Source of the DNA: Escherichia phage UPWr_E1
Reading direction: 5' to 3' (one strand)
Sequence record: PP418985.1
DNA: 64,000 nucleotides
Positions 1-64,000 of this stretch are shown here, piece by piece. Positions within the stretch are counted from its first letter, which is position 1. Each line of letters begins with the position of its first letter. The notes beneath the pieces were generated by a model, which worked only from the letters and a program-made list of their open reading frames with translations, did not search any database and was not told where the DNA came from. The position numbers were made by a program, and so were the translations under genes.

Positions 1-1
1 A

Positions 2-1342
2 GCGGACTACTTCACCGAAGACGAAGAAAAACTGATTTATAAGCTGATTAAAAAGCACGTAGACGAATATTCCAATATTCCTACGCCAACTGCATTACAG
101 ATTGCTTTAGACAAGGAGAGAGGCAATCAGACAACATATGAAGGGGCTAAAACTCTTCTTGATTCGCTTGAGAATACACCGGAAGACCTTGATTGGTTAA
201 TGAAGGAAACCGAAAAATTTATTCGTGACCGTGCCATGTATAATGCAATGTCACGGGCGCTAGAGATTCAAGCGAACGCACAACTACCAAAAGAGAAACA
301 GAATAAGAAATTGCCTGGCGAGGGAGCTATTCCTGAGATCATGCAGGAAGCACTATCCATTACGTTTGATTCTGATGTAGGTCATGACTGGTTTAATGAC
401 TTTGAAAAACGATTCTTGCTATATCAGACTAAGGCGAATAAGATCCCGTTTAAGCTGCCGATGTTGAATAAAATCACGAAAGGTGGGGCAGAGAAAAAGA
501 CATTGAATGTTTTACTCGCTGGTGTAAACGTTGGCAAATCATTGGGTTTGTGTTCTCTTGCTGCGGACTATATGGAATGCGGTTATAATGTTCTGTATAT
601 CTCAATGGAGATGGCAGAGCACGTAGTAGCAAAACGTATTGACGCAAATTTGCTTGACATTACCTTAGATGAATTGGATAATGGCAATGTTTCCTTTGCT
701 GAATATTCCGCACGCATGAAACGTGTCAAGAATAAGAAAGCAGGAGAACGTCCAATCGGCAAGCTGATGATCAAGCAGTATCCGACTGGTGGCGCGAACT
801 CCAACCACTTTGAGGCGTTAATGAATGAATTGCGACTCAAGAAACAGTTTAAACCTGATGTTGTGATTGTTGACTATCTGGGGATTTGCGCATCGTCTCG
901 TTTGCGTGTATACTCTGAAAATAGTTACACACTAGTTAAAGCTATTGCGGAAGAATTGCGCGGATTTTTTGTTAAGTGGGATGTTGTTGGTTGGACTGCG
1001 GCACAGACTACCCGTGCTGGTTGGGACGCATCGGATCTTAACATGAGTGATACCGCTGAATCAGCAGGTCTTCCGGCTACAGCCGATTTTATGTTGGGTG
1101 TAATTGAAACCGAAGACCTTGCAAAAATGGGTGTTCAATTACTCAAGCAGATTAAATCTCGTTACGGTGATAAGAACTACTATTCACGGTTTAACGTTGG
1201 TGTGAAAAAAGGAAATCAGCGTTGGTATGAAGTTCCAAACCAGATCGCAGATCAGGAGAATGCACAAGTTAAACCACAAAGCGCACAGCAAGCAGAGAAA
1301 CGAGAAAAACTCGACGAGCTAGCAAATAACATGACTTTCTAA
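2..1342 (+). CDS. 41: Replicative DNA helicase (gp41-like, DnaB family), 5'-truncated at window edge
   Basis: Reading frame is open from the window start; Walker A GVNVGKS; close match to T4 gp41 along its length (KITKGGAE, YPTGGA, GLPATADFML). Confidence 0.9.
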   Translation, partial: ADYFTEDEEKLIYKLIKKHVDEYSNIPTPTALQIALDKERGNQTTYEGAKTLLDSLENTPEDLDWLMKETEKFIRDRAMYNAMSRALEIQANAQLPKEKQNKKLPGEGAIPEIMQEALSITFDSDVGHDWFNDFEKRFLLYQTKANKIPFKLPMLNKITKGGAEKKTLNVLLAGVNVGKSLGLCSLAADYMECGYNVLYISMEMAEHVVAKRIDANLLDITLDELDNGNVSFAEYSARMKRVKNKKAGERPIGKLMIKQYPTGGANSNHFEALMNELRLKKQFKPDVVIVDYLGICASSRLRVYSENSYTLVKAIAEELRGFFVKWDVVGWTAAQTTRAGWDASDLNMSDTAESAGLPATADFMLGVIETEDLAKMGVQLLKQIKSRYGDKNYYSRFNVGVKKGNQRWYEVPNQIADQENAQVKPQSAQQAEKREKLDELANNMTF

Positions 1343-1348
1343 TAAAAT

Positions 1349-1364
1349 GCGCCCTACGGGGCGC
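1349..1364 (+). terminator. Stem-loop after gene 41 (no U-tract)
   Basis: GCGCCC-TACG-GGGCGC hairpin right after the stop codon; not followed by a T-run. Confidence 0.3.
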
Positions 1365-1392
1365 TGGTGAATGATTTGATAGGAGATATAAC

Positions 1393-2028
1393 ATGATCGC
1401 TAATGCTTTACCGCCAAAATGGATCGTAAGTCGTTTTTATACTCTAAAGGAAGGTAACGCGCCTGATGGTCGTCCGATCCGAGATCTGTTTCTGGAGATG
1501 ACTACAGCCGAAGCACAGTTTTATAATGATCTGACAGACGATAAGCCATTTCTCGTAAATTCGGTGGACCTTGATGGCAATGTCACATCAATCATCACAC
1601 ATGGTGGGGGAGTGAAAAATATTACTTCTCTGCGTGATCACGGTTGGGAAATTTCTTGTGTATTTCCTGCGGATGTACGCGGATTCTTTGATGAGGTATC
1701 TGATATTAAAGTAAATGCACTGGAACCATATGACGAGATCCCACCACTGAAAGAAGAAAAAGAGTTGACACCGGAAGATGTAGGTAGTACACTACACCCT
1801 GACCTATTTAAGAAGATTAGCGGTTTATGGACTGTTACCCTGTATCCAACCGTATTAGGTTTAGAATTGGGTATGCCAACTTATTCTGATATTGATAATT
1901 GGACTAAGCACATCGATAAAGATGTTGAAAAACAGCGAAACAATGCTAAAATGCAACTTAAAGAGAAACGCAAAGATCTTGAACGACAACTGAAAGAAAC
2001 AAAACATTTGCTTTCTACGTTCGCTTGA
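1393..2028 (+). CDS. Hypothetical protein
   Basis: 211-aa ORF with SD-like AGGAG upstream; no recognisable family. Confidence 0.5.
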   Translation: MIANALPPKWIVSRFYTLKEGNAPDGRPIRDLFLEMTTAEAQFYNDLTDDKPFLVNSVDLDGNVTSIITHGGGVKNITSLRDHGWEISCVFPADVRGFFDEVSDIKVNALEPYDEIPPLKEEKELTPEDVGSTLHPDLFKKISGLWTVTLYPTVLGLELGMPTYSDIDNWTKHIDKDVEKQRNNAKMQLKEKRKDLERQLKETKHLLSTFA

Positions 2029-2058
2029 CCTATAATGAAACTCTAAGGAGACTATATT

Positions 2059-2433
2059 ATGAAAAATATGATTACACCGGAAGATGTAGCATTTAAAACC
2101 GCAAATAACGGAGACATTCTTATCTTTATTAACGGTAAACATGCTGGTATGGTTGAACCGGAAGGACGCTGGGGAGTCGCCGAACTTTATGATGTGGCTG
2201 GTGTAGATCCGAAAACTGCAATTGTTTTTCTGGCGGATAAAGATCAAATGCGTCGAAAAATTTCTGCGCTCTATAATGAAGCAGTATATTTCTACGAACC
2301 GTTTCATCGTATTAAAACGATCTCCCGCGTGACTCGAAAAGACGTTAACGCTTGTGTTATCAAGATTGTAGAGAATCAGGATAAACTGACGAAAGACCAG
2401 ATTGTTGACTTACTGAAAGAGATTATTCTATGA
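2059..2433 (+). CDS. Hypothetical protein
   Basis: 124-aa ORF with SD AAGGAG upstream. Confidence 0.5.
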   Translation: MKNMITPEDVAFKTANNGDILIFINGKHAGMVEPEGRWGVAELYDVAGVDPKTAIVFLADKDQMRRKISALYNEAVYFYEPFHRIKTISRVTRKDVNACVIKIVENQDKLTKDQIVDLLKEIIL

Positions 2434-2490
2434 TTGGCTTTAAGCAGTTTGTTGAAGAAAATAAACTCAAAGAAGATATGACCGCTGGCG

Positions 2491-2757
2491 ATGCTGGCGG
2501 CAATCCTGAGAAGATCGCAGCAGGGGAAACGAGCGGATCTATTACCAATCGTGGACCTAGCGTGGTGGGTAAAGAAAAACGCAAGAAGGAGAAAGACGGT
2601 GCTTAGTATCATCATGTTTATCGTTGGCTTGCTGTCCGCTATTATCGGTGTTGTTGTTTTCGGATTATCTGGACACAAAACAAAAACAGAAAAGTTATCC
2701 GAGATCACAATGTATGTTGGTGTAGTTCTCATTTTGTTGTCGGTGGCGCTTAAATGA
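2491..2757 (+). CDS. Hypothetical small membrane protein (start uncertain)
   Basis: C-terminal half has two hydrophobic helices (IIMFIVGLLSAIIGVVVFGL, VGVVLILLSVAL); the real start may be the GTG near 2599 after AAGGAG; overlaps an alternative-frame ORF at 2430-2606. Confidence 0.3.
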   Translation: MLAAILRRSQQGKRADLLPIVDLAWWVKKNARRRKTVLSIIMFIVGLLSAIIGVVVFGLSGHKTKTEKLSEITMYVGVVLILLSVALK

Positions 2758-2957
2758 TTACGATGAAATGTCTTAAAAGCACATATGCACTTTTTGAAGC
2801 CGGAAAAGAATATGAATTTACAGAACTTGATCCGGTAGGCCGTTTTCGTGTATTCTCTTACACATCGCCAGATGGTAGTGTCTATAAATTTGGCTTAGAT
2901 GAAAACGGAGAGAATGAAAATGAAAGTGTAGGAACTTTCATGAAATTTGAGCTATAA
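2754..2957 (+). CDS. Hypothetical protein
   Basis: 67-aa ORF. Confidence 0.4.
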   Translation: MITMKCLKSTYALFEAGKEYEFTELDPVGRFRVFSYTSPDGSVYKFGLDENGENENESVGTFMKFEL

Positions 2958-2966
2958 GAGGTTATT

Positions 2967-3995
2967 ATGATTTACTACGCAGATTATGAAATAGCGGAAA
3001 AAGCCATATACGGCGAACGAAATTTTAAACGGTTGCATACTAGCTCATTTACGCTGGTCTGTAGTTGTCCGATCTGCGGTGACTCAAAGAAAAATCATAC
3101 TCAAGCGCGATTCCGTATCTATACCTATAAGGATAGTTTGCGTTGTGGCTGTTTCAACTGTAACTACAATCAGCCGTTAGGTGAATTTCTCAAACAGTAT
3201 AAGCCGGACCTATTCAGGGAATGGCTTATGGAGAGACGGAAGGAACAAGGCGACCACAAGAACACCACGTTCAAGCCACTGAAAAAGGTAGAAAAGCCGG
3301 AGATTAAGAAAGTGCAAACATTGCCTTTCTGTGAAAGATTAGATACTCTTCCGGCTAATCATCCTATAATAAAGTATGTCAGTGATCGTTGCATTCCCCA
3401 CGATAAATGGGATCTTCTGTATTTCACGAGAGAATGGCAAAAGGTAGCAAATCACATTAAGGCTGATACTTTTAAGAATCCGCAACCTGAACCGCGTTTA
3501 GTGATTCCTATCTTTAACCGTGAGAACAAGATAGAATCCATTCAGGGGCGAGCATTGAGAAAGGATTACGGAAAGACCAAATATATGACGATTAAAACTC
3601 ACGAGTTAGCGAGTAAGGTCTATGGTCTTGAACGCGCCGATCCGAGAAAGCCAGTGTATTTCTTAGAAGGTCCGATCGATTCATTGTTTATTGATAACGG
3701 GTGTGCAATTACTGGCGGTACTTTGGGATTAGATGAAATCCCTTTCCCAGACCAGCGAGTGTTTGTACTTGATGCGGAACCACGGTCAGCCGATACAATG
3801 CACCGACTGGAAAAGTTTATCAATGCAGGGGAAAAGATTGTTTTGTGGGATCGTTGTCCGTGGCATTCTAAAGACGTTAACGCCATGATTCAGGACGAGG
3901 GCGCTACACGCGACCAGATCATGGAATATATCAAAGAGAACACCGTACAAGGTCTGATGGCTAAAATGCGGTTTATGAAATATTGTAAATTTTAA
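2967..3995 (+). CDS. 61: DNA primase (gp61-like)
   Basis: 342 aa, the T4 gp61 length; N-terminal zinc finger CPICGDSKK...CGCFNC; SD GAGG upstream. Confidence 0.9.
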   Translation: MIYYADYEIAEKAIYGERNFKRLHTSSFTLVCSCPICGDSKKNHTQARFRIYTYKDSLRCGCFNCNYNQPLGEFLKQYKPDLFREWLMERRKEQGDHKNTTFKPLKKVEKPEIKKVQTLPFCERLDTLPANHPIIKYVSDRCIPHDKWDLLYFTREWQKVANHIKADTFKNPQPEPRLVIPIFNRENKIESIQGRALRKDYGKTKYMTIKTHELASKVYGLERADPRKPVYFLEGPIDSLFIDNGCAITGGTLGLDEIPFPDQRVFVLDAEPRSADTMHRLEKFINAGEKIVLWDRCPWHSKDVNAMIQDEGATRDQIMEYIKENTVQGLMAKMRFMKYCKF

Positions 3996-4003
3996 TTAAT
4001 GAG

Positions 4004-4528
4004 GTGAATATGTCAGAATTTAATTCTTGTGCTGGTCTGGTTAACGAAAAAGATATTAACGCGGCTATCGCCGCATATCATCACGCGATTGCAGAAGGTA
4101 AAGATCCGTTTCAGGTGATGCTAGAAATGCAAACTGGTTTGCAGGTTGCATTATCCGAAAAATTTGATTGGGTCCCAAATCCAACTAAGCTAGAGACTTG
4201 CGGTGAAATGCTGGATTGGATGCAACGGATGGATGACGCTATCGCAGACGAAACACGAGAGCTTTACACATCGCTGGGTGGAATGTCCAATGGTAAAGAT
4301 GCAAGTGCAATCTGGAAAATGTGGAAAAAGAACCACGGGGAAGCGCGAGCGCGTAAATTCTCTGAACTGTCACCAGAAGATCAGCTTGAAGTGAAATTTG
4401 AATTTGTGGACGCGATCCACTTCATTCTGTCAAAGATGATCCCGCTGGGTATTGACGCTCAAGAACTCTTTATTCTGTACTATCTGAAAAATGCTGAAAA
4501 CTTCGCCCGTCAAGAACGCGGCTACTAA
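4004..4528 (+). CDS. Putative all-alpha NTP pyrophosphatase (dCTPase gp56-like)
   Basis: 174 aa (T4 gp56 is about 171); acidic helix motifs ADETRELYTSLG and EFVDAIHFIL resemble MazG/dCTPase-type pyrophosphatases; position matches T4 gene 56 region. Confidence 0.45.
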   Translation: MNMSEFNSCAGLVNEKDINAAIAAYHHAIAEGKDPFQVMLEMQTGLQVALSEKFDWVPNPTKLETCGEMLDWMQRMDDAIADETRELYTSLGGMSNGKDASAIWKMWKKNHGEARARKFSELSPEDQLEVKFEFVDAIHFILSKMIPLGIDAQELFILYYLKNAENFARQERGY

Positions 4529-4564
4529 AAATTAGTTGACCCTACTCTATAATGGTTTTATTAT

Positions 4565-4596
4565 GCCTCCCGTCGAAAGATTGGAGGCTTTTTTAT
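4565..4596 (+). terminator. Rho-independent terminator
   Basis: GCCTCC...GGAGGC hairpin followed by TTTTTTATT. Confidence 0.7.
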
Positions 4597-4597
4597 T

Positions 4598-5101
4598 ATG
4601 CAATTTACACCAGAAGAACTTAACATCATTGATGAAGTGATGAACTCTAAAGAAAATATCGATATGTCGATCCTTAATGGATTGATTGAAAAGACTGAAC
4701 GGTTAGTGCATCATGAAGCCTTGTATCGCGGTGTGAGCAAAAGAGAAGGCCGTAAGCTGGATACCTTAATTGTAGGTGATTCTTTCGTTGTAGAGCGTCC
4801 TATGAGCTTTACGCCACTGCAATCAACAGCAGAGGACTTTGCAACCGATGTTTATGCAACAGGAAAGATTATTGCAATAAAACCTACCAAGCCTTGCATG
4901 AATTATTACGAACATGCTATTGATCGAGTGGTGTCTAAAGAGTATGACAATCCGACTACTCGACTGTCTTTGTATGCTATGTTGGCGGATGAGCGCGAGT
5001 GCATATACAAGACAGGGACGACCATGATCCTTGATGAGATCGAGGAAGTTTACGCATGTAACGGCGATCTGATAGAGATTTACAAATTTTCTTTAATTTA
5101 A
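4598..5101 (+). CDS. Hypothetical protein, candidate Mod-like ADP-ribosyltransferase
   Basis: 167 aa; ordered R (LYRGV), S-x-T (MSFTP) and E-x-E (DERECIY) motifs like R-S-E ADP-ribosyltransferases; sits where T4 carries modA/modB. Confidence 0.35.
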   Translation: MQFTPEELNIIDEVMNSKENIDMSILNGLIEKTERLVHHEALYRGVSKREGRKLDTLIVGDSFVVERPMSFTPLQSTAEDFATDVYATGKIIAIKPTKPCMNYYEHAIDRVVSKEYDNPTTRLSLYAMLADERECIYKTGTTMILDEIEEVYACNGDLIEIYKFSLI

Positions 5102-5162
5102 GTGTTGACAGCACAAACCAGATAGACAATAATACACACATACCAACTAAGGAGAATCAATT

Positions 5163-5918
5163 ATGAAACTGTTTGCTTTTAAATCTAACGAAGAATTGGC
5201 GCTGGTTGTTTTCCGTCTGAACTCTATCATGGCTGGCGCTTCTCGTCGTAACAAAGACTTCTCTATGAGCTTAGTCACTGTGCGTAACATCTATCGCCAG
5301 ACTCATTGCGCATATTCCGGTGAGGCTTTCGGTGAAGGTGATGACGGACTCTCCTTAGAGCGCATTGATTGCAATCTGGGATATGTTGATGGCAATGTAA
5401 TTCCGGTTAAACTGAAATACAATTCTTTCCGTGGTAATCATACTATCGAATCTCTTAAAGAGATCCAGGAACTAGGAACTAACGGTAAACTTTCTGATGA
5501 TGAAATTGCCCTACGTGCGAAGTACATCGAGTGGATCGAACTTAACGAGAATCGCATCAAAAATCAGGAAATGGCAATCGAAGAAAAGAAATTAGCAATC
5601 GAGCGCCACAAAAAGCACAACGAACCGGAGAAAGCAGATGCAGCCGAGCGAGCGATTAAAAATACTCTCTTCCGTATGGAAGAACGTTATCAGAAAATTG
5701 CAGATCTCAAGCAAGCCCTTAGCGAAATCAACAAGAAAGAGGAAAAACTTAAGGCTATTGCAAACAATACCGAAATCGTGCTAAAATATACCAGCGTTTT
5801 GATTGAATCTCTTTCTAAGTATGAGAACTTAACGCCAGCACAAAAAGAACGCGTGAAATACGGGCTTCCGATTGATGCGTCGTGGATTGAATTGATGAAA
5901 GCGAAGGTAGGTTTATAA
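5163..5918 (+). CDS. Hypothetical protein with degenerate HNH-like N-terminal region and coiled-coil C-terminal half
   Basis: 251 aa; CAYSG...ERIDCNLGY...GN resembles an inactivated HNH core; positional equivalent of T4 srd (about 250 aa). Confidence 0.3.
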   Translation: MKLFAFKSNEELALVVFRLNSIMAGASRRNKDFSMSLVTVRNIYRQTHCAYSGEAFGEGDDGLSLERIDCNLGYVDGNVIPVKLKYNSFRGNHTIESLKEIQELGTNGKLSDDEIALRAKYIEWIELNENRIKNQEMAIEEKKLAIERHKKHNEPEKADAAERAIKNTLFRMEERYQKIADLKQALSEINKKEEKLKAIANNTEIVLKYTSVLIESLSKYENLTPAQKERVKYGLPIDASWIELMKAKVGL

Positions 5919-6232
5919 TGCATGTATTTGCTGTATGTTATCGTGATAAAGACGGATTCTTTCAATACTCAGTGGACGCGAAAGGTCGCGTCCTAACTTG
6001 CGAAACACATGATGCTGCGTTAGCGTCAATGTGTGATCAGATAGATTATTGTGAGAGTCTATTGGCAGGTGAACCGAAATACAAGGTTGTACCTAAACGA
6101 AAATTTGGTATAATCCGATCTTCTGAAATTGTTCGGGATGGTATAGAATACAAAATTCCTGAATATGAAAAAGAACGGGTACGGCGAGAACTCAATACTA
6201 TCTGTGTTCGCAAGGTGAGGATTTTAGGATAA
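5918..6232 (+). CDS. Hypothetical protein
   Basis: 104-aa ORF, start overlaps upstream stop (ATAATG). Confidence 0.45.
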   Translation: MHVFAVCYRDKDGFFQYSVDAKGRVLTCETHDAALASMCDQIDYCESLLAGEPKYKVVPKRKFGIIRSSEIVRDGIEYKIPEYEKERVRRELNTICVRKVRILG

Positions 6233-7623
6233 TGAGCAGAGTATTAACTTTCGATATGTTGACAGACGGACAAAAACATGCTTTTGATGTTCTAATGAAA
6301 CGCATTGAACAAAAGAAGCATACCACTGTCCGGGGTGCGGCGGGTACTGGTAAAACCGCAATGATGAAATTCATTGTTCAGGAAATGGTCCGCCGTGGTG
6401 TAACTGGTGTGGTTTTGGCAACGCCTACCCACCAGGCTAAAAAAGTTTTGAGTAAGGCGGTAGGTCGTCAAGCATTTACTTTACATGCACTACTGCGACT
6501 AAACCCGACTAACTATGAAGATACTCAAGTATTTGAGCAAAAAGATACTCCTAAACTAGATGATGTTCAGATCATCATTGTTGATGAAGCGAGTATGGTC
6601 GATAAGAAACTATTTGATATTCTCATGAAGAGTATCAACGGTCGAATTGTTGTTATTGCAGTTGGCGATCCGCACCAGTTACGACCAGTTGATCCGAGTG
6701 GTGCAACGTCAATTTCTCCTTTCTTCACGGATGAAAATTTTCAAAACGTGGAGTTGACAGAAATTAAACGATCTAATGCACCGATCATTGATGTGGCGAC
6801 CGCTGTCCGTAACGGTAAATGGGTATTCGAAAAGCAGTGCGGTAACGAGGGTGTATTCCATAGCTCAACTCTGCCGGAGTTTATGAAGCATTATTTCGAA
6901 ACCGTTAAAACGCCGGAAGACCTTCTAGAAAACCGTATTCTGGCCTACACTAACAAGAGCGTCGAAAAACTAAATGAAATTGTACGTAAGCGCGTTTATA
7001 ACACCGATGAACCAGTGATTGTAGATGAAATTCTGGTTACTCAGGAACCGTTGATCGAATATATGCGAGATGAACGCGGGAAGAAGATTCCCAATGTTAT
7101 TTTTAACAATGGTGAGATGATCCGAGTTAAAGAGGTCATCCCGCGTGAATTTACATTACGTTGCACGGGGGTAGATCCGCAACCAGTTTTAGGCTATACT
7201 CTGAAAGTGGAAAGCGTCGATGATGACGAAGACAAAGAAATCCTAAATCAGAAAGTAGGTTTAGATGCAGTCGGAATCACTACAGATAAACCGGATTTAG
7301 TAGAAATCAACATTCTGACAGAACAACGTCAGAAGAACATTTTCTCTATCTATCTGAATACGGTCGCCGGACAATATCGCGAAATGAAGAAAGAGAATCC
7401 AAAATTTAAACCAGATTGGGATTCCTTCTGGACGATGAAGCGTATGTTCTTGAATGTAAAAGCATTACCAGCTTGCACCATTCATAAGTCACAAGGGATC
7501 AGCGTAGACCGCGTGTTCCTGTACACTCCTTGCATGTGTACAGACAATGTTGACTTTGAATTGGCAATGCAGTTATTATATGTTGGTGTTACCCGTGCGC
7601 GGTATCGAGTAGACTATATTTGA
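6232..7623 (+). CDS. dda: Dda DNA helicase (SF1)
   Basis: Walker A GAAGTGKT, Walker B IVDEASM; close match to T4 Dda including the C-terminal LLYVGVTRARY. Confidence 0.9.
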   Translation: MSRVLTFDMLTDGQKHAFDVLMKRIEQKKHTTVRGAAGTGKTAMMKFIVQEMVRRGVTGVVLATPTHQAKKVLSKAVGRQAFTLHALLRLNPTNYEDTQVFEQKDTPKLDDVQIIIVDEASMVDKKLFDILMKSINGRIVVIAVGDPHQLRPVDPSGATSISPFFTDENFQNVELTEIKRSNAPIIDVATAVRNGKWVFEKQCGNEGVFHSSTLPEFMKHYFETVKTPEDLLENRILAYTNKSVEKLNEIVRKRVYNTDEPVIVDEILVTQEPLIEYMRDERGKKIPNVIFNNGEMIRVKEVIPREFTLRCTGVDPQPVLGYTLKVESVDDDEDKEILNQKVGLDAVGITTDKPDLVEINILTEQRQKNIFSIYLNTVAGQYREMKKENPKFKPDWDSFWTMKRMFLNVKALPACTIHKSQGISVDRVFLYTPCMCTDNVDFELAMQLLYVGVTRARYRVDYI

Positions 7624-7633
7624 GGAAATTATT

Positions 7634-7801
7634 ATGATTATGCGAAGTATCCCAGAATTTAATGATGTGACGGTAAGCCGTCACAATGGAACTGTTACCA
7701 TGTGCTTTAGATGGGGTCTGTACGGCTGGAACGTGTCCGGCGATAGTGAAGCTGCATGTATCAATAAAATGATCGAACATTTCACTAAGCGAGGTTTTTG
7801 A
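7634..7801 (+). CDS. Hypothetical small protein
   Basis: 55-aa ORF below the track cutoff, read by hand from the sequence; SD GAGGAAA upstream. Confidence 0.3.
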   Translation: MIMRSIPEFNDVTVSRHNGTVTMCFRWGLYGWNVSGDSEAACINKMIEHFTKRGF

Positions 7802-7802
7802 T

Positions 7803-8045
7803 ATGGTTGTTATTAACGATATCTCTAAGGTAATTCATCTTGAATCAATTGTCGCGTGGAACCGTCAAAAGATTCATTGTGACTATACACAACATGTAAT
7901 GAATTTTAACCACAAGGTACGCGCATACATGGCAACGGATCGACTGTTAACCGATAATTACGGTAAAGGAATTATTGATTGTAGCGGTTTCATTCTGGAT
8001 AAAAACGATCTGGAGTTATTCCGACACATCGCGGAGGATATTTAA
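7803..8045 (+). CDS. Hypothetical protein
   Basis: 80-aa ORF. Confidence 0.4.
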   Translation: MVVINDISKVIHLESIVAWNRQKIHCDYTQHVMNFNHKVRAYMATDRLLTDNYGKGIIDCSGFILDKNDLELFRHIAEDI

Positions 8046-8715
8046 AATGCTTCCAGTGGATTTAATGATTGACTTTGAAAGTTTAGGTTATCCGCCTGAT
8101 GGGGCGGTAATCAATATGGCGGCAATCGGATTTAAAGAAGACCCACATAATCCACCGACTTTTAAAGAACTGGTTGACAATTCCTTTCTGGTAAAATTTG
8201 ATATTCCTTCCCAGAAAGGTGTAAGGATCTTTGATCATGGTGTGGTTGAATGGTGGAAGAATACCGCCTCAGAAGGCATGAGAAAGCAATTAATCACAAA
8301 TGGTACGGAAGTATCAACTAAAGAAGGTTTAGCGCGTTTTAACGCATTCTGTGAATCTGTAGGAGTAGATCCGGTTAAATCCGTAATGTGGTCACGCGGT
8401 AATGCGTTTGATATTCCGTTACTAGTTGATATGATTCGACGTGCTCATAATACCCGTGAGACGTTCAGCCTTGAACCTGTGCGATTCTGGAACATCCGAG
8501 ATGTTCGCACCGCCATTGAGCGTACATTGATGCATCGTGGTATGTGTGAATGCCCGTTACCAATGGGTACGCTAGACGGATTTATCGCGCATGATGCAAT
8601 TCATGATTGCGCTCGCGATATTCTTATGCTAATCTATGCACAACGTTATGCTATGGGTCTGGAAGACCTACCAGAAAATCCAGATCCAAATTCAGTTAAG
8701 AAACAAAGGGGATAA
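8046..8715 (+). CDS. dexA: Exonuclease A (DexA-like DEDD 3'-5' exonuclease)
   Basis: Start moved to the ATG after GGAGGA; Exo motif I DFESLG and motif III HDAIHDCARD; adjacent to dda as in T4. Confidence 0.8.
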
Positions 8716-8716
8716 T

Positions 8717-8890
8717 ATGCCATTATATGATTATTCTTGTGAAGAACACGGTCAATTTCAGAAAATCCGCAAAATTTCCGAGCGTGAAAATGCAGAATGC
8801 CCTGAATGCGGTAAAGAATGCAAACAGGGATTGACTGCCCCGCGCGGGATTAATGGCGGGTATTACGATAAAAATGTGCGCGTGTCATGA
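8717..8890 (+). CDS. Zinc-ribbon protein (FmdB-like)
   Basis: MPLYDYSCEEHGQFQ...CPECGKEC; start moved to internal ATG. Confidence 0.5.
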   Translation: MPLYDYSCEEHGQFQKIRKISERENAECPECGKECKQGLTAPRGINGGYYDKNVRVS

Positions 8891-8989
8891 GTCATATACT
8901 TGACAATCACTCAATTTTTAATATGATTGTTGCAGCCGTCTTTGTGGCGGTTGCAGTAAGTTATGGTTATGTTATGAAGAGGTTTAATA

Positions 8990-10813
8990 ATGAGTGAGTT
9001 CCGCATTTTATCTGATCGTGAACATGTCCTTAAGCGTGCAGGAATGTATATAGGATCAACAACTTACGAAGAACATCAACGTTTCCTGTTCGGTAAGTGG
9101 ACAAAAATTTCATACGTTCCTGGACTGGTTAAAATCATTGATGAGATCATCGACAACTCTGTAGACGAGGCGATCCGCACTAACTTTGAATTTGCCAATG
9201 TGATTAGCGTCGATATCCAAAACAATATTGTTACGGTAACAGACAATGGTCGCGGTATTCCTCAACATATGGTTACTACCCCAGAGGGTACGCAGATTCC
9301 GCAACCTGTAGCCGCATGGACACGAACAAAAGCAGGGTCTAACTTTGATGATACAAATCGACTAACGCAAGGGATGAACGGCGTAGGATCGTCGTTGTCA
9401 AACTTCTTTAGCGATTGGTTTACTGGTGTGACCTGTGACGGTGAAACAGAAATGACCGTTCAATGTACAAACGGTGCTGAAAATATCACATGGTCATCGA
9501 AACCATCAAAATTGAAGGGAACGAAGGTTACATTTTGTCCAGACTTCGACCACTTCGAAGGTTATATGATGGACAACTCTGTTTTAGATATTGTTCATGA
9601 TCGTCTGCAATCATTGAGCGTAATCTTTCCTAAGATCACGTTTAAGTTTAATGGTAAACGTATTGTTAGTAAGTTCAAGGATTATGCTAAACTATACAAT
9701 GATGATCCGTTTGTCATTGAAGATAAAAACTTTTCACTTGCCCTAGTTCCTGCGGTTGAAGGTGAAGGTTTTAAATCAGTATCATTTGCTAATGGTCTGT
9801 TTACCAAAAACGGGGGAACACACGTAGACTACGTGACAGATGATCTTTGTGAAGAGATTGTAAAACGAATCAAGAAAGAATATAAGGTTGATGTTACTAA
9901 AGCTGCGGTTAAGTCTGGATTGACCTGTATTTTGATTGTTCGTGAATTGCCTAACCTTCGTTTTGATTCACAGACAAAAGAACGCTTGACTAATCCAACT
10001 GGTGATATCAAGCGACACATTGATCTGGACTTTAAAAAACTGGCTAAAGTCATTGCGAAGAAAGAAAACATTATCATGCCTATTATTGCTGTAGTCCTGG
10101 CACGCAAAGAGGCAGCAGATAAAGCGGCAGCGACTAAGGCAGCAAAGGCAGCAAAACGGGCTAAGGTAGCAAAACACGTTAAAGCTAACCTTATTGGAAC
10201 TGACGCAGAAACTACCCTGTTTTTGACGGAAGGTGATTCCGCAATCAACTATCTGATCTCTGTACGTGACCAAGATTTACATGGCGGTTTCCCGTTGCGA
10301 GGTAAAACTCTTACAACGTGGGAGCAACCAGAGGCAAAGATCGTTAAGAACGCCGAAATTTTTAACATCATGGCGATCACTGGTTTGCAATTTGGTGTTG
10401 ATGCATTGGAAGTTATGCAATACAAAAATATTGCTATTATGACAGACGCTGATACTGACGGCATAGGGTCTATTAAACCTAGTCTGATCTCTTTCTTTGC
10501 ACGTTGGCCTGAATTGTTCGAAGATGGACGAATCCGGTTTATCAAAACACCTATTATCATTGCTGAACCAAAGAAAGGTGATGATGTTCGATGGTATTAT
10601 GACCTAGAAGATTTCGAGAACGACCGAGATAATATCAAAGGTTACAACATTCGATATATCAAAGGTTTAGCATCGCTCACAGAATCAGACTATCATCGCG
10701 TGATCAACGATCCTGTCATGGAGATCATCACGTTACCGGAAAACTATAAAGAGCTATTCGATTTGCTCTATAGTGAAGATGCAGATCAGCGCAAAATTTG
10801 GATGCAATCATAA
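8990..10813 (+). CDS. 39: DNA topoisomerase II large subunit (gp39 and gp60 as one ORF, GyrB-like)
   Basis: 607 aa; GHKL ATPase motifs (DNGRGIP, GLHG-like) and Toprim region; one uninterrupted frame. Confidence 0.9.
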   Translation: MSEFRILSDREHVLKRAGMYIGSTTYEEHQRFLFGKWTKISYVPGLVKIIDEIIDNSVDEAIRTNFEFANVISVDIQNNIVTVTDNGRGIPQHMVTTPEGTQIPQPVAAWTRTKAGSNFDDTNRLTQGMNGVGSSLSNFFSDWFTGVTCDGETEMTVQCTNGAENITWSSKPSKLKGTKVTFCPDFDHFEGYMMDNSVLDIVHDRLQSLSVIFPKITFKFNGKRIVSKFKDYAKLYNDDPFVIEDKNFSLALVPAVEGEGFKSVSFANGLFTKNGGTHVDYVTDDLCEEIVKRIKKEYKVDVTKAAVKSGLTCILIVRELPNLRFDSQTKERLTNPTGDIKRHIDLDFKKLAKVIAKKENIIMPIIAVVLARKEAADKAAATKAAKAAKRAKVAKHVKANLIGTDAETTLFLTEGDSAINYLISVRDQDLHGGFPLRGKTLTTWEQPEAKIVKNAEIFNIMAITGLQFGVDALEVMQYKNIAIMTDADTDGIGSIKPSLISFFARWPELFEDGRIRFIKTPIIIAEPKKGDDVRWYYDLEDFENDRDNIKGYNIRYIKGLASLTESDYHRVINDPVMEIITLPENYKELFDLLYSEDADQRKIWMQS

Positions 10814-10816
10814 CAC

Positions 10817-10844
10817 TTGACATAAAAGGGAGATTCTCTATAAT
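10817..10844 (+). promoter_or_regulatory. Sigma70-type early promoter (TTGACA-16-TATAAT)
   Basis: Canonical -35 and -10; the -10 lies in the loop of inverted repeat GGGAGA/TCTCCC, which is followed by a T-run. Confidence 0.6.
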
Positions 10845-10878
10845 GGGAGTCTCCCTTTTCTTTTATGAGGATTTAATA

Positions 10879-11178
10879 ATGAGCAAAAAGAATAACATGA
10901 TGATGAGTATGGCAAAGTTCATGGAAGCAGACCTGATCAAAAATACAGTACAACATGAACGCCAGCGAGAAGCCGCAGTGATTGCAGAACAAGGTTTTCA
11001 GGTTATCCGCAATCCACCTAAAGATACGATTAAATCGAAATACAGAGACGATCTGAAAGACCATGAAGTACGGGAACTGGTTAATGATCTGCGTGACATT
11101 GCCATCAAATATCATGGTTATCAGTGCTTACGAGAACTGATCGCAGAGCGAGTAATGGATGCACTGAAAAAAGATTAA
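10879..11178 (+). CDS. Hypothetical protein
   Basis: Start moved to ATG downstream of the promoter at 10817-10844. Confidence 0.45.
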   Translation: MSKKNNMMMSMAKFMEADLIKNTVQHERQREAAVIAEQGFQVIRNPPKDTIKSKYRDDLKDHEVRELVNDLRDIAIKYHGYQCLRELIAERVMDALKKD

Positions 11179-11185
11179 AAAGTTG

Positions 11186-11214
11186 TTGACACTGGATCGG
11201 GGATATATCATAAT
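11186..11214 (+). promoter_or_regulatory. Sigma70-type early promoter
   Basis: AAAAAGTTGTTGACA then 17 bp then CATAAT; GGGGA/TCCCC inverted repeat flanks the -10. Confidence 0.6.
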
Positions 11215-11244
11215 GTCCCCATCGAAAACAAAAGGTTGACTTAT

Positions 11245-11439
11245 ATGAAACCGTTTAAGAATGAAGAAACTCAAAAATTTTGTGAAAAAATTGCAGAAAT
11301 CTACTTGACAGGGGAGAAGGAAAAAGCTAATATTATGTTCAAAGAGGCAGTTTCCTTGATGAAAGTATCACGCTGGGAACTGATCGCAATGCAAGACCAA
11401 ATTCGTTATCTAGTAACAAAGGAGAATCAAAATGCGTAA
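11245..11439 (+). CDS. Hypothetical protein
   Basis: ATG downstream of early promoter 11186-11214. Confidence 0.4.
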   Translation: MKPFKNEETQKFCEKIAEIYLTGEKEKANIMFKEAVSLMKVSRWELIAMQDQIRYLVTKENQNA

Positions 11440-11626
11440 CCATTACATCGAACTGGCAAGCCGTAGAGTTTCCGATCTGAAAGGCGTAATTGCTTACTAT
11501 GAAGAAGTCCTGAAAAACGAAATTGCTGATTGGGAACGTAAAGAATACAGCAAGTGCTTAGAGAAAAGCCGCGCTGAACTGGTTGACGCAGAAGCCCATC
11601 TGCAATGGGTGATTGAAAATGTATAA
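11432..11626 (+). CDS. Hypothetical protein
   Basis: 64-aa ORF, SD AAGGAG upstream. Confidence 0.4.
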   Translation: MRNHYIELASRRVSDLKGVIAYYEEVLKNEIADWERKEYSKCLEKSRAELVDAEAHLQWVIENV

Positions 11627-11636
11627 GGAGTAGAAA

Positions 11637-11894
11637 ATGAGTCGAAGTTTTGATTTTATGTTCGCCAAGTGTCATCGAGAAAAGAAATCGATGGACCTGT
11701 TTATGAAATGTTTGAGGTATGAATATGCGCACCTTCGGAAGAACAAAATTGATCCGCAAGTTTCCTACGAAAACATCAAGAAATATGCGAAAGAAGTGAT
11801 TGACAACGATTGCACCGTGACATATAATGCGTTTATTGATTTATGGGCGTGGGATGTAATCTACGCAGAGATGGACAAAGAAGATTTTAATTAA
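11637..11894 (+). CDS. Hypothetical protein
   Basis: 85-aa ORF, SD AGGAG upstream. Confidence 0.4.
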   Translation: MSRSFDFMFAKCHREKKSMDLFMKCLRYEYAHLRKNKIDPQVSYENIKKYAKEVIDNDCTVTYNAFIDLWAWDVIYAEMDKEDFN

Positions 11895-11908
11895 GTGAGG
11901 ATTATATT

Positions 11909-14017
11909 ATGAAAATGCATATTGATAATGAAGAAGTATTTGGTAGTGACCTGAGCGGTGCGGTTGATTTTTCTCTGAAAGCAAGTAGCAAGGCTTTTAT
12001 GGTGCTTTCTAAGAACACGTATCAATATTGTGAGCGTGCTTGCGTCCGTGAGTATTCATGCAATGCTACAGACACTCACAAAGAAGCCGGAACCTTAGAT
12101 CGTCCGTTTGATATTCATTTACCGACTGCAATCGAACCGTATTTCTCTGTGCGTGATTATGGTACGGGTATTCCGTCTAAGAAAGAATTAGAACAACTGT
12201 TTACTGTTTACTTTGAATCAACCAAAGACCAGACTAATGATTATATCGGATCTTTTGGTTTAGGTGCGAAGTCTGCTTATAGCTATACTGACACCTTTAC
12301 AATCGTAAACTACTACAATGGTCGCGCTTATGGCTTTACTGCATTCGTGCAAAACTCTATGCCGAAAATGGTGCAGATTTTCGACGAACCGACCTATGAA
12401 GACAATGGTCTGAAAATCACTATTCCAGTGAAAGAGAAAGATATTCAGACATGGCATCGAGAAGCACAATTTGTACTGCGTCATTTTGGGGAACACAAAC
12501 CTAATATCAATGCCATCGAAATTAATTATTTCCCTAGCTTTGATAATTATTATGTGTGTAATGGACGTGATAACGATTCCTATGTGGTATATGCAATCAT
12601 GGGTAAGATCCAGTATCCGATCCCGTATGAATATGTTCGCGGAACATGGTTAGAAGCGGTAAACCGCCAGCACCAGACCATTTACATCAATTTCGAGTTA
12701 GGTGATCTGGACCTGATGCCATCGCGTGAAGAAGTTCACTTGTCAATTGAGACTAAAGCGAACATCGAAAAACGCATTGCAGAAATCAATGAAATGATGT
12801 TGGAAAAGGTTAAAGAAAAGATCGCCAGCATTGAAACAGAGCGTAAACTTGCGCAATTTATGAGCGAGTATTCATCGACTCAACGCAATATTATTAGCAA
12901 AATGGGTAAGATCGGACAGTGGGATGATCCGGTAGCAATCTATAATAAGTTTGTGAATGCGGGTAAAGATTCGCCAAATGACGTAGAAGGACAGGTGTAT
13001 ACTCTGTATCGCACTCGACACACAATCAGCAAATTGCGCCCTGCTTTCGTTAGCAGTCAATACAACATTACGCACTTTGTATGGATTCATAAAGAAGATA
13101 TTCTGTGTGTAATTGATGATACAGATAAACCGAAACTGCGTGCACTGACTCTTAACGGCATGGTCCAGGAATACGGCATCAATAAAAAGGTACTGGTGTT
13201 CCGTCAGAACAACGAAAAACATATGGAGACTTTCGAGTACATCAAACAGTATTATGATGAATCGGAAATGACCGTGATTAAAGTGTCCGAGGCCGACGAC
13301 CTGCGTGCTAAAGCAGTTAAGCCGGAGAAGACCGAGCGTACACAACGTGAAGCTACTCCTAAGCTACCTAACGTGTATATCATGGAAAAGATTGGTGACA
13401 GTTGGCATAAAACCAGCCATCACATGAAAGCGGCAGAGATTCGCGAGTTATCAGGCTTGCACATGTTCCGCGTGGGGGATGCATTCGAAAGCCGTATCCG
13501 TCAATCGATCTATAATGAAAATACATTACACACGGCGCTTGACTACTTCGGGGTAACAAAGTATATTATTACCCGTAATGAGACACAAAAATATCTCGTT
13601 GACGAACAACTGGAATGTGCGCTAGAATTTGTTCGCGGTAAGCTGGCGGGTCTGGCTAAGAAGGTTAAGACCAATCATCTGGGGTATGGCGAATATCTGG
13701 GTGTGATCACTATGTTGTTTCATGACGATGAACTAGAACGCTGTATTCCAGAATTTATTGACAGACTGTACGGTCGTCATTATAATAAAGAGGTTTCCAA
13801 GTTACTCCTTCGTACTCGTTGGATTATGGACGAAGAAACTAAAAAGATCTGTGATGAAAAATTCACGGCAGCAAACGAACGAATTAAAGCAGTTTGTGCG
13901 AAGTTTAAAGAGAATAGCCCGTTACTGTATGATATTGTAGATAACTGGTATCGTATTCTGCATAACGACAAACGCGCACAAGACTTTATGAAACTGGTTA
14001 AGAATGTTAAATTTTAA
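11909..14017 (+). CDS. rIIA: rIIA protein (GHKL-ATPase-like N-terminal domain)
   Basis: 702 aa; N-terminal ATPase-like motifs (RDYGTGIP, GSFGLGAKSAY); immediately upstream of rIIB as in T4. Confidence 0.85.
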   Translation: MKMHIDNEEVFGSDLSGAVDFSLKASSKAFMVLSKNTYQYCERACVREYSCNATDTHKEAGTLDRPFDIHLPTAIEPYFSVRDYGTGIPSKKELEQLFTVYFESTKDQTNDYIGSFGLGAKSAYSYTDTFTIVNYYNGRAYGFTAFVQNSMPKMVQIFDEPTYEDNGLKITIPVKEKDIQTWHREAQFVLRHFGEHKPNINAIEINYFPSFDNYYVCNGRDNDSYVVYAIMGKIQYPIPYEYVRGTWLEAVNRQHQTIYINFELGDLDLMPSREEVHLSIETKANIEKRIAEINEMMLEKVKEKIASIETERKLAQFMSEYSSTQRNIISKMGKIGQWDDPVAIYNKFVNAGKDSPNDVEGQVYTLYRTRHTISKLRPAFVSSQYNITHFVWIHKEDILCVIDDTDKPKLRALTLNGMVQEYGINKKVLVFRQNNEKHMETFEYIKQYYDESEMTVIKVSEADDLRAKAVKPEKTERTQREATPKLPNVYIMEKIGDSWHKTSHHMKAAEIRELSGLHMFRVGDAFESRIRQSIYNENTLHTALDYFGVTKYIITRNETQKYLVDEQLECALEFVRGKLAGLAKKVKTNHLGYGEYLGVITMLFHDDELERCIPEFIDRLYGRHYNKEVSKLLLRTRWIMDEETKKICDEKFTAANERIKAVCAKFKENSPLLYDIVDNWYRILHNDKRAQDFMKLVKNVKF

Positions 14018-14028
14018 GAGGTGATATT

Positions 14029-14160
14029 ATGACTAAACTGACCGCTATCCAGAAAGAAACCATCCGTAAACAATACGCTCGCGGCTTGACTAAAGGCGAA
14101 CTGGCACGAATCTATAATGTATCAGACCGCACAATCCGCAAGGTTGTAGAAGCAAAATAA
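14029..14160 (+). CDS. Small helix-turn-helix protein
   Basis: 43-aa ORF below the track cutoff, read by hand; HTH GELARIYNVSDRTIRKV; SD GAGGTG upstream. Confidence 0.4.
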   Translation: MTKLTAIQKETIRKQYARGLTKGELARIYNVSDRTIRKVVEAK

Positions 14161-14213
14161 TTCTGGTATAATGATGTGAATCGGGCGGCGAGAGTCGCCC
14201 AACTAATAGAGGA

Positions 14214-15215
14214 ATGAATAATATGACTAAAGCAAAAATCACCGTCTCTGACCGTAACGTTCAATGTCTGGACTCCGCAAAACAAATCAAACTGGCTAAA
14301 CAGTGGGGCGAAGGTAAGTTTACTACCCGCGAAGCACTTGCGGCAGCATTTGGTGTATCTCGTCGCACTGCCTCCCGTGTATTACTGATTCAGAAAGACG
14401 CAGTAGCGGAAGGTCGCAAGGCACTAGAAAACCGTAAAGCACGCCGTAAAACCAGTAAAGGAAAAGGCGGTGAACGCGCAAAAAAGCCCGTGACTACTTC
14501 CTCAAAAATCGTAGCAATAGCCTCATCTAAATTTATTACTATTACATGTGGTGACATTGTTTATACTGCTGATCCATCACATGTTAACTTTAATGAAGCA
14601 CTGGAAGCGATTAAACATAATGATTTCATCAAAGCTATTACGCTGATTGACATTAAGAAAGCGGTTGAAGTATATTATCACGGTGCTTTCCGTATCGAAA
14701 ATGGTATTGTGTATTATCATAATATTGTTCTTGATAATAATCTGACTCGTCGAGTTGTGGAGTCGATTAAAGAGAATAAGCCATATACGCACTATCTGAA
14801 CTTCTTTGAGAAGTGTAAGAAGAATCCTAGCCGTAAGGCGGTAGATCGTCTGTTTGACTTCTTAGAGCACAACGACATTGAGATCGGGGAAGACGGTTGT
14901 TTCTATGCATGGAAACGTGTTGATGTTGATTATAAAGATTTCTTTACGCATACGTTTGATAATAGCCCAGGGCGCACGGTTAAAATGAAGCGTAAAGACG
15001 TGGACCCGGATGATGATCGTACTTGCTCTAATGGCCTCCACGTTGCAGCGAAACACTATATTCCGCACTATGGCGGTGGGCGAGGCCGAATCATTAAATG
15101 CAAAGTTGATCCGCGTCACGTTGTAAGTATCCCGAAAGATTATGCGAATGCCAAAATGCGCTGTCATCGTTACTATGTGGTTGAAGATGTAACCGAAGGT
15201 TTTAGCCATTACTAA
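14214..15215 (+). CDS. rIIB: rIIB protein
   Basis: 333 aa; conserved blocks SRKAVDRLFDFL, FYAWK, DNSPG, VVEDVTE typical of rIIB. Confidence 0.8.
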   Translation: MNNMTKAKITVSDRNVQCLDSAKQIKLAKQWGEGKFTTREALAAAFGVSRRTASRVLLIQKDAVAEGRKALENRKARRKTSKGKGGERAKKPVTTSSKIVAIASSKFITITCGDIVYTADPSHVNFNEALEAIKHNDFIKAITLIDIKKAVEVYYHGAFRIENGIVYYHNIVLDNNLTRRVVESIKENKPYTHYLNFFEKCKKNPSRKAVDRLFDFLEHNDIEIGEDGCFYAWKRVDVDYKDFFTHTFDNSPGRTVKMKRKDVDPDDDRTCSNGLHVAAKHYIPHYGGGRGRIIKCKVDPRHVVSIPKDYANAKMRCHRYYVVEDVTEGFSHY

Positions 15216-15229
15216 TAGAGGAATTAATT

Positions 15230-15547
15230 ATGATTGATATGAAAGTTACTTGCGAAAGTGCACATGTTGAAGTAGAACAGGTATTATATCCATCTCGACG
15301 CGTTACGGTGACTTTAGACGATGTGGATCTGGCTAATAATGTTACCGTTGAAGATATTGCTAACGAGTATGACCATGATGAACTGTTAGATGCAATCCCT
15401 GAACATGTTGTGATCCAGCACGTAGTAAGCAATAATGATCCATCGACTTTCATTAAAGAATATGGCGCTGATGAAATGCTCGATGAAATTGGTGAAAAGA
15501 TTGTTATTGCATGGCTTGAAAACAACGGCTATACTGTAGAACAATAA
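15230..15547 (+). CDS. Highly acidic small protein
   Basis: 105 aa, about 24 percent Asp+Glu with very few Lys/Arg; followed by terminator. Confidence 0.5.
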   Translation: MIDMKVTCESAHVEVEQVLYPSRRVTVTLDDVDLANNVTVEDIANEYDHDELLDAIPEHVVIQHVVSNNDPSTFIKEYGADEMLDEIGEKIVIAWLENNGYTVEQ

Positions 15548-15555
15548 TAAACATA

Positions 15556-15578
15556 GGCCGCTTTGCGCGGCCTTTCTT
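15556..15578 (+). terminator. Rho-independent terminator
   Basis: GGCCGC-TTTG-CGCGGCC followed by TTTCTT. Confidence 0.6.
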
Positions 15579-15592
15579 AGAGGGAATACATT

Positions 15593-15904
15593 ATGACGGT
15601 CACGATTATTACCAAATACGACGACGAAAATGTGATTTACGGTGATGTGGTTGTTGTTCACGGTCGTAGCATGAAAGTTACTGGTAATTGTAAAGATGGT
15701 GCTATTATTTGCGGTGAATTGGTGAGAACCGTCAATCCTATCACCGACGAACAAAAGCGAGACATTATCAGAAAACTTAAAGACAGTGGATATTGTAACG
15801 TTGTGGTGATTCAGGAAAAATTTGAAGTAGGCCACTTATACACAAATCAGAAAACAATTCCGGTATCAATGGTTAAAGGCGGTTATAATGCTAGGTCATT
15901 CTAA
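15593..15904 (+). CDS. Hypothetical protein
   Basis: 103-aa ORF, SD GAGGGA upstream. Confidence 0.45.
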   Translation: MTVTIITKYDDENVIYGDVVVVHGRSMKVTGNCKDGAIICGELVRTVNPITDEQKRDIIRKLKDSGYCNVVVIQEKFEVGHLYTNQKTIPVSMVKGGYNARSF

Positions 15905-16250
15905 AATAGAAGATTGCTCATTCAGAGCAATGAAAGATGATTTTTCGGTCCTGTACGCGTCTATCCGAGAATTGTTTGTAGATTTTAAGCAATTCAGGGA
16001 ATACAAAGGCGTTAAGATGCGGGAGTGGGTATTCTGGCCTTTCTATATCATTACTCTGTTTTCTATGGTATTTTGTTTTGTCGGGATCACTATCGCTAGT
16101 TTTGTCACTTGCGTTTTCCTGATTATCCGGTGTATCATGTTTGCTTTGATTGCTGCCCCGTTTATTGTTTCAATCCTTCCGTTAAAATGGCTATTGGATT
16201 GGGCTGATAAATCTGATAAAGTAAAGAATGTGATTTGTAAGCGTGTATGA
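15888..16250 (+). CDS. Hypothetical membrane protein
   Basis: Two or three hydrophobic helices (FYIITLFSMVFCFVGITIASFVTCVFLII; FALIAAPFIVSILPL). Confidence 0.45.
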   Translation: MLGHSKIEDCSFRAMKDDFSVLYASIRELFVDFKQFREYKGVKMREWVFWPFYIITLFSMVFCFVGITIASFVTCVFLIIRCIMFALIAAPFIVSILPLKWLLDWADKSDKVKNVICKRV

Positions 16251-17604
16251 GGTGAAGATGAATAAATCAGTTACTTACCGCAGCCTTGAAAGCATTGTAC
16301 ATAATGAAGCTAAGGAATATGCGATCTATTCCGCCGAGGAACGCGGTATTCCTCAATTAGTAGATGGTCTTAAACCAGTGCAACGCTTTGTTATGGAATG
16401 TGCTTTGCAAAAGAGTAAAGGCGACCGTAAGAAATTCCGTAAGATGGCAGATATTGGATCTGGTGTTGCTGAGTTGGGTTATCACCACGGGGAAACTAAT
16501 GCCGTAGAAGCCGGATCACTTATGGCGAATACATGGAGCAATAATACTCCACTGCTTGACGGTCAAGGTAACTTCGGATCGCGTTTAGTCCAGAAAGCGG
16601 GTGCAGCACGTTATATCTTTGCTCGTGTGCATGAAAACTTCTTTAAAATCTATAAAGATATGAATTGCGCACCTAAGCACGAAGATCTGGAACACATCCC
16701 GCCATCGTTCTACTTGCCAGTTGTGCCAATGGTATTAGCTAATGGTATTAGTGGTATTGCTACAGGGTATAAAACTGACATTTTACCGCATTCACTGGAA
16801 AGCCTTATTGAATGCACAGAGCTAGCACTTGCCGGAAAACTGGATAAAGAACCTAGTGTTCAATTCCCAAAATTCACGGGTAAAGTTATCCCGCGCGATG
16901 ACCGCGATGGTGTTATTCTTGAGGGTACATATGAACTAAACGGCAAGACTAAGCTGACAATATCAGAAGTTCCTTATAAGTTCGACCGTGAAGAATATGT
17001 AGCTGTACTGGATGCACTGGAAGAAAAAGATCTGATTGTATCGTATAATGACCGTTGCTCTAAGGACGGATTCAGATTTGAGGTAACACTGAAACGTGAT
17101 TATTTCAAAAGCGAAGATGAATCCGCTCGACATGAGCAGATCATGAAGGATTTTAAGCTAACGCAGTTAGTAGCCCAGAATATCGTAGTAGTTAACGAAC
17201 GTGGTTTAGTAGAAGTATTCGAGAAAGCGAGCGATTTGATCCGTCGATTCGTCGAAATCCGATTAGGCTATGTAGATAAACGCATTGAATTGATGCAAGC
17301 CGAAACACTGGAAGCATACAATTATGCAATGGCTAAAGCAGAATTTATCGACCGTGTGATTAAGGGCGAAATCGAGCTACAGGGCAAGAAAAAGGCCGAG
17401 GTAATGCAATCCATCAATGAACATGAAAAACTTCGCCCATATGCCGATAAGCTCGTTTCTATGCCATTGTATAGCGTTACTCAAGAAGAGTACGATCGAC
17501 TGGTCAAAGATGCCGATAAACATCATAGTGAATATGAGTATTGGACAAAGACGACCGCAATGAAGGAATATAAGAAAGATCTTAAAGAACTTAAGAAGGC
17601 TTGA
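16243..17604 (+). CDS. 52: DNA topoisomerase II medium subunit (gp52, GyrA-like)
   Basis: 453 aa; KPVQRFV, DLGYHHGE, LLDGQGNFGS, RYIFARV blocks. Confidence 0.9.
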   Translation: MYEVKMNKSVTYRSLESIVHNEAKEYAIYSAEERGIPQLVDGLKPVQRFVMECALQKSKGDRKKFRKMADIGSGVAELGYHHGETNAVEAGSLMANTWSNNTPLLDGQGNFGSRLVQKAGAARYIFARVHENFFKIYKDMNCAPKHEDLEHIPPSFYLPVVPMVLANGISGIATGYKTDILPHSLESLIECTELALAGKLDKEPSVQFPKFTGKVIPRDDRDGVILEGTYELNGKTKLTISEVPYKFDREEYVAVLDALEEKDLIVSYNDRCSKDGFRFEVTLKRDYFKSEDESARHEQIMKDFKLTQLVAQNIVVVNERGLVEVFEKASDLIRRFVEIRLGYVDKRIELMQAETLEAYNYAMAKAEFIDRVIKGEIELQGKKKAEVMQSINEHEKLRPYADKLVSMPLYSVTQEEYDRLVKDADKHHSEYEYWTKTTAMKEYKKDLKELKKA

Positions 17605-17810
17605 TTATGAAAGAATATCCAGAAGGCGGTTATATTGCATTTGTGTACAACAATGAAAAGATTGTACCGATGGTCGTTGAGACTATGGAAGAAGCCAACC
17701 GGATCACTATTGAATCTCTGAACAAGTTAGCAGAGATAACAAACACACCAGAACACAGAGCAACGATAGATTATTTGATGAAAGAATTTTTGGAGGGAAA
17801 GTATGACTGA
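17601..17810 (+). CDS. Hypothetical protein
   Basis: 69-aa ORF overlapping gp52 stop. Confidence 0.4.
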   Translation: MIMKEYPEGGYIAFVYNNEKIVPMVVETMEEANRITIESLNKLAEITNTPEHRATIDYLMKEFLEGKYD

Positions 17811-18198
17811 ACGACGCATCACTTCAAATGGTTTAGGTATCCATCATACATGGATGGTTGATCCAGACAAAAATCCTTATAAACTGTACGATAAAACCGT
17901 TAAACCGTGGAATAATAGCGTATGGGAAACATCACCAACAACAGCACCTATTATGACTGATCCGAAACCGATTAGCCCGATGGCAGATCCAGTACAGATT
18001 AAGCCGTTACCTTACCAGATAACGACCAATAGCATCGCCAACAAACAAGAAAATGATATTGATATGATCTACGAGATGATTAAACTTTGGCGTGATGTTT
18101 ATCTGGGTGTTCTCTATAACACAGATAAAAGTGCACATGAGGCGGCGTTACTGGCATCTCATGCGGTAGACGAAGCCAAAAAGAAATTTAGTAAGTAA
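17803..18198 (+). CDS. Hypothetical protein
   Basis: 131-aa ORF followed by terminator. Confidence 0.45.
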   Translation: MTERRITSNGLGIHHTWMVDPDKNPYKLYDKTVKPWNNSVWETSPTTAPIMTDPKPISPMADPVQIKPLPYQITTNSIANKQENDIDMIYEMIKLWRDVYLGVLYNTDKSAHEAALLASHAVDEAKKKFSK

Positions 18199-18207
18199 CT
18201 GATTATT

Positions 18208-18240
18208 AAGCCGATCCTCGTGGTCGGCTTTTTTATTTTA
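18208..18240 (+). terminator. Rho-independent terminator
   Basis: AAGCCGATCCTCGTGGTCGGCTT followed by TTTTATTTTA. Confidence 0.75.
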
Positions 18241-18248
18241 AAAAGTTG

Positions 18249-18277
18249 TTGACTTCAAGAATCTAGCATTGCATAAT
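18249..18277 (+). promoter_or_regulatory. Sigma70-type early promoter
   Basis: AAAAGTTGTTGACT-17-CATAAT, just after a terminator. Confidence 0.6.
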
Positions 18278-18308
18278 ACACACAACTAAACAAAAAGGAG
18301 ACTCAAAA

Positions 18309-18515
18309 ATGAAAGTACGTTGCATTGAAACAGATCACATCAATTATAGCTTTAGTGTCGGGTGTGATTATGATGTTGATGTATTCACAGACAATAGCGG
18401 AAACACATTTGATGTAGTCCACGGCGACTATATTTGGTTTTACTTTGACAAACAACAACTTACTGCAACCAAACGAAACGGTGATCCGGTAGCAAAATTT
18501 GAAATAATCGAATAA
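18309..18515 (+). CDS. Hypothetical small early protein
   Basis: Downstream of promoter 18249-18277; C-terminus VAKFEI paralogous to ORF 46295-46513. Confidence 0.45.
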   Translation: MKVRCIETDHINYSFSVGCDYDVDVFTDNSGNTFDVVHGDYIWFYFDKQQLTATKRNGDPVAKFEIIE

Positions 18516-18521
18516 AGTATA

Positions 18522-18550
18522 TTGACACCAGAACAAGGGAGTAGTAACAT
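18522..18550 (+). promoter_or_regulatory. Sigma70-type early promoter with -10 inside a hairpin
   Basis: TTGACA-17-TAACAT; GGGAGTA/TACTCCC inverted repeat encloses the -10. Confidence 0.55.
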
Positions 18551-18581
18551 ACTCCCACACCAAACAAAAGGAGAATCAAAG

Positions 18582-18854
18582 ATGAACAACGAAAACAGCA
18601 AGGTGTTAGCAATTGCCGATAAAGTAGGCTATTGGAAATGCTGGGATGATATGGAGAAATTAGGCGGTCGCTATCTCGATAACTTAGAGTTGCATTATTG
18701 CCAAGCGCGTAATGCGGAAGTCGCGGGAGTAGCAATTGAAGATATTCCGTCTAAGATCTTCGGATTCTCGAAAGATGATACTTTAGAATATGTTTTCAAG
18801 GCTGTTATGGATCAAGCATGGGAAGACGCAGAGACACGCGCTCTTGATTGGTGA
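18582..18854 (+). CDS. Hypothetical small early protein
   Basis: Start moved to ATG after promoter 18522-18550 and SD AAGGAG. Confidence 0.45.
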   Translation: MNNENSKVLAIADKVGYWKCWDDMEKLGGRYLDNLELHYCQARNAEVAGVAIEDIPSKIFGFSKDDTLEYVFKAVMDQAWEDAETRALDW

Positions 18855-18858
18855 TAAT

Positions 18859-19032
18859 ATGAACTGGTATAAAATTTGGAAAAATCAGGTGGAGGCTTAT
18901 CTAGGGTATAAGCCCACCGACGAAGAATTACTTGAAGCAATGTACGAAGACGGCCTAAATCCGAAAGTAGCCGCGCAAGAATACGCGGAATGGGTGAAGG
19001 TCGAAGATAATTTAAAATTCCATAAAAATTAG
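18859..19032 (+). CDS. Hypothetical small protein
   Basis: Start moved to in-frame ATG (MNWYKIW). Confidence 0.35.
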   Translation: MNWYKIWKNQVEAYLGYKPTDEELLEAMYEDGLNPKVAAQEYAEWVKVEDNLKFHKN

Positions 19033-19033
19033 T

Positions 19034-19061
19034 TGACGCCAAAGGTCGTCGGTAGTAAGAT
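19034..19061 (+). promoter_or_regulatory. Sigma70-type early promoter with -10 inside a hairpin
   Basis: TTGACG-16-TAAGAT; GGTAGTA/TACTCCC. Confidence 0.5.
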
Positions 19062-19094
19062 ACTCCCATACCGAAACGAAAGAAGGAGAATCAC

Positions 19095-19307
19095 ATGAAA
19101 TCTATTGAGCAAGTAGTGACTGAATTTATGAGCTACGAAGGAAACCGCATCTTTGGACGTTCTCAAGTTCGCGAGATCGTAGAAGAAGTTGCGGGAGAGT
19201 TTGCGGAATCTGGTCACGTTATCACACAAGAACGTAAAGAAGAAGCAGTAAGCCAGATCATGGCTATTCAGAAAATGCGTATTAATGCACGAGCGGGTAA
19301 AAATTAA
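19095..19307 (+). CDS. Hypothetical small early protein
   Basis: Downstream of promoter 19034-19061, SD AAGGAG. Confidence 0.45.
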   Translation: MKSIEQVVTEFMSYEGNRIFGRSQVREIVEEVAGEFAESGHVITQERKEEAVSQIMAIQKMRINARAGKN

Positions 19308-19317
19308 AAAATAGTTG

Positions 19318-19346
19318 TTGACAGGGGATCGCCGATCCCCTACAAT
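19318..19346 (+). promoter_or_regulatory. Sigma70-type early promoter with palindromic double-GATC spacer
   Basis: TTGACA then GGGGATCGCCGATCCCC then TACAAT. Confidence 0.65.
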
Positions 19347-19377
19347 GAACTCATCAAGACAACGAAGGAGAATCAAA

Positions 19378-19533
19378 ATGAAACATACTCACAAATTAAT
19401 GGTTAAATTTGAAGGCGCTAAAGGATATGAACGTTATGGTGTATTCTTCTCTGAGGATGATGCGTGGGATGCTGGTCTGGCAACGTTCTCTGAGCACAAC
19501 AACATTGAAGACTTTACTGTAGAAGAAATTTAA
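19378..19533 (+). CDS. Hypothetical small early protein
   Basis: Start moved to ATG after promoter and SD; the track ORF begins inside the promoter palindrome. Confidence 0.4.
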   Translation: MKHTHKLMVKFEGAKGYERYGVFFSEDDAWDAGLATFSEHNNIEDFTVEEI

Positions 19534-19541
19534 AAAAGTAG

Positions 19542-19570
19542 TTGACACCGGATTAAGGGAGTAGTAAGAT
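19542..19570 (+). promoter_or_regulatory. Sigma70-type early promoter with -10 inside a hairpin
   Basis: TTGACA-17-TAAGAT; GGGAGTA/TACTCCC. Confidence 0.6.
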
Positions 19571-19604
19571 ACTCCCATCAAGACAAAACACTGAGGAATA
19601 TATT

Positions 19605-20372
19605 ATGAAAAACCTGATCGCTGCTATCATTCTTTCTGCTACTGCTTTCGGTGCTAATGCTGCGTCCTTCGATTGCGCTAAAGCTACTACCAAATCAGAG
19701 AAGTTTATTTGCGCGAATGAGTCTATCTCCGAACTGGATTCTAAACTTCATGAAGTATATGTTAAAGCTGTTAAGATTGATCCGTCTCTGAAACAAGAGC
19801 AACGCAACTGGAATAAAACTGTTCGTGATACAATGATCAATATCGGGCAGATTCAGCCACTGGAGGCTGTATATAACGCTCAAATTCAAAACTTGATGAA
19901 TGTATTGCCTAAAGAAGAAACCTCGTCAGAAAGAGAATCAGAGGCTTCTGTGAAGGTTGAAGAACAACAACCGAAACAGGAAGAAAAAGTTGTAGTTCAA
20001 CCGAAGAAAGAAAAGAAACCACAAACCAGCGAGTTTACCTTGCAATGTGAATCTCACTTTAAATGGAAAAATATCGACGGAGCAAACACTAAGCCGAAAG
20101 CACAGCCATTTTATAAAGAGTACAATCCAGGTGAATTGACTCTGAAAGTAAAAGATGGTCAGATTATCCATTTTACATACATCGACAATAATGATGTGCA
20201 TAAGGCAAACACAAAACGAGTAGTTGATGACAACGGAATGATCGTTTTTAGCGGCTGGAAAGAAAATAAAAAGTATTATGTGTGGCGTGAACAGGATAGC
20301 GATATCATTCGCTTAGAAGTCCGCGAACAAGGATACTCTAAAATCTATGTTGACCAGTACGGGTGCAGATAA
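19605..20372 (+). CDS. Secreted protein with DUF1311/LprI-like (lysozyme-inhibitor-like) N-terminal domain
   Basis: Signal peptide MKNLIAAIILSATAFGANA; C..A.T..E..IC...D..L...Y ... Q.NW...RD pattern of DUF1311; Lys/Glu-rich linker. Confidence 0.5.
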   Translation: MKNLIAAIILSATAFGANAASFDCAKATTKSEKFICANESISELDSKLHEVYVKAVKIDPSLKQEQRNWNKTVRDTMINIGQIQPLEAVYNAQIQNLMNVLPKEETSSERESEASVKVEEQQPKQEEKVVVQPKKEKKPQTSEFTLQCESHFKWKNIDGANTKPKAQPFYKEYNPGELTLKVKDGQIIHFTYIDNNDVHKANTKRVVDDNGMIVFSGWKENKKYYVWREQDSDIIRLEVREQGYSKIYVDQYGCR

Positions 20373-20662
20373 TTATGAAATTCAACAGCATGAAGATTAC
20401 AAAAGATTGGTGGAAGGCGATGCAAGATACTCCAGAAACCAAATTAAGCGAGACAACAACCACAATACAAGTTGATTACGAAGATCCTAAAGACATATAC
20501 AGAGAGATTTTAATCAGAGAGCTTATAAAAGCTGGAAACTATCAAACACCAGATGGCCTTATTGACATGATGGTTAAAGGTCTGTATAGTGGTAAAAATC
20601 CAGATGTTTTACCGTGGTACGAGGGATATTTTAAAACATATCGTGACCACAACCGAAAATAA
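20363..20662 (+). CDS. Hypothetical protein
   Basis: 99-aa ORF. Confidence 0.4.
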   Translation: MQIIMKFNSMKITKDWWKAMQDTPETKLSETTTTIQVDYEDPKDIYREILIRELIKAGNYQTPDGLIDMMVKGLYSGKNPDVLPWYEGYFKTYRDHNRK

Positions 20663-20685
20663 GTTGTTGACGTGAGGATTATATT

Positions 20686-20877
20686 ATGGTAATTTTTAAT
20701 CGTGATGGTATTATAGTTCGACAGCATCCATTCCTTGAATACTATCAGGTTGAACAATGGGGATATGGGGATTGCTCGCGCTCATACGGTCAAAGCTGGG
20801 GATACCGTACAGTTTTTGAATCAACTAATATTGACAAAGTACGACAGAAAGTTTTAGAAATTCTTAACGATAAGTGA
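20686..20877 (+). CDS. Hypothetical protein
   Basis: 63-aa ORF with SD GAGGATT. Confidence 0.4.
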   Translation: MVIFNRDGIIVRQHPFLEYYQVEQWGYGDCSRSYGQSWGYRTVFESTNIDKVRQKVLEILNDK

Positions 20878-20887
20878 GGATTACATC

Positions 20888-21256
20888 ATGGAAATTCAAA
20901 ACAATTACGAAAAATGTGTTATTATCAATGATCTGCAACGTCAATTGCACCACTACGAAACCGATTATAAAACAGCAACCAAAACTGGAAAGCTGAAAGT
21001 GTGGGAAGTCTGGTATAACCGGAACTATCTGGGGAGCATCCACAAACTTGATCGCAGTGATGTTTATACAATGCATGTAGGCGCTTGTGGTGAATCGGAT
21101 GTAGCATTTAATTTCATGGAAGCACTTGCATTCTATGTAGAATATCTGGTAGACTATATCGAGTTGGAAGAGGAAGTGGTAGAATTGCTTCCTCCACCGG
21201 AAGAAGCGCCGGAAGCAACGATCCTGAAAGCATTAAAGAAAATCTTTGTTAAGTGA
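20888..21256 (+). CDS. Hypothetical protein
   Basis: 122-aa ORF with SD GAGGATT. Confidence 0.45.
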   Translation: MEIQNNYEKCVIINDLQRQLHHYETDYKTATKTGKLKVWEVWYNRNYLGSIHKLDRSDVYTMHVGACGESDVAFNFMEALAFYVEYLVDYIELEEEVVELLPPPEEAPEATILKALKKIFVK

Positions 21257-21264
21257 GGTGAACT

Positions 21265-21597
21265 ATGAAAAACGTACTGATTGTGTGGGAACTGATTCCA
21301 GAAACTACTGAATTATACATGGTACAGGTTGACAATAAAGAATTTGAAATTCTGAAACACGTCAACTGCAAATATATTAACATTGATGACATGACCCCAG
21401 AAATGGACTATGTAAACTATGCTCTCATGCAGCCTAGCTGGATTAGTGATGAAACTAAAGCAGACGCCGAATCGCTGGGTGTACCGGAAGAAGTATTAGC
21501 GAAATGGCATCAATTCAAAGTTGAAATAAAAGAGGGTGAACCGTTTATTCCTAGCGGTATGATCGATGCGGTGATTGTAACAGGTTTTCATATGTAA
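21265..21597 (+). CDS. Hypothetical protein
   Basis: 110-aa ORF. Confidence 0.45.
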   Translation: MKNVLIVWELIPETTELYMVQVDNKEFEILKHVNCKYINIDDMTPEMDYVNYALMQPSWISDETKADAESLGVPEEVLAKWHQFKVEIKEGEPFIPSGMIDAVIVTGFHM

Positions 21598-21609
21598 GGA
21601 CATTATACA

Positions 21610-21942
21610 ATGTTTAACTATGACAAATATGAATCATGGAAAGCGACCGAATTGAAAGAGGCAGCGCGGTTAATCACACCGCGTCTTTATCCGGTGTTGT
21701 TTAGCGCCGATAAAGTAACAAGGGAAGTAAACGAGGCGCTATCGGTTTTAGGTTATCTGATCGATAAAGTAGAGAAAACATCGGTATTCACAAATAGCGT
21801 AGAATATACCCGGTATAGAGTGTTTTTAGATTCCTTGCTCGTTGTTATTAAAGCACTAAATGATCATAACTACACCATGAACATGACGAAAATAATCGAC
21901 GAAGCAAGAATTATGACAGAGAATATTTTCGGTAAATTTTGA
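21610..21942 (+). CDS. Hypothetical protein (paralog of 22051-22380)
   Basis: C-terminal IDEARIMTENIFGKF matches VKDARKLAENVYGKF of the next gene. Confidence 0.45.
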   Translation: MFNYDKYESWKATELKEAARLITPRLYPVLFSADKVTREVNEALSVLGYLIDKVEKTSVFTNSVEYTRYRVFLDSLLVVIKALNDHNYTMNMTKIIDEARIMTENIFGKF

Positions 21943-22050
21943 TTATGAAAGATGATGAATCATTGAAAATTGCACTGGTTATGCTATTACAATGTATAGA
22001 ATTAGCAAACCACGAAAAAATGTTGATACAGCAGCGTGAAACTATGAGAG

Positions 22051-22380
22051 GTGATTATGATCGAGTTTGAAATTGACAACTTTCACGAAAAAGCAGAAGA
22101 CCTAACCAAAATTTTGATTAGTCGAGGTGCATATAATACGAAAGATATTATAAAAGAAGTTAATGTAGCGATGGACGCGATCCGAAAGGAATTTAAACAT
22201 ATTTCAGCGATTGGAGAAAATGGTCATCTTGAAGATGTTGAGCTGGTAGCACTGCGACGCTATTACTTCTTTGTTGATTGCATCATTGATCTAGCTAAAA
22301 ATTATAGCCATTACATGAAAGATATTGTAAAAGATGCACGTAAGCTGGCAGAGAATGTTTACGGGAAGTTTCCAGAATGA
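22051..22380 (+). CDS. Hypothetical protein (paralog of 21610-21942)
   Basis: Shared C-terminal motif. Confidence 0.45.
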   Translation: MIMIEFEIDNFHEKAEDLTKILISRGAYNTKDIIKEVNVAMDAIRKEFKHISAIGENGHLEDVELVALRRYYFFVDCIIDLAKNYSHYMKDIVKDARKLAENVYGKFPE

Positions 22381-22625
22381 AATTAGAACAAGCGATTGTA
22401 TACTTTGAGATGGGCTATGATATTGCTCGTGTAGAGTGGGAAGATGGTGATTTTGTCCGATTGATTGATCTTCCAGAAACAGCTATTGCACTGGTCAAAG
22501 TAGAAAACGGCATACAACGAAATTATGCGTTCTCTGACGAAGACAAACAAGCCGATGACTGGTACGCTACCTGTTTTCATCATACAGCGTCAAAATGTGA
22601 TTCAGGGGCTTCTATGCGCCAATAA
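22377..22625 (+). CDS. Hypothetical protein
   Basis: 82-aa ORF followed by bidirectional terminator. Confidence 0.4.
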   Translation: MKLEQAIVYFEMGYDIARVEWEDGDFVRLIDLPETAIALVKVENGIQRNYAFSDEDKQADDWYATCFHHTASKCDSGASMRQ

Positions 22626-22632
22626 AAAAGAA

Positions 22633-22657
22633 GGGGAGGCCGAAAGGCTTCCCCTTT
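22633..22657. terminator. Bidirectional terminator between convergent early genes and holin
   Basis: AGGGGAGGC-CGAAAG-GCTTCCCCT with A-run before and T-run after. Confidence 0.65.
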
Positions 22658-22660
22658 AAG

Positions 22661-23317
22661 TTATCTAATCCTTCCGAGGATTCTGGCAGATTGATTGCAA
22701 AGAGTATCTAAATTCTCAATGTCAATATCTGGTTTATTCTTCCATGCAATGGCGATACTACCAGAATAGACATTATCGAGATTGAATATAGGACAAGAAT
22801 ACATGAATCCTATATCGATATTCTCTAATTTTTTCTCCCTCGACGGAATATACTGGAAATCTTTATCGGTAAAATAGGATTTACCTAAAAGATGCCTACG
22901 ATATTCTTCGCTCGTTTTATTGATAGGGAAGCCGCCTAAATTCTTTTCATCAATTGTATGTGGCAATTTTCCTTCGTATGCCACCAAATCAACGAAATAG
23001 TTTAGGTTTTTTGGACGAAAGCTAAAAACAGCAGAAAAATCGGCATCTGCCGACACATGAACTATCTGTAACTGCTCCTGTGCTGCATTATCAAAATTGC
23101 GGTCTTTTTCTACCTGGAGAACGTGAGCATAAGTCTCATAACGAGTTTCTTTATAAAGCGCAAACAACTCGTTTTTGCTATAAACGACAAATGCTAATAT
23201 AGACAACACAACGGCAGCAAAAACACGAAGTACGAGCAACTCCGTGCTTTTAGTTGTGAAAATAGCGCGCAGGACATTTGAGATAGCAAAGTCTTTCTCT
23301 TTTTCAGAAACTTGCAT
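22661..23317 (-). CDS. t: Holin (T4 gpt-type)
   Basis: 218 aa, same length as T4 holin T; single N-terminal TMD; blocks EQLQIVH, ADFSAVFSFRPKNLNYFVD, AYEGKLP, MYSCPIFNLDN, ARILGR. Confidence 0.85.
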   Translation of the reverse strand: MQVSEKEKDFAISNVLRAIFTTKSTELLVLRVFAAVVLSILAFVVYSKNELFALYKETRYETYAHVLQVEKDRNFDNAAQEQLQIVHVSADADFSAVFSFRPKNLNYFVDLVAYEGKLPHTIDEKNLGGFPINKTSEEYRRHLLGKSYFTDKDFQYIPSREKKLENIDIGFMYSCPIFNLDNVYSGSIAIAWKNKPDIDIENLDTLCNQSARILGRIR

Positions 23318-23351
23318 ATAATGCCCTAAAAATAACTATGACAGTGTACCA

Positions 23352-23591
23352 TTATTTAGGTACTTGACTATCACCCGTTTTATTCTGCTCGTTGCTATCT
23401 TCCGTCTGTTCTTTATTAAACTCCTTATAAAGTTCTTCCACAAAACGGTCATCAATTGGCGTATTGGTATATGCCGCAAGACGACGAGCGCAATAGAAGA
23501 AAATTTTAGTGAGCATCTTTTCACTAATTAACTTTGATAATAATTTCATTCCGAAACTAGACAAAGCACCAATGACGATATTATAGACCAT
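23352..23591 (-). CDS. Hypothetical small protein
   Basis: 79 aa, hydrophobic/amphipathic N-terminus, acidic C-terminus; between the paralog triplet and holin. Confidence 0.35.
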   Translation of the reverse strand: MVYNIVIGALSSFGMKLLSKLISEKMLTKIFFYCARRLAAYTNTPIDDRFVEELYKEFNKEQTEDSNEQNKTGDSQVPK

Positions 23592-23642
23592 AGCCGTTTC
23601 TCCTTAGTAGTTCCCTTCCGTGGGAGCTTTCCTTAATTCTTT

Positions 23643-23945
23643 TTAGCGGTTGCTCAAACGTCTATAGCGAAGATGGGAAATACCCCTGTTTGTAGTTACC
23701 GTGATCGTTACTCCCTGCGGCACAATACAAGAATGGATCTGTCCCCAATCATGACCCTTATGACTCCCAGACACACAAAAGCCATGCAAAAGCAATTCAG
23801 AGTCACCGCCACCACCACCAGAAGAATGAGCACCAAATGAAACCGTACCGAAAGCGTCTGGTGTCCATCCATTAGGGATATCAAACCAACCCTGATTCGC
23901 TTTACCAGCTTTATTACCTAAAACACCATCTACCCACCATCCCAT
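23643..23945 (-). CDS. Gly/His-rich small protein, paralog 3 of tandem triplet
   Basis: 100 aa; shares GWFxIPNGW, Gly-rich centre and C-terminal aromatic/basic tail with the next two ORFs. Confidence 0.55.
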   Translation of the reverse strand: MGWWVDGVLGNKAGKANQGWFDIPNGWTPDAFGTVSFGAHSSGGGGGDSELLLHGFCVSGSHKGHDWGQIHSCIVPQGVTITVTTNRGISHLRYRRLSNR

Positions 23946-24244
23946 TAATGCATTCTCCTAAATTGGAAGTGGTTTAAACTTCCTTTGCCAATACTAAAGC
24001 TGACAGTAGCGCCAGCACCAACTAAAGAACTAGCTCCCCAACTTCCTGCACTACCGGCGTGATGACCAGATTCAAGAGTACCGTTTACATATAGCTCTGC
24101 ATCTAGGTCATTACCAGCGGCTTCGGCATGAACAGATACAATACCGCATGAATCTGCCACCCAACCATTAGGAATACCAAACCATCCACCATTAGCATAA
24201 ATGCTAATAGCATTTGCCATTCTTCCAGCAATCCACCCAGCCAT
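23945..24244 (-). CDS. Gly/His-rich small protein, paralog 2 of tandem triplet
   Basis: 99 aa; ANGGWFGIPNGWVADSCGIVS; start overlaps upstream stop. Confidence 0.55.
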   Translation of the reverse strand: MAGWIAGRMANAISIYANGGWFGIPNGWVADSCGIVSVHAEAAGNDLDAELYVNGTLESGHHAGSAGSWGASSLVGAGATVSFSIGKGSLNHFQFRRMH

Positions 24245-24246
24245 AA

Positions 24247-24543
24247 TTAAAACTCCATAAATTTAAAGTATTCAATCCCACCGACACCACCATGACCAAA
24301 TGTAACAGTACATCCAGCAGGAACAAACGCATTAACGGTAAATCCCCAATCCCCGCCACCACGACGACGAGCGGCAACTACACCATCAACGGAAATATGC
24401 ATATCACCCCAACCATCATTAGCATTATGCCGCAAAACAGCAACCCCTGCACGACTGGGTACATATCCATTTGGAATATCAAAAACATGCCATTTTAAAG
24501 CATCAATTTTAGTATTAATTTCACTACCGACCCAATATCCCAT
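24247..24543 (-). CDS. Gly/His-rich small protein, paralog 1 of tandem triplet
   Basis: 98 aa; WHVFDIPNGYVPSRAGVAV; immediately downstream of gene 37. Confidence 0.55.
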   Translation of the reverse strand: MGYWVGSEINTKIDALKWHVFDIPNGYVPSRAGVAVLRHNANDGWGDMHISVDGVVAARRRGGGDWGFTVNAFVPAGCTVTFGHGGVGGIEYFKFMEF

Positions 24544-24581
24544 TTAAGATCCTTAGCGGGGAGAAATCCCCGCTATTTTAA

Positions 24582-27500
24582 TTAACCAAATAATTTAGCC
24601 TCAATTGCAGCAAGACGTTCACGAAGAATTTTATTTTCTTCTTTAAGAAGTGCAATTTCTTCTGTGTGTTCGTTGATTGCAGCAGTAATTAAACCAATAA
24701 CACCGTTATAGTTCAAACGAAGAAGGTTTTCACCAACCGGATCGCCTTCAACTAGTTCCGGTAAAATGGCTTGAACTTCTTGAGCAATCAAACCAGCATT
24801 AGGCTCCCATCGTTCGCTACCGTCTTCATTTACTCCGCGTTTTTGAAGATACATATAACCGTTAATTTTTGAAAGTGTCTGTGATGCATTTTCAAATTTA
24901 ACTAAATCCTTCTTCACGCGAATATCAGAACGGATATAAATGTCACGAACATATGTCGAATAGTTGTCATTCGCCTGAATCAAATGACCATGAGAAATAA
25001 TAGCTTTGTCAACTTCGGTCCATAAAGCAGCACCAACACTCCATAATCCAGGATGTTCTTGATGGAAGATACCCCATGAGGCAATATGTTGTCCGTTTGC
25101 CATCAGGTTAATACGTCCATCACCACCATGCGCTAAACCAGTGTCATTATCACCAATAGCAATTGATGCGCCTCCCCAAACCGGAACCGTACCAACACCA
25201 ATTCTAGGAGTTTGAATCAAAGGGCAATAAAACTGTCCGTTAGCATGAAACTCAAACACACCTTGTGGATGGTTAGCCCCTGGTGTAGCTTCCGCAGATC
25301 CAACACGAATAACAGCTTGTCCCCATGTTCCGGGAGTACGACGTAAGCCAAAGTCAGCCTTAGTAGAATATCCTTGACCTGTGATCTGGCTATGTCCTTT
25401 AATAAGTGGATAATAGCTATCTTGTCCAACACTACCCTGATCAATAAAGATAGGTGCTTCTTCGCGCCACTGTCCGTCCCATGAACCGGAATGATTAGCA
25501 ACCCACTGTGTAGCGTTTATATAGATGCGGTCTTTGCTAATACTAACATTATTAAAATTTTGTGGCGCAAGTGCTATCTCGCCATTATTCGTGATGTGTA
25601 TACCAGCCTGAGTTGCATAGCTATAAAATGCTAGCGAATTATCCGCACCACCTTTACCAATATACCAGTTATTATTTCCGCCTATATCACCGCGAATATG
25701 CAAAGAATTGCTAGCGGTAGTCGATAGTACAATCGCATCACCCGGACGTTTAATGGTTAGTCGACCGTCGGATTCAACTTCACCAAAGAACTTAGTTTTA
25801 ATTGCACCCGTCGCTAAAGTACGTTCAGTGGAAAAATGAGCGCCTTTGCTATCTTCTAACTGAATAATGTTATCACGAGCATTATTGCTATCACCCCAAT
25901 GATTAAACCGGAAATAATCGCGTGATTGCTTACCACCCGCTTCAAACGTCAGCGTACCTTTACTTAAATTAACATCACCACCAAAGGTAGCAGCAAGCGA
26001 ACTACTTTTTAATCTTAAAATATCAGCACCGCTAGTTCCACCTAAAGTAACATCACCAGTTTTGAATTGATAACGGAAAGGTCTATTTGTGTTAAAGTTT
26101 CCATCTTGATCATTTTCGTCGGTGGAAAGAATATAAAGACTTTCACCATCATTACGGAAAATTGTACCAAAATTACCGCCATACATTTTAAATGCATTGG
26201 ATGAACGGAATTTAACTTCTGTGTTAAAAGTTGTAGTTGATTTAAACGTTGTTGAACTACCGAAGTTAACAACACCATTAAAATCTTGTTGTGCTGTCCA
26301 TGTGTGGCGACCATCTTCCACAACAATACGGCGAACGGTATTAGTTCTATTTCCCGGATTACCAGCTACACGAACGACAAAATAACGGTAGTTAGCTTGT
26401 GACACAGTACCACGCCAAACCTGAACGGTGCGACCTGTTCCGGTATGCTCACTAGGTCCAACGGATAACATAATTAAGTTACCGTCAATCGTTCCCCAAT
26501 CCATATTTGCTGGCATGTTCTTGACTTTATTCAGCGGTACGCTATACATCCCGCCAGGAACAAAATCAAATGTTTGCCAGTCTAGCTCTGTTAATTGAGC
26601 TTTAACACCACCCATACCCAAAGTAATTGGCAGAGAATAAGATGTATATACTTCGTTCCATGTACCCCAAACGCCATTAGTATATGCGCGCTCAAAAATA
26701 CGTCCGCGAGTAGTTGCACCTGTTCCGGCAGTAGTAAATTTTTGGAAAATAGCACCACCAGAAGCACGCTGTTTAACTTCCAGCAAACCAACAATAACAG
26801 GCGGCAAACCTTCACCTGTAGGGCAGTTAATAACGGCATCAGTGCCTAAAATATTATATAAACCTGGAGTTTTAAAATCATTCAGGTTTCCGTCATAGAA
26901 AGTCGCTGGTGTGACATTACCTACTTGTTGCCACGGTCCCCATTTAGGCGCAGAAGCATCCCACGCAGCAGCAAGACAACGAGTATAAACAACACCAAAT
27001 CTGGTCGTATATCTCTGTGTGCGAGAATATTTTCCACCTTCATATACTTCTAAAAGTCCTTGAGCGGACGATCCTTCTTCTGGGAAATTTCTGTCAAAGG
27101 TAGCAATGGTATTTGAACTATTCCGCCACAAACCAAAATGTTCCGCGCCACCTAGATCATTAAGATCAATTGTGGTTGACAATGGACGAGTACCGGATTG
27201 AATATTTCTCCACACACCCCACGGACCATCAACACCATTCCATTTAGCAGACAAAGAACGAATATAAACATTTCCGTATCTAGTTGTATATCTCTGAGTT
27301 CCAGCAAATTGCCCAGCCGTAAACACTTCCAATACACCAACAGCATTTTCTTCTGGGAATTTATTTGCAGGTTGCGCATTTGTTGAAGTAGATTTAGACC
27401 AAATGCCAGTAAATTTACCAGTCGGTCCATAATTATCTAAATTTGCATCAGTTGGCAATTCGCCGCGAAAGTGTCCCAAAGTAATTACATTATTGCTGTC

Positions 27501-27626
27501 ATCTTTTGTATATAGTTCTCGATCCGCTAGGTTAATAGCAAGTTCACCCGGAGTTAGAATATTCGCATCCGGCTTGCGACCTGCCGTACTTGTTCTTTTA
27601 AATTGGATTCTCTGTAAATCTGCCAT
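24582..27626 (-). CDS. 37: Long tail fibre distal subunit (gp37-like) with C-terminal intramolecular chaperone domain
   Basis: 1014 aa; N-terminus MADLQRIQFKRTSTAGRKP...GELAINL matches T4 gp37; C-terminal SDIRVKKDL...NYNGVIGLITAAI...coiled coil is the S74-type autoproteolytic chaperone signature. Confidence 0.85.
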   Translation of the reverse strand: MADLQRIQFKRTSTAGRKPDANILTPGELAINLADRELYTKDDSNNVITLGHFRGELPTDANLDNYGPTGKFTGIWSKSTSTNAQPANKFPEENAVGVLEVFTAGQFAGTQRYTTRYGNVYIRSLSAKWNGVDGPWGVWRNIQSGTRPLSTTIDLNDLGGAEHFGLWRNSSNTIATFDRNFPEEGSSAQGLLEVYEGGKYSRTQRYTTRFGVVYTRCLAAAWDASAPKWGPWQQVGNVTPATFYDGNLNDFKTPGLYNILGTDAVINCPTGEGLPPVIVGLLEVKQRASGGAIFQKFTTAGTGATTRGRIFERAYTNGVWGTWNEVYTSYSLPITLGMGGVKAQLTELDWQTFDFVPGGMYSVPLNKVKNMPANMDWGTIDGNLIMLSVGPSEHTGTGRTVQVWRGTVSQANYRYFVVRVAGNPGNRTNTVRRIVVEDGRHTWTAQQDFNGVVNFGSSTTFKSTTTFNTEVKFRSSNAFKMYGGNFGTIFRNDGESLYILSTDENDQDGNFNTNRPFRYQFKTGDVTLGGTSGADILRLKSSSLAATFGGDVNLSKGTLTFEAGGKQSRDYFRFNHWGDSNNARDNIIQLEDSKGAHFSTERTLATGAIKTKFFGEVESDGRLTIKRPGDAIVLSTTASNSLHIRGDIGGNNNWYIGKGGADNSLAFYSYATQAGIHITNNGEIALAPQNFNNVSISKDRIYINATQWVANHSGSWDGQWREEAPIFIDQGSVGQDSYYPLIKGHSQITGQGYSTKADFGLRRTPGTWGQAVIRVGSAEATPGANHPQGVFEFHANGQFYCPLIQTPRIGVGTVPVWGGASIAIGDNDTGLAHGGDGRINLMANGQHIASWGIFHQEHPGLWSVGAALWTEVDKAIISHGHLIQANDNYSTYVRDIYIRSDIRVKKDLVKFENASQTLSKINGYMYLQKRGVNEDGSERWEPNAGLIAQEVQAILPELVEGDPVGENLLRLNYNGVIGLITAAINEHTEEIALLKEENKILRERLAAIEAKLFG

Positions 27627-27694
27627 TTTATAAAATCCTTAACGGTTATTAGAATAATATTATTTAGAAAAGCGGGGATAATCCCCCGCTAGAA

Positions 27695-29185
27695 TTAGAA
27701 AGTACCAAAATCAATTACCGCATTAAGCGGAACAGCGCCAACATCATCAGGAGTTGGTTTGTGTCCTTCGTGGTATAATTCAAATGTATCTGTGTCCTGA
27801 GTATTGTTTCGGGATTTAACGAAAATAATTTTAGAATCATGTGTGATGCCTAGTTTCTCGTGCGCTTTAATATCACTAACACGATGAATCATTGCTGTGC
27901 CATCTAAGCTATTAAGTCCAGCGTAGCAATTGTCACCATTATAGTTAGCTTTTGCTGTACGAACGCCGTTTGCAGCAGGAACTGTCAACGCACCTGTCAT
28001 GGTATCGCCAGTCACATTAACATAGCGAGCATCAGCCAATTTACGGTGATCTACATAGTTCCATGCGGTCCATGATTCATTAGAACAAGAACGCCAGCAC
28101 ATCGGATGATCAATAGATTCAGGATAATATACCTGAACAATTCGACGAGTACCGACCGCATCTTCTGGGCGATATACCATCAAAACGCCGTTATAATAGC
28201 TATCAGACGGTTTATTAGTACCTGATCCAGCATTTTCCACACGATAGATACCGCGATTAATAAGAGTGTTCCAATCAACGTTTCCAATGATTGTTGGATT
28301 TGCTACCATTGATTTTTTCTCAAAGTAGCTCAAACGAACCAATTCATTCGGACCAGCAGGATCGTTTGTCGCCAACATTCTAGGCGCTTGCAAGTTACCT
28401 TCCATAATATCACCAGCACGTTTAACCTGTGCATCATTGGTGACATTACCTAGTCCAACATCGGCTTTAGTTGGTTTATTGTTGGTGTGATAAAAACGAC
28501 CTTCTTTGCCATTAACAAAAATGGTAGGCTCATCTTTGCTACGGAATACCAACGTATCAAGAACGTTACCATAATAGATCTTAGTCGCATCAAAATTAAT
28601 TAAATCACGTCCCCTTGCAATTAATTTCGAATCAACCGATAGTTTAACAGTGACAGTGTTTAAATTATATGTTCCTGTGAGAGTATCACCGCGACGAGAC
28701 ACCAAATCTAAATCATTATTCGTCGGCTTATTAACAGGGCTATAGACGCGTTGACCAGTGTCTTTAATGGTTGTCCCTTCGATGGTCCCTTTAGTTTTAA
28801 AATCACCTGTGGTAGTGTCAATATAAGCCATGATAACATCATCACGAGCATTAACAAAGCCGATGGATTTCCACGAATGCAAACCCCAACTTACACCATC
28901 AAAGTTAGCAGCATCACTCTTGCCTTTAAAGATCCCGTTCTTTTTGGTTTCTCCACCGGATGCGCTACCTACGCTTAAACCTTCCTCAAAATGGACCAGT
29001 TTCTGAAATGTACCACCTTCGGTTGCACTGACGGAATCAGAATCTTCCGCCGTCGGCTTGTCAAACGCAGTATAGATTTTATGACCTTTATAGAAAAGCT
29101 GGTCCCCCGCTGGCTGGATCGTCAAGTTTCCTTGCGTCCAAATGGGAGATCCGCCTACAGTAGATCCATGTTTCAAATCTGCCAT
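27695..29185 (-). CDS. 36: Long tail fibre distal small subunit (gp36-like)
   Basis: 496 aa; N-terminus MADLKHGSTVGGSPIWTQGN...PAGD matches T4 gp36; TATAAATA upstream. Confidence 0.75.
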   Translation of the reverse strand: MADLKHGSTVGGSPIWTQGNLTIQPAGDQLFYKGHKIYTAFDKPTAEDSDSVSATEGGTFQKLVHFEEGLSVGSASGGETKKNGIFKGKSDAANFDGVSWGLHSWKSIGFVNARDDVIMAYIDTTTGDFKTKGTIEGTTIKDTGQRVYSPVNKPTNNDLDLVSRRGDTLTGTYNLNTVTVKLSVDSKLIARGRDLINFDATKIYYGNVLDTLVFRSKDEPTIFVNGKEGRFYHTNNKPTKADVGLGNVTNDAQVKRAGDIMEGNLQAPRMLATNDPAGPNELVRLSYFEKKSMVANPTIIGNVDWNTLINRGIYRVENAGSGTNKPSDSYYNGVLMVYRPEDAVGTRRIVQVYYPESIDHPMCWRSCSNESWTAWNYVDHRKLADARYVNVTGDTMTGALTVPAANGVRTAKANYNGDNCYAGLNSLDGTAMIHRVSDIKAHEKLGITHDSKIIFVKSRNNTQDTDTFELYHEGHKPTPDDVGAVPLNAVIDFGTF

Positions 29186-29218
29186 AAAGTAACCTCAAAA
29201 ATTAGTTATAGTTCCGAG

Positions 29219-29226
29219 TATTTATA
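29219..29226 (-). promoter_or_regulatory. T4-type late promoter (TATAAATA) for gene 36
   Basis: Exact TATAAATA on the minus strand about 35 nt upstream of the gene 36 start codon. Confidence 0.55.
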
Positions 29227-29342
29227 GAATGTTAACAAAATATCGCTTTGCGACGTGCCGTAGGCACTGATTATTTTTTAACCGAAACAAATTTTCTATA
29301 TTCTAAAGATCTTTCTTCGTTTTGGTTATGTTTTAACCAACT

Positions 29343-29376
29343 GCATAAAAATAAAGCCGACCACGAGGATCGGCTT
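29343..29376 (-). terminator. Rho-independent terminator after gene 35
   Basis: Reverse complement is AAGCCGATCCTCGTGGTCGGCTT + TATTTTTAT, identical to the hairpin at 18208. Confidence 0.65.
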
Positions 29377-29386
29377 GTTAAAAATG

Positions 29387-30526
29387 TTAATCAACATCAA
29401 ACTCTTTAAAGTTGTTGGATGTGATGTGTTTATTATCTCTAGGCAGCTTAAGAAGACTCATAACAGGGTTATCGAAATTGCCGTTATCCTGAATGTGAGT
29501 TGTTCTAATACCGTTAACACCAAAGGAAGTAGGTCCGGTAGTTTTGACGACACCGCTTATAGGAGTAATCAGGATGTTTCTAACCTTAACAACACCTTCA
29601 TTGGAGTTGGTTGGATATCTGATACAACCAGTTACTACACTATCGACACCTTCCGGTACAGTATAAACAGCTTCGAATTTTTCCCATTGATCTTTCTGGC
29701 TGGCATTGTAGCGAACGCCAGTTTTATATTGTCCCTCCATAAAATAGTTATGGAAGAATCGCGCTGTTACGTTGGCTGCTGCTGCGGCACTATCACGGAA
29801 CAATTCAAAAGATATTGATAGTTTGTCACCTGCCTTGATGTTAAAATCTTCAAGTGGTGCGCTGATCTCATCATGAGGCCATTGTATTAGCTCGAAATGT
29901 TCGGCATCTTCGCTAACATACTCGACCGGATAATCTAAAAATCGTTGTGGTGTTCCTGTAATTGCAAGATCATCTATAGTATCATAGACTTTCTCAATCT
30001 GTATAGATGAATCTTGCCCTTCTCCGTGAGTTGCTTGCATACCTTCACAAACAATTTTACCCATTTTAGTAGAGTAAATTGCTGCATACGATACACGAGG
30101 CATTTGCTGTAATAGAATATAATTAGGGAAAGACACAGATCCTAACTTAGCAAATATACCATCACTTACAACATCTGCAAATAGTTCTCCATGTGATGCC
30201 ATTGCGATAATATAATCCCCTTTCAGTAAAGAAAGATAATCACGCATTGCCAATACAGCACCACGACCATAGAATACCTTTTCTTCGTGTAATTGTCCAG
30301 TTGGAGTAAGAACTTTAAAGTTTAGGCCAGTCTCATAGCCAGTCCCGACGATCTCCACTCCATTAAATCTAATCCTTGCTGGTTTGGAAGAATCCGCATT
30401 AGATCCGCGCACTTCCAGCTTATACATCACAGAGTTGTTTTCTGAAATGCTTGTAAATGTCGCGGAGTCTTCGTCGAAATGCGCAAACTTAATTCCAGTA
30501 TTGCGTAATTCTATCTCTTGTGTCAT
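29387..30526 (-). CDS. 35: Long tail fibre hinge protein (gp35-like)
   Basis: 379 aa (T4 gp35 is 372); sits between genes 34 and 36. Confidence 0.65.
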   Translation of the reverse strand: MTQEIELRNTGIKFAHFDEDSATFTSISENNSVMYKLEVRGSNADSSKPARIRFNGVEIVGTGYETGLNFKVLTPTGQLHEEKVFYGRGAVLAMRDYLSLLKGDYIIAMASHGELFADVVSDGIFAKLGSVSFPNYILLQQMPRVSYAAIYSTKMGKIVCEGMQATHGEGQDSSIQIEKVYDTIDDLAITGTPQRFLDYPVEYVSEDAEHFELIQWPHDEISAPLEDFNIKAGDKLSISFELFRDSAAAAANVTARFFHNYFMEGQYKTGVRYNASQKDQWEKFEAVYTVPEGVDSVVTGCIRYPTNSNEGVVKVRNILITPISGVVKTTGPTSFGVNGIRTTHIQDNGNFDNPVMSLLKLPRDNKHITSNNFKEFDVD

Positions 30527-30560
30527 AATAACCCCATAGGGGGCTTTCGCCCCCTTTTAA

Positions 30561-33500
30561 TTAGTCTTCCCAGATAAAATCTACGGTACGAGTCAGATTA
30601 TTGGCAATAATTTTAACATTACCAACCTTGATCCAGTCACGAACCGTCATAGAGTTCATCAAACCACCTTCGGCAACCACTGCCCCGATTTCCTGAGCAG
30701 TAGGCTTGTTCTGTTTGGTGTAAATTTCGCCCCATGCGGTCCATTGACCATCTGTACCGGAACGGATATAATGCTTATGAGTACCATCAGGCGACCAGAT
30801 TTGGGTAAGGCCGTTTTCATCAGTACCCCATTGCATCAATGTACCATTTTTCTTTTCTGGGTAGGTTTCTTTGATGTTTTGGGTAGTTACTCGCATGTTC
30901 CAGAAGCCAATGTTACCAATTGCTGGTGCAGTAGTAGCGATCGCTTCATGCTTAACTGATACAATAGACGCATTATCCATAATCAATTTACCAGTCATTG
31001 TATCGCCAGCATTCTTAACAAACTGACGATTAAGAACTTCGTCTGCGTTTCCTGCGTGGACGATCTGATATTTCTGTCCGGCAATCTCTGTAGTAAGCGT
31101 CTGATAACCTGCTTTGATGTTAACACTTCCACCGTGACCGATATTCAACATACCATCTGGGGAACGAGTCATTGCCGGATTAGACTGGTCAACAATGTAT
31201 AAACCGCCTTGTTTCGCATACAGGTTACGACCTGCAATAAAGTCTCTATATGCTGCCGCGTCGCCATTATGTTCCATAGCAAAGGCGTAATGCTCTACGA
31301 ATCCACCATCATTAATTTTACCGAAAGCGATAGCATCACTATCAACTACTTGCGCCGTACCAGTACCACCAACGATAATAGACCATGAGTTTTCCATACC
31401 TTCTGACAGGGTTGTGCCATGCAATGTAATTCCGGTGTGACCATCAACTCCACGCTCACCCAATACCAGATGACCATTACTTGGATCGTCAGTAGAGTTT
31501 TTAGTCACATACAGAGTTTCAAAGGAACCTGATTTTAAGCACTCTAAATCGCCCTTCACGTTAACGTTTTTATTAAACGTGTAATTGCTCTCGATGGTCT
31601 GATCAATGTCTCTACGCGCCCATTTAGCGGCCTCTACGTTACCCAATTTCAAACTATTCTGGGCGGTTGCCATCTTAGGTAAGAAATTAGCAAGTGCGTA
31701 GTTTAATCCTTTCGGAGTTACCGCAATCCCATCATGCTGATAGTTATCGAGATCTTGAGTAGAACCTTGCAGATTGTCACCAACAAAACAGTTTTCTTGT
31801 GTTGCTACTTTCAGGAATCCGCGACGGGCTTCCGTTGCTTGCCATGACTCTTCTGTCTGCGCAACATACTTGAAGTTTTTAGGCGAAATTGCTACATTGT
31901 CCATAGTACCAGCGACGGTTTCGGCTTGAGTACCAATTCGGATAATACCTTCTTTACCTTCGGTGGCCTTTTTGCCTTGCAGCTTTTTAGGAGTAATGAT
32001 CGTAGCGTCATCTTCTCCTGCGTCCGTAAGCTGAGTAGTTGCAACTTTCGCGACACCTTTTGTATCTTCGGTTGCATCAAGACCGCTGATCATGATACCC
32101 TGCCACAAGTCACCAGTAAGGTTAAGCCCCTGAGTCGGATCTACTTTCAAACGCTGTGCATTCTCAAAGAAGGTTTTAATCTTCAATGGGGTAGAAATGC
32201 GAGCATCGTCACGACCTGCGTCAAACTCCGGTTGAGTTGCAATTTCTGCTAAACCGTGTAAAGTTTCAGTTGCACGGCGAGTATGTAGCTTTTTAGGCGT
32301 GATGATATGGTTATCACTTTGACCTAAGTTTGTTTCTTCCTGAGTTGCAATTTCAGCGATACCAGTACGGGATTCGGTAGCAGTACGCTTGGTTAACGTG
32401 CGAGTAGTGATCAGCAATGCATCTTGCGGGGTTGATTCAGTAGCCCCTTGCACTTCCGCGTCAGTTGCCAGATACCCAACACCACGAGAAGTTTCAGTAG
32501 CTTTAACTTCGTTGATGTTTTGCGGAGTAACGATTTTAGCGTGGTCGTTGATGTTATAGATCCCCGTACCAGCTTCACCCCTTCGAGCGGCAGCATTACC
32601 GCCTACCTGAACAATTTCAGCGATACCAGCAAGATCCTCGGACGCGCGACGCTCTTCTAACTTCTTAGGAGTGATTGCGCGAGTATCGTCTAAACCTTCG
32701 TTGGTTTCATGTTGAGTTGCAATTTCCATCACACCACGACGGTCTTCGGTAGCAACACAGTCATTTAACTTTTTAGGTGTAACGATAACATCATCCAGGA
32801 AGCTGGAACCAGTATCTTGATGCGTTTCCGCTTGAGTTGCAATGCGAGCAATACCGCGTCGAGTTTCGTTGGCTGTTTTATTAGCCAGAACCTTTGGAGT
32901 CACCGCAACTTCGTCGCTAGGATTATCTTCATGGTTTTTGTTTGTTTCATCCTGGGTAGCCAGTGCAATTACACCAACACGATCTTTACGAGTCGGATCT
33001 ACTCGTTCTACAATCGGGTGAGCATGTGCCACCAACCAGTGTTTCTTACCATCATCACCTTCTGAATAAGAGAACTCCAGATAAGGTACATAATCATTTG
33101 CAGCGTTGAAAGACAATTCAGACACTTCCGTCCATGTATCGGTCCCATTGAATGGGTACTCGCTACGCTTAGGAAACTGAACCATGTTTTTCTGCATAAG
33201 AATTTTTGTATCTTCTGCGGCGGTAATGATTCGGCAGGTCTGGTTTCCGTGCATATACTGCATAGAAACTTGGATACGATCGCCAGGCTCGACGTTAGAC
33301 GGTAAGGTCAGAGTAACATCATGATCACCAAATACAGCAACATAGCTATTAGGAGATAAGCGAGTATCATTAATGATTGGATTCAAGCGAACTGACTGAT
33401 CACCATCCCACACACGCCATAAGTTTTCCGGCTTGTCAAAGATGAATACTCCGTGACCGCTACGCTTACCAACAATTTCTTTTAACCCGAAAGTACCGAT

Positions 33501-34301
33501 TGATTGTTCTTGCGCACCTTCATGCACTTTTACCGTAACATGGTTGGTTGCAGTCAATCCGTCAAGGTCGGTAGTCTGAATCATATCACCGTTATTAGCA
33601 AACTTAGGAAGCATCAAAACGATGTTACCTAAAGAACTACGACGGAATACCTGATCACCGTTTTGCATCTGAATCGGATCAATAGACGGCTGTGCATATA
33701 CCCCGCGCGGCTCTGTTCCCGTCTGGTAAACGTGCCAGCGATTGCGAACAAAAATGAAGTAGTTCATTGCATAAGGGGTAGTACAGTACCATTTGCGGTT
33801 GTTTACCACACCGTTATGATAGAACTCATGACCAGCCGCAAGGAACGATAACTCATTAACACCGCACTTGCCACCGATATCTTTCACTGTTATAGTGTCG
33901 CCCTCTGCCGGATTAGTAGGCATTGAGAATGTTAAGTTTGCAAACTGACAGTCCGCTGCGATATAATCACCGGACTTTAAAGGAGTATCGCCGGAAGTTG
34001 CTGCAACATAATCCCAACGTGGGTCCGTGCGCAGTGCTTGCCATTTAGTCGGGTCAAAATCACCTGCTGGCTTTGTGATATCTTCTTTTGCATAATACGG
34101 ACGGTTTTGATAGATTGTAGTTCCGTATTGATCATAACCGCGAGTTGTGTCATACTGAGTAATACCATTATGGTAATTGAAAAATTCAACGTTGACCGCA
34201 TCGGTGTTGACATTCTTATCAGCCAATGCTACATTGACGACCTTTTCATTACCAGCGTCAAAGCCAAATGTGGCCTTGAAATGTTGAGAAAAATCTGCCA
34301 T
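30561..34301 (-). CDS. 34: Long tail fibre proximal subunit (gp34-like)
   Basis: 1246 aa; N-terminus matches T4 gp34; internal ETRRGIARIATQ...TPKKL repeats; TATAAATA upstream. Confidence 0.9.
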   Translation of the reverse strand: MADFSQHFKATFGFDAGNEKVVNVALADKNVNTDAVNVEFFNYHNGITQYDTTRGYDQYGTTIYQNRPYYAKEDITKPAGDFDPTKWQALRTDPRWDYVAATSGDTPLKSGDYIAADCQFANLTFSMPTNPAEGDTITVKDIGGKCGVNELSFLAAGHEFYHNGVVNNRKWYCTTPYAMNYFIFVRNRWHVYQTGTEPRGVYAQPSIDPIQMQNGDQVFRRSSLGNIVLMLPKFANNGDMIQTTDLDGLTATNHVTVKVHEGAQEQSIGTFGLKEIVGKRSGHGVFIFDKPENLWRVWDGDQSVRLNPIINDTRLSPNSYVAVFGDHDVTLTLPSNVEPGDRIQVSMQYMHGNQTCRIITAAEDTKILMQKNMVQFPKRSEYPFNGTDTWTEVSELSFNAANDYVPYLEFSYSEGDDGKKHWLVAHAHPIVERVDPTRKDRVGVIALATQDETNKNHEDNPSDEVAVTPKVLANKTANETRRGIARIATQAETHQDTGSSFLDDVIVTPKKLNDCVATEDRRGVMEIATQHETNEGLDDTRAITPKKLEERRASEDLAGIAEIVQVGGNAAARRGEAGTGIYNINDHAKIVTPQNINEVKATETSRGVGYLATDAEVQGATESTPQDALLITTRTLTKRTATESRTGIAEIATQEETNLGQSDNHIITPKKLHTRRATETLHGLAEIATQPEFDAGRDDARISTPLKIKTFFENAQRLKVDPTQGLNLTGDLWQGIMISGLDATEDTKGVAKVATTQLTDAGEDDATIITPKKLQGKKATEGKEGIIRIGTQAETVAGTMDNVAISPKNFKYVAQTEESWQATEARRGFLKVATQENCFVGDNLQGSTQDLDNYQHDGIAVTPKGLNYALANFLPKMATAQNSLKLGNVEAAKWARRDIDQTIESNYTFNKNVNVKGDLECLKSGSFETLYVTKNSTDDPSNGHLVLGERGVDGHTGITLHGTTLSEGMENSWSIIVGGTGTAQVVDSDAIAFGKINDGGFVEHYAFAMEHNGDAAAYRDFIAGRNLYAKQGGLYIVDQSNPAMTRSPDGMLNIGHGGSVNIKAGYQTLTTEIAGQKYQIVHAGNADEVLNRQFVKNAGDTMTGKLIMDNASIVSVKHEAIATTAPAIGNIGFWNMRVTTQNIKETYPEKKNGTLMQWGTDENGLTQIWSPDGTHKHYIRSGTDGQWTAWGEIYTKQNKPTAQEIGAVVAEGGLMNSMTVRDWIKVGNVKIIANNLTRTVDFIWED
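31960..33015 (-). repeat. Tandem coding repeats inside gene 34 (about ten copies of a roughly 35-aa fibre repeat)
   Basis: Recurring G(I/V)AxIATQxE...D..IITPKKL units in the translated gp34. Confidence 0.6.
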
Positions 34302-34329
34302 TATTGGGTCTCCTTTTATAGTATGTTCA

Positions 34330-34337
34330 TATTTATA
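34330..34337 (-). promoter_or_regulatory. T4-type late promoter (TATAAATA) for gene 34
   Basis: Exact TATAAATA on the minus strand about 30 nt upstream of the gene 34 start codon. Confidence 0.6.
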
Positions 34338-34375
34338 AAATGAGGCTTGATAGAAACAAAAGAGGATGATATATT

Positions 34376-34561
34376 ATGGTTAAAGTTGATTTGTCAGACG
34401 GTGCAAAATGGATAGTTGACAGAATCCCAGATAAGGATTACAATTATTTCCGTGCCGAATTAAACAATGCAATTCTGCGAGTTATGGAGAAATACGGGTA
34501 TGATCGTGAAGTATCTAACTCGTTTGGCGAATATGTTGTTGTGAGAGTGGAGAGAACTTAA
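34376..34561 (+). CDS. Hypothetical protein
   Basis: 61-aa ORF. Confidence 0.4.
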   Translation: MVKVDLSDGAKWIVDRIPDKDYNYFRAELNNAILRVMEKYGYDREVSNSFGEYVVVRVERT

Positions 34562-34563
34562 TT

Positions 34564-35511
34564 ATGACGTATAACCCGTTTACAAAAACTACCGCTACAC
34601 TTAATGATTTCTTCGATGATCCAGAAGATAAACTGCCGGAAGGTGTGCATTTGATTGATATGTCGCAGCTTATGATTGCTACTATCTCGCATACCTTTAA
34701 ACCGGAAGACCCTATTAATGAAGGCATGATTCGTCATCTTATCCTTGACACCATGCGTTATAATATGACAAAATTCAAAGAGCAATACCCAATTACGGTA
34801 CTTGCCTTTGATTCAAGTAAAGGTTACTGGCGACGTGATATCGCACCTTACTATAAACGCAACCGTAAGGAAAAACGAGACGCAGATCCGCGTGATTGGG
34901 AGATGATCTTTGCTGCGATCAATAAGATCACCGAAGAGTTTAAAGAGAACATGCCTTATCACGTTATTAAGGTTGACAAAGTTGAAGCAGATGATATAAT
35001 CGCTGTATTAACTAAAAAGTTTTCTGTAGAAGGTCGCCAGGTGCTGATCAACTCCGGCGATGGTGACTACACACAGTTGCACAAATACAAAAACGTGAAA
35101 CAGTGGGCGCCAGTACAGAAAGCATGGAAGAAATGCAAATATGGTAGCCCTTACAAAGACCTTATGGTAAAATGTGTTAAGGGTGACGCAAAAGACGGTG
35201 TAGCTTCTGTCAAATGTCGTAGTGATTTCATTATCTCACGACTGGAAGGGGAACGAGCTAAACCAATTGCGACCAAATGGTTAGAGCAAATTTTCGATGC
35301 CGAAGATCCAAAGTCTTTGATGACAGAGGAAGAAGCACGACGCTTTGACGAAAACCGCGAACTTATTGATTTCGATTACATCCCAGATGATATTCAGAAT
35401 CAAATTCTGGAGTCATGGGAAAAATCTAAACCAGCACCACGCGGTAAAATTTATAACTATTTTGTAACAAATGCGTTAGTTAAAATGTTGCAGAAAATTG
35501 GTGAGTTCTAA
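34564..35511 (+). CDS. rnh: RNase H / 5'-3' flap endonuclease (FEN-1 family)
   Basis: 315 aa; blocks GYWRRDIAPYYKRNRK, DGDYTQLHKYKNVKQW, VKCRSDF, LIDFDYIPD match T4 RNase H. Confidence 0.9.
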   Translation: MTYNPFTKTTATLNDFFDDPEDKLPEGVHLIDMSQLMIATISHTFKPEDPINEGMIRHLILDTMRYNMTKFKEQYPITVLAFDSSKGYWRRDIAPYYKRNRKEKRDADPRDWEMIFAAINKITEEFKENMPYHVIKVDKVEADDIIAVLTKKFSVEGRQVLINSGDGDYTQLHKYKNVKQWAPVQKAWKKCKYGSPYKDLMVKCVKGDAKDGVASVKCRSDFIISRLEGERAKPIATKWLEQIFDAEDPKSLMTEEEARRFDENRELIDFDYIPDDIQNQILESWEKSKPAPRGKIYNYFVTNALVKMLQKIGEF

Positions 35512-35521
35512 GGGTTGACAT

Positions 35522-36121
35522 ATGAAAGAACTTGAATTAAAATACTATGCCCATTCGCAGGATGGTGTAGAAACAATCTGTGATTTGTGGGTGGCAATGT
35601 ATGACGGTTATAATATCGTAGATCGAGATAACATATTAAAACACGAATTTTATTATGATACCGAAGATCATGCGCTACGTCAAAAAGGAATTTATGCACG
35701 ACTTGACTGTAGAAAATCAGAGATCATGGTCAAAATGGGTGATAATGAATCTGGACTATTCAACCGAGAGGAAATTACATTTTCAAATTGGGATGAGTTC
35801 GTCCATTTTATTGATAGTCTAGGGGTAAACTCCGACTATATCACTACAATAATGCAAGTAATGACATATCGCAAGTCATTGACTCTAGATATGGATTGTG
35901 GTATAGTGGAAATGTGCAAAGACACTTTCTATTATGGCAAAGTAGGCGAAGGAATTGGCGACACTGCTCATTATGAACTTGAGTTCGAGTTAAAATCAGG
36001 TGATGAAAAAGCACTTGACATTATCCGAGAAATGATGCTAGAATATATCGGCGATGATTTACGTCCTAGCGAAATCTCAAAAGCTGAACGCGGTTTTCAA
36101 TTAATGACGAAAGAGGGTTAA
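35522..36121 (+). CDS. CYTH-domain protein (triphosphate tunnel metalloenzyme-like)
   Basis: 199 aa; N-terminal ExExK (ELELKY); later RLD/RxR-like and C-terminal ELEFELK acidic strand typical of CYTH. Confidence 0.55.
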   Translation: MKELELKYYAHSQDGVETICDLWVAMYDGYNIVDRDNILKHEFYYDTEDHALRQKGIYARLDCRKSEIMVKMGDNESGLFNREEITFSNWDEFVHFIDSLGVNSDYITTIMQVMTYRKSLTLDMDCGIVEMCKDTFYYGKVGEGIGDTAHYELEFELKSGDEKALDIIREMMLEYIGDDLRPSEISKAERGFQLMTKEG

Positions 36122-36125
36122 TATT

Positions 36126-36401
36126 ATGACTGAACAGAAAAAAGAAAAAGTAGTATTCGATGAAAATGTACACGGAAATACCCTGGCACAACTGATTAAA
36201 GAAGCCAGCGATCAGAAAACCATTCAAGAAGCATATGGCGATAAGATCAAAGAGATCAAACAGCGTGCTAAAGAAGAATTAGGCGTAGATGGTAAAATGT
36301 GGGGCATTCTGTTTAAACTGTATCACCAGCAACAGCGCGAAACCTTCGAAGCAGAACGCGACGAAGCGGTAGAACTCTATGATCGGGTGTTCAATGCTTA
36401 A
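36126..36401 (+). CDS. dsbA: Double-stranded DNA-binding protein DsbA (late transcription)
   Basis: 91 aa; LGVDGKM and EAVELYDRVF blocks match T4 DsbA. Confidence 0.8.
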   Translation: MTEQKKEKVVFDENVHGNTLAQLIKEASDQKTIQEAYGDKIKEIKQRAKEELGVDGKMWGILFKLYHQQQRETFEAERDEAVELYDRVFNA

Positions 36402-36648
36402 TGAACATGCGGTAAAAGCCGCGAACAAAACAGCAAACGGTCTTGCAATCGAAAAAATGGTTGTTGAAGAGGGATTGACTTATCTTGAAGCAACAACGCA
36501 GTTTGTAGAGGAAAACTCTATAGAATATGGTCACTATCAGAAATATATTCCGGTGTCCATTATTGACAAGATCACACAAGAATGTATAGTAAATAGAACG
36601 CTCAGGAAGGGAGTGATCGACGAACCGACCAACACTCTCGATATTTAA
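36379..36648 (+). CDS. 33: Late promoter transcription accessory protein (gp33-like); start uncertain
   Basis: IEKMVVEEGLTYLEATTQFVEENSI matches T4 gp33 core; may start at ATG 36394 or 36403. Confidence 0.7.
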   Translation: MIGCSMLNEHAVKAANKTANGLAIEKMVVEEGLTYLEATTQFVEENSIEYGHYQKYIPVSIIDKITQECIVNRTLRKGVIDEPTNTLDI

Positions 36649-36657
36649 GGGGTATGT

Positions 36658-37338
36658 ATGATCAGAAACCGTCTTCCTCCAGATCCAGATATGCGAATTA
36701 ATGCTAAATCTGTGTATATGTTATATTGCATGATGAAAGCTCATATGAACGGGCGTTATGATTGCGTAAAATATAATTGGAGGATGCGGTTATCTGATGC
36801 CGCATTCAATAAACGCAGAGATAAGTATTATTTCGCGAAATTAGCGGAAAAGTACAATCTAAGAGAATTATACTTCCTATTCCTAAGCAATCTGGTAGCT
36901 AATACCGATGCATGGGTAGGTGAAATCACTGATGTTGACGCATACGGATTTTACATGGAGTATATCGGTAAGATCACTGATGCGGCAACAAGATTTGACG
37001 ACGATATCAAAAGTCTGGTATACTTCTCAGAGAAACGCGGGGTTACTCTTAAAGAGCTAATTACATATAATCCCGCAACCGAAACTAGCGGTATCTTTAA
37101 ACTGCTGCAAAATCGGATTATATCGTTTGAGTCGTTTATGTTGTTAGATAGCTTTCTAAATATAATCGACGAACACGACAAGGTAGCCAAAGACTTGATT
37201 TGGCAAACTTATAGTGTTAAAATGAAGGCGTACAAGAAACTACTTGTTATTGACGCCGCAAAAGCAAGAGCATTATTTGTTAAAGTAGTTAAAGAGTGTA
37301 AAGAAATATCTCAATTAAAAGCCGAAACAAATAGTTGA
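36658..37338 (+). CDS. 59: Helicase loader (gp59-like)
   Basis: 226 aa; KSVYMLY, KYNWRMRLSDAAFNKRRDKYYF, YNP, IISFESFMLLDSFLNIID match T4 gp59. Confidence 0.9.
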   Translation: MIRNRLPPDPDMRINAKSVYMLYCMMKAHMNGRYDCVKYNWRMRLSDAAFNKRRDKYYFAKLAEKYNLRELYFLFLSNLVANTDAWVGEITDVDAYGFYMEYIGKITDAATRFDDDIKSLVYFSEKRGVTLKELITYNPATETSGIFKLLQNRIISFESFMLLDSFLNIIDEHDKVAKDLIWQTYSVKMKAYKKLLVIDAAKARALFVKVVKECKEISQLKAETNS

Positions 37339-37362
37339 CAAGTAAATTTAAATCTGTATAAT
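37335..37362 (+). promoter_or_regulatory. Sigma70-type promoter upstream of gene 32
   Basis: TTGACA-16-TATAAT, about 35 bp before the gene 32 start. Confidence 0.6.
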
Positions 37363-37398
37363 AGTCTAGTAAATTAATCAAAAGAAGGAATAGTGAAT

Positions 37399-38367
37399 AT
37401 GTTTAAACGCCAAGATTCTTCCAAACTGCAAGCTCAACTGGCCGCACTGAAAGGTGGCAACGGTTTCTCCAAAGAAGATCCGAAAGAGTGGAAGATTAAG
37501 ACTGATGCAGCAGGTAACGGTGAAGCCCTGATTCGCTTCCTGCCGTCTAAAACAGAAGACGGTCTGCCGATTGTGAAACTGGTAAACCATTCCTTCAAAG
37601 TTAATGGTAAATGGTATTGGGAAAACTGCTCAAGCACCCACGGTGATTTTGATTCTTGCCCTGTGTGCAAATATATTAACGAAAAAGATCTGTACAATAC
37701 CGATAAAACCGAATGGCAACTGATTAAGCGTAAGGCATCTTACTACGCAAATATTCTGGTACTGAAAGATCCTCAAGCACCGGAAAATGAAGGTAAAGTA
37801 TTCAAATTCCGCTTCGGTCAGAAAATTTATGATAAGATCGTTGCGATGGTGAACGTGAATACCGATATGGGCGAAGTTCCGGTCGATGTAACTTGTGTGT
37901 TCTCCGGTGCTAACTTCCTCCTGAAAGCTAAGAAGGTTGATAAACACCAGAACTATGATGATTCTCGTTTCATGCAGCAATCACAGCTTCCGAAAATTGA
38001 AGACGAAGCATATCAGAAATATCTGATGGAAAACATGGTTGATCTGGGCGAGATTGTAGCGCCTAGCCAGTTTAAACCGTTCGATGAACTGGAAACCAAA
38101 TTTAAGAAAACTATGGGCGTTTCTATGGTAGCTGGTGCTGCGGCTTCCAGTGCTGCGGCAGCGATTAACAGCCAGCTTGACGATTTTGACGCTGCTTTAA
38201 ATGCATTCGATTCTGGTATTACCGCAGCTAGCACTGTAGTTGGTATTAACGCAGCTAACACGGCGTCAGATTCTTCCGCTGATGATCTGATGGCATCTCT
38301 GGACCTGGGTGGCGGTACTTCCTCCGCTTCTGATCTGGATGACCTGGACTCTCTGTTAGCGATGTAA
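37399..38367 (+). CDS. 32: Single-stranded DNA-binding protein (gp32-like)
   Basis: Start set to ATG (MFKRQD) six codons after the track GTG; [30 protein letters not shown] zinc site, acidic C-terminus; own promoter and terminator. Confidence 0.9.
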
Positions 38368-38378
38368 TGAATTTTACA

Positions 38379-38402
38379 GCCTCCCTTCGGGGAGGCTTTT
38401 TT
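38379..38402 (+). terminator. Rho-independent terminator after gene 32
   Basis: GCCTCCC-TTCG-GGGAGGC followed by TTTTTTATT. Confidence 0.8.
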
Positions 38403-38429
38403 ATTGCCTAAAAATTTATGAAAAAGGTG

Positions 38430-38457
38430 TTGACATGTTGGCGAGGTAATGTATAAT
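38430..38457 (+). promoter_or_regulatory. Sigma70-type early promoter
   Basis: TTGACA-16-TATAAT after the gene 32 terminator. Confidence 0.6.
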
Positions 38458-38486
38458 GAACTCATCGAAACAACGGAGGATTAACA

Positions 38487-38816
38487 ATGTTTTTGAATGC
38501 TACCCTTTCCCAGAAAAGTGATAAAATCGAACTTCTGTATGTCATTGCTGATGTAGACGTACAACGAAGAAATATAGATTTAAAAATTCACAAATATTAT
38601 ACTATGAGCGAATATCACGAAATCGAGATCCCACATAGTGTGTATCCCGCATTATTGTTAGGAAAAGGAAATCTAAGTGAATATTCTTTGAAAGTCATCA
38701 AAGATTCTAAATCAATGCTTGCTCATATGGAAAAAGATTTTCTTGATGAAGTTTCCGCGCTAGTTATCAAACTGAAAGAAGAAACAGCACCGCTTTTCAT
38801 GGAACAAAAAGGTTGA
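38487..38816 (+). CDS. Hypothetical protein
   Basis: 109 aa; promoter 38430-38457 upstream. Confidence 0.45.
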   Translation: MFLNATLSQKSDKIELLYVIADVDVQRRNIDLKIHKYYTMSEYHEIEIPHSVYPALLLGKGNLSEYSLKVIKDSKSMLAHMEKDFLDEVSALVIKLKEETAPLFMEQKG

Positions 38817-38840
38817 CACCGAATACAGATGATGTATAAT
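38813..38840 (+). promoter_or_regulatory. Sigma70-type early promoter
   Basis: TTGACA-16-TATAAT with conserved CATCGAAAC leader. Confidence 0.6.
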
Positions 38841-38871
38841 ACAAACATCGAAACAAAGAGAGGATTATATT

Positions 38872-39201
38872 ATGTGGACTGTAGAACAAATCGTAGATGG
38901 AACAGTAAGTATTATCTCGTGTGGCACTATTGAAGAATGCCTTAAAGCCGCTAACCGTGAATGTATTACGGTTTATGAAGCCCGTCGCGGTGATGGTACT
39001 GTGTTAACCAGCGACTATCGATATGAACCAAAAATGATTACCTTTCGTTTCTGGGAAAATGGTGTTAATGTTGGGGTATCTCACTTAAAACGTTTTCGTG
39101 ATTATTCTGACCGTTATTTCATCACACCGGATAACGGTCAAGAATTTAAGACAGCAATCACCGAAGAAAATGTAAACGAAAACTTCTTTAAACTGATTTG
39201 A
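38872..39201 (+). CDS. Hypothetical protein
   Basis: 109 aa; promoter 38813-38840 upstream. Confidence 0.45.
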   Translation: MWTVEQIVDGTVSIISCGTIEECLKAANRECITVYEARRGDGTVLTSDYRYEPKMITFRFWENGVNVGVSHLKRFRDYSDRYFITPDNGQEFKTAITEENVNENFFKLI

Positions 39202-39215
39202 CAGGAGATTATATT

Positions 39216-39797
39216 ATGATTCAATGTGTATTTGCGATTGGTAACACTAAAATGTCGGATGAAAATTGGGCGTTTGGTTTTAAAGGCGGTTTACCGTGGG
39301 GTCGTCCAATCAAAAAAGATATGGAAAACTTTAAAATCCGCACCATTGGTGAGGTTGATTTTGCTGCGGTAGTAATGGGACGTAATACCTTTGAAAGTCT
39401 GCCTAAAGCACTTTGGGGACGTTTGAATGTGGTTGTTAGTACCGATACCAGCAAGCCAGAACCGAAAACAAAAAACGGCGACCAACCCGATGTGTATACC
39501 GCAATTACTAATGATGATGAATTAAAGGATCTGTTAAAAGTCCTGGAGAAAACGCAAGGTTTGGTAAGTGTTATCGGTGGACCTTCCCTGATTGAAAAAG
39601 CGGTTGACTTTGCGGACCGTATTGTGTTAACGTATGTTCAACGTTCAGGAATCAACGATCCATTTGAATATGATGTTGGTATCTCTAAGGAAATGATTCA
39701 TGAATTATATTTTGACTTTGCAACAAAAGAAGAACATAATTACTTCCTTGATAATTACCTGATCAGCGAACAAATTTTAGAACGTAAGAAGGCGTAA
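39216..39797 (+). CDS. frd: Dihydrofolate reductase
   Basis: Start moved to ATG after SD AGGAG; GGLPWGRPIKKD and VIGGPSL DHFR motifs. Confidence 0.85.
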   Translation: MIQCVFAIGNTKMSDENWAFGFKGGLPWGRPIKKDMENFKIRTIGEVDFAAVVMGRNTFESLPKALWGRLNVVVSTDTSKPEPKTKNGDQPDVYTAITNDDELKDLLKVLEKTQGLVSVIGGPSLIEKAVDFADRIVLTYVQRSGINDPFEYDVGISKEMIHELYFDFATKEEHNYFLDNYLISEQILERKKA

Positions 39798-39798
39798 C

Positions 39799-39891
39799 AT
39801 GAAAATTCTGACAGATTATGAGTGCAAACATTGTGGTGAATCTTTGATGTTTGCTGGTAGTCGGTGTTTACATTGTGGACGGGAACAATAA
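39799..39891 (+). CDS. Zinc-ribbon miniprotein
   Basis: 30-aa ORF read by hand, CKHCG...CLHCG; low confidence because of size. Confidence 0.25.
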   Translation: MKILTDYECKHCGESLMFAGSRCLHCGREQ

Positions 39892-40160
39892 TGAAAATAA
39901 CCATTATTCAATTATGGTCAGCTACCAGTGAAAACTACGCAGTAGCCGTAGATTATTACGGTTTACAATATCTCTATGATGAAGCTAAAGCGTCATGGCT
40001 TCCAGTACAGGAAAATAGCGACATTTCAAGACCTGTCACTGTATTCGACCCGGGCGTTGTCTTTATCGATATTGACGAGACAGTAGCAAAACTGCGTAAG
40101 AAAGCAATCAACAAGAAAAAGGTGAAGTGGGATGAAAGAATATTTGAAACTGTTGCGTGA
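39891..40160 (+). CDS. Hypothetical protein
   Basis: Start moved to ATG (MKITIIQ). Confidence 0.4.
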   Translation: MKITIIQLWSATSENYAVAVDYYGLQYLYDEAKASWLPVQENSDISRPVTVFDPGVVFIDIDETVAKLRKKAINKKKVKWDERIFETVA

Positions 40161-41364
40161 TGTTCTTGATAATGGCTGGCCTCGTGAAGACCGAACGGGT
40201 GTAGGTACGCTCTCTAAATTCGGCGCAGAGATGCGAATCGATTTAAGCAAGGGTTTCCCCTTACTGACCACTAAAAAGATGGCTACAGCCTCTGTAATTG
40301 GCGAGTTGCTATGGTTTATGGAAGGGTCACTTGACCGCCGTCGCTTACAGGAAATTACACGCGGTAAGTTTGACGAAGAAGCCTTTGATATTTGGCGCGG
40401 TAACTGTCTTGATATGAAAGAAAAGAATCCTTTGCGATTCAATGGTTATAATGTCGGCAATATGTATGGTATGGCATGGCGACGCAAACCGATTCATCCA
40501 CACGGGGAAGTCAAAATTAAGCGCGTTAAAAGCAAATACACGCATACATTTAAGCACCCGTGGGTAGAAGACTTTACGCCAACCAATGACACAGAAGACC
40601 GTTTATGTGCTATCTGGCGTGGTATGCGTTATGAAGAGTTTGATTCTGAATATAATCTATTCTTAGTAGCAGACCACTGGAAGACTCAATCTAATTTTGT
40701 TAATGATGCATATTGCTTGTGGGGATTCCAGGAATGGGTAGATGATGGTTATTTCGGTTATCTGCTTGATAGTGATTATCTGGGTGGGGATATGTTCGCA
40801 CCGGATACCACGATCTTTGTTAGTATGGACGTAGACACATCAAGCCATAAAGACGATGAAGAATATGTCTATCGCCCGAAGATTTGGGAAGACCAGTTAC
40901 AAAACGTGATTGAACAAATTAAAAACAATCCAACGGATCGCCGGATCATTATTGACTCATGGAACGTACAAGGAACACATAATGCTGTATTGGGTGTATG
41001 TCATCCGTTCGTACAATTCTACGTCAATGAAGGTAAACTGTCTTGTATGTGGTTTCAGCGAAGCGTAGACAGCTTTTTGGGCTTGCCCTTTAACGTCGCC
41101 AGCTATGCGCTGTTAACTCACATCATAGCGAAAATGTGTGATCTTGAGGTAGGAGAACTGATTTTCTCTGGTGGAGATACTCACATTTACAAAAACCATT
41201 TTGATCAAGTTACGGAACAGTTAAGCCGTGTTCCTTTTGATAAACCAACAATTGAGTTGCCGGAATTTAAATCTTTAGATGAGGTATTGACAAAGACTCC
41301 GAAAGACTTTAAAATTCACAACTATCAAAGCCATCCAGCAATCACCGCTCAAATGGCAGTATAA
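40132..41364 (+). CDS. td: Thymidylate synthase (ThyA family) with a large internal insertion
   Basis: 410 aa; ThyA blocks DRTGVGT, GELLWF, NPTDRRIIIDSWNV, CHPFVQFYV, QRSVDSFLGLPFN, GGDTHIY; about 125 extra residues between HPHGEV and DQLQNV. Confidence 0.85.
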   Translation: MKEYLKLLRDVLDNGWPREDRTGVGTLSKFGAEMRIDLSKGFPLLTTKKMATASVIGELLWFMEGSLDRRRLQEITRGKFDEEAFDIWRGNCLDMKEKNPLRFNGYNVGNMYGMAWRRKPIHPHGEVKIKRVKSKYTHTFKHPWVEDFTPTNDTEDRLCAIWRGMRYEEFDSEYNLFLVADHWKTQSNFVNDAYCLWGFQEWVDDGYFGYLLDSDYLGGDMFAPDTTIFVSMDVDTSSHKDDEEYVYRPKIWEDQLQNVIEQIKNNPTDRRIIIDSWNVQGTHNAVLGVCHPFVQFYVNEGKLSCMWFQRSVDSFLGLPFNVASYALLTHIIAKMCDLEVGELIFSGGDTHIYKNHFDQVTEQLSRVPFDKPTIELPEFKSLDEVLTKTPKDFKIHNYQSHPAITAQMAV

Positions 41365-41433
41365 ACAAAGGGGGTCGAAAGCCCCCAATATGGAGGATAA
41401 ACTTGTTCCTGCTAAAATATGAAGTGAGGTAAT

Positions 41434-43677
41434 ATGATTAAAAATGTTGTTAAGTCTTCCGGTCTGACTGTTCCGTTTGAAAAAGAAAAAGTAATGAAAA
41501 TTCTGGAAGCGGCAGCCGAAGGTCATAACGTTGATCCATATGAATTGTTTGATATGGTTGAACCACTTCTGACAGAAGGTATGTCTACCAATGATATCCA
41601 GAAAGTATTGATTAAGGTCGCCGCAGATAACATTACTGTAGAAACACCTGATTATCAATATGTAGCAAGTAACCTTGCAATGTTCGCGCTTCGTAAATCA
41701 GTATACGGTCAATTCCAACCTATTGATTTTTATAGCCATATTGAGCGTAATATTGCAACCGGAAAATATGATCGCGAAATTCTGCAAAAGTATTCCCGTG
41801 AAGAAGTGGAATATCTGGAGAAATTCATTGATCATAAACTTGATTTTAAAATGACCTATGCTGGTGCGATGCAGTTAAAAGAGAAATATCTTGTTCAGGA
41901 TCGCAGCACTAAGAAAATCATTGAAACACCGCAATTTGCGTATATGTTGATCGGTATGTGCTTACATCAAGAAGAGACAGAAAATCGACTTGAACATGTG
42001 ATTGATTTTTATAATGCTGTTGCGAATAAGCAAATCTCTCTGCCTACTCCGATTATGGCGGGTGTGCGTACTCCAACACGACAATTTAGTTCGTGTGTGG
42101 TGATCGAATCTGATGATTCATTGCAGGGTATTAATGAAACCGCAAATGCAATCATCAAGTATATTAGCAAGCGTGCTGGTATCGGTATCAACGCTGGCAT
42201 GATTCGCGCGGAAGGATCTAAGATCGGGCATGGTGAAGTTCGTCATACTGGCGTTATCCCATTCTGGAAACATTTTCAGACTGCCGTTAAGTCATGCTCA
42301 CAAGGCGGTATTCGTGGCGGGGCGGCGACTCTCTATTACCCAATGTGGCATTTAGAATTTGAAAGTCTTATTGTGTTGAAGAATAACAAAGGGGTAGAAG
42401 ACAACCGCATTCGCCATCTTGATTACGGCGTACAGATTAATAACCTGATGGTAGAGCGATTCCTTAAACGGGATTACATTACTCTGTTTAGTCCAGATGT
42501 TGCGGGTGGCTTGTTGTGGGATCTGTACTTCCGAGATGAGGAAGGTTTCCGCCAGCTTTACGAAAAACTGGAAAAAGATCCGAGTGTTCGTAAAACTCGT
42601 GTTAAAGCCGAAGACCTGTTTTTAGCGGTGGCAATTGAACGTTTTAACACTGGTCGAATCTATCCAGCGTTCACAGACAACATGAACAATCACGGGGCGT
42701 TTATTCGCAATGTAGCACCGATTAAACAATCTAACCTGTGTTGCGAAATTGCACTGCCTACTAAACCAATGGGGCGTGATGATTCAGAGATCAGCCTATG
42801 TACTTTGGCAGCATATGTTTTAGGTAATTTCGATATCGAAAACATGGAAGAAGTAGAACGCATTGCTATGGTTATGGTGCGTGCACTTGACAACTTGTTA
42901 GATTACCAGGATTATCCCGTAGAACAAGCTCTGACAGCAAAAAAACGTCGCTCTCTGGGTGTTGGTGTGACTAACTTTGCATCATATCTGGCGGATAATT
43001 TCTTCACATATGAAGACGCCAACGAGTTTACGCATAAAACGTTTGAACGCTTGCAATATGCTCTGATTAAGGCTAGTGTGCAACTGGCTAAAGAGAAGGG
43101 TGCTTGCGAACTGATGCACGAAACACGTTATGGTCGCGGTGAACTGCCTATCGACTGGTACAAAAAGACAGTAGATGAACTGGTTGACCCGGTGTATGAG
43201 ATGGATTGGGAAGAACTGCGCGAAGACCTGAAAAAATATGGCATTCGTAACAGTACGCTTTCGGCGCTGATGCCTTGTGAGTCGTCTTCTCAGGTGTCTA
43301 ACAGCACAAACGGTATTGAACCGCCTCGCGGGATTGTATCGGTTAAAGGATCGAAAGAAGGGCAATTTAATCAGGTTATTCCGAACGTAGAGAATAATGC
43401 TGATGTTATTGACTTGCTTTGGACACTGATCAAGAAAGGTAACAAGCCTTATCTGACACTGGCAGCGATTATGCAGAAGTTTGTCGACCAGGCGATTAGT
43501 TCCAATACATCCTATGATCCAAGCACTTATAAGACTGGTAAAGTCGATATTGCTGATGTATTAGATGATATGTTATTTGCTCAATATTACGGCCTCAAGA
43601 CACTGTATTACGCTAACGTGCGTGATGGTGCTGATGGTACGGAAGACGCTAGCGAATGTTCATCTTGCAAACTGTAA
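41434..43677 (+). CDS. nrdA: Ribonucleotide reductase large subunit (class Ia NrdA)
   Basis: 747 aa; N-terminal ATP cone; catalytic-site NLC and C-terminal cysteine pair. Confidence 0.9.
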   Translation: MIKNVVKSSGLTVPFEKEKVMKILEAAAEGHNVDPYELFDMVEPLLTEGMSTNDIQKVLIKVAADNITVETPDYQYVASNLAMFALRKSVYGQFQPIDFYSHIERNIATGKYDREILQKYSREEVEYLEKFIDHKLDFKMTYAGAMQLKEKYLVQDRSTKKIIETPQFAYMLIGMCLHQEETENRLEHVIDFYNAVANKQISLPTPIMAGVRTPTRQFSSCVVIESDDSLQGINETANAIIKYISKRAGIGINAGMIRAEGSKIGHGEVRHTGVIPFWKHFQTAVKSCSQGGIRGGAATLYYPMWHLEFESLIVLKNNKGVEDNRIRHLDYGVQINNLMVERFLKRDYITLFSPDVAGGLLWDLYFRDEEGFRQLYEKLEKDPSVRKTRVKAEDLFLAVAIERFNTGRIYPAFTDNMNNHGAFIRNVAPIKQSNLCCEIALPTKPMGRDDSEISLCTLAAYVLGNFDIENMEEVERIAMVMVRALDNLLDYQDYPVEQALTAKKRRSLGVGVTNFASYLADNFFTYEDANEFTHKTFERLQYALIKASVQLAKEKGACELMHETRYGRGELPIDWYKKTVDELVDPVYEMDWEELREDLKKYGIRNSTLSALMPCESSSQVSNSTNGIEPPRGIVSVKGSKEGQFNQVIPNVENNADVIDLLWTLIKKGNKPYLTLAAIMQKFVDQAISSNTSYDPSTYKTGKVDIADVLDDMLFAQYYGLKTLYYANVRDGADGTEDASECSSCKL

Positions 43678-43686
43678 AAATAAGTG

Positions 43687-43715
43687 TTGACGCGGGGAGA
43701 AATCCCCGCTATAAT
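43687..43715 (+). promoter_or_regulatory. Sigma70-type early promoter with palindromic spacer
   Basis: TTGACG then CGGGGAGAAATCCCCGC then TATAAT. Confidence 0.6.
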
Positions 43716-43746
43716 ACAACCATCAAAAACAAGTGAGGATTTTATT

Positions 43747-43914
43747 ATGACCAAATTAAAATGTGTTGCTGTAGATTTTGAACTAGCCGATAGCTTTGTT
43801 GTCGGTGATGTATATGATGCTCGACATGATGGGACTTGCTACTACGTTGAGGATGAATACGGCGTAGAATGGGCTATTCTTCCTGATGATAAATGCTTTG
43901 AGGTTGTCGAATAA
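43747..43914 (+). CDS. Hypothetical small protein
   Basis: Start moved to ATG after promoter 43687-43715 and SD GTGAGGA. Confidence 0.4.
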   Translation: MTKLKCVAVDFELADSFVVGDVYDARHDGTCYYVEDEYGVEWAILPDDKCFEVVE

Positions 43915-44087
43915 TGGCTACTGTATGGTTATTGATTGCAATCAGCAATTCAATGTATAATTACGGAAATATGTCAAGCATTGAATTTGCAACAAAGCAG
44001 GATTGCGTTAAAGCTCGCGAGATTATCCGCGAAGACAATAAACGCTTTATGAATCTGTACTGTGTTGAAAAGCAGAAGGTGAACTAA
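43914..44087 (+). CDS. Small protein, tandem paralog A (hydrophobic N-terminus)
   Basis: 57-aa ORF read by hand: MATVWLLIAISNS...SIEF...C...F.NLYCVEK. Confidence 0.4.
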   Translation: MATVWLLIAISNSMYNYGNMSSIEFATKQDCVKAREIIREDNKRFMNLYCVEKQKVN

Positions 44088-44254
44088 TGGCTACAATATG
44101 GTTATTGCTTTCCGTTAGCGTAGGCTCATATAATAAAGGAACTGTTACCAGCGTGGAGTTTTCATCACATCAAAGTTGTTTTGAAGCCGTGCAGGAATTG
44201 CAACAGGATAACGAAATAAACAGAAATACTAAGTTCTTTTGTGTTAAAAAGTGA
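44087..44254 (+). CDS. Small protein, tandem paralog B (hydrophobic N-terminus)
   Basis: 55-aa ORF read by hand: MATIWLLLSVSVGS...SVEF...C...KFFCVKK; TAATG overlap with paralog A. Confidence 0.4.
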   Translation: MATIWLLLSVSVGSYNKGTVTSVEFSSHQSCFEAVQELQQDNEINRNTKFFCVKK

Positions 44255-44269
44255 TAGTGAGGTGAATTA

Positions 44270-45430
44270 ATGAGCGTATTTAACCGCGAACATGTTGATA
44301 TTATGAACGAACCGATGTTTCTGGGTAGTGGGTTGGGTATCGCTCGCTATGATATTCAGCGTCATCAAGTATTTGAAGAACTGATCGAAAAGCAATTGTC
44401 ATTTTTCTGGCGTCCAGAAGAGATTTCACTTGCAACTGACCGCATACAATATCTTAATATGGGTGACGTTGAAAAGCGTTTCTTTACCGAAAACTTGAAG
44501 TATCAGACATTACTTGATTCTATTCAAGGTCGCGCACCGTCCGCAGCATTTGGTCCAATTGTATCTGATCCGACTCTTGATACATGGTTGCAAACATGGA
44601 CATTCAGCGAAACGATTCATAGCCGCAGTTATACTCACATTATGCGTAACTGTTTCATTGATCCGGCTAGTGAGTTCGACCAGATCATCGATAACCCTGC
44701 TATCATGAAGCGAGCAGAATCTATCGGGCAATATTATGATGATGTTCTCTATTGGATTCGTAAGTACGAGAACACAAAAGAAGATCTCCGCTATTGGGAA
44801 GAACGAGACGACCCGACAGCATTAGATGATGCAAGAAGATTTTTTGAAGATACAAAACGAGATCTGATGGCTTCGATTTATCTGTGTGCACACTGCGTCA
44901 ATGCACTGGAAGCAATCCGTTTTTATGTGTCCTTTGCATGTACTTTCAGCTTTGCCGAACGTGGTTTACTGGAAGGCAACGCGAAGATCATGAAATTTAT
45001 TGCGCGTGATGAACAACTTCACTTAAAAGGCACACAATACATTATTCGTCAATGGCAAACAGGGGCTGATGGTGATGAGTGGAAACAGATTGCGGAAGAA
45101 CTTGAAGACGAAGCAACGAAAATCTTTCTGGATGTTGTCGAGCAAGAAAAAGAATGGGTAGATCACTTATTCGCAATGGGGGCAATTCCTAATCTGTCAC
45201 CGGAAATTCTGAAAACCTATGTAGAATACCTGGCAGATTCCCGTATGCGTGCTGCCGGACTGAAAAACCCGTTTAGTGTTCGTCGTCATCCTTTACCGTG
45301 GATGCGTAAATGGTTAAACTCTGACGAAGTTCAAAACGCGGCGCAAGAAGTAGAGATCATGTATCTGGTATCTCAGGTTAATACCGATTTAACAGACGAC
45401 GACTACAACCGATTCGGGAAATATCTATGA
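44270..45430 (+). CDS. nrdB: Ribonucleotide reductase small subunit (NrdB)
   Basis: 386 aa; di-iron ligand helices (E...H, EExxH), uninterrupted frame. Confidence 0.9.
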   Translation: MSVFNREHVDIMNEPMFLGSGLGIARYDIQRHQVFEELIEKQLSFFWRPEEISLATDRIQYLNMGDVEKRFFTENLKYQTLLDSIQGRAPSAAFGPIVSDPTLDTWLQTWTFSETIHSRSYTHIMRNCFIDPASEFDQIIDNPAIMKRAESIGQYYDDVLYWIRKYENTKEDLRYWEERDDPTALDDARRFFEDTKRDLMASIYLCAHCVNALEAIRFYVSFACTFSFAERGLLEGNAKIMKFIARDEQLHLKGTQYIIRQWQTGADGDEWKQIAEELEDEATKIFLDVVEQEKEWVDHLFAMGAIPNLSPEILKTYVEYLADSRMRAAGLKNPFSVRRHPLPWMRKWLNSDEVQNAAQEVEIMYLVSQVNTDLTDDDYNRFGKYL

Positions 45431-45903
45431 TATATTTTGTCGATTTAGATTTTACGATCACAGATCCAACGCATCGACTAGCAAAGATGCCAACCGAAAA
45501 TCTTGATAAAGTCGAGTCATGGATCGAATATAACAAGGCATGTGGGGGAGATTCCCCCATTTACGATGTAATCCGTGTTATCAATGCTCTTTCCGACAAC
45601 GGGCATTTGATTTACATCCTCACCGGACGAAGTTCACATGCTTACATGGAAACTGTGGAATGGTTGATCGCTAATGATGTGTGTTTCGATAAAATCTTTA
45701 TGAGAGGTCGCAATGATTCCCGTAAAGACTATCACATCAAATTAGAGGTAATTAAATCCTTTGATAAAGATGAAGTTGTCGGAGTCTTTGAGGATAACCC
45801 AGAAGTGATTAAAGTTCTCAGAGAAAACGGTTATCGTGTCTTTGACGTAGGAAATCACAAAGACAAGACACGAGCGGATATTGCAAATCACGGTCATGAT
45901 TAA
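45427..45903 (+). CDS. HAD-superfamily phosphatase-like protein
   Basis: 158 aa; motif I DLDFT (DxDxT), motif II ILTGR, Lys, motif IV EDN. Confidence 0.5.
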   Translation: MIYFVDLDFTITDPTHRLAKMPTENLDKVESWIEYNKACGGDSPIYDVIRVINALSDNGHLIYILTGRSSHAYMETVEWLIANDVCFDKIFMRGRNDSRKDYHIKLEVIKSFDKDEVVGVFEDNPEVIKVLRENGYRVFDVGNHKDKTRADIANHGHD

Positions 45904-45914
45904 TGTTTGTTCAA

Positions 45915-45939
45915 AGTCGCCCATAGTGGCGACTTTTTT
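45915..45939 (+). terminator. Rho-independent terminator
   Basis: AGTCGCC-CATAGT-GGCGACT followed by TTTTTTG. Confidence 0.7.
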
Positions 45940-45950
45940 GTTATTGGGTG

Positions 45951-45979
45951 TTGACAATCGGATCTTGCCATAGCATAAT
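45951..45979 (+). promoter_or_regulatory. Sigma70-type early promoter
   Basis: TTGACA-17-CATAAT right after a terminator hairpin. Confidence 0.6.
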
Positions 45980-46003
45980 ACGCACATCGAAACGGAGGGA
46001 CAT

Positions 46004-46222
46004 ATGGAAACAGAAGAACAAGTTATTGCATATTTTCATCGTAAAAAGATGAAACTTAGAATTGAAAAGCAGTACATCAATCACTACATTGACCGAGTTC
46101 ACTTAACAAATACACCTTACCTATTCCGGTTGATAAACCCTCGAAAACGGTGGGATAAGTTGGACAGAAACACAAAAATAATTGATAAACTCACCCAATG
46201 GTGGAATGAATACAACAAGTAA
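46004..46222 (+). CDS. Hypothetical small early protein
   Basis: Promoter 45951-45979 upstream. Confidence 0.45.
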   Translation: METEEQVIAYFHRKKMKLRIEKQYINHYIDRVHLTNTPYLFRLINPRKRWDKLDRNTKIIDKLTQWWNEYNK

Positions 46223-46231
46223 AAAAAGTAG

Positions 46232-46261
46232 TTGACACTGAATAACGGGGGGTAGTAATAT
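46232..46261 (+). promoter_or_regulatory. Sigma70-type early promoter with -10 inside a hairpin
   Basis: TTGACA-18-TAATAT; GGGGGTA/TACCCCC. Confidence 0.55.
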
Positions 46262-46294
46262 ACCCCCATCGAAACGAAACAAAGGAGAATCAAA

Positions 46295-46513
46295 ATGAAA
46301 TTTACTTGCACCGACTCTATCAACAAACACTTTGTAGTAGGCGAAGTATACGAATCTACTACCATTCGCCAGCGTGACCTGATGGGTCGCCTTTACAATC
46401 AGCCAGTATTCATTATTGGCGAAGAATTGTTCTACATTGAAAACCGTCCGTGGGTTGCTTTCAATAAACGAGGACGCAAGGTAGCAAAATTCGAACTTGT
46501 CATTAAAAAGTAG
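46295..46513 (+). CDS. Hypothetical small early protein
   Basis: Promoter 46232-46261 upstream; paralogous C-terminus with 18309-18515. Confidence 0.45.
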   Translation: MKFTCTDSINKHFVVGEVYESTTIRQRDLMGRLYNQPVFIIGEELFYIENRPWVAFNKRGRKVAKFELVIKK

Positions 46514-46542
46514 TTGACAGCATGAAACGGGGGTAGTAATAT
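46514..46542 (+). promoter_or_regulatory. Sigma70-type early promoter with -10 inside a hairpin
   Basis: TTGACA-17-TAATAT; GGGGGTA/TACCCCC; near-identical to the 46232 copy. Confidence 0.6.
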
Positions 46543-46583
46543 ACCCCCATCGAAACGAAACTAACTTACTAAGGAGTATCAAG

Positions 46584-46982
46584 ATGATTAAATTTCAAAC
46601 TCGCAAAGACGTTCTGGATTTCGTTAAAGTTTTCGGTTACGCTGCATTGCAACATGCAATGGACAAAATGACCATCTCCCCAGATCAGACTATGCTGATC
46701 CGTATGGTTAAAGCAACCGCCTACAAAAACGACATTACCCTCTCAGAAATCAACGACGGTAATACTGTCCGCGAGGTAATTGTTTCTTTCGAATCACCGA
46801 AAATTGGCGGTTTTCATACCACGATGTTAGGTGAAATCACTGTCACTGTATACGGGCAAGGTGGAGGAGTGTTTACCGTCAAAGAAGCAATGGAAAACGG
46901 AACACTGAACAAAGAAAAACTGGAATTTGTCCTGAAAATCATCAAGGAGCGTAACGAAGCTCGCGATATTCTGGAAAGTTAA
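46584..46982 (+). CDS. Hypothetical protein
   Basis: 132 aa; promoter 46514-46542 upstream; terminator downstream. Confidence 0.45.
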   Translation: MIKFQTRKDVLDFVKVFGYAALQHAMDKMTISPDQTMLIRMVKATAYKNDITLSEINDGNTVREVIVSFESPKIGGFHTTMLGEITVTVYGQGGGVFTVKEAMENGTLNKEKLEFVLKIIKERNEARDILES

Positions 46983-46989
46983 TAAGGTG

Positions 46990-47015
46990 GGCGGGAGAAA
47001 TCCCGCCTTTGTTGT
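46990..47015 (+). terminator. Rho-independent terminator
   Basis: GGCGGGA-GAAA-TCCCGCC followed by TTTGTTGT. Confidence 0.65.
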
Positions 47016-47032
47016 GACGTGAGGAAAGGATA

Positions 47033-47494
47033 ATGATTAATGAGCTAATAGAAAACTATGGATTCGTTAAATATTCATGTTTAGAGTGTAAAGATGGTGA
47101 TGTGATTCTACCGCCTCAGAAGAACCGTTTAAATGTTCTTTACGCTATTGTGGTTGCTGATGAACTGGTATATATTGGTCAGACTGTTAATCTCAGAAAG
47201 CGGATCAATTATTACCGGACTAGCATTAACAGACAGACACCAACGGCGGATACTCGCAAGAGTAAGAATATTCATAAGGCGCTAGAGGAAGGGAAGACAG
47301 TAACATTCTATTACCGCCAGTGCTTTGAGTTGTACATAGAGAATCCAACGGGTAAAGATATTATAAGCACTGCCGATATCGAAGAACCTGTTTTGATCAC
47401 CAAATTTAAACCAGAATGGAACACAAATTATGTCAACAAAAGAAAACAACAAAAAAGTTTTAGCATTGTTCAAAAATCTGATGGCACTATGTGA
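47033..47494 (+). CDS. denA: Endonuclease II (GIY-YIG family, DenA-like)
   Basis: GIY-YIG motifs LVYIGQT and RKRINYY; positioned between nrdB and rnlA as in T4. Confidence 0.7.
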   Translation: MINELIENYGFVKYSCLECKDGDVILPPQKNRLNVLYAIVVADELVYIGQTVNLRKRINYYRTSINRQTPTADTRKSKNIHKALEEGKTVTFYYRQCFELYIENPTGKDIISTADIEEPVLITKFKPEWNTNYVNKRKQQKSFSIVQKSDGTM

Positions 47495-48599
47495 CGGATC
47501 TGATACGTTCTATTACAAAGATGAAATTACGGCGATGCAAACCCGTATGCGCATTTTTAGCTATCTGTACTTGAGCAAACCGGAAATGTGGAATAAACCA
47601 GATGCGTTAGAGTGTCGCGGGATCATGTTTGAAATTGACGATAAAGGTCGTCCGGTCCGAATTGCATCTCGTCCTATGGAGAAGTTTTTTAATTTGGGTG
47701 AGAATGATCGCGCTCGCTTTAAGCCGGAAGATGTGGAAATGGTCATGGACAAAATGGACGGTAGTCTAGTAAGCACATACATTGATAACGGCTATGTTCA
47801 GTTGAAGTCTAAAGCGGCCTTGTACTCAAGCCAGGCAGAGAGAGCAAACGGTCTTCTGTATTCAGAGAAGTATGCGGATCTACGCGCTAAGATCGCCGAT
47901 ATTGGATCTGATTATACTTTCAACTTTGAATATACAGCACCCAGCAACCGAATTGTTGTAGAATATTCTGAACCGTCGCTAACACTTCTGAATGTACGAC
48001 ATAACGTCACAGGAGAGTATGTACCGCATCAAATGCTATTTGCTGATGCAATCCTACGTCCTCATCTGGTAAATGCGTTACAGGTTGATTCAGCGCGGTT
48101 TAGCAATATTCTTGATGAAGTTCGGGTGGCGGAAGGTATCGAAGGAATTGTTGCACGCACTAAAGACGGTCAAATGTTCAAGGTGAAGAGTGAATGGTAT
48201 ATTGGTGTGCATAACATTAAAAACACATCGATGTTTCCTAATAACCTGATCTACTATGTCGTAGAAAGTGAAACCGATGATTTGCGTGCTGCATATGAAG
48301 GCGAACCGGAAGCACTGGAACGAATTGAGCTATTCGAGGAAGCATTCAGGTCTATTCTTCGCAATGCTTTCACGACGGCAACAGAATTTTATAACGCACA
48401 CGCGGGAGAAGACAGAAAGACATATGCATCCAATGCGACTATCGAATCACGTAAACATGGTGATGCACAAGCATATATTTTCATGTGTCTGATGATTGCA
48501 TTTGATGGTCTTGATTATGACCGTATTCTGGCTTCAATGAAAACTTACTATCTACGGAATTATAAGAAACTGATTCCGGCTGATAAGATTGATTGGTAA
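47430..48599 (+). CDS. rnlA: RNA ligase 1 (gp63/RnlA)
   Basis: 389 aa; LECRGIMFE, VRIASRPMEKFFNLGEN, KMDGSLVS (KxDG nucleotidyltransferase), DRKTYA match T4 Rnl1. Confidence 0.9.
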   Translation: MSTKENNKKVLALFKNLMALCDGSDTFYYKDEITAMQTRMRIFSYLYLSKPEMWNKPDALECRGIMFEIDDKGRPVRIASRPMEKFFNLGENDRARFKPEDVEMVMDKMDGSLVSTYIDNGYVQLKSKAALYSSQAERANGLLYSEKYADLRAKIADIGSDYTFNFEYTAPSNRIVVEYSEPSLTLLNVRHNVTGEYVPHQMLFADAILRPHLVNALQVDSARFSNILDEVRVAEGIEGIVARTKDGQMFKVKSEWYIGVHNIKNTSMFPNNLIYYVVESETDDLRAAYEGEPEALERIELFEEAFRSILRNAFTTATEFYNAHAGEDRKTYASNATIESRKHGDAQAYIFMCLMIAFDGLDYDRILASMKTYYLRNYKKLIPADKIDW

Positions 48600-48605
48600 T
48601 AATAA

Positions 48606-48630
48606 GCGGGGCTAGTTCCCCGCCTTTTGT
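48606..48630 (+). terminator. Rho-independent terminator after rnlA
   Basis: GCGGGG-CTAGTT-CCCCGC followed by CTTTTGT. Confidence 0.65.
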
Positions 48631-48644
48631 CGTTGGGGGGTAAT

Positions 48645-48968
48645 ATGTCAAAGCTGATATACATTGTTATCATATCTGTGTTGCTGGGGGTAGGTGGCAA
48701 TATGTGGTGGGAAAATAAAAAGGAGGTAGAACGACTGAATCAGGAATTTACAGAGTATAAGAAAAAGACAGATGAGAAGATGAAGATTGTAGACTCGCTA
48801 CAAAAGGAGATGTACGGAATAAGAACTAAGTTTGCCGAAGAACAAAACAAAGCAATGAAAGACGCTACACGAGGCTATGTAGTAGCACAAAAACCCAAGT
48901 TGGTAGAGAAACAGCTTAATGATTCATTTAAGGAGTTTACCGAAGAATTAAAGGAGGCTACTAAATGA
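48645..48968 (+). CDS. Putative i-spanin (inner-membrane spanin subunit)
   Basis: N-terminal TMD LIYIVIISVLLGVGG then charged coiled-coil periplasmic domain; same position as T4 pseT.3. Confidence 0.55.
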   Translation: MSKLIYIVIISVLLGVGGNMWWENKKEVERLNQEFTEYKKKTDEKMKIVDSLQKEMYGIRTKFAEEQNKAMKDATRGYVVAQKPKLVEKQLNDSFKEFTEELKEATK

Positions 48969-49084
48969 GCATAGAAATATTGCCTACACAAGAGCAGATA
49001 AGCAATTTTAATCTGGTTGATTATCTGGGGATAGGCGCAAGCATTATTATCCTGATGGTGTTTTCAATTTTCGTGATACACTGG

Positions 49085-49417
49085 ATGTTTAAGAAAGCGC
49101 ATAAGAATTTTCAGACCGCCATAATCCATGTCTTCGCTGTACCTATTGTATTTGCTCTTTCTTCGTGTACAATGGACCATTATTCACAGGAACCGAAATT
49201 ACATCCTCCACTACCAGCACCAATAGAAAAAGTTGACATTGACCTGAAAGTGGATACAATAGACGGTAAACCTAGAGTTTCTATGTCGTGGGAGGACTCC
49301 CAAAAATTTAGAGTCTGGTTGGCTGATATTAAGAGATATACACTTGAAAGTAAGTTGATCATGTGTTATTATCGCAAAGAACTTAATGAGGAACGGTGCA
49401 AACCGAAGGAGAAATAA
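49085..49417 (+). CDS. Putative o-spanin (outer-membrane lipoprotein); start uncertain
   Basis: Internal Met followed by lipoprotein-type signal peptide KK-hydrophobic-LSSC lipobox; the track ORF 48965-49417 extends upstream. Confidence 0.45.
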   Translation: MFKKAHKNFQTAIIHVFAVPIVFALSSCTMDHYSQEPKLHPPLPAPIEKVDIDLKVDTIDGKPRVSMSWEDSQKFRVWLADIKRYTLESKLIMCYYRKELNEERCKPKEK

Positions 49418-50295
49418 TGCCGAAATGTGAAGTGATTTTAACCGTTGGTTGTTCTGGGTCCGGTAAAACTACATGGGCTATGGAAACATGTAAACGGTTT
49501 AGTAATTATCGTAATGTGAATCGTGATGATCTTCGTCTTATGTTGTTTGGTGTTGACTCACTTTTGAAATACAAATATACTAAGGAAAAGGAAAAGTTGG
49601 TAGAGTCTATTCAGAGAATGATTGCTCGTGAGACTCTATCACGCGGATTAAGTATCATTATCTCTGATACTAACCTGAAAGAAAAACATCGTGTATTCTA
49701 CAAAGAACTTGCAAAAGAATTTAACGCAGTGTATACTGAACAAGTGTTCAATGAATCATTTGAGACACTAAAGAAACGTAATTTCTATCGCGGTGAGAAA
49801 GCAATTCCACTTTCCCATCTGCGCAACCAATTTTATCTGATGCAGGAATATATGGGTCAAGAAGTATACAAACCGAATACCATGCTACCGAAAGCGGTGA
49901 TCTTTGATATTGATGGAACATTAGCGGATAAGGGCGGTCGTCATCCGTTTGACTGGACAAAGGTCAAAGAAGATAAACCGCGTCCGCAAGTGATCGAAAT
50001 GCTTAAACTGTATCGTGATAATGGTTATCGTATAATTACATGTTCAGGGCGTGAGGATGTTTGCGAAGAAGATACTCTGCAATGGCTGCGTGAACAAGGT
50101 ATTGAACCTAGCGATCACTTCCAGCGTGAAACTAATGATCGACGTCCAGACCATGAAGTGAAGAAAGAGATCTTCTTCTCGGAAATTGCACCGCGTTATC
50201 ATGTTGTTTTGGCGGTAGATGACCGTGATCAAGTGGTTGACATGTACCGCTCAATTGGTGTAGAATGTTTTCAGGTTAACTACGGAGACTTTTAA
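49417..50295 (+). CDS. pseT: Polynucleotide 5'-kinase/3'-phosphatase
   Basis: Start moved to MPKCEVIL; kinase P-loop GCSGSGKTTWA; phosphatase DIDGTLA; C-terminal VECFQV. Confidence 0.9.
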   Translation: MPKCEVILTVGCSGSGKTTWAMETCKRFSNYRNVNRDDLRLMLFGVDSLLKYKYTKEKEKLVESIQRMIARETLSRGLSIIISDTNLKEKHRVFYKELAKEFNAVYTEQVFNESFETLKKRNFYRGEKAIPLSHLRNQFYLMQEYMGQEVYKPNTMLPKAVIFDIDGTLADKGGRHPFDWTKVKEDKPRPQVIEMLKLYRDNGYRIITCSGREDVCEEDTLQWLREQGIEPSDHFQRETNDRRPDHEVKKEIFFSEIAPRYHVVLAVDDRDQVVDMYRSIGVECFQVNYGDF

Positions 50296-50498
50296 TGTTT
50301 ACCGATAAACTCAAGCAATTAGGCGAAGCACTTGCTAAACGTGGTTTTAATGTTGAAATTGAACCAGCACCAGTTAACCCGTTTAGTGATGAGCGTCGCA
50401 GTGTATATGTCATTATGAGCAATAATCATGGTGTGAATACATTCAATGTAAAACAGTATAGCGACGGATCAGTAGAATACTTTCGCGTATACGGTTAA
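50295..50498 (+). CDS. Hypothetical protein
   Basis: 67-aa ORF. Confidence 0.4.
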   Translation: MFTDKLKQLGEALAKRGFNVEIEPAPVNPFSDERRSVYVIMSNNHGVNTFNVKQYSDGSVEYFRVYG

Positions 50499-50519
50499 TT
50501 AATATGTGAGGATTATATT

Positions 50520-51026
50520 ATGTTGTCACAGACTTACATGCAGATCGCCTATCTGATCGCAAAGAACTCTAAATGTGTTTCGTGGAAGGTAGGCGCACTA
50601 ATTGAAAAAGACGGGCGAATCATTTCTACTGGATTTAATGGCACTCCAGCAGGGCAAGTAAATTGTAGCTGTCATGCACATAAAAGCGGTTGGCTGGATG
50701 ATGAAGGTAAAATGATCCCAGAAAAACGACCAGAACATAGTGCATGGTCACAGAAAAACGAGATCCACGCTGAATTAAATGCTATTTTGTTTGCTGCCCG
50801 TAATGGTGTATCGATTGAAGGCGCTAGTATGTGGTGTACTGCTTCACCTTGTCCAGATTGCGCTAAAGCAATTGCAAACAGTGGTATTAAACATCTATAC
50901 TATTGCGATACATACGACCGAAATGGTGGGCGTGATTGGGCTGATATTTTGGATAAAGCCGACATTACGGTTACGCGTATTCCAAAAGCATTATTGACTG
51001 ATTTGAAGGGTATTGATAATGACTGA
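50520..51026 (+). CDS. cd: dCMP deaminase
   Basis: Zinc-binding HAELNA...PCPDCAK deaminase signature; SD GTGAGGATT. Confidence 0.85.
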   Translation: MLSQTYMQIAYLIAKNSKCVSWKVGALIEKDGRIISTGFNGTPAGQVNCSCHAHKSGWLDDEGKMIPEKRPEHSAWSQKNEIHAELNAILFAARNGVSIEGASMWCTASPCPDCAKAIANSGIKHLYYCDTYDRNGGRDWADILDKADITVTRIPKALLTDLKGIDND

Positions 51027-51333
51027 ACAAATTGATAATATCGCACTTCGTGAAGCACTAAAGAAAATGTTTGCTGTAGGTACTCACTCTTTACAGTTTA
51101 CTAAGAAAGATGGTACTGTCCGTGACATGATCGCTACGCGAGATCCGGCGCTAATGCCTTTCGAAACATACGAAAAATGGTTAGTGCCGAATGCTGAAAA
51201 ACCGCGTAAAGAATCAGAAACATCGTTGCCAGTATATGAAATTGCAGTTGAAGGTTTTCGTAGCTTTGGTCTTGATAACCTGATTCATGTAGACGGATTG
51301 ACTCCAGCGCAGATCGTCGAAATTTATAAATAA
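51013..51333 (+). CDS. Hypothetical protein
   Basis: 106-aa ORF overlapping cd stop. Confidence 0.4.
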   Translation: MIMTEQIDNIALREALKKMFAVGTHSLQFTKKDGTVRDMIATRDPALMPFETYEKWLVPNAEKPRKESETSLPVYEIAVEGFRSFGLDNLIHVDGLTPAQIVEIYK

Positions 51334-51373
51334 TCCATTATTTTATTGTATTGATTTGAAGAGGTAAGAAATT

Positions 51374-51697
51374 ATGACCGTTAAGACTCCTAAAGCACTT
51401 GGTGACTATGTGATCATTGAAGCTAAAGCAGAAAGCGCAGGGACCGAAGTAAAAAGCTCTATGGGGATCATTATTGAGCAAAAGCGCACTATGGGCGAGA
51501 TTCCTTTAGTCGGTAAGATTATTGATATCGGTGATAACGTTGATAAAGAATTGCTGGGCAAGACTGTATTGCTTCCTCATGGGAAACTTAATAAAGTTCC
51601 TCATCCAGACGTTATTAACGGCGTTAAGAAGGAAGAAGAGATCGACCTGAAATGGACTGTAACGCACAAACAGAATATTGTGGTAGTTTACGGTTAA
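51374..51697 (+). CDS. 31: Co-chaperonin (gp31-like, GroES analogue)
   Basis: 107 aa; GroES-like beta pattern with KVPHPD; terminator downstream. Confidence 0.75.
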   Translation: MTVKTPKALGDYVIIEAKAESAGTEVKSSMGIIIEQKRTMGEIPLVGKIIDIGDNVDKELLGKTVLLPHGKLNKVPHPDVINGVKKEEEIDLKWTVTHKQNIVVVYG

Positions 51698-51708
51698 TGA
51701 TTTTAAAC

Positions 51709-51735
51709 GGCGGGAAATAATCCCGCCTATATTTT
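51709..51735 (+). terminator. Rho-independent terminator after gene 31
   Basis: GGCGGGA-AATAA-TCCCGCC followed by TATATTTT. Confidence 0.6.
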
Positions 51736-51779
51736 GGCTATATGATTTTGTAAGTTATTGATTATTAAGGAATTTTATT

Positions 51780-51944
51780 ATGAAAACTATGAATGTAAAC
51801 ATCCACGAAATCCATACCGAAGTATTCACCGAAGAAGACCAGTTTGGTGTATGGGTAAATCCTCATTCGATTACTATCGATATTCCTAATGACGATTATG
51901 ATCCGTTCTCTCTGATTAGCGAGATTAGTTTCAATGACTTCTGA
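51780..51944 (+). CDS. Hypothetical small protein
   Basis: 54-aa ORF read by hand. Confidence 0.3.
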   Translation: MKTMNVNIHEIHTEVFTEEDQFGVWVNPHSITIDIPNDDYDPFSLISEISFNDF

Positions 51945-52413
51945 AATTGATATCTATGCGGGTGGACCTTATCCATCGGGTGAATTGAGTAATTTCAATA
52001 AAAGACCATTCCGTCTATTTGGTTGCGATATTAACAGCACAGAAGGATTTTTACAGGGGCTAAGATTTAAGAACCCTCAGAGACAAAGAGAAATCTTTTT
52101 GATGCACGGTGGCAAAGCAAAAAGAACCGGAAGAACTGAAAAGATTGAGAATCACATGTTATATTTTCAGGGTCGCCAGATTCATCGAATGAGTGAGCAT
52201 TATTACAGACTGGTACATCTGGCATTTGTTACGATGGCACGGAATAACCCAGAATTTTGTAAAGCATTACTCGCTACAGGAAATAAGAAATTACGTCATA
52301 GTATAGGTGGAACTGATCCGTTAAAGACCATATTGACCGAATCGGAATTTTGTAGTATCCTCAATGATATTCGTGAACGTTTAACAAAACGAGGTGAAAA
52401 TGTCAATTCTTAA
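51934..52413 (+). CDS. NADAR (YbiA/DUF1768-like) domain protein
   Basis: 159 aa; GELSNFNKRPF...STEGFLQGLRFKN...GGKAKRTGR...MSEHY...LLATGNKKLRHS pattern of NADAR. Confidence 0.55.
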   Translation: MTSEIDIYAGGPYPSGELSNFNKRPFRLFGCDINSTEGFLQGLRFKNPQRQREIFLMHGGKAKRTGRTEKIENHMLYFQGRQIHRMSEHYYRLVHLAFVTMARNNPEFCKALLATGNKKLRHSIGGTDPLKTILTESEFCSILNDIRERLTKRGENVNS

Positions 52414-53896
52414 TATCATTAATCAGCTTGCAGCAACAGACAAAACATCTCTGAAAGAAAAGATTCTGAAAGAATCTGCAAGCAATGAAACACTGAAAGA
52501 ATGCTTTTATCTGGCATATTGCAAACAGGTTACGTTTGGCGTAAAGAAATACGATAAACCATCGCGTTATTCGTCTGTATTGTCTTTATCTGGTGCATTA
52601 CAGGTCTTTAAAAATAAACTTGCCACGCGTCAAGTAACTGGTAATGCAGCATTACAGCTAGTTACCGATACTCTGACTTGCTTGTCAGAAGATGATGCTA
52701 AAGTTGCAATGATGGTCCTGAATCGCGATCTAGAATGCGGTTGTTCCGCTACCACTGCAAACAAGGTATGGAAGAAACTGATCCCCCAGCAACCATGCCA
52801 CCTTGCATCGTCATATTCTGATAAGGCTATTGCTAATATCAAATATCCGGCATATGCACAACTTAAAAGTGATGGCGCTCGTGGTATGGCTGATATTGAC
52901 GGGGAAACATTAGCAATCTATACCCGTTCAGGTAATACCTATCAGGGACTTGATGATTTGTTTGCTGTTTTAGAGCGTCTACGAGGCCGTGGAATTGTTC
53001 TAGATGGCGAATTGGTATATATGCCTACCCTTTCGCAAACACCAGCGCAGAACTTCGTTGAAAGCGTTTATGATGGTACTCTGTCATGGATATTTGAAGA
53101 AGAGGAAATGCCATTAACGCCAGTAGCGGAAGCAGTAAAAGAATCCGTTGTTGCAGATCGTCAGACCGGAAATGGTATCCTCAACAAATCACTGAAAGGA
53201 ACTATTCCAAAAGAAGAAGCCCAATGTATTGTTTACACTGTCTGGGATGTTATCGACCGTGATGTGTATTACGGAAACGAGAAAGCAACGAAGCAATATA
53301 AAGATCGATTCGAAGAACTAAAACAGATTGTTGAAGAACTTAACGATCCTCGTGTGCAGATAATCGAAAATACTGTAGTTAACAATATCGATGAAGCTCG
53401 CGAAGTATATCATCGCTATGTAAACATGGGCTTAGAAGGTATTATCCTTAAAAATTTACATGGTGTATTTGAAGATCGTCGCAGTAAAGATCAGGTTAAA
53501 TTTAAAGAAGTGATTGACTTCGACGCGGAAATTGTTGATGTATATCCGCATAGTAAAGATCCTAATAAGGTAGGCGGTTTTACTGTCCGTAGCGCGTGCG
53601 GACGAATGATGACTAACACCGGATCGGGATTGACAGACACCACAACCGAAAAAGGTGATGATGGTATCGAACGTGTGATTCCGTTAGATCGTCGAAATGA
53701 ACTTGACCGAGAAATGTTATGGGCTGACCGTCATAACCTGATTGGAAAAGTCATCGAGATGACATGCAACGGGTATATCCGCAGCAAATCACGTAAAGAA
53801 GATGAACCGGAGTTCTCTTTATTTCTCCCGATCATCAAACGTATTCGCTACGACAAGACCACTGCAAATACAGTAAAAGAGGTATTCGATGTGTGA
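52394..53896 (+). CDS. 30: ATP-dependent DNA ligase (gp30-like)
   Basis: 500 aa; adenylation motif I QLKSDGARG (KxDGxR), motifs EGIILK and downstream OB region. Confidence 0.9.
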   Translation: MKMSILNIINQLAATDKTSLKEKILKESASNETLKECFYLAYCKQVTFGVKKYDKPSRYSSVLSLSGALQVFKNKLATRQVTGNAALQLVTDTLTCLSEDDAKVAMMVLNRDLECGCSATTANKVWKKLIPQQPCHLASSYSDKAIANIKYPAYAQLKSDGARGMADIDGETLAIYTRSGNTYQGLDDLFAVLERLRGRGIVLDGELVYMPTLSQTPAQNFVESVYDGTLSWIFEEEEMPLTPVAEAVKESVVADRQTGNGILNKSLKGTIPKEEAQCIVYTVWDVIDRDVYYGNEKATKQYKDRFEELKQIVEELNDPRVQIIENTVVNNIDEAREVYHRYVNMGLEGIILKNLHGVFEDRRSKDQVKFKEVIDFDAEIVDVYPHSKDPNKVGGFTVRSACGRMMTNTGSGLTDTTTEKGDDGIERVIPLDRRNELDREMLWADRHNLIGKVIEMTCNGYIRSKSRKEDEPEFSLFLPIIKRIRYDKTTANTVKEVFDV

Positions 53897-54365
53897 TAAT
53901 GAAGGGGCGAAAGCCCCTAAACCTAAAAAATTGTCAAAGAAAGAGCAACGCCAGATCCTGAAAATGAAATACGGTGGACGTTGTGCCTATTGTGGCGAGG
54001 AACTAGGGGATCGCTGGCACGCAGACCACATCAAACCAGTATTACGACGCTCAAAAGTAGTCTATGATGAAAATGGACGAATTGCCCGTAATGATGATGG
54101 ATCGTGGAAGTATAAGGTTGTAGGAATGCATAAACCGGAGCATGATATACTTGATAACATGAATCCGGCGTGTGTGCAATGCAATCTTTATAAAAGCTGT
54201 ATGGGCTTAGAATACTGGCGTAAGTGTATACGCGAGAACTTCCAGAAGTACATTCAGCGCAATATGGGATTGCGAGCGGCTAAACGCTTTGGCTTACTGT
54301 CAATCCACGATCAGCCAGTAGAATTTTATTTCGAAAAGTACGAGCGCGAGCATCAAGAAAAATAA
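53889..54365 (+). CDS. HNH endonuclease
   Basis: CAYCGEELGDRWHADHIKP ... NMNPACVQCN: HNH with zinc-binding cysteines; overlaps ligase stop. Confidence 0.7.
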   Translation: MCDNEGAKAPKPKKLSKKEQRQILKMKYGGRCAYCGEELGDRWHADHIKPVLRRSKVVYDENGRIARNDDGSWKYKVVGMHKPEHDILDNMNPACVQCNLYKSCMGLEYWRKCIRENFQKYIQRNMGLRAAKRFGLLSIHDQPVEFYFEKYEREHQEK

Positions 54366-54378
54366 TTCAAAAAAGTTG

Positions 54379-54407
54379 TTGACAGGGGATCACCGATCCC
54401 CTATACT
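54379..54407 (+). promoter_or_regulatory. Sigma70-type early promoter with palindromic double-GATC spacer
   Basis: TTGACA then GGGGATCACCGATCCCC then TATACT. Confidence 0.6.
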
Positions 54408-54441
54408 ACACACATACCGAAACGAACTAGGAGAATCAATT

Positions 54442-54621
54442 ATGAACTTCAACGAAATCATCGCTAAAATCCGCTACAACGAAGAAACCATTGAACTGAT
54501 GCAAAACAATATCACCAATGGCTATATGATTGCAGCGTCACAAGAAATCATTGATTTGACAGTAGCAGAAAATGCTCAGTTGAAACATCAACTTTCTACG
54601 GCTGGCGTGATTGTGATGTAA
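54442..54621 (+). CDS. Hypothetical small early protein
   Basis: 59 aa; start moved to ATG after promoter 54379-54407 and SD AGGAGAATCAA. Confidence 0.4.
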   Translation: MNFNEIIAKIRYNEETIELMQNNITNGYMIAASQEIIDLTVAENAQLKHQLSTAGVIVM

Positions 54622-54640
54622 TTTAACGAGAGGTAACTAA

Positions 54641-54907
54641 ATGAAGACAGTAAAAGATATCGTAGACAATCGCAAAGATGCAGTGGGTAAAATTTTTCAA
54701 TTACCAGAATCACCGATTGGACTTATTATCTACGTAACAGAAGATGATGTGTATGCTATTTGGAACGGCAACGATACATTCCACCCAGGAAACGGTCATC
54801 TGATCAATACTATGGAAGGTGAAGAACCACAACCAGTACACTTACTGGCACACAGTGTCACTATCGACGAACTGGAAGATGCAGCTAAACATATTCGGAG
54901 CATGTAA
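54641..54907 (+). CDS. Small protein, HxHW-family paralog (divergent)
   Basis: LIIYVTEDDVYAIW...GNGHLIN...HSVTIDELEDAAK. Confidence 0.45.
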   Translation: MKTVKDIVDNRKDAVGKIFQLPESPIGLIIYVTEDDVYAIWNGNDTFHPGNGHLINTMEGEEPQPVHLLAHSVTIDELEDAAKHIRSM

Positions 54908-54908
54908 C

Positions 54909-55229
54909 ATGGCAAAAGTTCAGGTAGGTGAAGTATTCAAAATGGCGGACCATACCGTAGAAGAGATGAAAGGTGCGGTACTGAAAGCAACCAATTCTAT
55001 GATGCGTAGTGTCCTTTACATCAACTTTATCGATGGTGATGTGTGGTGGGCTAGCGATAGTTGCAAATGGGATGAAGATTGTAACTTGGTTATCAAGTTC
55101 GGCAAAGGTCATAATCACTGGCTAGGAACAGAGGATGTTGTAGAAGTGCTGGCGGTTGATATTATGCCTAGCGAGATCGATAATCTTACTGGAACTGCAA
55201 ACGAAGTATTGACACGACATTTTGTGTAA
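54909..55229 (+). CDS. Small protein, HxHW-family paralog
   Basis: Start moved to MAKVQ; GKGHNHWLGTEDVVEVLAVDI. Confidence 0.45.
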   Translation: MAKVQVGEVFKMADHTVEEMKGAVLKATNSMMRSVLYINFIDGDVWWASDSCKWDEDCNLVIKFGKGHNHWLGTEDVVEVLAVDIMPSEIDNLTGTANEVLTRHFV

Positions 55230-55286
55230 TGTAATATAACAATCATTGGGAGGGGCAATACTCTCCCACAAATTGAGGATAATATT

Positions 55287-55589
55287 ATGGAACGTACCAA
55301 TTTGTTTGTAACCGAACCTTTCGTTGAAGGCAACAAGAACCTTGCTAATACGGTTATTCTTTACGAAGATTGGATCTTTTACATCGATGAGAATTTAGAT
55401 GTATATTGTCGTCCAACTCCAAATGACTCATTCTATATCGAAGAAAACGATACCCATAATCATTGGTATGACGGAAACGACGAAACCGATCTTGCTATTG
55501 TTCTCGAATCCGGCGTAGAATCGGAACATGCCGATGAAGTAGCAGACAAATTTATGAAATACGCATATAAAGATAAAGATGAAGAATAA
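55287..55589 (+). CDS. Small protein, HxHW-family paralog
   Basis: DTHNHWYDG...DLAIVLESG; acidic C-terminus. Confidence 0.5.
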   Translation: MERTNLFVTEPFVEGNKNLANTVILYEDWIFYIDENLDVYCRPTPNDSFYIEENDTHNHWYDGNDETDLAIVLESGVESEHADEVADKFMKYAYKDKDEE

Positions 55590-55596
55590 AAAGTTG

Positions 55597-55625
55597 TTGA
55601 CAGGGGATCGGTGATCCCCTATAAT
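55597..55625 (+). promoter_or_regulatory. Sigma70-type early promoter with palindromic double-GATC spacer
   Basis: TTGACA then GGGGATCGGTGATCCCC then TATAAT. Confidence 0.65.
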
Positions 55626-55659
55626 GCACACATACCAACGAGATATAGGAGAATCAAAA

Positions 55660-55827
55660 ATGTTCCAGACTAAAGCAGAATGCGAAGCATACATTGTAGC
55701 AAACCACGGTGAAGACTACCTGAAATTCGATATCGTAGTAGCACAGAAGATCACCGGAATGGTTGCAAAATATCTGGGTGTTAAAGAAGGTTACTATCCA
55801 AGCAACGCACCGGAAATTAACAAATAA
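55660..55827 (+). CDS. Hypothetical small early protein
   Basis: Start moved to ATG after promoter 55597-55625. Confidence 0.4.
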   Translation: MFQTKAECEAYIVANHGEDYLKFDIVVAQKITGMVAKYLGVKEGYYPSNAPEINK

Positions 55828-55830
55828 TAG

Positions 55831-55859
55831 TTGACAATGATTAAAGGGAGTAGTAAGAT
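55831..55859 (+). promoter_or_regulatory. Sigma70-type early promoter with -10 inside a hairpin
   Basis: TTGACA-17-TAAGAT; GGGAGTA/TACTCCC. Confidence 0.6.
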
Positions 55860-55892
55860 ACTCCCATCAAGACAACAAACGGAGAATCAAAA

Positions 55893-56072
55893 ATGAAAGC
55901 TATCGAAGTTCAGAAGTACATGGAAATCATCGTTGAAGGTAAAGCACATACAGTATTGACTACTCACGTAGGATATGATAAAAATGTGCATATGCTGGTA
56001 GACAATATCGGTTGGATGAAGTTTAATCCTAACGAGAATGTACAAGCTCAAGAAATGACCATCCCTTTCTAA
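55893..56072 (+). CDS. Hypothetical small early protein
   Basis: 59-aa ORF read by hand, downstream of promoter 55831-55859 and SD GGAGAATCAAA. Confidence 0.4.
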   Translation: MKAIEVQKYMEIIVEGKAHTVLTTHVGYDKNVHMLVDNIGWMKFNPNENVQAQEMTIPF

Positions 56073-56084
56073 GAGGAATATATT

Positions 56085-56363
56085 ATGATGCGAATTACTG
56101 CAACACTGGATAAGACACACAAAGAAAGATTTTTCGGTATGATCTTAAAAACGCCGATTTTCGATAATTACCTTTATGTTGACTATGAAGGTCACATTAG
56201 CTATAAATGTAAAAATGATATTCGTGATTCCTTTGGTGATAAATCACAAGCTGATATTCATGACCACTGGTGGACCTTCGACGAACCTTTACGGATTATC
56301 GCAGTTGATGTAAAAACAATAAAAGAAGCTGATAAGGTAGTTAACAATTATGAGCAAATTTAA
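56085..56363 (+). CDS. Small protein, HxHW-family paralog
   Basis: YLYVDYEGHISY...DIHDHWWTFDEPLRIIAVDV. Confidence 0.5.
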   Translation: MMRITATLDKTHKERFFGMILKTPIFDNYLYVDYEGHISYKCKNDIRDSFGDKSQADIHDHWWTFDEPLRIIAVDVKTIKEADKVVNNYEQI

Positions 56364-56559
56364 AGATTATAAAGCATATCAACAGATCCTGCGAGTATAC
56401 GAACCAGAGTTCGCCGAAAAGATGATGGAAGATGCATCAAAATGCCCGTCCTTTTCTGGAAACAAAAACCATTATTCGACTGGTATTGTGTCATGGAAAG
56501 AAACCGCATATACTCAACAATGGATAGATGTGTTTTCAAAAACTCTTGAGTGGTGTTAA
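56350..56559 (+). CDS. Small protein, MSKFKDY tandem paralog A
   Basis: MSKFKDYKAYQQI...MMEDA...GIVSWKETAY. Confidence 0.45.
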   Translation: MSKFKDYKAYQQILRVYEPEFAEKMMEDASKCPSFSGNKNHYSTGIVSWKETAYTQQWIDVFSKTLEWC

Positions 56560-56561
56560 TT

Positions 56562-56777
56562 ATGAGCAAATTTAAAGATTATCGAGCATATAAAGCGATC
56601 TGCGATATATTCGATGAAAAGACCGCTCATGCAATGATGGAAGATGCAGAACAATATGAATCATTCGTCAATTCCAAAGATTGCACAGTAAACGGGATTG
56701 TGTGCTGGAAAGATACAAAGTATGAAGAAAAATGGATTACCGTGTATTACGGAGAACTAGAATATGAAATTAACTAA
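56562..56777 (+). CDS. Small protein, MSKFKDY tandem paralog B
   Basis: Start moved to MSKFKDYRAYKAI; MMEDA...GIVCWKDTKY. Confidence 0.45.
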   Translation: MSKFKDYRAYKAICDIFDEKTAHAMMEDAEQYESFVNSKDCTVNGIVCWKDTKYEEKWITVYYGELEYEIN

Positions 56778-57066
56778 AAAGATTTTCCCAGAATTGCGTA
56801 ACTGTCTGTTATTGGTTACTGAATATAAGCCGTATACGATCTACTTGTATGTTGATGAAAATCTGAAAATCCGTTACTATGATTATACGTCTCCAGTGAT
56901 GAAATCATTTGCTCACTCGATAGCAAATAACTGTATGAATCATAATCATTGGGTATCAGAAACGGATGACGATGCGTCAGAAGTTGTAGTGGTTGCATGG
57001 AATCTATCACCAGCGGAAGCAGATCAAGCACGCATTAAGCATTATGCGAAAAAACAATTGGTTTGA
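56764..57066 (+). CDS. Small protein, HxHW-family paralog
   Basis: IYLYVDENLKIRYYDY...MNHNHWVSETDD...VVVVAW. Confidence 0.5.
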   Translation: MKLTKKIFPELRNCLLLVTEYKPYTIYLYVDENLKIRYYDYTSPVMKSFAHSIANNCMNHNHWVSETDDDASEVVVVAWNLSPAEADQARIKHYAKKQLV

Positions 57067-57089
57067 CCTTATAAGTGAGGACTAATATT

Positions 57090-57368
57090 ATGTTCAAAGT
57101 AGGTGATAAGTTTATTCTTAGTCGTGATATTCTCCCTAATCTGAAAGGTTGTATCATCAATCCTAGTAAAAATTCATGGTTTTATCTGTTTATCGACGAT
57201 TCTCTAAATGTACGCGCCGAATATAAAGAAGGTCTTCGTACTGGCCTCGGTTTCTTTCACGATCACGATCATAGCCATTGGCTAAACGGTGGATTCGAAG
57301 CAACGGTGCTAGCGGTTGATGTGACCTACACAAACATCATAGAAAAATACCAAAAAATTATTTTATAA
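57090..57368 (+). CDS. Small protein, HxHW-family paralog
   Basis: Start moved to MFKVGDK; FYLFIDDSLNVRAEY...HDHDHSHWLNGGFEATVLAVDV. Confidence 0.5.
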   Translation: MFKVGDKFILSRDILPNLKGCIINPSKNSWFYLFIDDSLNVRAEYKEGLRTGLGFFHDHDHSHWLNGGFEATVLAVDVTYTNIIEKYQKIIL

Positions 57369-57374
57369 AAAGTG

Positions 57375-57403
57375 TTGACATAAGATCGGGTGTATAGCAT
57401 AAT
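57375..57403 (+). promoter_or_regulatory. Sigma70-type early promoter with -10 inside a hairpin
   Basis: TTGACA-17-CATAAT; GGGTGTAT/ATACACCC. Confidence 0.6.
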
Positions 57404-57449
57404 ACACCCATCGAAACGAGATACACTTTCTAACTAGGAGAATCAAATT

Positions 57450-57737
57450 ATGGCATACATCACTATCACGCTGAAAGTTAACAAATTTGCTCACGCTGCA
57501 CACGAAACCGATAATGCAATCCGTAACAACAAGTTTGCACGTCTGGTACGCGATGCAGTAGCTAAAGAGTTCAACTTCAAATTTGCAGATGGTAAAGTTA
57601 TCACTAAATGGACTCATGGCGGCGAAACTAAAGTAGAACTTGCTGATAACTTCGCAAATCAGGAATATGCACACCGTCGCATTAATGAAATTATCAGCGA
57701 CGAACTCTACTACGGTGTACAGGAAGGACTGTTTTAA
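57450..57737 (+). CDS. Hypothetical small early protein
   Basis: Promoter 57375-57403 upstream; terminator downstream. Confidence 0.45.
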   Translation: MAYITITLKVNKFAHAAHETDNAIRNNKFARLVRDAVAKEFNFKFADGKVITKWTHGGETKVELADNFANQEYAHRRINEIISDELYYGVQEGLF

Positions 57738-57743
57738 TATATG

Positions 57744-57763
57744 GGGGCGTTAACGCCCCTTTT
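57744..57763 (+). terminator. Rho-independent terminator
   Basis: GGGGCGTT-AACGCCCC followed by TTTT. Confidence 0.7.
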
Positions 57764-57787
57764 CATCCAACTATTGAGGATAATACT

Positions 57788-58093
57788 ATGAAAGATAATA
57801 TCTTTGAATTTACCCGCGAAAATCTCCCAATGTTCCGAAAGTCTCTGCTTAAACTAGATAACAGTAATTATGATGTATATTTTTACATCACAGAAGACCT
57901 AGAGATCCTTTACGCTGATTACCCTGGTCCGATCCGTACTTTCGAAAAAGCATCAAAGTATAAAAATGTGCACGGTCACACGCACTGGCTACGAGAAAAT
58001 TCAGTCAAGAAAGCGCGCGTTAAAGTGATTGCAATTGACGTAACGCCGGAACATGCTGACCGGATTGCACAGAATGATTATTTGTCTAAATGA
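57788..58093 (+). CDS. Small protein, HxHW-family paralog
   Basis: VYFYITEDLEILYADY...HGHTHWLRENS...VKVIAIDV. Confidence 0.5.
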   Translation: MKDNIFEFTRENLPMFRKSLLKLDNSNYDVYFYITEDLEILYADYPGPIRTFEKASKYKNVHGHTHWLRENSVKKARVKVIAIDVTPEHADRIAQNDYLSK

Positions 58094-58117
58094 TTTTATT
58101 AGCCGACCTTAGTGTCG
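58091..58117 (+). terminator. Rho-independent terminator (PeSL-type cassette)
   Basis: AGCCGAC-CTTAGT-GTCGGCT followed by TTTTTATT; promoter follows. Confidence 0.75.
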
Positions 58118-58151
58118 GCTTTTTATTGCCAAAAATTTTTTAAAAAAGGCA

Positions 58152-58180
58152 TTGACACCAGATCCTGTATATAGCATAAT
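58152..58180 (+). promoter_or_regulatory. Sigma70-type early promoter
   Basis: TTGACA-17-CATAAT directly after terminator 58091-58117. Confidence 0.6.
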
Positions 58181-58207
58181 ACACCCATCGAAACGAGATT
58201 GAGGGAA

Positions 58208-58393
58208 ATGAAGATGAAGATTTTATACAAGCATGGATGGTATAAAGTAAAAGCTATCGCCGATGGAGTCAAATATGAAGTGATTGTATTTGACGGATTC
58301 AACACTTATTGCGAAGATGTTAAATTGCCTTCAATGGGATGTGCTTATGATTATTGCAAACAAAGAATTGATAATAAAGCCAACTGCTTCTGA
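58208..58393 (+). CDS. Hypothetical small early protein
   Basis: ATG (MKMKILYK) after promoter 58152-58180; the track start is an upstream TTG. Confidence 0.4.
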   Translation: MKMKILYKHGWYKVKAIADGVKYEVIVFDGFNTYCEDVKLPSMGCAYDYCKQRIDNKANCF

Positions 58394-58606
58394 CCCGCTA
58401 AATGACGTAGAACCGCCAACTTGCAAAGCGGACTGTCCTTATAGACAAGAATTTAGGGGGGTATGATTTGCAAAGAAATGCTCTAAGAACCGAAACGGTT
58501 AGCATGGTCAGCAAATATCGATGCGGTTGGAATATTAAGCCTGGTAGGATTGGCGGTCATCCTCTAGATTATGAGGCTTGCATATATAGCAAGAATTTTA
58601 AAATGT

Positions 58607-58632
58607 GCCGACCTTAGTGTCGGCTTTTTTAT
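58607..58632 (+). terminator. Rho-independent terminator (PeSL-type cassette)
   Basis: GCCGAC-CTTAGT-GTCGGC followed by TTTTTTATTT; same hairpin as 58091. Confidence 0.75.
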
Positions 58633-58654
58633 TTCCAAAAAATTAAAAAAGTTG

Positions 58655-58683
58655 TTGACACCTGATCACGCCTATAGCATAAT
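58655..58683 (+). promoter_or_regulatory. Sigma70-type early promoter
   Basis: AAAAAGTTGTTGACA-17-CATAAT directly after terminator 58607-58632. Confidence 0.6.
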
Positions 58684-58723
58684 ACACACATCGAAACGAG
58701 ATACCACTTAGGAGAATCAAACA

Positions 58724-58993
58724 ATGGCACTGACTAAAACCACTACCAGCTTTGCAAAACGTCACGGTTTCGACCTTGAAATCAATAGCTTTGAAGATTA
58801 CACCCTTCTGTGTGTATATGAAATCGAAAATGATTGCGAGTGGATGTTCAGCTATCGCGTAAACGAAGACGGATCTTTCACTTGGAACGGAAATATCTAT
58901 CTTGCACAGGAAGTAAAAGAAGAACTTCCGGCGACTATCAAAGATGAGAAACATTTACGTCAAGTTTTAAAATTTATTTCTGAAAATATCTAA
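58724..58993 (+). CDS. Hypothetical small early protein
   Basis: Promoter 58655-58683 upstream. Confidence 0.45.
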   Translation: MALTKTTTSFAKRHGFDLEINSFEDYTLLCVYEIENDCEWMFSYRVNEDGSFTWNGNIYLAQEVKEELPATIKDEKHLRQVLKFISENI

Positions 58994-59002
58994 AAAAAGT
59001 TG

Positions 59003-59031
59003 TTGACACCAAAGTAAGAACATAGCATAAT
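59003..59031 (+). promoter_or_regulatory. Sigma70-type early promoter
   Basis: AAAAAAGTTGTTGACA-17-CATAAT. Confidence 0.6.
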
Positions 59032-59064
59032 ACACCCATACCGAAACGAACGGGAGAATCAAAA

Positions 59065-59346
59065 ATGAAATTCATCAAAGCAACCGAAATCCTGAAAAAC
59101 AAAGAAGCATACATCGGAAACATCGTTGGTATGAACATTCGCGGCGCGGGTAGCCAGTGGACCAAACTGGTTGATGTTAAAGCTAAAGGCGATAAAATCG
59201 AGTTCACTGTAAAAATGCTTACTCATAACGCACATATGGGTATCAAGACAAAAACTATGGCAGCAGATAAAAGCATCAACTATCAAGACCTGGGCGATTG
59301 GCTGAACTGGTGCAAAATGTACAACATCGAAACTAATCACGAATAA
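59065..59346 (+). CDS. Hypothetical small early protein
   Basis: Promoter 59003-59031 upstream. Confidence 0.45.
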   Translation: MKFIKATEILKNKEAYIGNIVGMNIRGAGSQWTKLVDVKAKGDKIEFTVKMLTHNAHMGIKTKTMAADKSINYQDLGDWLNWCKMYNIETNHE

Positions 59347-59360
59347 TTTTAAAAAAGTTG

Positions 59361-59390
59361 TTGACGGGGGATCGGGAGATCCCCTATAAT
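59361..59390 (+). promoter_or_regulatory. Sigma70-type early promoter with palindromic double-GATC spacer
   Basis: TTGACG then GGGGATCGGGAGATCCCC then TATAAT; drives the operon ending in the MTase-like/Zn-ribbon/DUF262 genes. Confidence 0.6.
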
Positions 59391-59430
59391 ACACACATCA
59401 AGACGAGATACTACTTAGGAGAATCAAACA

Positions 59431-59682
59431 ATGGCTAACATCGAAACCGCAAAGAAAATCGCTAAAGACCTGAACGTTAAAGGCTTCCGTAAACTGAAAT
59501 TACAGCGTGTACGCTACACCATCGGCAAACAGTGCTCTTTCATGAGCGAAGAAGTTGCTAACAGCCTCATCGATAATCTGATTGCGGCTGGCTGGGAAGT
59601 TGCGGATCTGAAAACTTGCCGCGAACTGGCTAACAAAGGTCTTTTAGATTCTGTTACTATCAAACCAATGGGGGCAGCGTGA
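59431..59682 (+). CDS. Hypothetical small early protein
   Basis: Promoter 59361-59390 upstream; first gene of a four-gene early operon. Confidence 0.45.
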   Translation: MANIETAKKIAKDLNVKGFRKLKLQRVRYTIGKQCSFMSEEVANSLIDNLIAAGWEVADLKTCRELANKGLLDSVTIKPMGAA

Positions 59683-60395
59683 AACAAAAATTAATATTCT
59701 GCAACTTTGACGGATCGGGGATAATGGGGCTAGAATGGGCTAAAGCAGGTCATAAGGTGATCTGCTTTAATGCTGACGATGGCGACCACGGTACATACAA
59801 AAAATATAATACCCGATTTGAACATCCAAACATTACCTATGTAAACACATGGATTGATTTGAACTGGCTGGAAAGAGCAATGGACCTTGAATGGGGGAAA
59901 CCGGATATTATATTTGCATTCCCACCGTGCACCAATTTAGCTGTTAGTGGCGCTGCACACTTTGAACGAAAGAAACGAGAGCAAGGACCATTAATTCAAG
60001 TTCATGATGTAAGGGCAGCTAAAATAACCGCTTATTTGGGCGAATGGTTAGGAGTTCCCTACATGATAGAGAATCCTGTAAGCGTTATCTCTAGCATGTG
60101 GCGTAAGCCTGATTATATGTTCCATCCGTGGGAATATGGCGGTTATTTGCCGGAAGATGATAAACATCCTACGTTTCCTGAGTATATTGCCGCCCGTGAT
60201 ATGTACCCGAAAAAGACTTGCTTATGGACCGGACAAGGCTTTATAATGCCAGAAAAGAAACCGTTGCAGATTAATAAAGGGTACAGTAAACAGCATTCTA
60301 AGCTAGGCGGGAAAGGAACCAGAACAAAGACTATCAGGTCACTTACACCGCGAGGATTCGCAAAGGCAGTATTTGAAGCCAATAAGGATCTATGA
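59679..60395 (+). CDS. C5-cytosine-methyltransferase-like protein (short; function uncertain)
   Basis: 238 aa; motif I-like FCNFDGSGIMG, motif IV-like Pro-Cys FAFPPCTN, motif VI-like MIENPVS; no obvious target-recognition domain. Confidence 0.4.
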   Translation: MKQKLIFCNFDGSGIMGLEWAKAGHKVICFNADDGDHGTYKKYNTRFEHPNITYVNTWIDLNWLERAMDLEWGKPDIIFAFPPCTNLAVSGAAHFERKKREQGPLIQVHDVRAAKITAYLGEWLGVPYMIENPVSVISSMWRKPDYMFHPWEYGGYLPEDDKHPTFPEYIAARDMYPKKTCLWTGQGFIMPEKKPLQINKGYSKQHSKLGGKGTRTKTIRSLTPRGFAKAVFEANKDL

Positions 60396-60724
60396 TGAGA
60401 TTGTTTAAGTATTCGCTAACGTCAAATTACGATAAACAAGGTCATTGCATCCGTTGCCCTGATTGCCATAGCCATAACATCGAAAGCAGGATCACCGATC
60501 ATATTGATGGACTTTGGTCGCCAGCAAGCGAGATAGAATACTATTGCGCTGATTGCGGAATTGTAGTAGCATATTGGGCATACGGATCATATGATCCCTA
60601 CTTCCAGATGGGAGAGCGTTCAATCCCTGCGCTTATCTGGAGAATTAAGAACAATATCCGCCATTCATGGGATGAGTTCTTAAAAGATATTGATTTACGT
60701 GATGATCCATTCAGGAGACTATAA
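60392..60724 (+). CDS. Zinc-ribbon protein
   Basis: 110 aa; CIRCPDC...CADCG; overlaps both neighbours. Confidence 0.45.
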   Translation: MMRLFKYSLTSNYDKQGHCIRCPDCHSHNIESRITDHIDGLWSPASEIEYYCADCGIVVAYWAYGSYDPYFQMGERSIPALIWRIKNNIRHSWDEFLKDIDLRDDPFRRL

Positions 60725-60725
60725 C

Positions 60726-61244
60726 ATGAACCGTTTAACACCTAAACGCCGTTACTATACCAATACTAAAAACTTTGTCATCTCTGTTTATGAGGCGTGG
60801 TTAGAAGATGGCTATATCAACATGAACCCAGATTATCAGCGTCCTTTAGTATGGGACACCGAAAACAAACGTATGTTTATCGAAAACCTGATTAATGATT
60901 TTCCGGTTGGTGCTATCGCAATGGCTAAGATTGATGATGGCTCTCGCTATGAGATCGAAATCGTGGACGGTAAACAGCGTTTAAACGCAATATTCTCCTT
61001 TATGAAGGATGAGTTTAGCATTGCTGGTAATGATGATTCTATGCTGTATTACAGTGATTTTACGCCAGCAGAAAAGCGACGTTTCCGAAATCTCGGACTA
61101 CCCGCGATCATGATGGAAGAGAGCACAAGAGAAGACCGATTAGAGTATTTCTACAAAACAAACTTTTTCGGTGTTCCTCAATCGGAAGAACATCGCCAGC
61201 ATGTGATTGCCCTATTGCAAGATGAGCAATTAAAAAATAACTAA
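60726..61244 (+). CDS. DUF262 (GmrS-like / ParB-like) domain protein
   Basis: Start moved to MNRLTPK; PDYQRPLVW, FIENLINDFPVGAI, EIVDGKQRLNAIFSF match DUF262 (DGQQR motif as DGKQR). Confidence 0.55.
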   Translation: MNRLTPKRRYYTNTKNFVISVYEAWLEDGYINMNPDYQRPLVWDTENKRMFIENLINDFPVGAIAMAKIDDGSRYEIEIVDGKQRLNAIFSFMKDEFSIAGNDDSMLYYSDFTPAEKRRFRNLGLPAIMMEESTREDRLEYFYKTNFFGVPQSEEHRQHVIALLQDEQLKNN

Positions 61245-61252
61245 AAAAGTTG

Positions 61253-61281
61253 TTGACAGGGGATCATCGATCCCCTATAAT
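61253..61281 (+). promoter_or_regulatory. Sigma70-type early promoter with palindromic double-GATC spacer
   Basis: TTGACA then GGGGATCATCGATCCCC then TATAAT. Confidence 0.65.
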
Positions 61282-61313
61282 ACACACATACCGAAACGAA
61301 AGGAGAATCAAAC

Positions 61314-61493
61314 ATGAAACACTTAACCATCGAATCGGCAATCATCGCAATCGCTAAAGTTCAAGCGGCTTATAATTGCACTGACATTGAAGCCATTTCA
61401 AAAATGCAAGCAGAAGCCGCAAAAGCAGGTGACGAGAAATCTTTAGATGTTCTCTGCGAAATCAAAGCAGAATTAATTTCAAAAATGTTCTAA
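61314..61493 (+). CDS. Hypothetical small early protein
   Basis: 59-aa ORF read by hand, downstream of promoter 61253-61281. Confidence 0.4.
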   Translation: MKHLTIESAIIAIAKVQAAYNCTDIEAISKMQAEAAKAGDEKSLDVLCEIKAELISKMF

Positions 61494-61499
61494 AAGTTG

Positions 61500-61528
61500 T
61501 TGACATAACAGAGGGTGTATATCATAAT
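61500..61528 (+). promoter_or_regulatory. Sigma70-type early promoter with -10 inside a hairpin
   Basis: TTGACA-17-CATAAT; GGGTGTAT/ATACACCC. Confidence 0.6.
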
Positions 61529-61564
61529 ACACCCATACCGAAACGAACTACTAAGGAGTATCAA

Positions 61565-61777
61565 ATGGCTAACATCGAAATCATCGTTACCGACGTAACT
61601 TATGACCGCATCAATGAAATCGGTACTGCTTTGCTAGAAGATGGAACAACTCGCACCATCAACTACGCAGAATACGTTGAAATGCGCGGTTGGATTAAAC
61701 GAGTAGGAAAATATATCCTGATTGAAAAAGACTATTCAGGATACACCTTAGAGCAATTGCTTGATGGTGCATTATAA
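61565..61777 (+). CDS. Hypothetical small early protein
   Basis: Promoter 61500-61528 upstream; terminator downstream. Confidence 0.45.
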   Translation: MANIEIIVTDVTYDRINEIGTALLEDGTTRTINYAEYVEMRGWIKRVGKYILIEKDYSGYTLEQLLDGAL

Positions 61778-61780
61778 TTT

Positions 61781-61802
61781 AAGGGGCGTAAAGCCCCTTT
61801 TT
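61781..61802 (+). terminator. Rho-independent terminator upstream of alt
   Basis: AAGGGGC-GTAAA-GCCCCTT followed by TTTTCAT. Confidence 0.7.
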
Positions 61803-61843
61803 CATAAATATAGGTTTATAGGTTATCAACTAGAGGATATAAA

Positions 61844-63895
61844 ATGTTTAACTTAGAAATCGACGATCTAATGATTGAATCTTTCGAGAAATGGCTGTTG
61901 ACGGAAGAGGAAGAAAACTTTGGTAGTATTGCTCCGGTACAGTGCTTAAAGCCTAAGCAGAACCCTAAACAGCTTTTTGCAGTACAGACACGCGATAAAG
62001 ATGTGATTGTCCGTCTTTGTAACTTCACCAACAAAACACCTAAAATCATTCGTCTTGGTGACAAGACCGCACATGTTGTACTGTGCGAAATGAACAAAAG
62101 CGGTCGTATTGTACAGCTTAAAAATGGTCTAGGCGATAACCCGATTGCAGTTATGGCAAGTGCTTTTGATGTGGTTATGGAAACAGCCCGTAAAGCGCAA
62201 TTAGACGCTGTTATGTTCCGTTTTAACGTATCCCGCATGAAAGGTAAGACCGAACTGGTTAAGCGCGTTATAGAGCGTTTGGTGCGTCGTACACCTAAGT
62301 TTGAAGTATTCCAGCAGGAAGTAATGACCAGCAAAAAGATCGCTTTAGTTGTTGTCAAGCGTCGCGGGATGGCGATTGATAAGATTAAAGGGATTAAACT
62401 TGATGATTCCCTGTTCACTAAAGTAGAAAGTGATTTAGGTGATCGCTGGGTATCTAAAGCTACTGGCGAATCTCTGACTAAAGATGAAGCGTATGCGGCT
62501 AGCCTTGCATCAGAAGAAGAACGAAACGCAGAAGCGGAACAACGTGTAGCGGCTAAGTCTCGTTTGACTAAAGAAGAAATGCTGAAAACTCAAGCGACCT
62601 ATAACAGCGACTATGTGAATCATCCAGAAAAAATTAATCTTAAACCGGAAGAAGATATCACCGAAGCCGAACCTAAGAAACAGTTTAATACTCTGATTGA
62701 TCGTCAAGCCTTAGAACGTTCAACCGCTCGTTCTCTGAATGACTGGACAAGTGATATTATCACTCGCTACGGTTTCATGCGTACTATTTTTGAAAGCGAA
62801 GCCGATGCAAAATACGCAGTAAGCGAACTGGTAAAAGTTCAGGACCAATATGATCCGTTGTCTGCGGAAGTTATTGCAGCATCAATCAAACGCTTAAAAG
62901 AAATCATGAGCGAGGAAGTATTCGAAAACAAGATCACCGCCCTGGCAATGGATCGAGTAGACCAGTCTATGCCAGCAGATGTAAAAGCTGAAATGCTTCG
63001 TAGTCACATCACACAGATTAAAACCGATGCCCTACGTAATGTTGCTTCCGGTATGTTTGAAGCAATTGCTAGCAACATGGGTGAAATGATGGCAAATATT
63101 GATCTTGATCTGCCGGGCGCGGAAGGTTTTGTGTTGAGCGAATATGCCGATGCAGCATACATCAATATGAACAACTTCCTAACCGACCGTAAGCTGGAAG
63201 AGTTTGACGGCATCGCAGATCCAGAAGAATTGGTCAAGATGTGCGATGCACTGGATAATGCCTTCTCTAACTATGGCGTTAAACTTGATCCGGGTACTAT
63301 TCTGTATCGTGGTATGGACTTCCGGTCTCAAATGTGGGAAACTGCACGTAAGCAAAAAGCGTTTTACTTTAAAAACTATGTGAGCACTTCCCTTGCACCT
63401 AACATTTTTGGTGGCTGGAATGCAAACGTGGCTAGTGCCGTTGCTGGTGTAGATTCTATGGCTGGATCTCGCGGTGAAGGTGGCGCTAATGTTGCTTTCT
63501 CCATTGCTGGCGCGGAAAACATCCCTGTATTGCCAGTAGGTAACAAGGCATTTGCTTACAAAGAATGCGAGATTTTACTTCCTCGCGGTGTTGTGTTATC
63601 CTTTGATACGGTAACTCGTGCTACGGCATCGACGGATTCACAAGAAACTTATTACATTGAGGCACATATTATGAACAAAAATGAACTGGCAGCATTACAA
63701 GAATCTGGCGAGATGATCGCGGACGGTGATGCATTCATCCGTGAAGGTGTTGTTAAACCTGCTTCTGACCTGTCTTTCTCCAGCTTTATTACCGAAGCTA
63801 AAACCGAACGTAAGAAAGCAGATAAGGCAACTCTACGTCAGCTTATCGCTGATCTGGTATCTGTAGACGCAATGCCAGATAAATTTAAAATGTAA
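61844..63895 (+). CDS. alt: Alt-like ADP-ribosyltransferase (virion-injected)
   Basis: 683 aa (T4 Alt is 682); C-terminal R-S-E motifs ILYRGMDF, YVSTSLAP, ECEILLP; located beside gene 30 as in T4. Confidence 0.8.
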   Translation: MFNLEIDDLMIESFEKWLLTEEEENFGSIAPVQCLKPKQNPKQLFAVQTRDKDVIVRLCNFTNKTPKIIRLGDKTAHVVLCEMNKSGRIVQLKNGLGDNPIAVMASAFDVVMETARKAQLDAVMFRFNVSRMKGKTELVKRVIERLVRRTPKFEVFQQEVMTSKKIALVVVKRRGMAIDKIKGIKLDDSLFTKVESDLGDRWVSKATGESLTKDEAYAASLASEEERNAEAEQRVAAKSRLTKEEMLKTQATYNSDYVNHPEKINLKPEEDITEAEPKKQFNTLIDRQALERSTARSLNDWTSDIITRYGFMRTIFESEADAKYAVSELVKVQDQYDPLSAEVIAASIKRLKEIMSEEVFENKITALAMDRVDQSMPADVKAEMLRSHITQIKTDALRNVASGMFEAIASNMGEMMANIDLDLPGAEGFVLSEYADAAYINMNNFLTDRKLEEFDGIADPEELVKMCDALDNAFSNYGVKLDPGTILYRGMDFRSQMWETARKQKAFYFKNYVSTSLAPNIFGGWNANVASAVAGVDSMAGSRGEGGANVAFSIAGAENIPVLPVGNKAFAYKECEILLPRGVVLSFDTVTRATASTDSQETYYIEAHIMNKNELAALQESGEMIADGDAFIREGVVKPASDLSFSSFITEAKTERKKADKATLRQLIADLVSVDAMPDKFKM

Positions 63896-63912
63896 TTTTT
63901 AAGAAATAATGG

Positions 63913-63941
63913 TTGACTCAAACGGGGACTAGTTTTATACT
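63913..63941 (+). promoter_or_regulatory. Sigma70-type early promoter
   Basis: TTGACT-17-TATACT inside an imperfect inverted repeat CGGGGACTAGT/ACTAGCCCCG. Confidence 0.5.
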
Positions 63942-63973
63942 AGCCCCGTTTTCTGTTATATGGGAGGTTTAAA

Positions 63974-64000
63974 ATGTTCAAACAATTACAGGATTTTCGT
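63974..64000 (+). CDS. Start of an early ORF truncated by the window end
   Basis: ATG after promoter 63913-63941 and SD GGGAGG; only 9 codons present. Confidence 0.3.

Follow-up and report, generated by a model that had tools for sequence, protein, structure and literature searches.

Six early promoters of Escherichia phage UPWr_E1 hold a hairpin-forming sequence between their -35 and -10 hexamers and are likely cassettes in which a strong early promoter houses an RNA hairpin that acts on read-through transcripts, with GATC sites as a passenger. The analysed window is a stretch of 64,000 nucleotides from sequence record PP418985.1. Its identity to RB49 is ~ 95%, as it is to some 60 further coliphages of the genus Krischvirus (RB49-like, T4-type), and the six sites are almost certainly the published promoter-early stem-loops (PeSLs). 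The elements are already known, and the present analysis largely re-discovers a published element. The original prediction, made from the sequence alone, described promoters and palindromes correctly, but their recognition as published PeSLs was missing.

Palindromic spacers and their identity with PeSLs

The motif GGGGATC-N{3,4}-GATCCCC is present in five copies in the window (stem-loop coordinates are listed below), as the original prediction had it, and is absent from all dinucleotide-preserving shuffles (0 in 100/100). A relaxed version of the pattern retrieved the identical five sites and added none. All copies are on the + strand, framed by TTGACA or TTGACG as -35 and TATAAT, TATACT or TACAAT as -10 hexamers, in support of the proposal that early promoters of the sigma70 type are present. 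Four of them have a spacer of 17 bp (7+3+7); the description as a 17-bp near-perfect palindrome with two GATC sites is valid for these four, while at 59361 the spacer is palindromic but comprises 18 bp, with a 4-nt loop. The related spacer proposed for a sixth promoter, at 43687, was found as claimed (CGGGGAGAAATCCCCGC). At all six sites the hexamers match the consensus at 11-12 of 12 positions, and an A/T-rich tract is located upstream. Spacers alone fold with ~ -10 to -12.5 kcal/mol, forming stems GGGGATC/GATCCCC or CGGGGA/TCCCCG, and a strong hairpin inside the spacer characterizes only 6 of ~ 49 sigma70-like matches in the window. No copy of the palindrome was found away from promoters, either in the window or among the 6 copies in the whole RB49 genome. 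Spacer-class PeSLs of the window are the following:

19318..19346, + strand: -35 TTGACA (19318-19323), stem-loop GGGGATC-GCC-GATCCCC (19324-19340), -10 TACAAT (19341-19346); stem of 8 bp if the flanking A/T is counted (19323-19341, + strand); downstream gene start 19378 (MKHTHKLM); orthologue of RB49 PeSL264/263
43687..43715, + strand: TTGACG, different stem, (G)CGGGGA-GAAA-TCCCCG(C) (43692-43709), TATAAT; GNRA loop, no GATC; downstream gene start 43747 (MTKLKCVA); RB49 PeSL 234/233
54379..54407, + strand: TTGACA, GGGGATC-ACC-GATCCCC (54385-54401), TATACT; downstream gene start 54439 (MNFNEIIA); orthologue of RB49 PeSL210/209
55597..55625, + strand: TTGACA, GGGGATC-GGT-GATCCCC (55603-55619), TATAAT; downstream gene MFQTKAEC; RB49 PeSL206/205
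59361..59390, + strand: TTGACG, 18-bp spacer with GGGGATC-GGGA-GATCCCC (59367-59384), TATAAT; sense-strand loop of the GNRA type; downstream gene start 59431 (MANIETAK); RB49 PeSL 191/190
61253..61281, + strand: TTGACA, GGGGATC-ATC-GATCCCC (61259-61275), TATAAT; downstream gene start 61314 (MKHLTIES); RB49 PeSL 187/186

About 51 to 52 PeSLs have been described in RB49 and phi1, each made up of an AT-rich tract, a consensus sigma70 promoter, a stem-loop, a Shine-Dalgarno sequence and ATG; five subclasses are distinguished by the position of the stem-loop, those between -35 and -10 or overlapping -10 being the commonest (Arbiol et al. 2010, PMC2839356). Their stem has been given as "G(N)-loop-C(N)" (Comeau et al. 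2014, PMC4122927). RB49 orthologues, matched via downstream genes, exist for all six window sites, and the annotation of each of these genes (p186, p190, p205, p209, p233, p263) is "hypothetical protein". Window site 55597 and PeSL206/205 do not differ in -35, spacer or -10 (TTGACAGGGGATCGGTGATCCCCTATAAT); 54379 matches PeSL210/209 in these three parts as well, and 43687 matches position 134549 of RB49. Alignment of cassettes shows homology over ~ 75-90 bp, and the sites have one layout: an upstream stop codon, the intergenic cassette, a Shine-Dalgarno sequence, and then the ATG that opens a small gene with no assigned function, all within a hyperplastic region. Compared with PeSLs of RB49 and phi1, the genus, cassette order, G(N)-loop-C(N) stem between -35 and -10, and location upstream of small ORFans are the same. 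Nothing essential differs, and the window has its own assortment of variants, such as the ATC loop at 61253, or the GATC-type stem at 59361 where the RB49 PeSL has GGGGAG/CTCCCC. Neither Arbiol et al. (2010) and Comeau et al. (2014) nor the later literature found mentions GATC, Dam or palindromes.

In published experiments (Arbiol et al. 2010, PMC2839356), the identical element worked as a promoter, a sister element behaved in a terminator-like manner, and mini-circles were detected. In that study, the PeSL206/205 promoter reached ~ 13,000 Miller units in a lacZ fusion cloned in E. coli DH5alpha, and most clones of tested PeSLs had acquired mutations in -35 or -10, from which the authors concluded that the native promoters are intolerably strong. 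The stem-loop of PeSL211/210 cut downstream lacZ as much as rrnB T1, in a test comprising one construct and read out as lacZ rather than as RNA 3' ends, and PeSL210/209 flanks the ORFan210 mini-circle (Arbiol et al. 2010, PMC2839356). The PeSL211/210 element (TTGACAGGGGATCACGTATCCCCTATACT; spacer GGGGATCACGTATCCCC) has a GGGGAT/ATCCCC stem with one GATC only, and belongs to the same stem family.

Natural variation of stems, loops and GATC sites

Scanning of RB49 disclosed 37 early-promoter cassettes, 12 of which are of spacer-hairpin types. Two GATCs are present in 6 of these 12 and one in 2 (GGGGGTCACCGATCCCC and the PeSL211/210 spacer), while 4 have none (GGGGAGGATAACTCCCC twice, and CGGGGAGAAATCCCCG[C/T] twice). 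In the total of 61 spacer-class cassettes from 10 genomes or regions, the numbers with two, one and zero GATCs are 43, 5 and 13, respectively. Metagenome contigs added the spacer variants GGGGATCGGTGGTCCCC, GGGGAGACACCCTCCCC, GGGGGGAGTATAACTCCCC and GGGGACGCCGATCCCC; the exact-motif scan of IMG/VR gave only two contigs of Krischvirus size and is therefore a small sample. A loose scan of the same collection (AAAGTTGTTGAC-N-TAYAMT) yielded chance matches in unrelated contigs and no extra cassettes among the matches listed.

Variants which lost a GATC and kept the hairpin include GGGGGTC..., GGGGTC..., ...GGTCCCC, ...GTATCCCC and GGGGACGCC..., and at least four different natural changes delete a GATC yet leave a stable hairpin. 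Orthologous sites illustrate this. The site preceding MANIETAK is of the GATC type in the window and has GGGGAG-GATAA-CTCCCC, without GATC, in RB49, GEC-3S, FL20 and Phi1. The site preceding MNFNEIIA, of the GATC type in the window, has GGGGGGAG.../CTCCCC in two metagenome contigs. In the RB49 orthologue of 61253 (GGGGGTC-ACC-GATCCCC), a G.U pair is formed on the sense strand and one GATC is lost. All observed stem substitutions are within the inner ATC/GAT triplet, and none was seen among compared cassettes in the G4/C4 core, which is common to all three stem families. Spacing between the arms also differs, being N3, N4 or N5 (RB49 GGGGAT-CACGT-ATCCCC), and so does the position of the hairpin, which in sister cassettes is around -10 or upstream of the promoter (also in Arbiol 2010). 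In addition, stem variants are exchanged between orthologous sites across genomes. As judged from the sequences of these natural variants, GATC is shown here to be dispensable to the cassette.

Loops vary as well. Triloops at 19331-19333, 54392-54394, 55610-55612 and 61266-61268 differ between genomes at the same site (RB49, GEC-3S, Phi1, FL20, L130-L154), and their set includes the reverse-complement pairs ACC/GGT and GCC/GGC. These pairs could have arisen by loop inversion through template switching at the palindrome, or stepwise through ACC, GCC, GGC and GGT, all of which are observed. For the 4-nt loops GGGA, GCGA and GAAA, flipped forms were never seen among the compared sites.

Sense-strand signals and related hairpins

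Promoter hairpins built as GGG-xyz...z'y'x'-CCC have inner stems made of the triplets AGT/ACT, GGT/ACC, TGT/ACA, GAT/ATC, GAG/CTC, GGA/TCC and GGC/GCC. Intermediates with G.T were found in 4-5 distinct arm combinations, against one with A.C. Triplets were tabulated register-free, and MAFFT alignment of hairpins with "-10 inside the loop" put five 5' arms two columns off. Three independent A>G changes inside GATC keep a sense G.U pair, with sense energies of -9.4 to -9.8 kcal/mol. In the RB49 and Phi1 variants the antisense strand folds with only -6.3 and -6.5 kcal/mol, because it receives a C.A mismatch. RB49 has 26 perfect hairpins with a 4-nt loop, and this loop is of the GNRA/UNCG type on the sense strand in 14 of them and on the antisense strand in none (~ 5% expected by chance). 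Four of these 14 are spacer-class PeSLs, and two are of the GATC family (loops GCGA and GGGA). Window sites with GNRA-type loops are 59361 (GGGA) and 43687 (GAAA); other places in the window tied to this strand bias are 38378-38397, 22630-22657, 53903-53918 and 46989-47008. Members with a 3-nt loop (4 of 5 GATC sites) have a perfectly palindromic stem and thus no strand-specific signal of their own. Single internal mismatches are sense-compatible in only four cases, against two antisense-compatible ones, and lend no clear support to either strand.

These sequence comparisons show here that selection acts on pairing rather than on sequence, with signatures of a sense-strand RNA, and the strand-specific signals favour an RNA hairpin formed on read-through transcripts. 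Comparison of sense and antisense folding energies (sense more stable in 52 of 61) was dropped as evidence due to shared stems and to loop and dangling-end terms; the G.U counts, 12 against 19, disagree with it.

Sister cassettes and stand-alone hairpins in the window are the following:

55831..55865, + strand: sister PeSL of the "-10 inside the loop" class, TTGACA ... GGGAGTA-GTAAGA-TACTCCC (55846-55865)
18537-18556, 19557-19576, 46248-46267, 46529-46548, 57388-57409, 61513-61534, 11199-11220, 10824-10859: more "-10 inside the loop" hairpins
58101..58130, + strand: stand-alone hairpin followed by a T-run, of canonical intrinsic-terminator shape, ~ 30 nt upstream of promoter 58152
58607-58624, 38378-38397, 18208-18230: further stand-alone hairpins

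Terminators composed of a hairpin and a T-run are located ~ 30-50 nt upstream of other early promoters (58101/58152, 58607/58655, 38378/38430), and such a stand-alone terminator before a promoter is the uncompressed form of the PeSL module order. The stem-loop of 43687 (GCGGGGA-GAAA-TCCCCGC) recurs at 24554-24575 with no promoter and is followed there by a T-run (TATTTTAATT). This copy is located where the window aligns with late tail-fibre genes of RB49, which run on the opposite strand.

Spacer hairpins have energies of -12 to -15 kcal/mol, compared with -11.2 kcal/mol for a canonical terminator in the window. PeSLs share with intrinsic terminators a GC-rich RNA hairpin of 7-8 bp, a loop of 3-4 nt (some GNRA), location just after a stop codon, and comparable stability. 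They differ in that terminator hairpins are followed by a U-run, while the spacer hairpin of a PeSL runs into the -10 hexamer, with UAUAAU or UAUACU as its tail. The consensus terminator scan flags the stand-alone hairpins 58101 and 58607 and does not flag spacer hairpins, which are likewise unflagged by ARNOLD in the annotation of a related genome. No Rfam family matched the hairpins at gathering thresholds, and there was one chance-level hit (E < 1). In the sense RNA, the conserved GUUG just before -35 can pair with the -10 hexamer, partly by G.U (19313-19352, 43683-43717), whereby the hairpin is lengthened to ~ -16 to -20 kcal/mol; this pairing may be a by-product of two consensus hexamers.

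Proposed function and alternative explanations

In the proposed mechanism, the cassette of ~ 75-100 bp is ordered as upstream stop codon, AT-rich tract, GTTG-TTGACA, hairpin, TATAAT, A/C-rich leader, ribosome site AGGAGAATCAA and ATG, and the host sigma70 RNA polymerase would initiate at its promoter straight after infection. As deduced from geometry, the hairpin is upstream of the start in every class and the mRNA of the cassette itself should lack it; since it ends before the expected start, it would be carried only by RNA that reads through from the gene upstream. In such RNA, a stem-loop of ~ -12 to -15 kcal/mol, with the A/U-rich -10 sequence after it, is predicted to stop or attenuate the incoming polymerase and/or to cap the 3' end of the upstream mRNA. 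By blocking or capping the upstream transcript in this way, the hairpin would turn each small early gene into an insulated unit. Placed in the spacer, it would represent a terminator and a promoter packed in ~ 70 nt. Conserved cassettes are suggested to double as homology patches through which recombination shuffles flanking ORFans, and the GATC pair would simply be the three innermost base pairs of the most frequent stem variant, copied between sites by recombination.

The proposed units can be compared with morons of lambdoid phages, which are also single small genes, each flanked by its own transcription signals. In contrast to them, the PeSL fuses promoter and terminator in one conserved cassette that is itself the homology used in shuffling. 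The comparison is discussed in Arbiol et al. (2010, PMC2839356). The ribosome site AGGAGAATCAA, common to all cassettes (54424-54434, 55645-55655, 59415-59425, 61299-61309), contains GGAG, and regB is annotated in RB49. The T4-type RegB endoribonuclease cleaves at GGAG, and the presence of this motif in the ribosome site would fit inactivation of early mRNAs by this enzyme.

Termination is the likely main role at the RNA level, based on one published reporter assay, and at these particular sites termination or attenuation, beyond 3'-end protection alone, is inferred to prevail. An RNA hairpin could instead be only a barrier that shields processed upstream early mRNAs from 3' exonucleases, without any termination. 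Hairpins that protect 3' ends typically have a stable, GC-rich stem and a GNRA/UUCG loop, and both such stems and the lack of a U-run in spacer hairpins are in line with this explanation. The reduction of lacZ by the PeSL211/210 stem-loop to the level of rrnB T1 is, however, unexpected of a pure stabiliser, and protection and termination are compatible with each other. A barrier function alone appears rather unlikely. It is improbable that the palindrome acts chiefly on DNA, folding into a single-strand hairpin or a cruciform and thereby promoting recombination or template switching, in which case the sites would chiefly be recombination hot spots rather than transcription signals. PeSL-to-PeSL mini-circles have been detected, and in RB49 one crossover was placed within the loop (Arbiol et al. 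2010, PMC2839356), cassette variants are swapped between orthologous sites, triloops form reverse-complement pairs, and a gene for an HNH endonuclease adjoins the first cassette of the variable region. Nevertheless, stems of 7-8 bp are presumably short for cruciform extrusion, homologous exchange needs only the conserved cassette and not a palindrome, and single substitutions via triloops that are themselves observed would also suffice to connect the triloop variants. Moreover, the sense bias of GNRA/UNCG loops (14 vs 0) and G.U-tolerant variants would be unexpected for a purely DNA-level signal. The HNH endonuclease ORF is located at 53889-54365 (Pfam HNH, E = 5e-6), directly upstream of the 54379 cassette.

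The same variation bears on the two regulatory explanations offered in the original prediction, a dimeric DNA-binding protein and methylation control. An operator for a phage or host dimer, switching this subset of early promoters, would agree with the near-perfect dyad in the spacer, since a protein bound there would obstruct RNA polymerase, and with the GGGGATC/GATCCCC stem being the same at five window sites; this sameness is, however, explained by cassette homology together with exchange between sites. A conserved half-site at fixed spacing and fixed position was not found among the compared cassettes. On the contrary, half-site spacing is inconstant (N3 to N5), orthologous sites in other genomes have different stems, including swaps to GGGGAG/CTCCCC and CGGGGA/TCCCCG, belonging to three unrelated families, and the hairpin shifts to -10 or upstream of the promoter in sister cassettes. 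Changes of A>G in one arm break DNA symmetry and keep RNA pairing, which is also preserved through compensatory changes, while 4-nt GNRA loops restricted to the sense strand would be meaningless for a double-stranded DNA site. Promoters of the MerR type likewise have a dyad between -35 and -10, in an over-long spacer of 19-20 bp that the regulator must distort. Unlike them, PeSL spacers have the optimal 17-18 bp instead of a long spacer, and the promoter is very strong alone. An operator function is therefore highly improbable.

Control by Dam or SeqA, with promoters active, for example, on fully methylated injected DNA and sequestered when hemimethylated after replication, is very unlikely as well. 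Promoters controlled in this way exist in E. coli and its elements, e.g. IS10 pIN, dnaA, pap and agn43, the majority of spacer-class cassettes (43/61) have two GATCs, and RB49 is annotated with its own dam gene, given which its DNA is probably methylated. PeSLs share with these promoters a GATC within the promoter and differ from them in that their GATCs are dispensable, located in the spacer rather than in hexamers or in a regulator site, only 3-4 bp apart, and unenriched. The hairpin outlives GATC in several natural variants, 13 of the 61 cassettes have no GATC, and changes are confined to inner ATC/GAT with the G4/C4 core untouched. In the window, 354 GATC sites correspond to an observed/expected ratio of 1.02, thus to expectation, and of 23 GATC pairs up to 12 bp apart (~ 17 expected), 18 are outside these promoters and 5 are in them. 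DH5alpha, the cloning host mentioned above, is a dam+ strain. PeSL206/205, with two GATCs, was nonetheless very strong when cloned in it (Arbiol 2010). Hemimethylated sites that share a helical face are preferred by SeqA, whose binding was tested at separations of 5-34 bp (PMC2691817); the two spacer GATCs are below this range and not on one helical face. GATCs on the same face, at permissive spacing and conserved in relatives, as expected of a SeqA target, were not found at these promoters. There is likewise only a slight chance that the GATC stem variant is the commonest for a reason beyond copying, with methylation (by host or phage Dam) or a GATC-reading protein modulating a subset of promoters; if true, a MotA-less phage would gain an extra layer of early-gene timing atop the RNA role of the hairpin. 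In the window, GGCC is strongly under-represented (27 observed vs ~ 72 expected, ratio 0.38), which may reflect restriction avoidance. No Pfam family was matched (E <= 0.001) by ORF 59679-60395, which in relatives carries the annotation DNA methyltransferase, Dcm or C-5 cytosine methylase.

The combined promoter and RNA hairpin, being the preferred explanation, also has consequences for annotation. A mechanical ORF with TTG start at 54376 (LLTGDHRSP...) is in frame with the real start MNFNEIIA, and reading through 19318 in the same way gives MLTGDRRSP, as read off the sequence; spurious N-termini in ORF-finder translations that cross the palindromes, as stated in the original prediction, are thus real at both sites. 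Very short "hypothetical protein" CDSs are present in or beside intergenic gaps in several deposited Krischvirus annotations, such as FL20 (L008) at 3339-3434 and 5045-5140, and FL38 (L139) at 5119-5214, and these CDSs may have arisen as read-through artefacts, like the extended N-termini.

The tetraloop bias, together with compensatory and G.U variation, brings modest added support to the published RNA role, in a form unquantified in the original papers. For annotators, the GATC pair gives no ground to infer methylation control. In annotation of RB49-like genomes, the ~ 29-bp units should be marked as promoter and stem-loop, and TTG- or ATG-extended N-termini that cross them should be trimmed.

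Follow-up and report, generated by a model that had tools for sequence, protein, structure and literature searches.

One small gene of Escherichia phage UPWr_E1 raises the question of how T4-like phages without Spackle exclude competitors, and it bears on the disputed function of the widespread DUF1311/LprI domain. We analysed this gene within a stretch of 64,000 nucleotides of the phage DNA (PP418985.1), henceforth referred to as the window. The window belongs to a Krischvirus (RB49-like), and the DNA flanking the gene shares 93-96% identity with RB49-like coliphages. The open reading frame (ORF) is orthologous to RB49ORF260c, JSE_00265 and BN201_0263 of GEC-3S, all with the annotation 'hypothetical'. 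A table published in 2006 already lists DUF1311 as a weak match of RB49ORF260c (E = 0.2; PMC1524935), and the current UniProt name of the RB49 protein is LprI-like N-terminal domain protein. Our literature search found no study of an RB49ORF260c-type protein.

The ORF lies among small early genes that extend from topoisomerase gene 52 to holin gene t (Table 1), and the phage genes adjoining it are small and have no assigned function. It is kept in 58 Krischvirus records and matches phrog_14799 with an E value of 8e-116. Among phages, the part encoding the N-terminal half has a dS of 0.13-0.24 and a dN/dS of 0.02-0.18, indicating strong purifying selection. This conservation argues that the pattern described here is more than chance. 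The promoter-like site upstream is near-identical in an alignment of JSE, RB49, GEC-3S and Skers, and its counterpart carries a promoter annotation in the GEC-3S record. The gene immediately downstream exists as two allele types with about 50% mutual identity.

Table 1. Positions of the ORF, its parts and the neighbouring features in the window
Feature	Positions	Strand	Basis or remark
Topoisomerase gene 52	16243-17604		
Early-type sigma-70 promoter-like site, TTGACA-17 nt-TAAGAT	19542-19570	+	Consensus scan, 10/12 matches
Shine-Dalgarno GAGGA	19593-19597	+	Read from sequence, 7 nt before ATG; conserved in alignment of relatives
ORF, ATG to TAA	19605-20372	+	255 aa
Signal peptide, residues 1-19, predicted SPase I cut ANA/AS	19605-19661	+	n/h/c regions, -3/-1 rule
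LprI/DUF1311 helical domain, residues 20-103, invariant C24 and C36	19662-19913	+	PF07007, AlphaFold2
Disordered Lys/Glu/Pro/Gln linker, residues 104-138	19914-20018	+	pLDDT 33-43
Hypervariable C-terminal domain, residues 139-255, class A	20019-20369	+	8-stranded up-and-down beta-barrel
C148, invariant	20046-20048	+	N-terminal bracket of the barrel
C254, invariant	20364-20366	+	C-terminal bracket of the barrel
Downstream gene	20375-20662	+	95 aa, phrog_15915
Holin gene t	22661-23317	-	2.3 kb from the ORF
Three tandem paralogous ORFs	23643-24543	-	98-100 aa
gp37, distal tail fibre	24582-27626	-	

An initial annotation, made from the letters of the window, had described a secreted protein with a cleavable signal peptide, and this description agrees with what we found. 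The predicted signal peptide (pLDDT < 50) has a lysine at position 2, a hydrophobic core at residues 4-16 and then A17-N18-A19, with A20 as the predicted first residue of the mature product. The call is based on the n/h/c and -3/-1 rules together with conservation: a small residue occupies both -3 and -1 in 23 out of 23 homologs, two of them distant (ANA, ADA, VNA, SEA or AYA), and ASFDC follows the cleavage site in all of them. The protein has no lipobox: FGANA is followed by ASFDC, and the first cysteine, at mature position +5, lies outside a lipobox context.

The DUF1311/LprI pattern was likewise borne out. Pfam PF07007 matched residues 24-76 with 24.2 bits (gathering cut-off 22; E 4.7e-5), spanning profile positions 1-71 of 106, and the relative P0022 scored 24.9 bits. 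The LprI motif is present as C24..A27.T29..E32..I35C36, D45..L48...Y52 and Q66.N68W69....R74D75, with small corrections to the spacing first proposed, and its residues are invariant across the family. The two cysteines of the motif, downstream of the signal peptide, are kept in all 23 homologs, and the LprI domain has about 97-100% amino-acid identity among phage copies. AlphaFold2 predicted four helices in residues 30-100, with a pLDDT of about 75-85. A DUF1311 structure was absent among the best 50 Foldseek matches of the whole model in the PDB, and a PDB sequence search with the protein gave no match. The profile match and the motif support the assignment of this secreted-type protein to the LprI/DUF1311 family.

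The Lys/Glu-rich linker and C-terminal domain of the initial annotation correspond to a segment that AlphaFold2 predicts as disordered, followed by a confident all-beta domain. The annotation missed the main feature of the locus, which is a variable barrel behind a constant front half. When modelled alone, the C-terminal domain (117 aa) gave the barrel with a pLDDT of 89.6 and a pTM of 0.81, and the RB49-class barrel superposes on it with a TM of 0.86 at 37% identity. Within this domain, the two bracketing cysteines and a D-G turn (D158/G159) are the only residues that vary little or not at all between family members. Relatives share 92-97% DNA identity over the promoter, the signal peptide, the LprI domain and most of the linker. 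From near the end of the linker the identity drops to noise, and it is restored at the start codon of the next gene. The linker itself differs in length between alleles through EEKQP-like units. Its distal end, where DNA identity collapses, is the 5' boundary of the variable cassette, and the conserved N-terminal 15 residues of the downstream gene form the 3' boundary.

We distinguished at least six barrel classes, which are deeply diverged and each conserved internally. Class A comprises the window and P0001-3, and class A' (P0004-6) has 53% identity to the window barrel. Classes B (RB49, Skers, G2248), C (GEC-3S) and D (P0010, P0011, P0013, P0014) have 27-37% identity to it, and class E (JSE, P0015-20) has 10-15%. 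The homology of class E to classes A-D is marginal (hhalign E 0.0018, probability 15%), and the fold of class E is therefore assumed from the register of its cysteines and IDG turn. A word-index search with a profile of 10 barrel sequences returned close copies only and no outside homolog, and an exhaustive HMMER profile search of 1.84 billion representatives found no barrel relatives outside the family. P0025 and P0026, retrieved in the HMMER search, were set aside as repeat-protein artefacts. P0024 (66 aa, NCBI, on a 40 kb contig) joins the last ~50 residues of an E. coli class-E-like barrel to an unrelated N-terminus and is probably a recombination or truncation remnant. P0021 (330 aa, on a 152.8 kb contig) has the same signal peptide and LprI module and a different C-terminal region without a Pfam match.

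We compared the barrel with the MliC/PliC lysozyme inhibitors, in which conserved SxSGAxY and YxxxTKG loops insert into lysozyme. The bracketing cysteines of the barrel (xYQC near strand 1 and a C close to the end) are placed much as in E. coli MliC, and in the model the domain has the MliC/PliC-type layout: a soluble barrel of 8 beta-strands and about 100 aa, with one cysteine of a pair towards each terminus. S-SG--Y and W-KG are visible in the MliC/PliC comparison (alignment A10), and the invariant columns of classes A-D contain neither the SxSGAxY nor the YxxxTKG motif. Pfam searches with four barrel classes gave no MliC (PF09864) match at E up to 10. With hhalign, the probability was 3% for E. 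coli MliC, whose sequence agrees with PDB entry 2f09, and 2% for a profile built from 9 MliC/PliC sequences. MliC/PliC homology was therefore rejected at the sequence level, and the resemblance is architectural only. The PliC, MliC, PhiA and ACP inhibitors share only generic fold similarity with the barrel, and many unrelated barrels score equally well or better.

The barrel classes do not reflect ongoing rapid change. Within class A, the barrel has a dN/dS of 0.14-0.26, indicating purifying selection, and the RB49 and Skers barrels differ by 5 synonymous and 0 nonsynonymous changes. These values rule out continuous positive selection on the barrel, and the classes thus represent old, stable, functional alleles that have been reshuffled by recombination. 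Discrete classes with sharp cassette boundaries are a pattern typical of specificity or immunity types.

We searched for a partner that varies with the barrel. The tail lysozyme protein gp5 is at least 98.8% identical in 59 out of 59 Krischvirus records, whatever the barrel class, so the barrel variation cannot be explained by gp5. The genes for gp5.1/5.4 have at least 90% DNA identity in 58 out of 58 records (at least 95% in 57), and those for gp27-29 have at least 95% in 54 out of 58. The sole full-length relative of the window gp37 is that of G2248 (93%), yet G2248 carries the RB49 barrel class. The two alleles of the downstream gene are unlinked to barrel class. No co-variation of barrel class was found with gp5, gp5.1/5.4, gp27-29, gp37 or the downstream gene, and the barrel is thus variable without a matching variable partner among the candidates tested. 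A polymorphic toxin paired with a downstream immunity gene was also ruled out, on the grounds of the unlinked alleles and the absence of a toxin-domain signal.

The gene occurs outside phages, in 26 out of 5426 complete E. coli genomes with one copy each, and P0019 and P0014 are genuine E. coli chromosomal genes. The copies carry barrels of class D (12 genomes), an E-like class (6) and class A' (8), and the A' copies are 91% identical over the whole protein to the phage-type P0004. Homology between E. coli and phage is limited to the ORF. The upstream and downstream DNA is unrelated, and the E. coli copies have their own promoter-like site and a strong terminator. They always lie in a low-GC island (38-41%, compared with about 50% for the core) that truncates hicB. 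In the loci inspected (L007 1-6300, L008 1-6300 and L016), the island contains a gene resembling that of a terminase small subunit (TerS-like, phrog_57), genes for acidic coiled-coil hypothetical proteins and sometimes IS421, and it may be a satellite or prophage remnant. We rejected the island as a satellite of Krischvirus itself, given that its TerS-like protein is unrelated to RB49 gp16. We examined one E. coli copy of each class (EC416, DEC5A and E275), and the N-terminal substitutions N18D, A25T and P102S are common to all three, which implies that cassettes moved between phage and host more than once. Capture of the bare ORF by E. coli implies a benefit without any other phage gene, and its carriage may point to a part in keeping out rival phages or toxins.

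The protein had been proposed to act like Spackle, as a periplasmic inhibitor of the tail lysozyme of superinfecting phages. Several observations favour this proposal. A search with T4 Sp (query 100% identical to T4 orf 61.3) matched 927 phage records, and Krischvirus is absent from the 40 of these matches that were listed. By tblastn, T4 Sp had no significant match in the window or in positions 1-116 kb of RB49, two stretches that between them span a Krischvirus genome, and the RB49 61-41 interval holds no sp gene. In RB49 gp5, residues 189-320 form a Phage_lysozyme domain, whereas the endolysin of this phage is an M15 peptidase, so a periplasmic anti-lysozyme would leave the phage's own lysis undisturbed. 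The biochemical part of the proposal stands less well, as does any account of the barrel variation in terms of gp5. M. tuberculosis LprI also has an MliC domain that is sufficient for inhibition, and the link between DUF1311 and lysozyme rests on LprI; there is no experimental evidence for PF07007 itself as a lysozyme inhibitor, and the LprI-domain protein ScwA conferred no lysozyme resistance (PMC7933661). Klebsiella T4-like phages carry Spackle and a short LprI-only protein together, so it would be too simple to regard the LprI protein as a substitute for Spackle. A Spackle-like role is plausible, though unproven. PADLOC defence models gave no match.

Our preferred reading, to which we assign a probability of roughly 0.4, is that the gene encodes a polymorphic periplasmic superinfection-exclusion or envelope-immunity protein aimed at incoming cell-wall-cleaving machinery. 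Its place in the periplasm, the identity of what it binds and any effect on superinfecting phages are what we infer. Early expression and Sec export would yield a periplasmic protein in three parts: the helical LprI/DUF1311 domain, a charged and flexible spacer, and an 8-stranded beta-barrel that can be exchanged. In the periplasm, the protein would bind and neutralise an agent that attacks the cell wall from outside, most plausibly the gp5-type lysozyme on the tail of another T4-like phage. The conserved LprI domain would supply a conserved activity, the binding of a peptidoglycan hydrolase, and the barrel would recognise a second, variable partner in an allele-specific way. A constant target, for example the gp5 lysozyme or a host hydrolase, suits the constant half, and the variable half has the behaviour of a determinant of specificity or immunity.

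Several lines of evidence favour exclusion. The ORF has a signal peptide and an early-type promoter, and its N-terminal domain scores above the Pfam threshold for LprI. [quoted passage not shown] The Spackle niche is vacant in Krischviruses, which have the gp5 lysozyme domain and the peptidase endolysin. The N-terminal domain (about 98%) and gp5 are both constant, and the discrete barrel classes are under purifying selection with sharp boundaries. Finally, E. coli captured the ORF alone, with three barrel classes. A wider claim is doubtful: that this is a new family of polymorphic periplasmic exclusion proteins common to lytic T4-like phages and their hosts, in which a constant LprI 'handle' carries interchangeable barrel cassettes that choose the rival phages, or cell-wall toxins, to be excluded, and from which E. 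coli captured a phage gene as an island defence gene.

Among the alternatives, orphan immunity survives best, although we consider it unlikely. Its targets would be muramidase or amidase toxins that act in the periplasm (T6SS effectors, or pesticin- or colicin-type bacteriocins), and by neutralising them the protein would keep the infected cell alive until lysis. Orphan immunity genes of an ordinary kind would then be what E. coli carries. Published work reports or predicts that DUF1311 proteins confer T6SS immunity, immunity genes typically form discrete polymorphic classes that are under purifying selection, and E. coli chromosomes retain the gene with its own promoter and terminator. However, no effector gene or T6SS cluster adjoins it in phage or in E. 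coli, where the neighbours are the TerS-like gene, IS421 and hicAB. The composition is phage-like (38-39% GC, compared with about 50% for the E. coli core), and a short lytic cycle leaves little time for the benefit.

A role in lysis control is rather improbable. The LprI domain would modulate lytic transglycosylases, in a ScwA-like manner, or act in lysis inhibition or timing. Conserved host lytic transglycosylases would not select six barrel classes, and capture of the gene by E. coli would be hard to explain, even though the periplasmic LprI-domain protein ScwA controls MltD levels and lyses cells when overproduced, and Krischviruses have rI. The proximity of holin gene t could be taken in favour of lysis control, but it lies within a mosaic block of many unrelated small genes.

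It is very unlikely that the barrel masks receptors, by binding an outer-membrane receptor or an LPS/O-antigen intermediate in the periplasm and blocking adsorption or channel opening in the manner of Llp and Cor. Beyond the RB49 ortholog, its BFVD neighbours include small barrels of Erwinia phages annotated as lipoproteins, along with uncharacterised phage proteins (E 2e-5 to about 1e-3), but the product of the ORF is not a lipoprotein. The high mosaicism of gp37 in the genus means that receptors vary, but barrel class is independent of gp37 type, as in G2248, where the window gp37 type occurs with the RB49 barrel class. We give hardly any credence to a small-ligand barrel that sequesters a lipid, isoprenoid or nucleotide-like molecule (as in lipocalins, YceI or Cap15) with no protein binding, since the structural matches are generic to the barrel fold (1-13% identity) and pockets are usually conserved, whereas here only the cysteines and the D-G turn are.

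We compared the phage protein with known systems. Like it, M. tuberculosis LprI (Rv1541c) is exported and has an N-terminal PF07007 domain followed by an 8-stranded beta-barrel of ~100 aa between cysteines. LprI is a lipoprotein, whereas the phage protein lacks a lipobox and has a predicted SPase I cleavage site; it also has a 35-residue disordered linker between its domains, and a hypervariable barrel with no detectable sequence relationship to MliC. T4 Spackle (gene 61.3) is also an early product with a signal peptide and cysteines, from T4-type phages with a gp5 tail lysozyme, but the two proteins have no sequence similarity. Spackle is a helical bundle of 75 aa that is highly conserved among 178 homologs (PMC7677548), whereas the mature phage protein is predicted to have 236 aa in two domains, half of it hypervariable. 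EHEC Etsi4, the LprI-domain genes of Pantoea hcp islands and ScwA resemble the phage protein in that they are secreted, have a PF07007 domain and act on cell-wall hydrolases or in their vicinity, but none of them has been reported with a phage-type barrel. The phage gene also differs in having no effector neighbour. In Salmonella ScwA, which gives no protection against lysozyme, the LprI domain is at the C-terminus, whereas that of the phage protein is N-terminal.

The gene provides a compact test system, with one constant domain, at least six natural specificity cassettes, and natural E. coli strains with and without the gene. If it excludes phages, it would affect the design of phage cocktails against E. 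coli, and a single-gene defence of phage origin would join those already known. If it blocks bacterial toxins instead, it would show that lytic phages protect their host from neighbouring bacteria.

The LprI module also occurs by itself. In Klebsiella and Aeromonas T4-like phages we found the signal peptide and LprI module alone, with matched stretches of ~70-100 aa, and in Klebsiella phage SAKp28 the LprI-only gene lies 2.3 kb from spackle.

Of the other genes in the window, gp37 is strongly mosaic. Five further Krischviruses match it over 79% of its length, and the next best matches are gp37 proteins of Tequatrovirus at about 80% identity, a distribution of sequence matches that suggests exchange of tail fibres between Krischvirus and Tequatrovirus. 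The three tandem paralogous ORFs between holin gene t and gp37, whose products begin MGYWVG, MAGWIAG and MGWWVDG, have no informative PHROG match and may be tail-fibre accessory or adhesin-like genes. RB49 has an annotated gp38 adhesin-like gene far from gp37 (locus L009, 45367-46143), whereas the window gp37 has a chaperone-like C-terminal end and no adjoining gp38, and tail-fibre assembly strategies thus seem to differ within the genus.

Follow-up and report, generated by a model that had tools for sequence, protein, structure and literature searches.

A conserved three-gene cassette following gene 37 in a Krischvirus is a candidate nonhomologous replacement of the gp38 fiber-tip adhesin

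The closest described system is the gp38 adhesin of phages T2, T6, S16, and RB49 (PF05268 and PF21721; PDB 6F45), which is encoded after a gene 37 with a Peptidase_S74 (S74) domain and before the holin gene t. In RB49 and most T-even-like phages, the self-cleaving C-terminal chaperone of gp37 is removed, and each fiber then receives one gp38 monomer (PMC9569957). S16 gp38 docks to its fiber by three helices, each tipped with a conserved tryptophan, and gp37 receives them in three symmetry-equivalent pockets (PMC6851490). For comparison with the proteins analyzed below, the tryptophan motifs of gp38 read PGWIGSSA, QRWMSQAA, and PCWMSQFA. Here we analyze a locus in which the same slot is occupied by three small tandem genes, termed P1, P2, and P3. 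We consider the odds somewhat better than even that their products form a late, virion-associated knob that caps the distal long tail fiber as a nonhomologous replacement of gp38, probably as a 1:1:1 heterotrimer. Our confidence in a role at the fiber tip is moderate, and it is lower for the heterotrimer and for the details of a tryptophan plug.

The window, 64,000 nucleotides of Escherichia phage UPWr_E1 (PP418985.1), belongs to a Krischvirus, a T-even relative of the RB49/GEC-3S type with E. coli as its host. Its closest record is vB_EcoM_G2248, with 93.6% identity over positions 22600 to 24700. The coordinates of the features are compiled in Table 1. In the direction of transcription, the order is the gene 37-like fiber gene, P1, P2, P3, a 79-aa open reading frame (ORF), and holin t. 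An earlier note on this DNA had described three tandem ORFs in the position of gene 38, and the three were found exactly where it had placed them. The fiber protein matched the long-tail-fiber distal subunit family PHROG 1699 (E value, 2.5e-186) and the Pfam families Gp34_trimer and Peptidase_S74; with this fiber upstream and holin t downstream, following the 79-aa ORF, the description of the site as the gene 38 slot is correct. The PF13884 match in gp37 covers aa 900 to 959 with 44.2 bits (Pfam gathering score, 22), and the S74 cleavage motif (Y/F)xRS↓DxRxK is present as DIYIRSDIRVKK. From the known mechanism of the family, self-cleavage is predicted before Ser900 (…DIYIR↓SDIRVKK…). The S74 domain and the cleavage motif were likewise found in the partner fibers of loci L005 to L009, L020, L023, and L025.

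Table 1. Coordinates of the features between gene 37 and holin t in the window
Feature	Coordinates	Strand	Length or extent	Match
Gene 37-like distal long-tail-fiber subunit	24582-27626	minus	1014 aa	PHROG 1699, Pfam
C-terminal Peptidase_S74 intramolecular chaperone of gp37	24582-24929	minus	aa 900-1014	PF13884
Mobile cassette	23642-24641	minus	last ~60 nt of gene 37, hairpin, and P1 to P3, to the P3 stop	
GC-rich hairpin between gene 37 stop and P1 start	24554-24575	minus	9 bp	
P1, position-1 paralog	24247-24543	minus	98 aa	
P2, position-2 paralog	23945-24244	minus	99 aa	
P3, position-3 paralog	23643-23945	minus	100 aa	
79-aa ORF	23352-23591	minus	79 aa	PHROG 402
Holin t	22661-23317	minus		Pfam Phage_holin_T, E 4.9e-61

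No exact T4-type late promoter (TATAAATA) was found between position 29226 and the holin gene, which bears out the earlier statement that no promoter separates gene 37 from the triplet. Since the triplet has no late promoter of its own, cotranscription with gene 37 is probable. The hairpin between gene 37 and P1 has a dG of −16.5 kcal/mol (z, −2.0), and the mRNA strand carries no U-run. Hairpins are found in the same place in the E. coli, Salmonella, and L025 loci and not in the T7-like locus. The element is annotated in G2248 as a putative terminator; it may be an attenuator or a stability element, and one may speculate that it cuts the expression of P1 to P3 toward the expected 1:3 ratio with respect to gp37.

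P1, P2, and P3 share 30 to 36% pairwise identity (BLASTP E values, 2e-8 to 2e-14), and each matches the family HMM with an E value of about 1e-37 to 1e-38. With similarities this far above chance, they are true paralogs. The tryptophan- and IPNGW-containing block reported earlier is indeed common to all three proteins, in the form F[DG]IPNG[WY] preceded by W or V, together with several invariant glycines. Their N termini (MGYWV…, MAGWI…, and MGWWV…) carry a conserved tryptophan, Trp4, which is invariant in 24 of 24 aligned enterobacterial sequences of the family, is also kept in a further alignment of P3 orthologs, and is replaced by leucine or lost in some divergent members, namely, positions 1 and 3 of the T7-like locus and position 1 of L025. 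Features of individual paralogs include RRRGGGDWG in P1, in contrast to SGxH in P2 and P3, and the motifs GGGGGDSEL and SGSHKGHDWG…HSC in P3; P2 orthologs in Salmonella and others have N-terminal extensions and reach 114 to 129 aa. Several properties that the note had assigned to the whole triplet apply in part: (i) glycine amounts to 17 to 19% of the residues but histidine to just 4 to 6%, so that the proteins are rich in Gly and not truly His-rich; (ii) the C terminus is basic and aromatic in P2 (…FQFRRMH) and P3 (…LRYRRLSNR) but not in P1 (…YFKFMEF); and (iii) the stop and start codons overlap by 1 nt at the P2/P3 junction (TAATG), whereas P1 and P2 are separated by a 2-nt gap. Each of the three genes is preceded by a Shine-Dalgarno sequence.

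Against orthologs at 75 to 93% nucleotide identity, the dN/dS ratio per triplet gene is 0.07 to 0.16 (0.07 to 0.14 for P2), which indicates purifying selection on P1, P2, and P3 alike. This selection excludes the possibility, raised beforehand as one that would overturn the adhesin idea, that the ORFs are remnants of a degraded larger gene, and it argues against recent redundant copies. The orthologs vary only modestly, in contrast to the hypervariable loops of gp38. The GC content of the triplet is 45%, versus about 38% in its flanks; Gly codons account for much of this difference, and the GC content was thus uninformative as a clue to the direction of transfer.

None of the three proteins matched a Pfam family at an E value of ≤1, including C1q (PF00386), TNF (PF00229), and GP38/Gp38_N, and none matched an NCBIfam or PADLOC entry. 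The sole PHROG match was a weak one of P1 to the C terminus of PHROG 18834 (function unassigned; E value, 5e-4), and a profile search of the PDB sequences with the P1-P3 family returned nothing below an E value of 0.06. A profile comparison with gp38, suggested in the earlier note, was negative (hhalign probability of 0.14% against the gp38 of Krischvirus Skers), and P1 to P3 were rejected as gp38 homologs. Independent AlphaFold2 modeling of P3 (pLDDT, 80.5) and of P1 (pLDDT, 80.1) gave consistent results, in each case an N-terminal helix, predicted with low confidence (pLDDT, 52 to 59), and then a confident β-sandwich of seven to eight strands. The top fold matches among solved structures include C1q, the collagen VIII NC1 domain, adiponectin, TNF family ligands, BclA, and PRD1 P5, trimeric heads that belong to fibrous proteins. 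Equally high scores were obtained with a carbohydrate-binding module and with the capsid protein of a microvirus, so the models identify a fold class and not an ancestry; within this limit, the predicted fold resembles trimeric fiber and C1q heads. A Foldseek search of predicted viral structures gave weak matches only, and the named ones were mostly tail fiber, C1q domain, and collagen-like proteins. The confident β-sandwich also rules out GDSEL in P3 as an SGNH-esterase signature. With this fold, a modest histidine content, and no repeated HxH motif, the suggested parallel to the metal-binding tip of T4 gp37, a tip of the HxH type, is not supported.

When 1.84 billion representative proteins were searched exhaustively with HMMER, 20 matches were obtained, of which about 16 (clusters) were real. 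All real matches were free-standing proteins of 97 to 129 aa, and no fiber-fused version of the domain was found in this protein set. As candidate fused forms, the long matches P0041, P0045, P0055, and P0056 were rejected as repeat artifacts, such as ankyrin-like eukaryotic repeats, and P0053 (3591 aa, 21 stretches), judged without a reading of its sequence, looks like the same artifact. In a set of 50,697 phage records, the family was confined to G2248, G37-3, and KFS-EC. A scan of species-representative genomes found no member, and a metagenome scan added four close relatives and no more. The cassette is present in 24 of 5,426 complete E. coli genomes (~0.4%), always annotated as "hypothetical protein (x3)," and no description of the triplet genes was found in the searchable literature. 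In total, the triplet occurs in six lineages, namely, the Krischviruses (the window, G2248, and G37-3), siphovirus prophages of E. coli and of Salmonella, a T7-like (Teseptimavirus) lineage, and two metagenomic lineages that are unplaced. The Teseptimavirus locus consists of a gp17 with a T7_tail N terminus and an S74 domain, followed by the triplet and a holin gene, and the terminases of this phage and of its relative Ebrios share 99% identity.

Every complete locus contains exactly three family members, in a fixed order and directly after a fiber gene that ends in Peptidase_S74. The gene 3′ of the triplet varies (holin, tail tube, or a second fiber), and the S74 fiber is the only constant neighbor. 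In a neighbor-joining tree calculated without bootstrap values, the position-1 proteins group in a single clade irrespective of lineage; the sister groups of positions 2 and 3 are less cleanly separated for the most divergent loci. The position-1 clade across lineages and the fixed order indicate that the triplication is ancient and that the gene order has been retained. Such a history, like the purifying selection, argues against host-range modules diversified by duplication, if these are understood as redundant copies of recent origin. The fixed order, the coupled or overlapping junctions, the Shine-Dalgarno sequence of each gene, and the purifying selection favor an obligate joint function of the three proteins.

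These data bear on a reading in which P1, P2, and P3 would be three alternative homotrimeric caps that compete for the fiber tips and mix three receptor specificities, as a multivalent host-range module. C1q/TNF-like heads are usually homotrimers, the differences between the paralogs are greatest in loop regions, and the linkage to the fiber as well as the alternation with gp38 described below fit such caps as well as they fit a heterotrimer. However, independent adhesins should vary in number and order, which they do not in the complete loci. Moreover, position 1 is one clade across myovirus, siphovirus, and podovirus contexts, and none of the intact loci recovered had only one or two members. 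The partial loci, KFS-EC, in which only a P1/P3 deletion chimera was kept, and P0030, are decay products. The orthologs are also conserved rather than hypervariable. We therefore regard three separate homotrimers as unlikely and propose a heterotrimer on the basis of the fixed three-gene architecture.

The relationship of the triplet to gp38 was apparent from comparisons of the partner fibers. Over aa 640 to 900, the window gp37 is of the T2/Mosigvirus type, 60 to 63% identical to the gp37 of gp38-bearing Mosig- and Tequatroviruses, and a distal gp37 of this type is normally accompanied by the gp38 adhesin. (i) From the cleavage site through the S74 domain, 44 to 50 of 60 residues are identical between the window and phage SF (Mosigvirus), in which gene 37 is followed by a gp38 ORF that is unannotated in the RefSeq record. 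(ii) The fiber of prophage L005 is 82% identical to the gp37 of Krischvirus Skers, where an adhesin annotated as gp38 type comes next. (iii) On either flank, prophages L029 and L030 match prophage L008, which bears the triplet, with 93 to 96% identity; between these flanks they carry a Krischvirus-derived fiber tip and gp38 (Pfam Gp38_N and GP38). In these two prophages, gp38 replaces P1, P2, and part of P3, and the remnant left, a C-terminal part of P3, is fused to nine codons from the start of the 79-aa ORF of Krischviruses. These comparisons show gp38 and the triplet to be mutually exclusive and interchangeable occupants of a single slot, and exchange between virulent and temperate phages has gone both ways.

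In phages of the GEC-3S type, neither the triplet nor gp38 accompanies the related S74 fibers. Since KFS-EC retains only its chimera and GEC-3S has neither cap, the triplet is dispensable for the assembly of related S74 fibers in these backgrounds, which argues against a role as a chaperone. The corresponding alternative, i.e., that P1 to P3 are nonvirion assembly or maturation factors of S74 fibers, acting in tip folding or in the release of the cleaved chaperone like T4 gp38, gp57A, or Tfa, has several points in its favor: the T4 gene in the same slot encodes a chaperone, P1 to P3 are small and cytoplasmic (without a signal peptide), and they are tightly linked to the S74 domain, the sole feature common to all partner fibers. 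However, S74 fibers fold by their own intramolecular chaperone, and near-identical fibers exist without the triplet, with gp38 in SF and Skers and with nothing in GEC-3S. The other occupant of the slot is a structural adhesin and not a T4-type chaperone. In addition, the Pfam, PHROG, and NCBIfam searches gave no match of P1 to P3 to any chaperone family, including those of T4 gp38, Tfa, and gp57A, and the predicted fold is typical of terminal heads and not of known fiber chaperones. We consider an assembly factor improbable.

Sequence comparisons also delimit the segment that is exchanged. In a blastn search, prophage loci L005, L007, L008, and L018 matched the cassette with 88 to 89% identity, precisely from 23642 to 24641, and homology to triplet-less Krischviruses resumes at about position 23645, where the prophage match ends at the P3 stop codon. 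Prophage L006 has the entire distal third of gp37 and the triplet in common with the window (81% identity). When the Teseptimavirus was compared with Ebrios, homology was lost near codon 150 of gp17 and regained at the P3 stop codon. In the Krischviruses and in the Teseptimavirus, the distal fiber and the triplet thus act as a single recombination unit that replaces the distal fiber. Two motifs of the fiber were considered as determinants of the triplet and rejected. The sequence EENK[LI]LRERLAAIEAKL, which makes up the final ~20 aa of the chaperone, travels with the triplet in E. coli only and not in Salmonella, T7-like, and other loci, and the motif preceding the cleavage site does not separate triplet-bearing from gp38-bearing fibers.

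This mobility as a unit with the fiber tip is difficult to reconcile with a reading of P1 to P3 as "moron" genes unrelated to the fiber, which might serve in superinfection exclusion, in the masking of receptors after lysis, or as a lysis factor like PBSX XepA or SPbeta YomS. An S74 fiber is the only constant neighbor, and in the E. coli siphovirus prophages, with the order portal, protease-capsid fusion, fiber, triplet, tail tube, tape measure, and J-like tip, the genes lie between fiber and tail-tube genes and far from the lysis genes. P1 to P3 have no predicted signal peptide, lipobox, or transmembrane segment and no PADLOC match, and the fold match to XepA is no better than generic jelly-roll matches. 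Purifying selection, furthermore, keeps the triplet in a strictly virulent phage. A function unrelated to the fiber is, in our judgment, very improbable.

Taken together, the linkage to S74 fibers in six lineages, the alternation with gp38, the recombination unit, and the predicted fold lend indirect support to the adhesin-tip or fiber-associated role that the earlier note had proposed. In the mechanism that we propose, gp37 would trimerize with the aid of its own C-terminal S74 chaperone, whose self-cleavage before Ser900 would expose a threefold-symmetric fiber base. A single chain of P1, one of P2, and one of P3 would then assemble on this base as a pseudo-threefold, C1q/TNF-like β-sandwich head, with each chain contributing an N-terminal helix that starts at Trp4 and mirrors the plugging by the tryptophan helices of gp38. 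The resulting knob would contribute to receptor recognition or host range. We infer the presence in the virion, the 1:1:1 stoichiometry, the docking of the tryptophan helices, and the binding to a receptor from comparative genomics. A more specific version, a split adhesin, is put forward tentatively: a 1:1:1 C1q-like heterotrimer with one tryptophan helix per pocket would be portable across the S74 fibers of myo-, sipho-, and podoviruses and would compete with gp38 for the docking site. Several observations count against a knob at the fiber tip. The modest variability of the orthologs differs from what is expected for a fast-evolving receptor-binding tip; the N-terminal helices are predicted with low confidence, and Trp4 is replaced or lost in some divergent members; the fibers of KFS-EC and of GEC-3S-type phages can do without the triplet; and the tree separates positions 2 and 3 incompletely.

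If this assignment is true, a number of consequences can be derived. (i) The triplet would provide phage engineers with a compact host-range cassette that moves with the fiber end and swaps with gp38. (ii) The genes annotated as "hypothetical protein (x3)" in ~0.4% of complete E. coli genomes, and their counterparts in Salmonella prophages, would be assigned a function. (iii) Receptor prediction from the genome sequence would be incomplete for phages that bear the cassette. (iv) Should the 1:1:1 stoichiometry hold, the triplet would be an example of a heterotrimeric C1q-like head in a bacterial virus. In addition, the triplet documents, at single-codon resolution, direct gene flow that connects siphovirus prophages, which are temperate, with strictly virulent phages of the T-even and T7 types.

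Among the known systems, gp38 shares with the triplet its position after near-identical fibers, as in SF and Skers, and the two have been swapped between Krischviruses and prophages. A gp38 chain has three tryptophan-tipped helices; in the triplet, a single N-terminal helix beginning with a conserved tryptophan is predicted per protein. gp38 is a single chain of ~260 aa and the triplet consists of three chains of ~100 aa, with no sequence homology between them. gp38 is a polyglycine-II sandwich with glycine-rich motifs and hypervariable segments, whereas the triplet proteins are predicted β-sandwiches without that architecture. Unlike gp38, the triplet also occurs outside the T-even phages, in siphovirus prophages and in a T7-like phage. 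By its position and the mechanism proposed, the triplet would thus work like gp38, and none of the sequence and architecture features that characterize gp38 was found in it.

The closest conceptual parallel is the head of C1q, a heterotrimer of three paralogs (chains A, B, and C) encoded by clustered genes; heterotrimeric heads of the C1q/TNF superfamily also include lymphotoxin alpha1-beta2. C1q/TNF heads comprise ~130 residues, in comparison with a sandwich of ~80 residues in the triplet proteins, the identity is 6 to 12%, and a Pfam match to C1q or TNF is lacking. C1q heads are furthermore fused to a collagen stalk, whereas the triplet proteins have no stalk fusion. The knobs of PRD1 P5 and BclA, and those of C1q domain or collagen-like phage fibers, are of a similar fold class and have the role of a terminal head that we propose for the triplet; these knobs, however, are homotrimeric and part of the fiber polypeptide, at its C terminus, whereas the triplet domain is free-standing. 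The T4 gp38 and Tfa chaperones are, like the triplet proteins, small and encoded directly after the distal fiber gene, but there is no sequence match, the partner fibers of the triplet already carry an intramolecular chaperone, and the slot alternates with the adhesin-type gp38. XepA and YomS are proteins of lysis cassettes, whereas the triplet shows neither a specific similarity to the XepA fold nor a location in a lysis cassette. As judged from these comparisons, the triplet is, with moderate confidence, a separately encoded fiber-tip cap, one that is unusual in being divided over three genes and whose protein family is undescribed.

The triplet of paralogs between gene 37 and holin t (P1, P2, and P3) is reduced to a single ORF in phage KFS-EC, in which P1 residues ~1 to 87 are fused to the middle of P3 and the remainder of the P3 C terminus is out of frame. 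The triplet is thus dispensable in KFS-EC, since this phage is a viable isolate that carries only the chimera. We found that an invariant polar cluster (GGDSEL, SGSH, DWG, and HSC) is kept in P3 and its orthologs and is absent from P1 and P2. This cluster could be a P3-specific site for a ligand or a metal, and the metal binding that the earlier note had considered for the paralogs might apply, if anywhere, only here.

The adhesin gp38 alternates with the triplet in the same slot. In Mosigvirus SF, the gp38 sequence proper starts at an internal Met (MAVEGPWVGW...) downstream of the TTG start; the RefSeq entry leaves the ORF unannotated and places a short reverse-strand "tail fiber protein" over part of it. 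All Krischviruses examined conserve a 79-aa ORF that separates the fibre module from holin t. The first nine codons of this ORF moved with gp38 into Escherichia coli prophages, where these codons and a P3 remnant make up the fusion P0030.

Locations and properties of the ORFs described
Feature	Location	Strand	Properties
"Hypothetical protein" of phage KFS-EC	L002 (KFS-EC locus), 5151-5474		107 aa; deletion chimera of P1 and P3
P3	window, 23643-23945	-	paralog with polar cluster
gp38 adhesin ORF, Mosigvirus SF (NC_055749)	L028 (SF locus), 3630-4421		263 aa from upstream TTG start
79-aa ORF	window, 23352-23591	-	PHROG 402 (unknown function); hydrophobic N terminus
Fusion P0030	L029 and L030 (prophages), 5001-5213		nine codons of 79-aa ORF plus P3 remnant
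LprI-domain protein	window, 19605-20372	+	255 aa; signal-peptide-like N terminus
110-aa ORF	window, 21610-21942	+	paralog of 109-aa ORF
109-aa ORF	window, 22051-22380	+	paralog of 110-aa ORF

The gap between gene 37 and P1 contains a hairpin, the stem of which is identical in the window (24554-24575) and in prophages (~7975-7995 in the siphovirus prophage L008), whereas its 4-nt loop reads TTTC in the former and GAAA in the latter, each the reverse complement of the other. Two other triplet-bearing loci behind S74 fibres also have hairpins: that of L025 is unrelated to this stem and is followed by a T-run, and that of L020 overlaps the Shine-Dalgarno sequence.

Elsewhere in the window, the 255-aa protein matches the Pfam family LprI (lysozyme inhibitor, DUF1311) with an E value of 4.7e-5, just above the cut-off. 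The protein is apparently secreted, and its gene lies in the block of early genes of this virulent phage. The 110- and 109-aa ORFs, which lie next to each other, share 37% identity across their C-terminal 43 residues (E value, 8e-8), and neither matched a known family. The plus-strand block of small ORFs converges with the minus-strand holin gene at ~22630-22660, a meeting point that is annotated as a bidirectional terminator in the related Krischvirus-type genomes G2248 and GEC-3S.

Follow-up and report, generated by a model that had tools for sequence, protein, structure and literature searches.

A T2/S16-type gp37 with a C-terminal S74 chaperone and three small paralogous genes in the gp38 slot of Escherichia phage UPWr_E1

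The long tail fibre locus of Escherichia phage UPWr_E1 encodes a distal subunit, gp37, that is, judged from its sequence, near certainly of the T2/S16 type with a C-terminal S74 chaperone. The gp38 slot, between gp37 and the holin, is filled by three small paralogous genes, here called A, B and C. The S74 part of this arrangement is already known, and the three-gene replacement of gp38 appears to be new. We propose that a fibre tip folded with the help of the S74 chaperone is closed by a cap made of the three small proteins, an explanation that as a whole we place at about an even chance of being correct. The chaperone had been pointed out in a first-pass annotation of the same DNA; that observation is confirmed as real and far beyond chance, and the interpretation attached to it is partly supported. 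All coordinates refer to the window, i.e. the whole stretch of 64,000 nucleotides that we analysed from sequence record PP418985.1.

The window region matches Krischvirus (RB49-like Straboviridae). Among records, Escherichia phage vB_EcoM_G2248 (hereafter G2248) is closest, with 93% identity over positions 22600-27700 and 91-98% over the remaining window. Read along the minus strand, the genes are 35, 36, 37, three small ORFs, a 79-aa ORF (phrog_402) and holin gene t, in this order:

29387..30526, minus strand: gene 35
27695..29185, minus strand: gene 36 (496 aa), matching phrog_16472 and phrog_1425 ("hinge connector of long tail fiber") and 38% identical to T4 gp36
24582..27626, minus strand: gene 37, distal half-fibre subunit (1014 aa), matching phrog_1699 ("long tail fiber protein distal subunit") with E 2.5e-186
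24247..24543, minus strand: small gene A (98 aa), first of the three paralogues
23945..24244, minus strand: small gene B (99 aa), HMM E 8.4e-40, starting 2 nt past the A stop codon
23643..23945, minus strand: small gene C (100 aa), HMM E 1.3e-42, with a start that overlaps the B stop codon
22661..23317, minus strand: holin gene t (218 aa), the far edge of the gp38 slot, matching Pfam Phage_holin_T with E 4.9e-61

This layout is like that of T4 (34-35-36-37-slot-t), and the N-terminus of gp37 is conserved, with 58% identity to T4 gp37 over the first 55 aa. The placement of gp37 between gp36 and the holin is likewise the same as in S16 and T2. Along its length the protein is 93% identical to G2248 gp37; its 84% identity to gp37 of the sister Krischvirus G5211 is confined to residues 1-802. 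Two further features bear on how the locus is transcribed:

29219..29226, minus strand: T4-type late promoter consensus TATAAATA, upstream of gene 36, the sole such site from gene 36 to the holin
24554..24575, no strand assigned: G+C-rich hairpin between the gp37 stop codon and gene A, with a T-run on the plus strand only

The hairpin is conserved in all enterobacterial loci retrieved in this work, and loci L025, L028 and L031 have hairpins of other sequence at the same place. We rejected it as an intrinsic terminator for the gene strand, because that strand has no T-run. Given this, and the single late promoter upstream of gene 36, the three small genes are probably expressed late and co-transcribed with gp37, which suggests that gp36, gp37, A, B and C form one late transcription unit.

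The distal part of gp37 can be divided into a trimerisation domain, a tip, a cleavage motif and a chaperone:

26073..26252, minus strand: Gp34_trimer-like trimerisation domain, gp37 residues 459-518 (PF21446, E 1.3e-12), matching the solved T4 gp34 fragments 5nxf and 4uxe
24930..25178, minus strand: S16-like distal tip, gp37 residues 817-899, with the last strand ...RDIYIR, aligning to 6F45_A residues 23-88
24912..24929, minus strand: predicted autocleavage motif S900-D-I-R-V-K905, aligning with the S16 site DLNVS^SDRRIKK, with the cut expected at R899/S900
24585..24929, minus strand: intramolecular chaperone (Peptidase_S74 type), gp37 residues 900-1014, with a C-terminal helical region (PF13884, 6F45_A, MYRF 7dc3)

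The S74 domain thus occupies the last 115 of the 1014 residues, with the Gp34_trimer domain upstream of it, and the tail of the protein reads ...RDIYIR and then SDIRVKKDL...AGLIAQEVQAILPELV...NYNGVIGLITAAI...EENKILRERLAAIEAKLFG. PF13884 (Peptidase_S74) matches residues 900-959 with an E-value of 2.4e-11 and 44.2 bits, compared to a gathering score of 22, so that the S74-type chaperone placed at the gp37 C-terminus by the first-pass annotation holds up in a profile search. In a PDB sequence search with the whole protein, the closest solved structure is 6F45_A, a distal fragment of gp37 from Salmonella phage S16 (residues 817-1003, E 7e-40). The last 121 aa alone match the same entry with E 5.4e-29, and they also give a weak match to the MYRF autoprocessing domain 7dc3 (E 0.035), consistent with membership of the same family. 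T4 gp37, included as a negative control in the Pfam search, has no S74 match, in agreement with the contrast to T4 that had been drawn earlier. It differs from the gp37 described here also in carrying Collar and fibre-repeat (Phage_fiber) domains, neither of which Pfam finds in our protein.

The catalytic motif S-D-x-R-x-K, also named in the first-pass annotation, is intact as S900-D-I-R-V-K905, with the Ser900 codon at 24927-24929. Self-cleavage at R899/S900, predicted from this motif, would release a piece of 115 aa and 12.8 kDa and leave a mature gp37 of 899 aa and 98.2 kDa (computed masses). The released piece agrees with the earlier figures of roughly 120 residues and about 13 kDa, which had been assigned to positions 24582-24944, i.e. 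gp37 residues 895-1014 and the stop codon.

In T2/S16-type phages the exposed fibre tip is capped by one gp38 molecule. PMC7917993, citing the S16 structure paper, describes an intramolecular chaperone made up of the last 113 residues of S16 gp37, which cuts itself off at DLNVS^SDRRIKK; cleavage exposes a hydrophobic tip on which gp38 docks via conserved tryptophan "prongs", and in related phages a DVYIR strand is predicted to build the docking platform for gp38. Since S16 gp37 carries such an autocleaved chaperone, an S74 domain on a T-even-type gp37 is the known T2/S16 arrangement, and the suggestion that a different solution had been grafted onto a T4-like locus is not upheld. The similarity to S16 and T2 extends to a homologous tip and chaperone (6F45, E 7e-40), the same cleavage motif and a fragment of nearly equal length (115 aa here, 113 in S16). 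The strand before the cut reads DIYIR^S here, DVYIR^S in the fPS phages and G5211, and DLNVS^S in S16.

The C-terminal domain might instead be a decayed S74 relic that is left uncleaved and retained on the mature fibre. We consider this very improbable, because conservation covers both the S-D-x-R-x-K motif and the AGLIAQEV..LPELV block downstream of it, and because the cleavage motif is retained in nearly all related fibres. The match with E 5e-29 is, moreover, to the S16 domain, whose cleavage is reported in PMC7917993. The S74 domain also places gp37 beside T5 pb1 and K1F endosialidase, the founding proteins of this chaperone family, with which it shares the Pfam family, the catalytic Ser/Lys motif and the position at the C-terminus of a trimeric fibre. 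This likeness is at the family level only, and neither protein was retrieved by the PDB sequence search with the gp37 C-terminus. To our knowledge, no trailing small genes of the A/B/C family accompany either of them.

We searched for both types of gp38. Neither the T4-type chaperone nor the T2-type adhesin is found by tblastn in the 64-kb window (best E 0.76 for T4 gp38 and 1.8 for the T2/T6-type adhesin, for which the query was rebuilt from the sister phage G5211), so the absence of gp38 proposed in the first-pass annotation is borne out. The literature reports some Krischvirus gp38 genes at a distance from gp37, and we therefore searched the whole G2248 genome: tblastn with both types found none in ~98% of it, the remaining part being the stretch covered by the window. 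Large genes ~50 kb away in G2248 encode Ig-repeat proteins that we judge, from their sequence alone, to be Hoc-like and not gp38. The slot itself, which the annotation had overlooked as occupied, contains the three conserved small genes. Presence of the chaperone is not tied to loss of gp38, since in the sister Krischvirus G5211 a T2-type gp38 and an S74 gp37 (E 1.3e-11) occur together.

Compared with T4, the locus does without the gp38 chaperone, as the annotation had it; the annotation had set it apart from T4 in respect of gp57A as well. G2248, the closest relative, has a gp57A homologue beside gene 1, at a position syntenic with T4 57A (GP57/phrog_1002, E 5e-26; PF17594, 27.5 bits compared to a cut-off of 27). 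A tblastn search with T4 gp57A has no match in the 64-kb window, and the syntenic site falls outside the window. The same search also has no match in G2248, although profile searches found the homologue there, so the negative result for the window says little. gp57A is probably still used.

Comparison by blastn with G5211 shows where the two loci differ. The window aligns from 29299 to 25245 (88%) and again from 23651 to 22600 (95%), and nothing aligns between these matches:

23652..25244, minus strand: stretch unlike the gp38-carrying sister G5211, comprising A, B, C and all of gp37 from codon ~795 onward

The gp37 tip, the chaperone and the three small genes hence differ from the sister phage as one block of about 1.6 kb, and G5211 has its T2-type gp38 in the same place as the triplet. 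DNA similarity to the prophages ends at nearly the same point. Prophages L005 and L007 are 88-89% identical to the window in nucleotide sequence over no more than the last ~20 chaperone codons, the hairpin, A, B and C, and the match stops about the C stop codon, at 23642; in prophage L006 a match of 81% identity reaches back to about gp37 codon 652. The S16-like tip segment (~88 aa) is present in the window, G2248 and prophage L006, and it is not present in G5211, G37-3, KFS-EC or L005.

These comparisons form the background for a two-step explanation of the fibre end. In step 1, which is strongly supported, the S74 chaperone would help three gp37 chains fold into a trimeric tip; cleavage of the R899-S900 bond would follow, with Ser900 as the nucleophile and Lys905 as the base, and three 12.8-kDa fragments would leave, giving a 98-kDa mature gp37 with the end ...DIYIR. 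In step 2, A, B and C would be expressed late alongside gp37, in equal amounts from one message, and would assemble, one of each, into a three-part knob. This knob would sit on the hydrophobic DIYIR platform freed by the chaperone and serve as a receptor-binding cap in gp38's stead. Step 2 is inferred from gene context, evolution and a predicted fold. In favour of a cap, the differing block ends at about the C stop codon, and the sister phage has gp38 in the same place. The fibres also end in D[IV]YIR, a strand that PMC7917993 predicts to form the docking triangle for the tryptophans of gp38. In favour of one copy of each protein are the fixed gene order, the lack of intact copy-number variants and the junctions, which are 2 nt long or overlapping. 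A more extended reading, in which A, B and C form a heterotrimeric C1q-like knob on the exposed tip in place of the monomeric gp38, and in which fibre tip, chaperone and the three genes travel together as a portable host-range cassette across lytic T4-like myoviruses, temperate siphovirus prophages and T7-like podoviruses, we regard as tentative and somewhat less than evenly balanced.

The fibre could also be self-sufficient, an extension of the view in the first-pass annotation, with the S16-like gp37 tip binding the receptor itself as in the T5 L-shaped fibre, and with A, B and C as non-virion passengers that serve in assembly help, regulation or another role. We consider this unlikely, though it deserves serious weight. 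The S74 fibres T5 pb1 and K1F endosialidase function without a separate cap, as is well established. The prophage A protein P0001, 95% identical to A of the window, is paired with three different fibre tips that have only the last strand, D[IV]YIR, in common. An identical A protein alongside different tips counts in favour of a self-sufficient fibre, and more precisely the pairing fits docking on the shared last strand and, equally, no docking at all. On the other hand, the triplet fills exactly the place of the adhesin gene and stops where the differing block stops, and PMC7917993 describes the T2/S16-type gp37 tip as highly hydrophobic and made for capping. Both points argue against passenger genes.

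The three small proteins are paralogues with 25-30% mutual identity and a common W(F/Y)DIPNGW motif. They have no family in Pfam (including C1q and TNF), NCBIfam or PADLOC, and no profile match to known fibre chaperones (Tfa etc.). The sole PHROG match is a weak one, of protein A to phrog_18834 (unknown function, E 5e-4); this lack of annotated relatives is a further point against a passenger role. In a PDB profile search, designed "Pizza" propellers were matched spuriously, through the repeated short PNGxxxDxxG motif only, and were discarded. The proteins begin with MGYWVGS (A), MAGWIAG (B) and MGWWVDG (C), and the N-terminus of T2-type gp38 has three tryptophan repeats, PGWIGSS, QRWMSQA and PCWMSQF. 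The resemblance between the two sets of tryptophan motifs is suggestive; remote members, L030 and L031 among them, lack the N-terminal tryptophan.

The AF2 model of protein A, built on a 27-sequence alignment, has a mean pLDDT of 84 and consists of a short, lower-confidence N-terminal helix and a seven-strand sandwich. A Foldseek search of this model against viral models retrieves tail-fibre and C1q-domain proteins of phages; C1q/TNF scores are equalled by those of GOLD domains and carbohydrate-binding modules. The fold is predicted to be knob-like, a beta-sandwich most like C1q/TNF knobs. The likeness of the predicted fold to fibre-end knobs, and not to known fibre chaperones, counts against the passenger alternative. 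In the AF2 model of concatenated A, B and C, the three domains fold alike (pTM 0.38). The model does not superpose on single-chain C1q or adiponectin trimers, and GOLD domains scored as well. The alignment had depth on the C part only, and the arrangement of the domains is unreliable. An A/B/C trimer was accordingly not recovered, which leans towards a self-sufficient fibre. The C1q globular head offers a precedent for the proposed knob, as three paralogous chains from three genes build one heterotrimeric jelly-roll knob. A, B and C differ from the C1q/TNF proteins in that there is no sequence relation, the domain has ~80 residues compared to ~130, and the trimer is not recovered in the model. 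They also differ from the gp38 adhesin of S16 and T2, with its N-terminal Trp attachment domain and glycine-rich sandwich, in place of which there are three ~100-aa predicted beta-sandwich proteins.

A further alternative is that A, B and C are each homotrimeric knobs that compete for the fibre tips, giving three receptor specificities in one phage population. C1q/TNF-type domains are commonly homotrimeric and some phages carry alternative adhesins, both of which favour this alternative, as does the mostly A part retained in KFS-EC. We nevertheless consider it improbable. With alternative adhesins one would expect differing gene numbers and duplications within lineages, and the tight translational packing of the three genes suggests that their products are made in equal amounts.

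The family is rare. A tblastn search of 50,697 phage records with A and with a remote C-type protein gave matches only in the Krischvirus records G2248, G37-3 and KFS-EC; G2248 and G37-3 are isolated phages. Among 5,426 complete E. coli genomes, 14 carry the family, and in these 14 further genomes the observation is of the triplet alone. An HMM scan of 1.84 billion representative proteins gave 19 matches, 15 of which are ~100 aa long. The others are repeat artefacts, giant repetitive proteins of 1118-3591 aa that match spuriously through many copies of the short PNGxxxDxxG motif. A triplet-profile scan of genome contigs with one genome per species found no relative, since so rare a family is missed at that sampling density. 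The literature searched contained no description of the triplet.

The loci retrieved number ~30, represent at least four genomic backgrounds and share a conserved four-gene module of fibre and triplet. Besides the Krischvirus phages, these include siphovirus-like prophages of E. coli and Salmonella, in which the fibre and triplet lie between two major-tail-protein-like genes; nine IMG/VR prophage contigs also carry the module of fibre and triplet. On a T7-like contig the triplet is located between a gp17-type fibre (Phage_T7_tail and S74) and a gp17.5-like ORF, which we take to resemble the T7 gp17.5 holin, and three more metagenomic lineages carry the module. At every locus with upstream sequence, the triplet lies directly 3' of a fibre ending in ...R^SDxRxK and a chaperone of 95-115 aa. 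Such strict linkage to S74 fibres in unrelated phage types is hard to square with passenger genes.

The order A-B-C is identical at all loci, and loci with one, two or four intact copies do not occur among them. When six divergent triplets are placed in a neighbour-joining tree, the position-1 proteins form one clade, and the position-2 and position-3 proteins have position-consistent nearest neighbours. The fixed order and the position-wise grouping imply that the triplication is old and that each copy has been retained. Each of the three ancient groups is represented exactly once, and at the same position, in every intact locus, which argues against three competing homotrimers and agrees with a knob built from one copy of each protein. 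The only exceptions are degenerate: in KFS-EC, isolated on O157:H7, a deletion joins A to C and the resulting A::C chimera contains a frameshift, and in L016 gene B is frameshifted. KFS-EC appears viable with its broken triplet, a point in favour of a self-sufficient fibre, and it implies that an intact triplet is not essential on at least one host, unless the record has sequencing errors.

Being the known T2/S16 arrangement, the S74 domain on gp37 is of little consequence by itself. At present, receptors of T-even-like phages are predicted, and their host ranges engineered, on the basis of gp37 tips and gp38 adhesins. If the A/B/C cap is real, it would be a third type of tip, common to prophages and podoviruses; such models would miss it, and it would offer a new module for swapping. 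A homotrimeric fibre with a heterotrimeric end would also be a rare case, and a different way to resolve the three-to-one symmetry mismatch, for which gp38 uses three tryptophan prongs. As to the tips themselves, comparison of the alignment by eye shows that of G5211, the partner of a gp38, to be ~80% identical to the KFS-EC tip and similar to the tips of L007 and L028, which speaks for the same platform as for gp38.

Between the stop codon of gp37, the distal tail-fibre subunit, and gene A of the triplet of small paralogous genes (A, B and C) lies the following element:

24554-24575: G+C-rich hairpin

All enterobacterial loci carry a G+C-rich hairpin in this gap, followed by a Shine-Dalgarno sequence. 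Besides the window, a hairpin occupies this position in L005-L009 (L005-L007 being prophages), L025, L028, L031 and L035; in the divergent loci, the hairpins at this position are unrelated in sequence. L030 and L033 have no hairpin there. The hairpin upstream of gene A may keep expression of the triplet below that of the fibre, or it may stabilize the mRNA.

In the record of phage KFS-EC (MH560358, 5001-5440) the triplet is disrupted: the greater part of A is fused, in a single ORF, to the mid-portion of C. This fused ORF is followed by a frameshift, beyond which the remainder of C can be read in a different frame. The fusion looks like a deletion through recombination between the paralogues. 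Either the triplet has been knocked out naturally in this phage, or fusion and frameshift reflect an error in sequencing.

Two major-tail-protein-like genes flank the fibre gene and triplet in siphovirus-like prophages. The genes for the tail assembly chaperone and tape measure follow downstream, and this is an unusual position for a fibre gene. In the E. coli prophage L005, for example, the flanking genes (locus 3541-9432) match major-tail-protein profiles and encode 277 and 156 aa. Two metagenomic fibres, otherwise near-identical, differ in the cleavage motif, which is SDRRLK in L025 (3-395) whereas L026 (3-1517) has SDLNLK, retaining the Ser and Lys without the conserved Arg.

The T2-type gp38 adhesin of the sister phage G5211 (MK327947, 4050-4849) is recorded as two overlapping CDS of 37 and 245 aa. 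This split is caused by a frameshift past approximately residue 32, and when the two CDS are joined the protein has a normal N-terminus, MAVVGVPGWIGSSAANETGQRWMSQAAGQLRLGVPCWMSQFAGRS.

Outside the window, at 104364-108993 in the record of G2248, the closest phage relative, the capsid vertex gene is separated from uvsW by three large genes whose products (243, 846 and 409 aa) contain Ig-like repeats. A C-terminal motif, RYVHP(I/L)PWRRTSF, is common to the 846-aa and 409-aa products. Judged solely from their sequences, these genes are probably Hoc-like. None of the three is gp38.

Three further ORFs in the window lie on the strand opposite to the fibre genes:

19605-20372, + strand: 255-aa ORF with a signal-like N-terminal sequence, MKNLIAAIILSATAFGANA
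21610-21942, + strand: ORF of ~110 aa
22051-22380, + strand: neighbouring ORF of ~110 aa

The two shorter ORFs look like paralogues; they have in common the ending ...(A/T)ENI/VxGKF and the pattern LxxxxxxxNxxMxxI. The 255-aa ORF has a linker rich in lysine and glutamate and is kept in G2248 and G5211, where it is annotated as a hypothetical protein (RB49p262-like).
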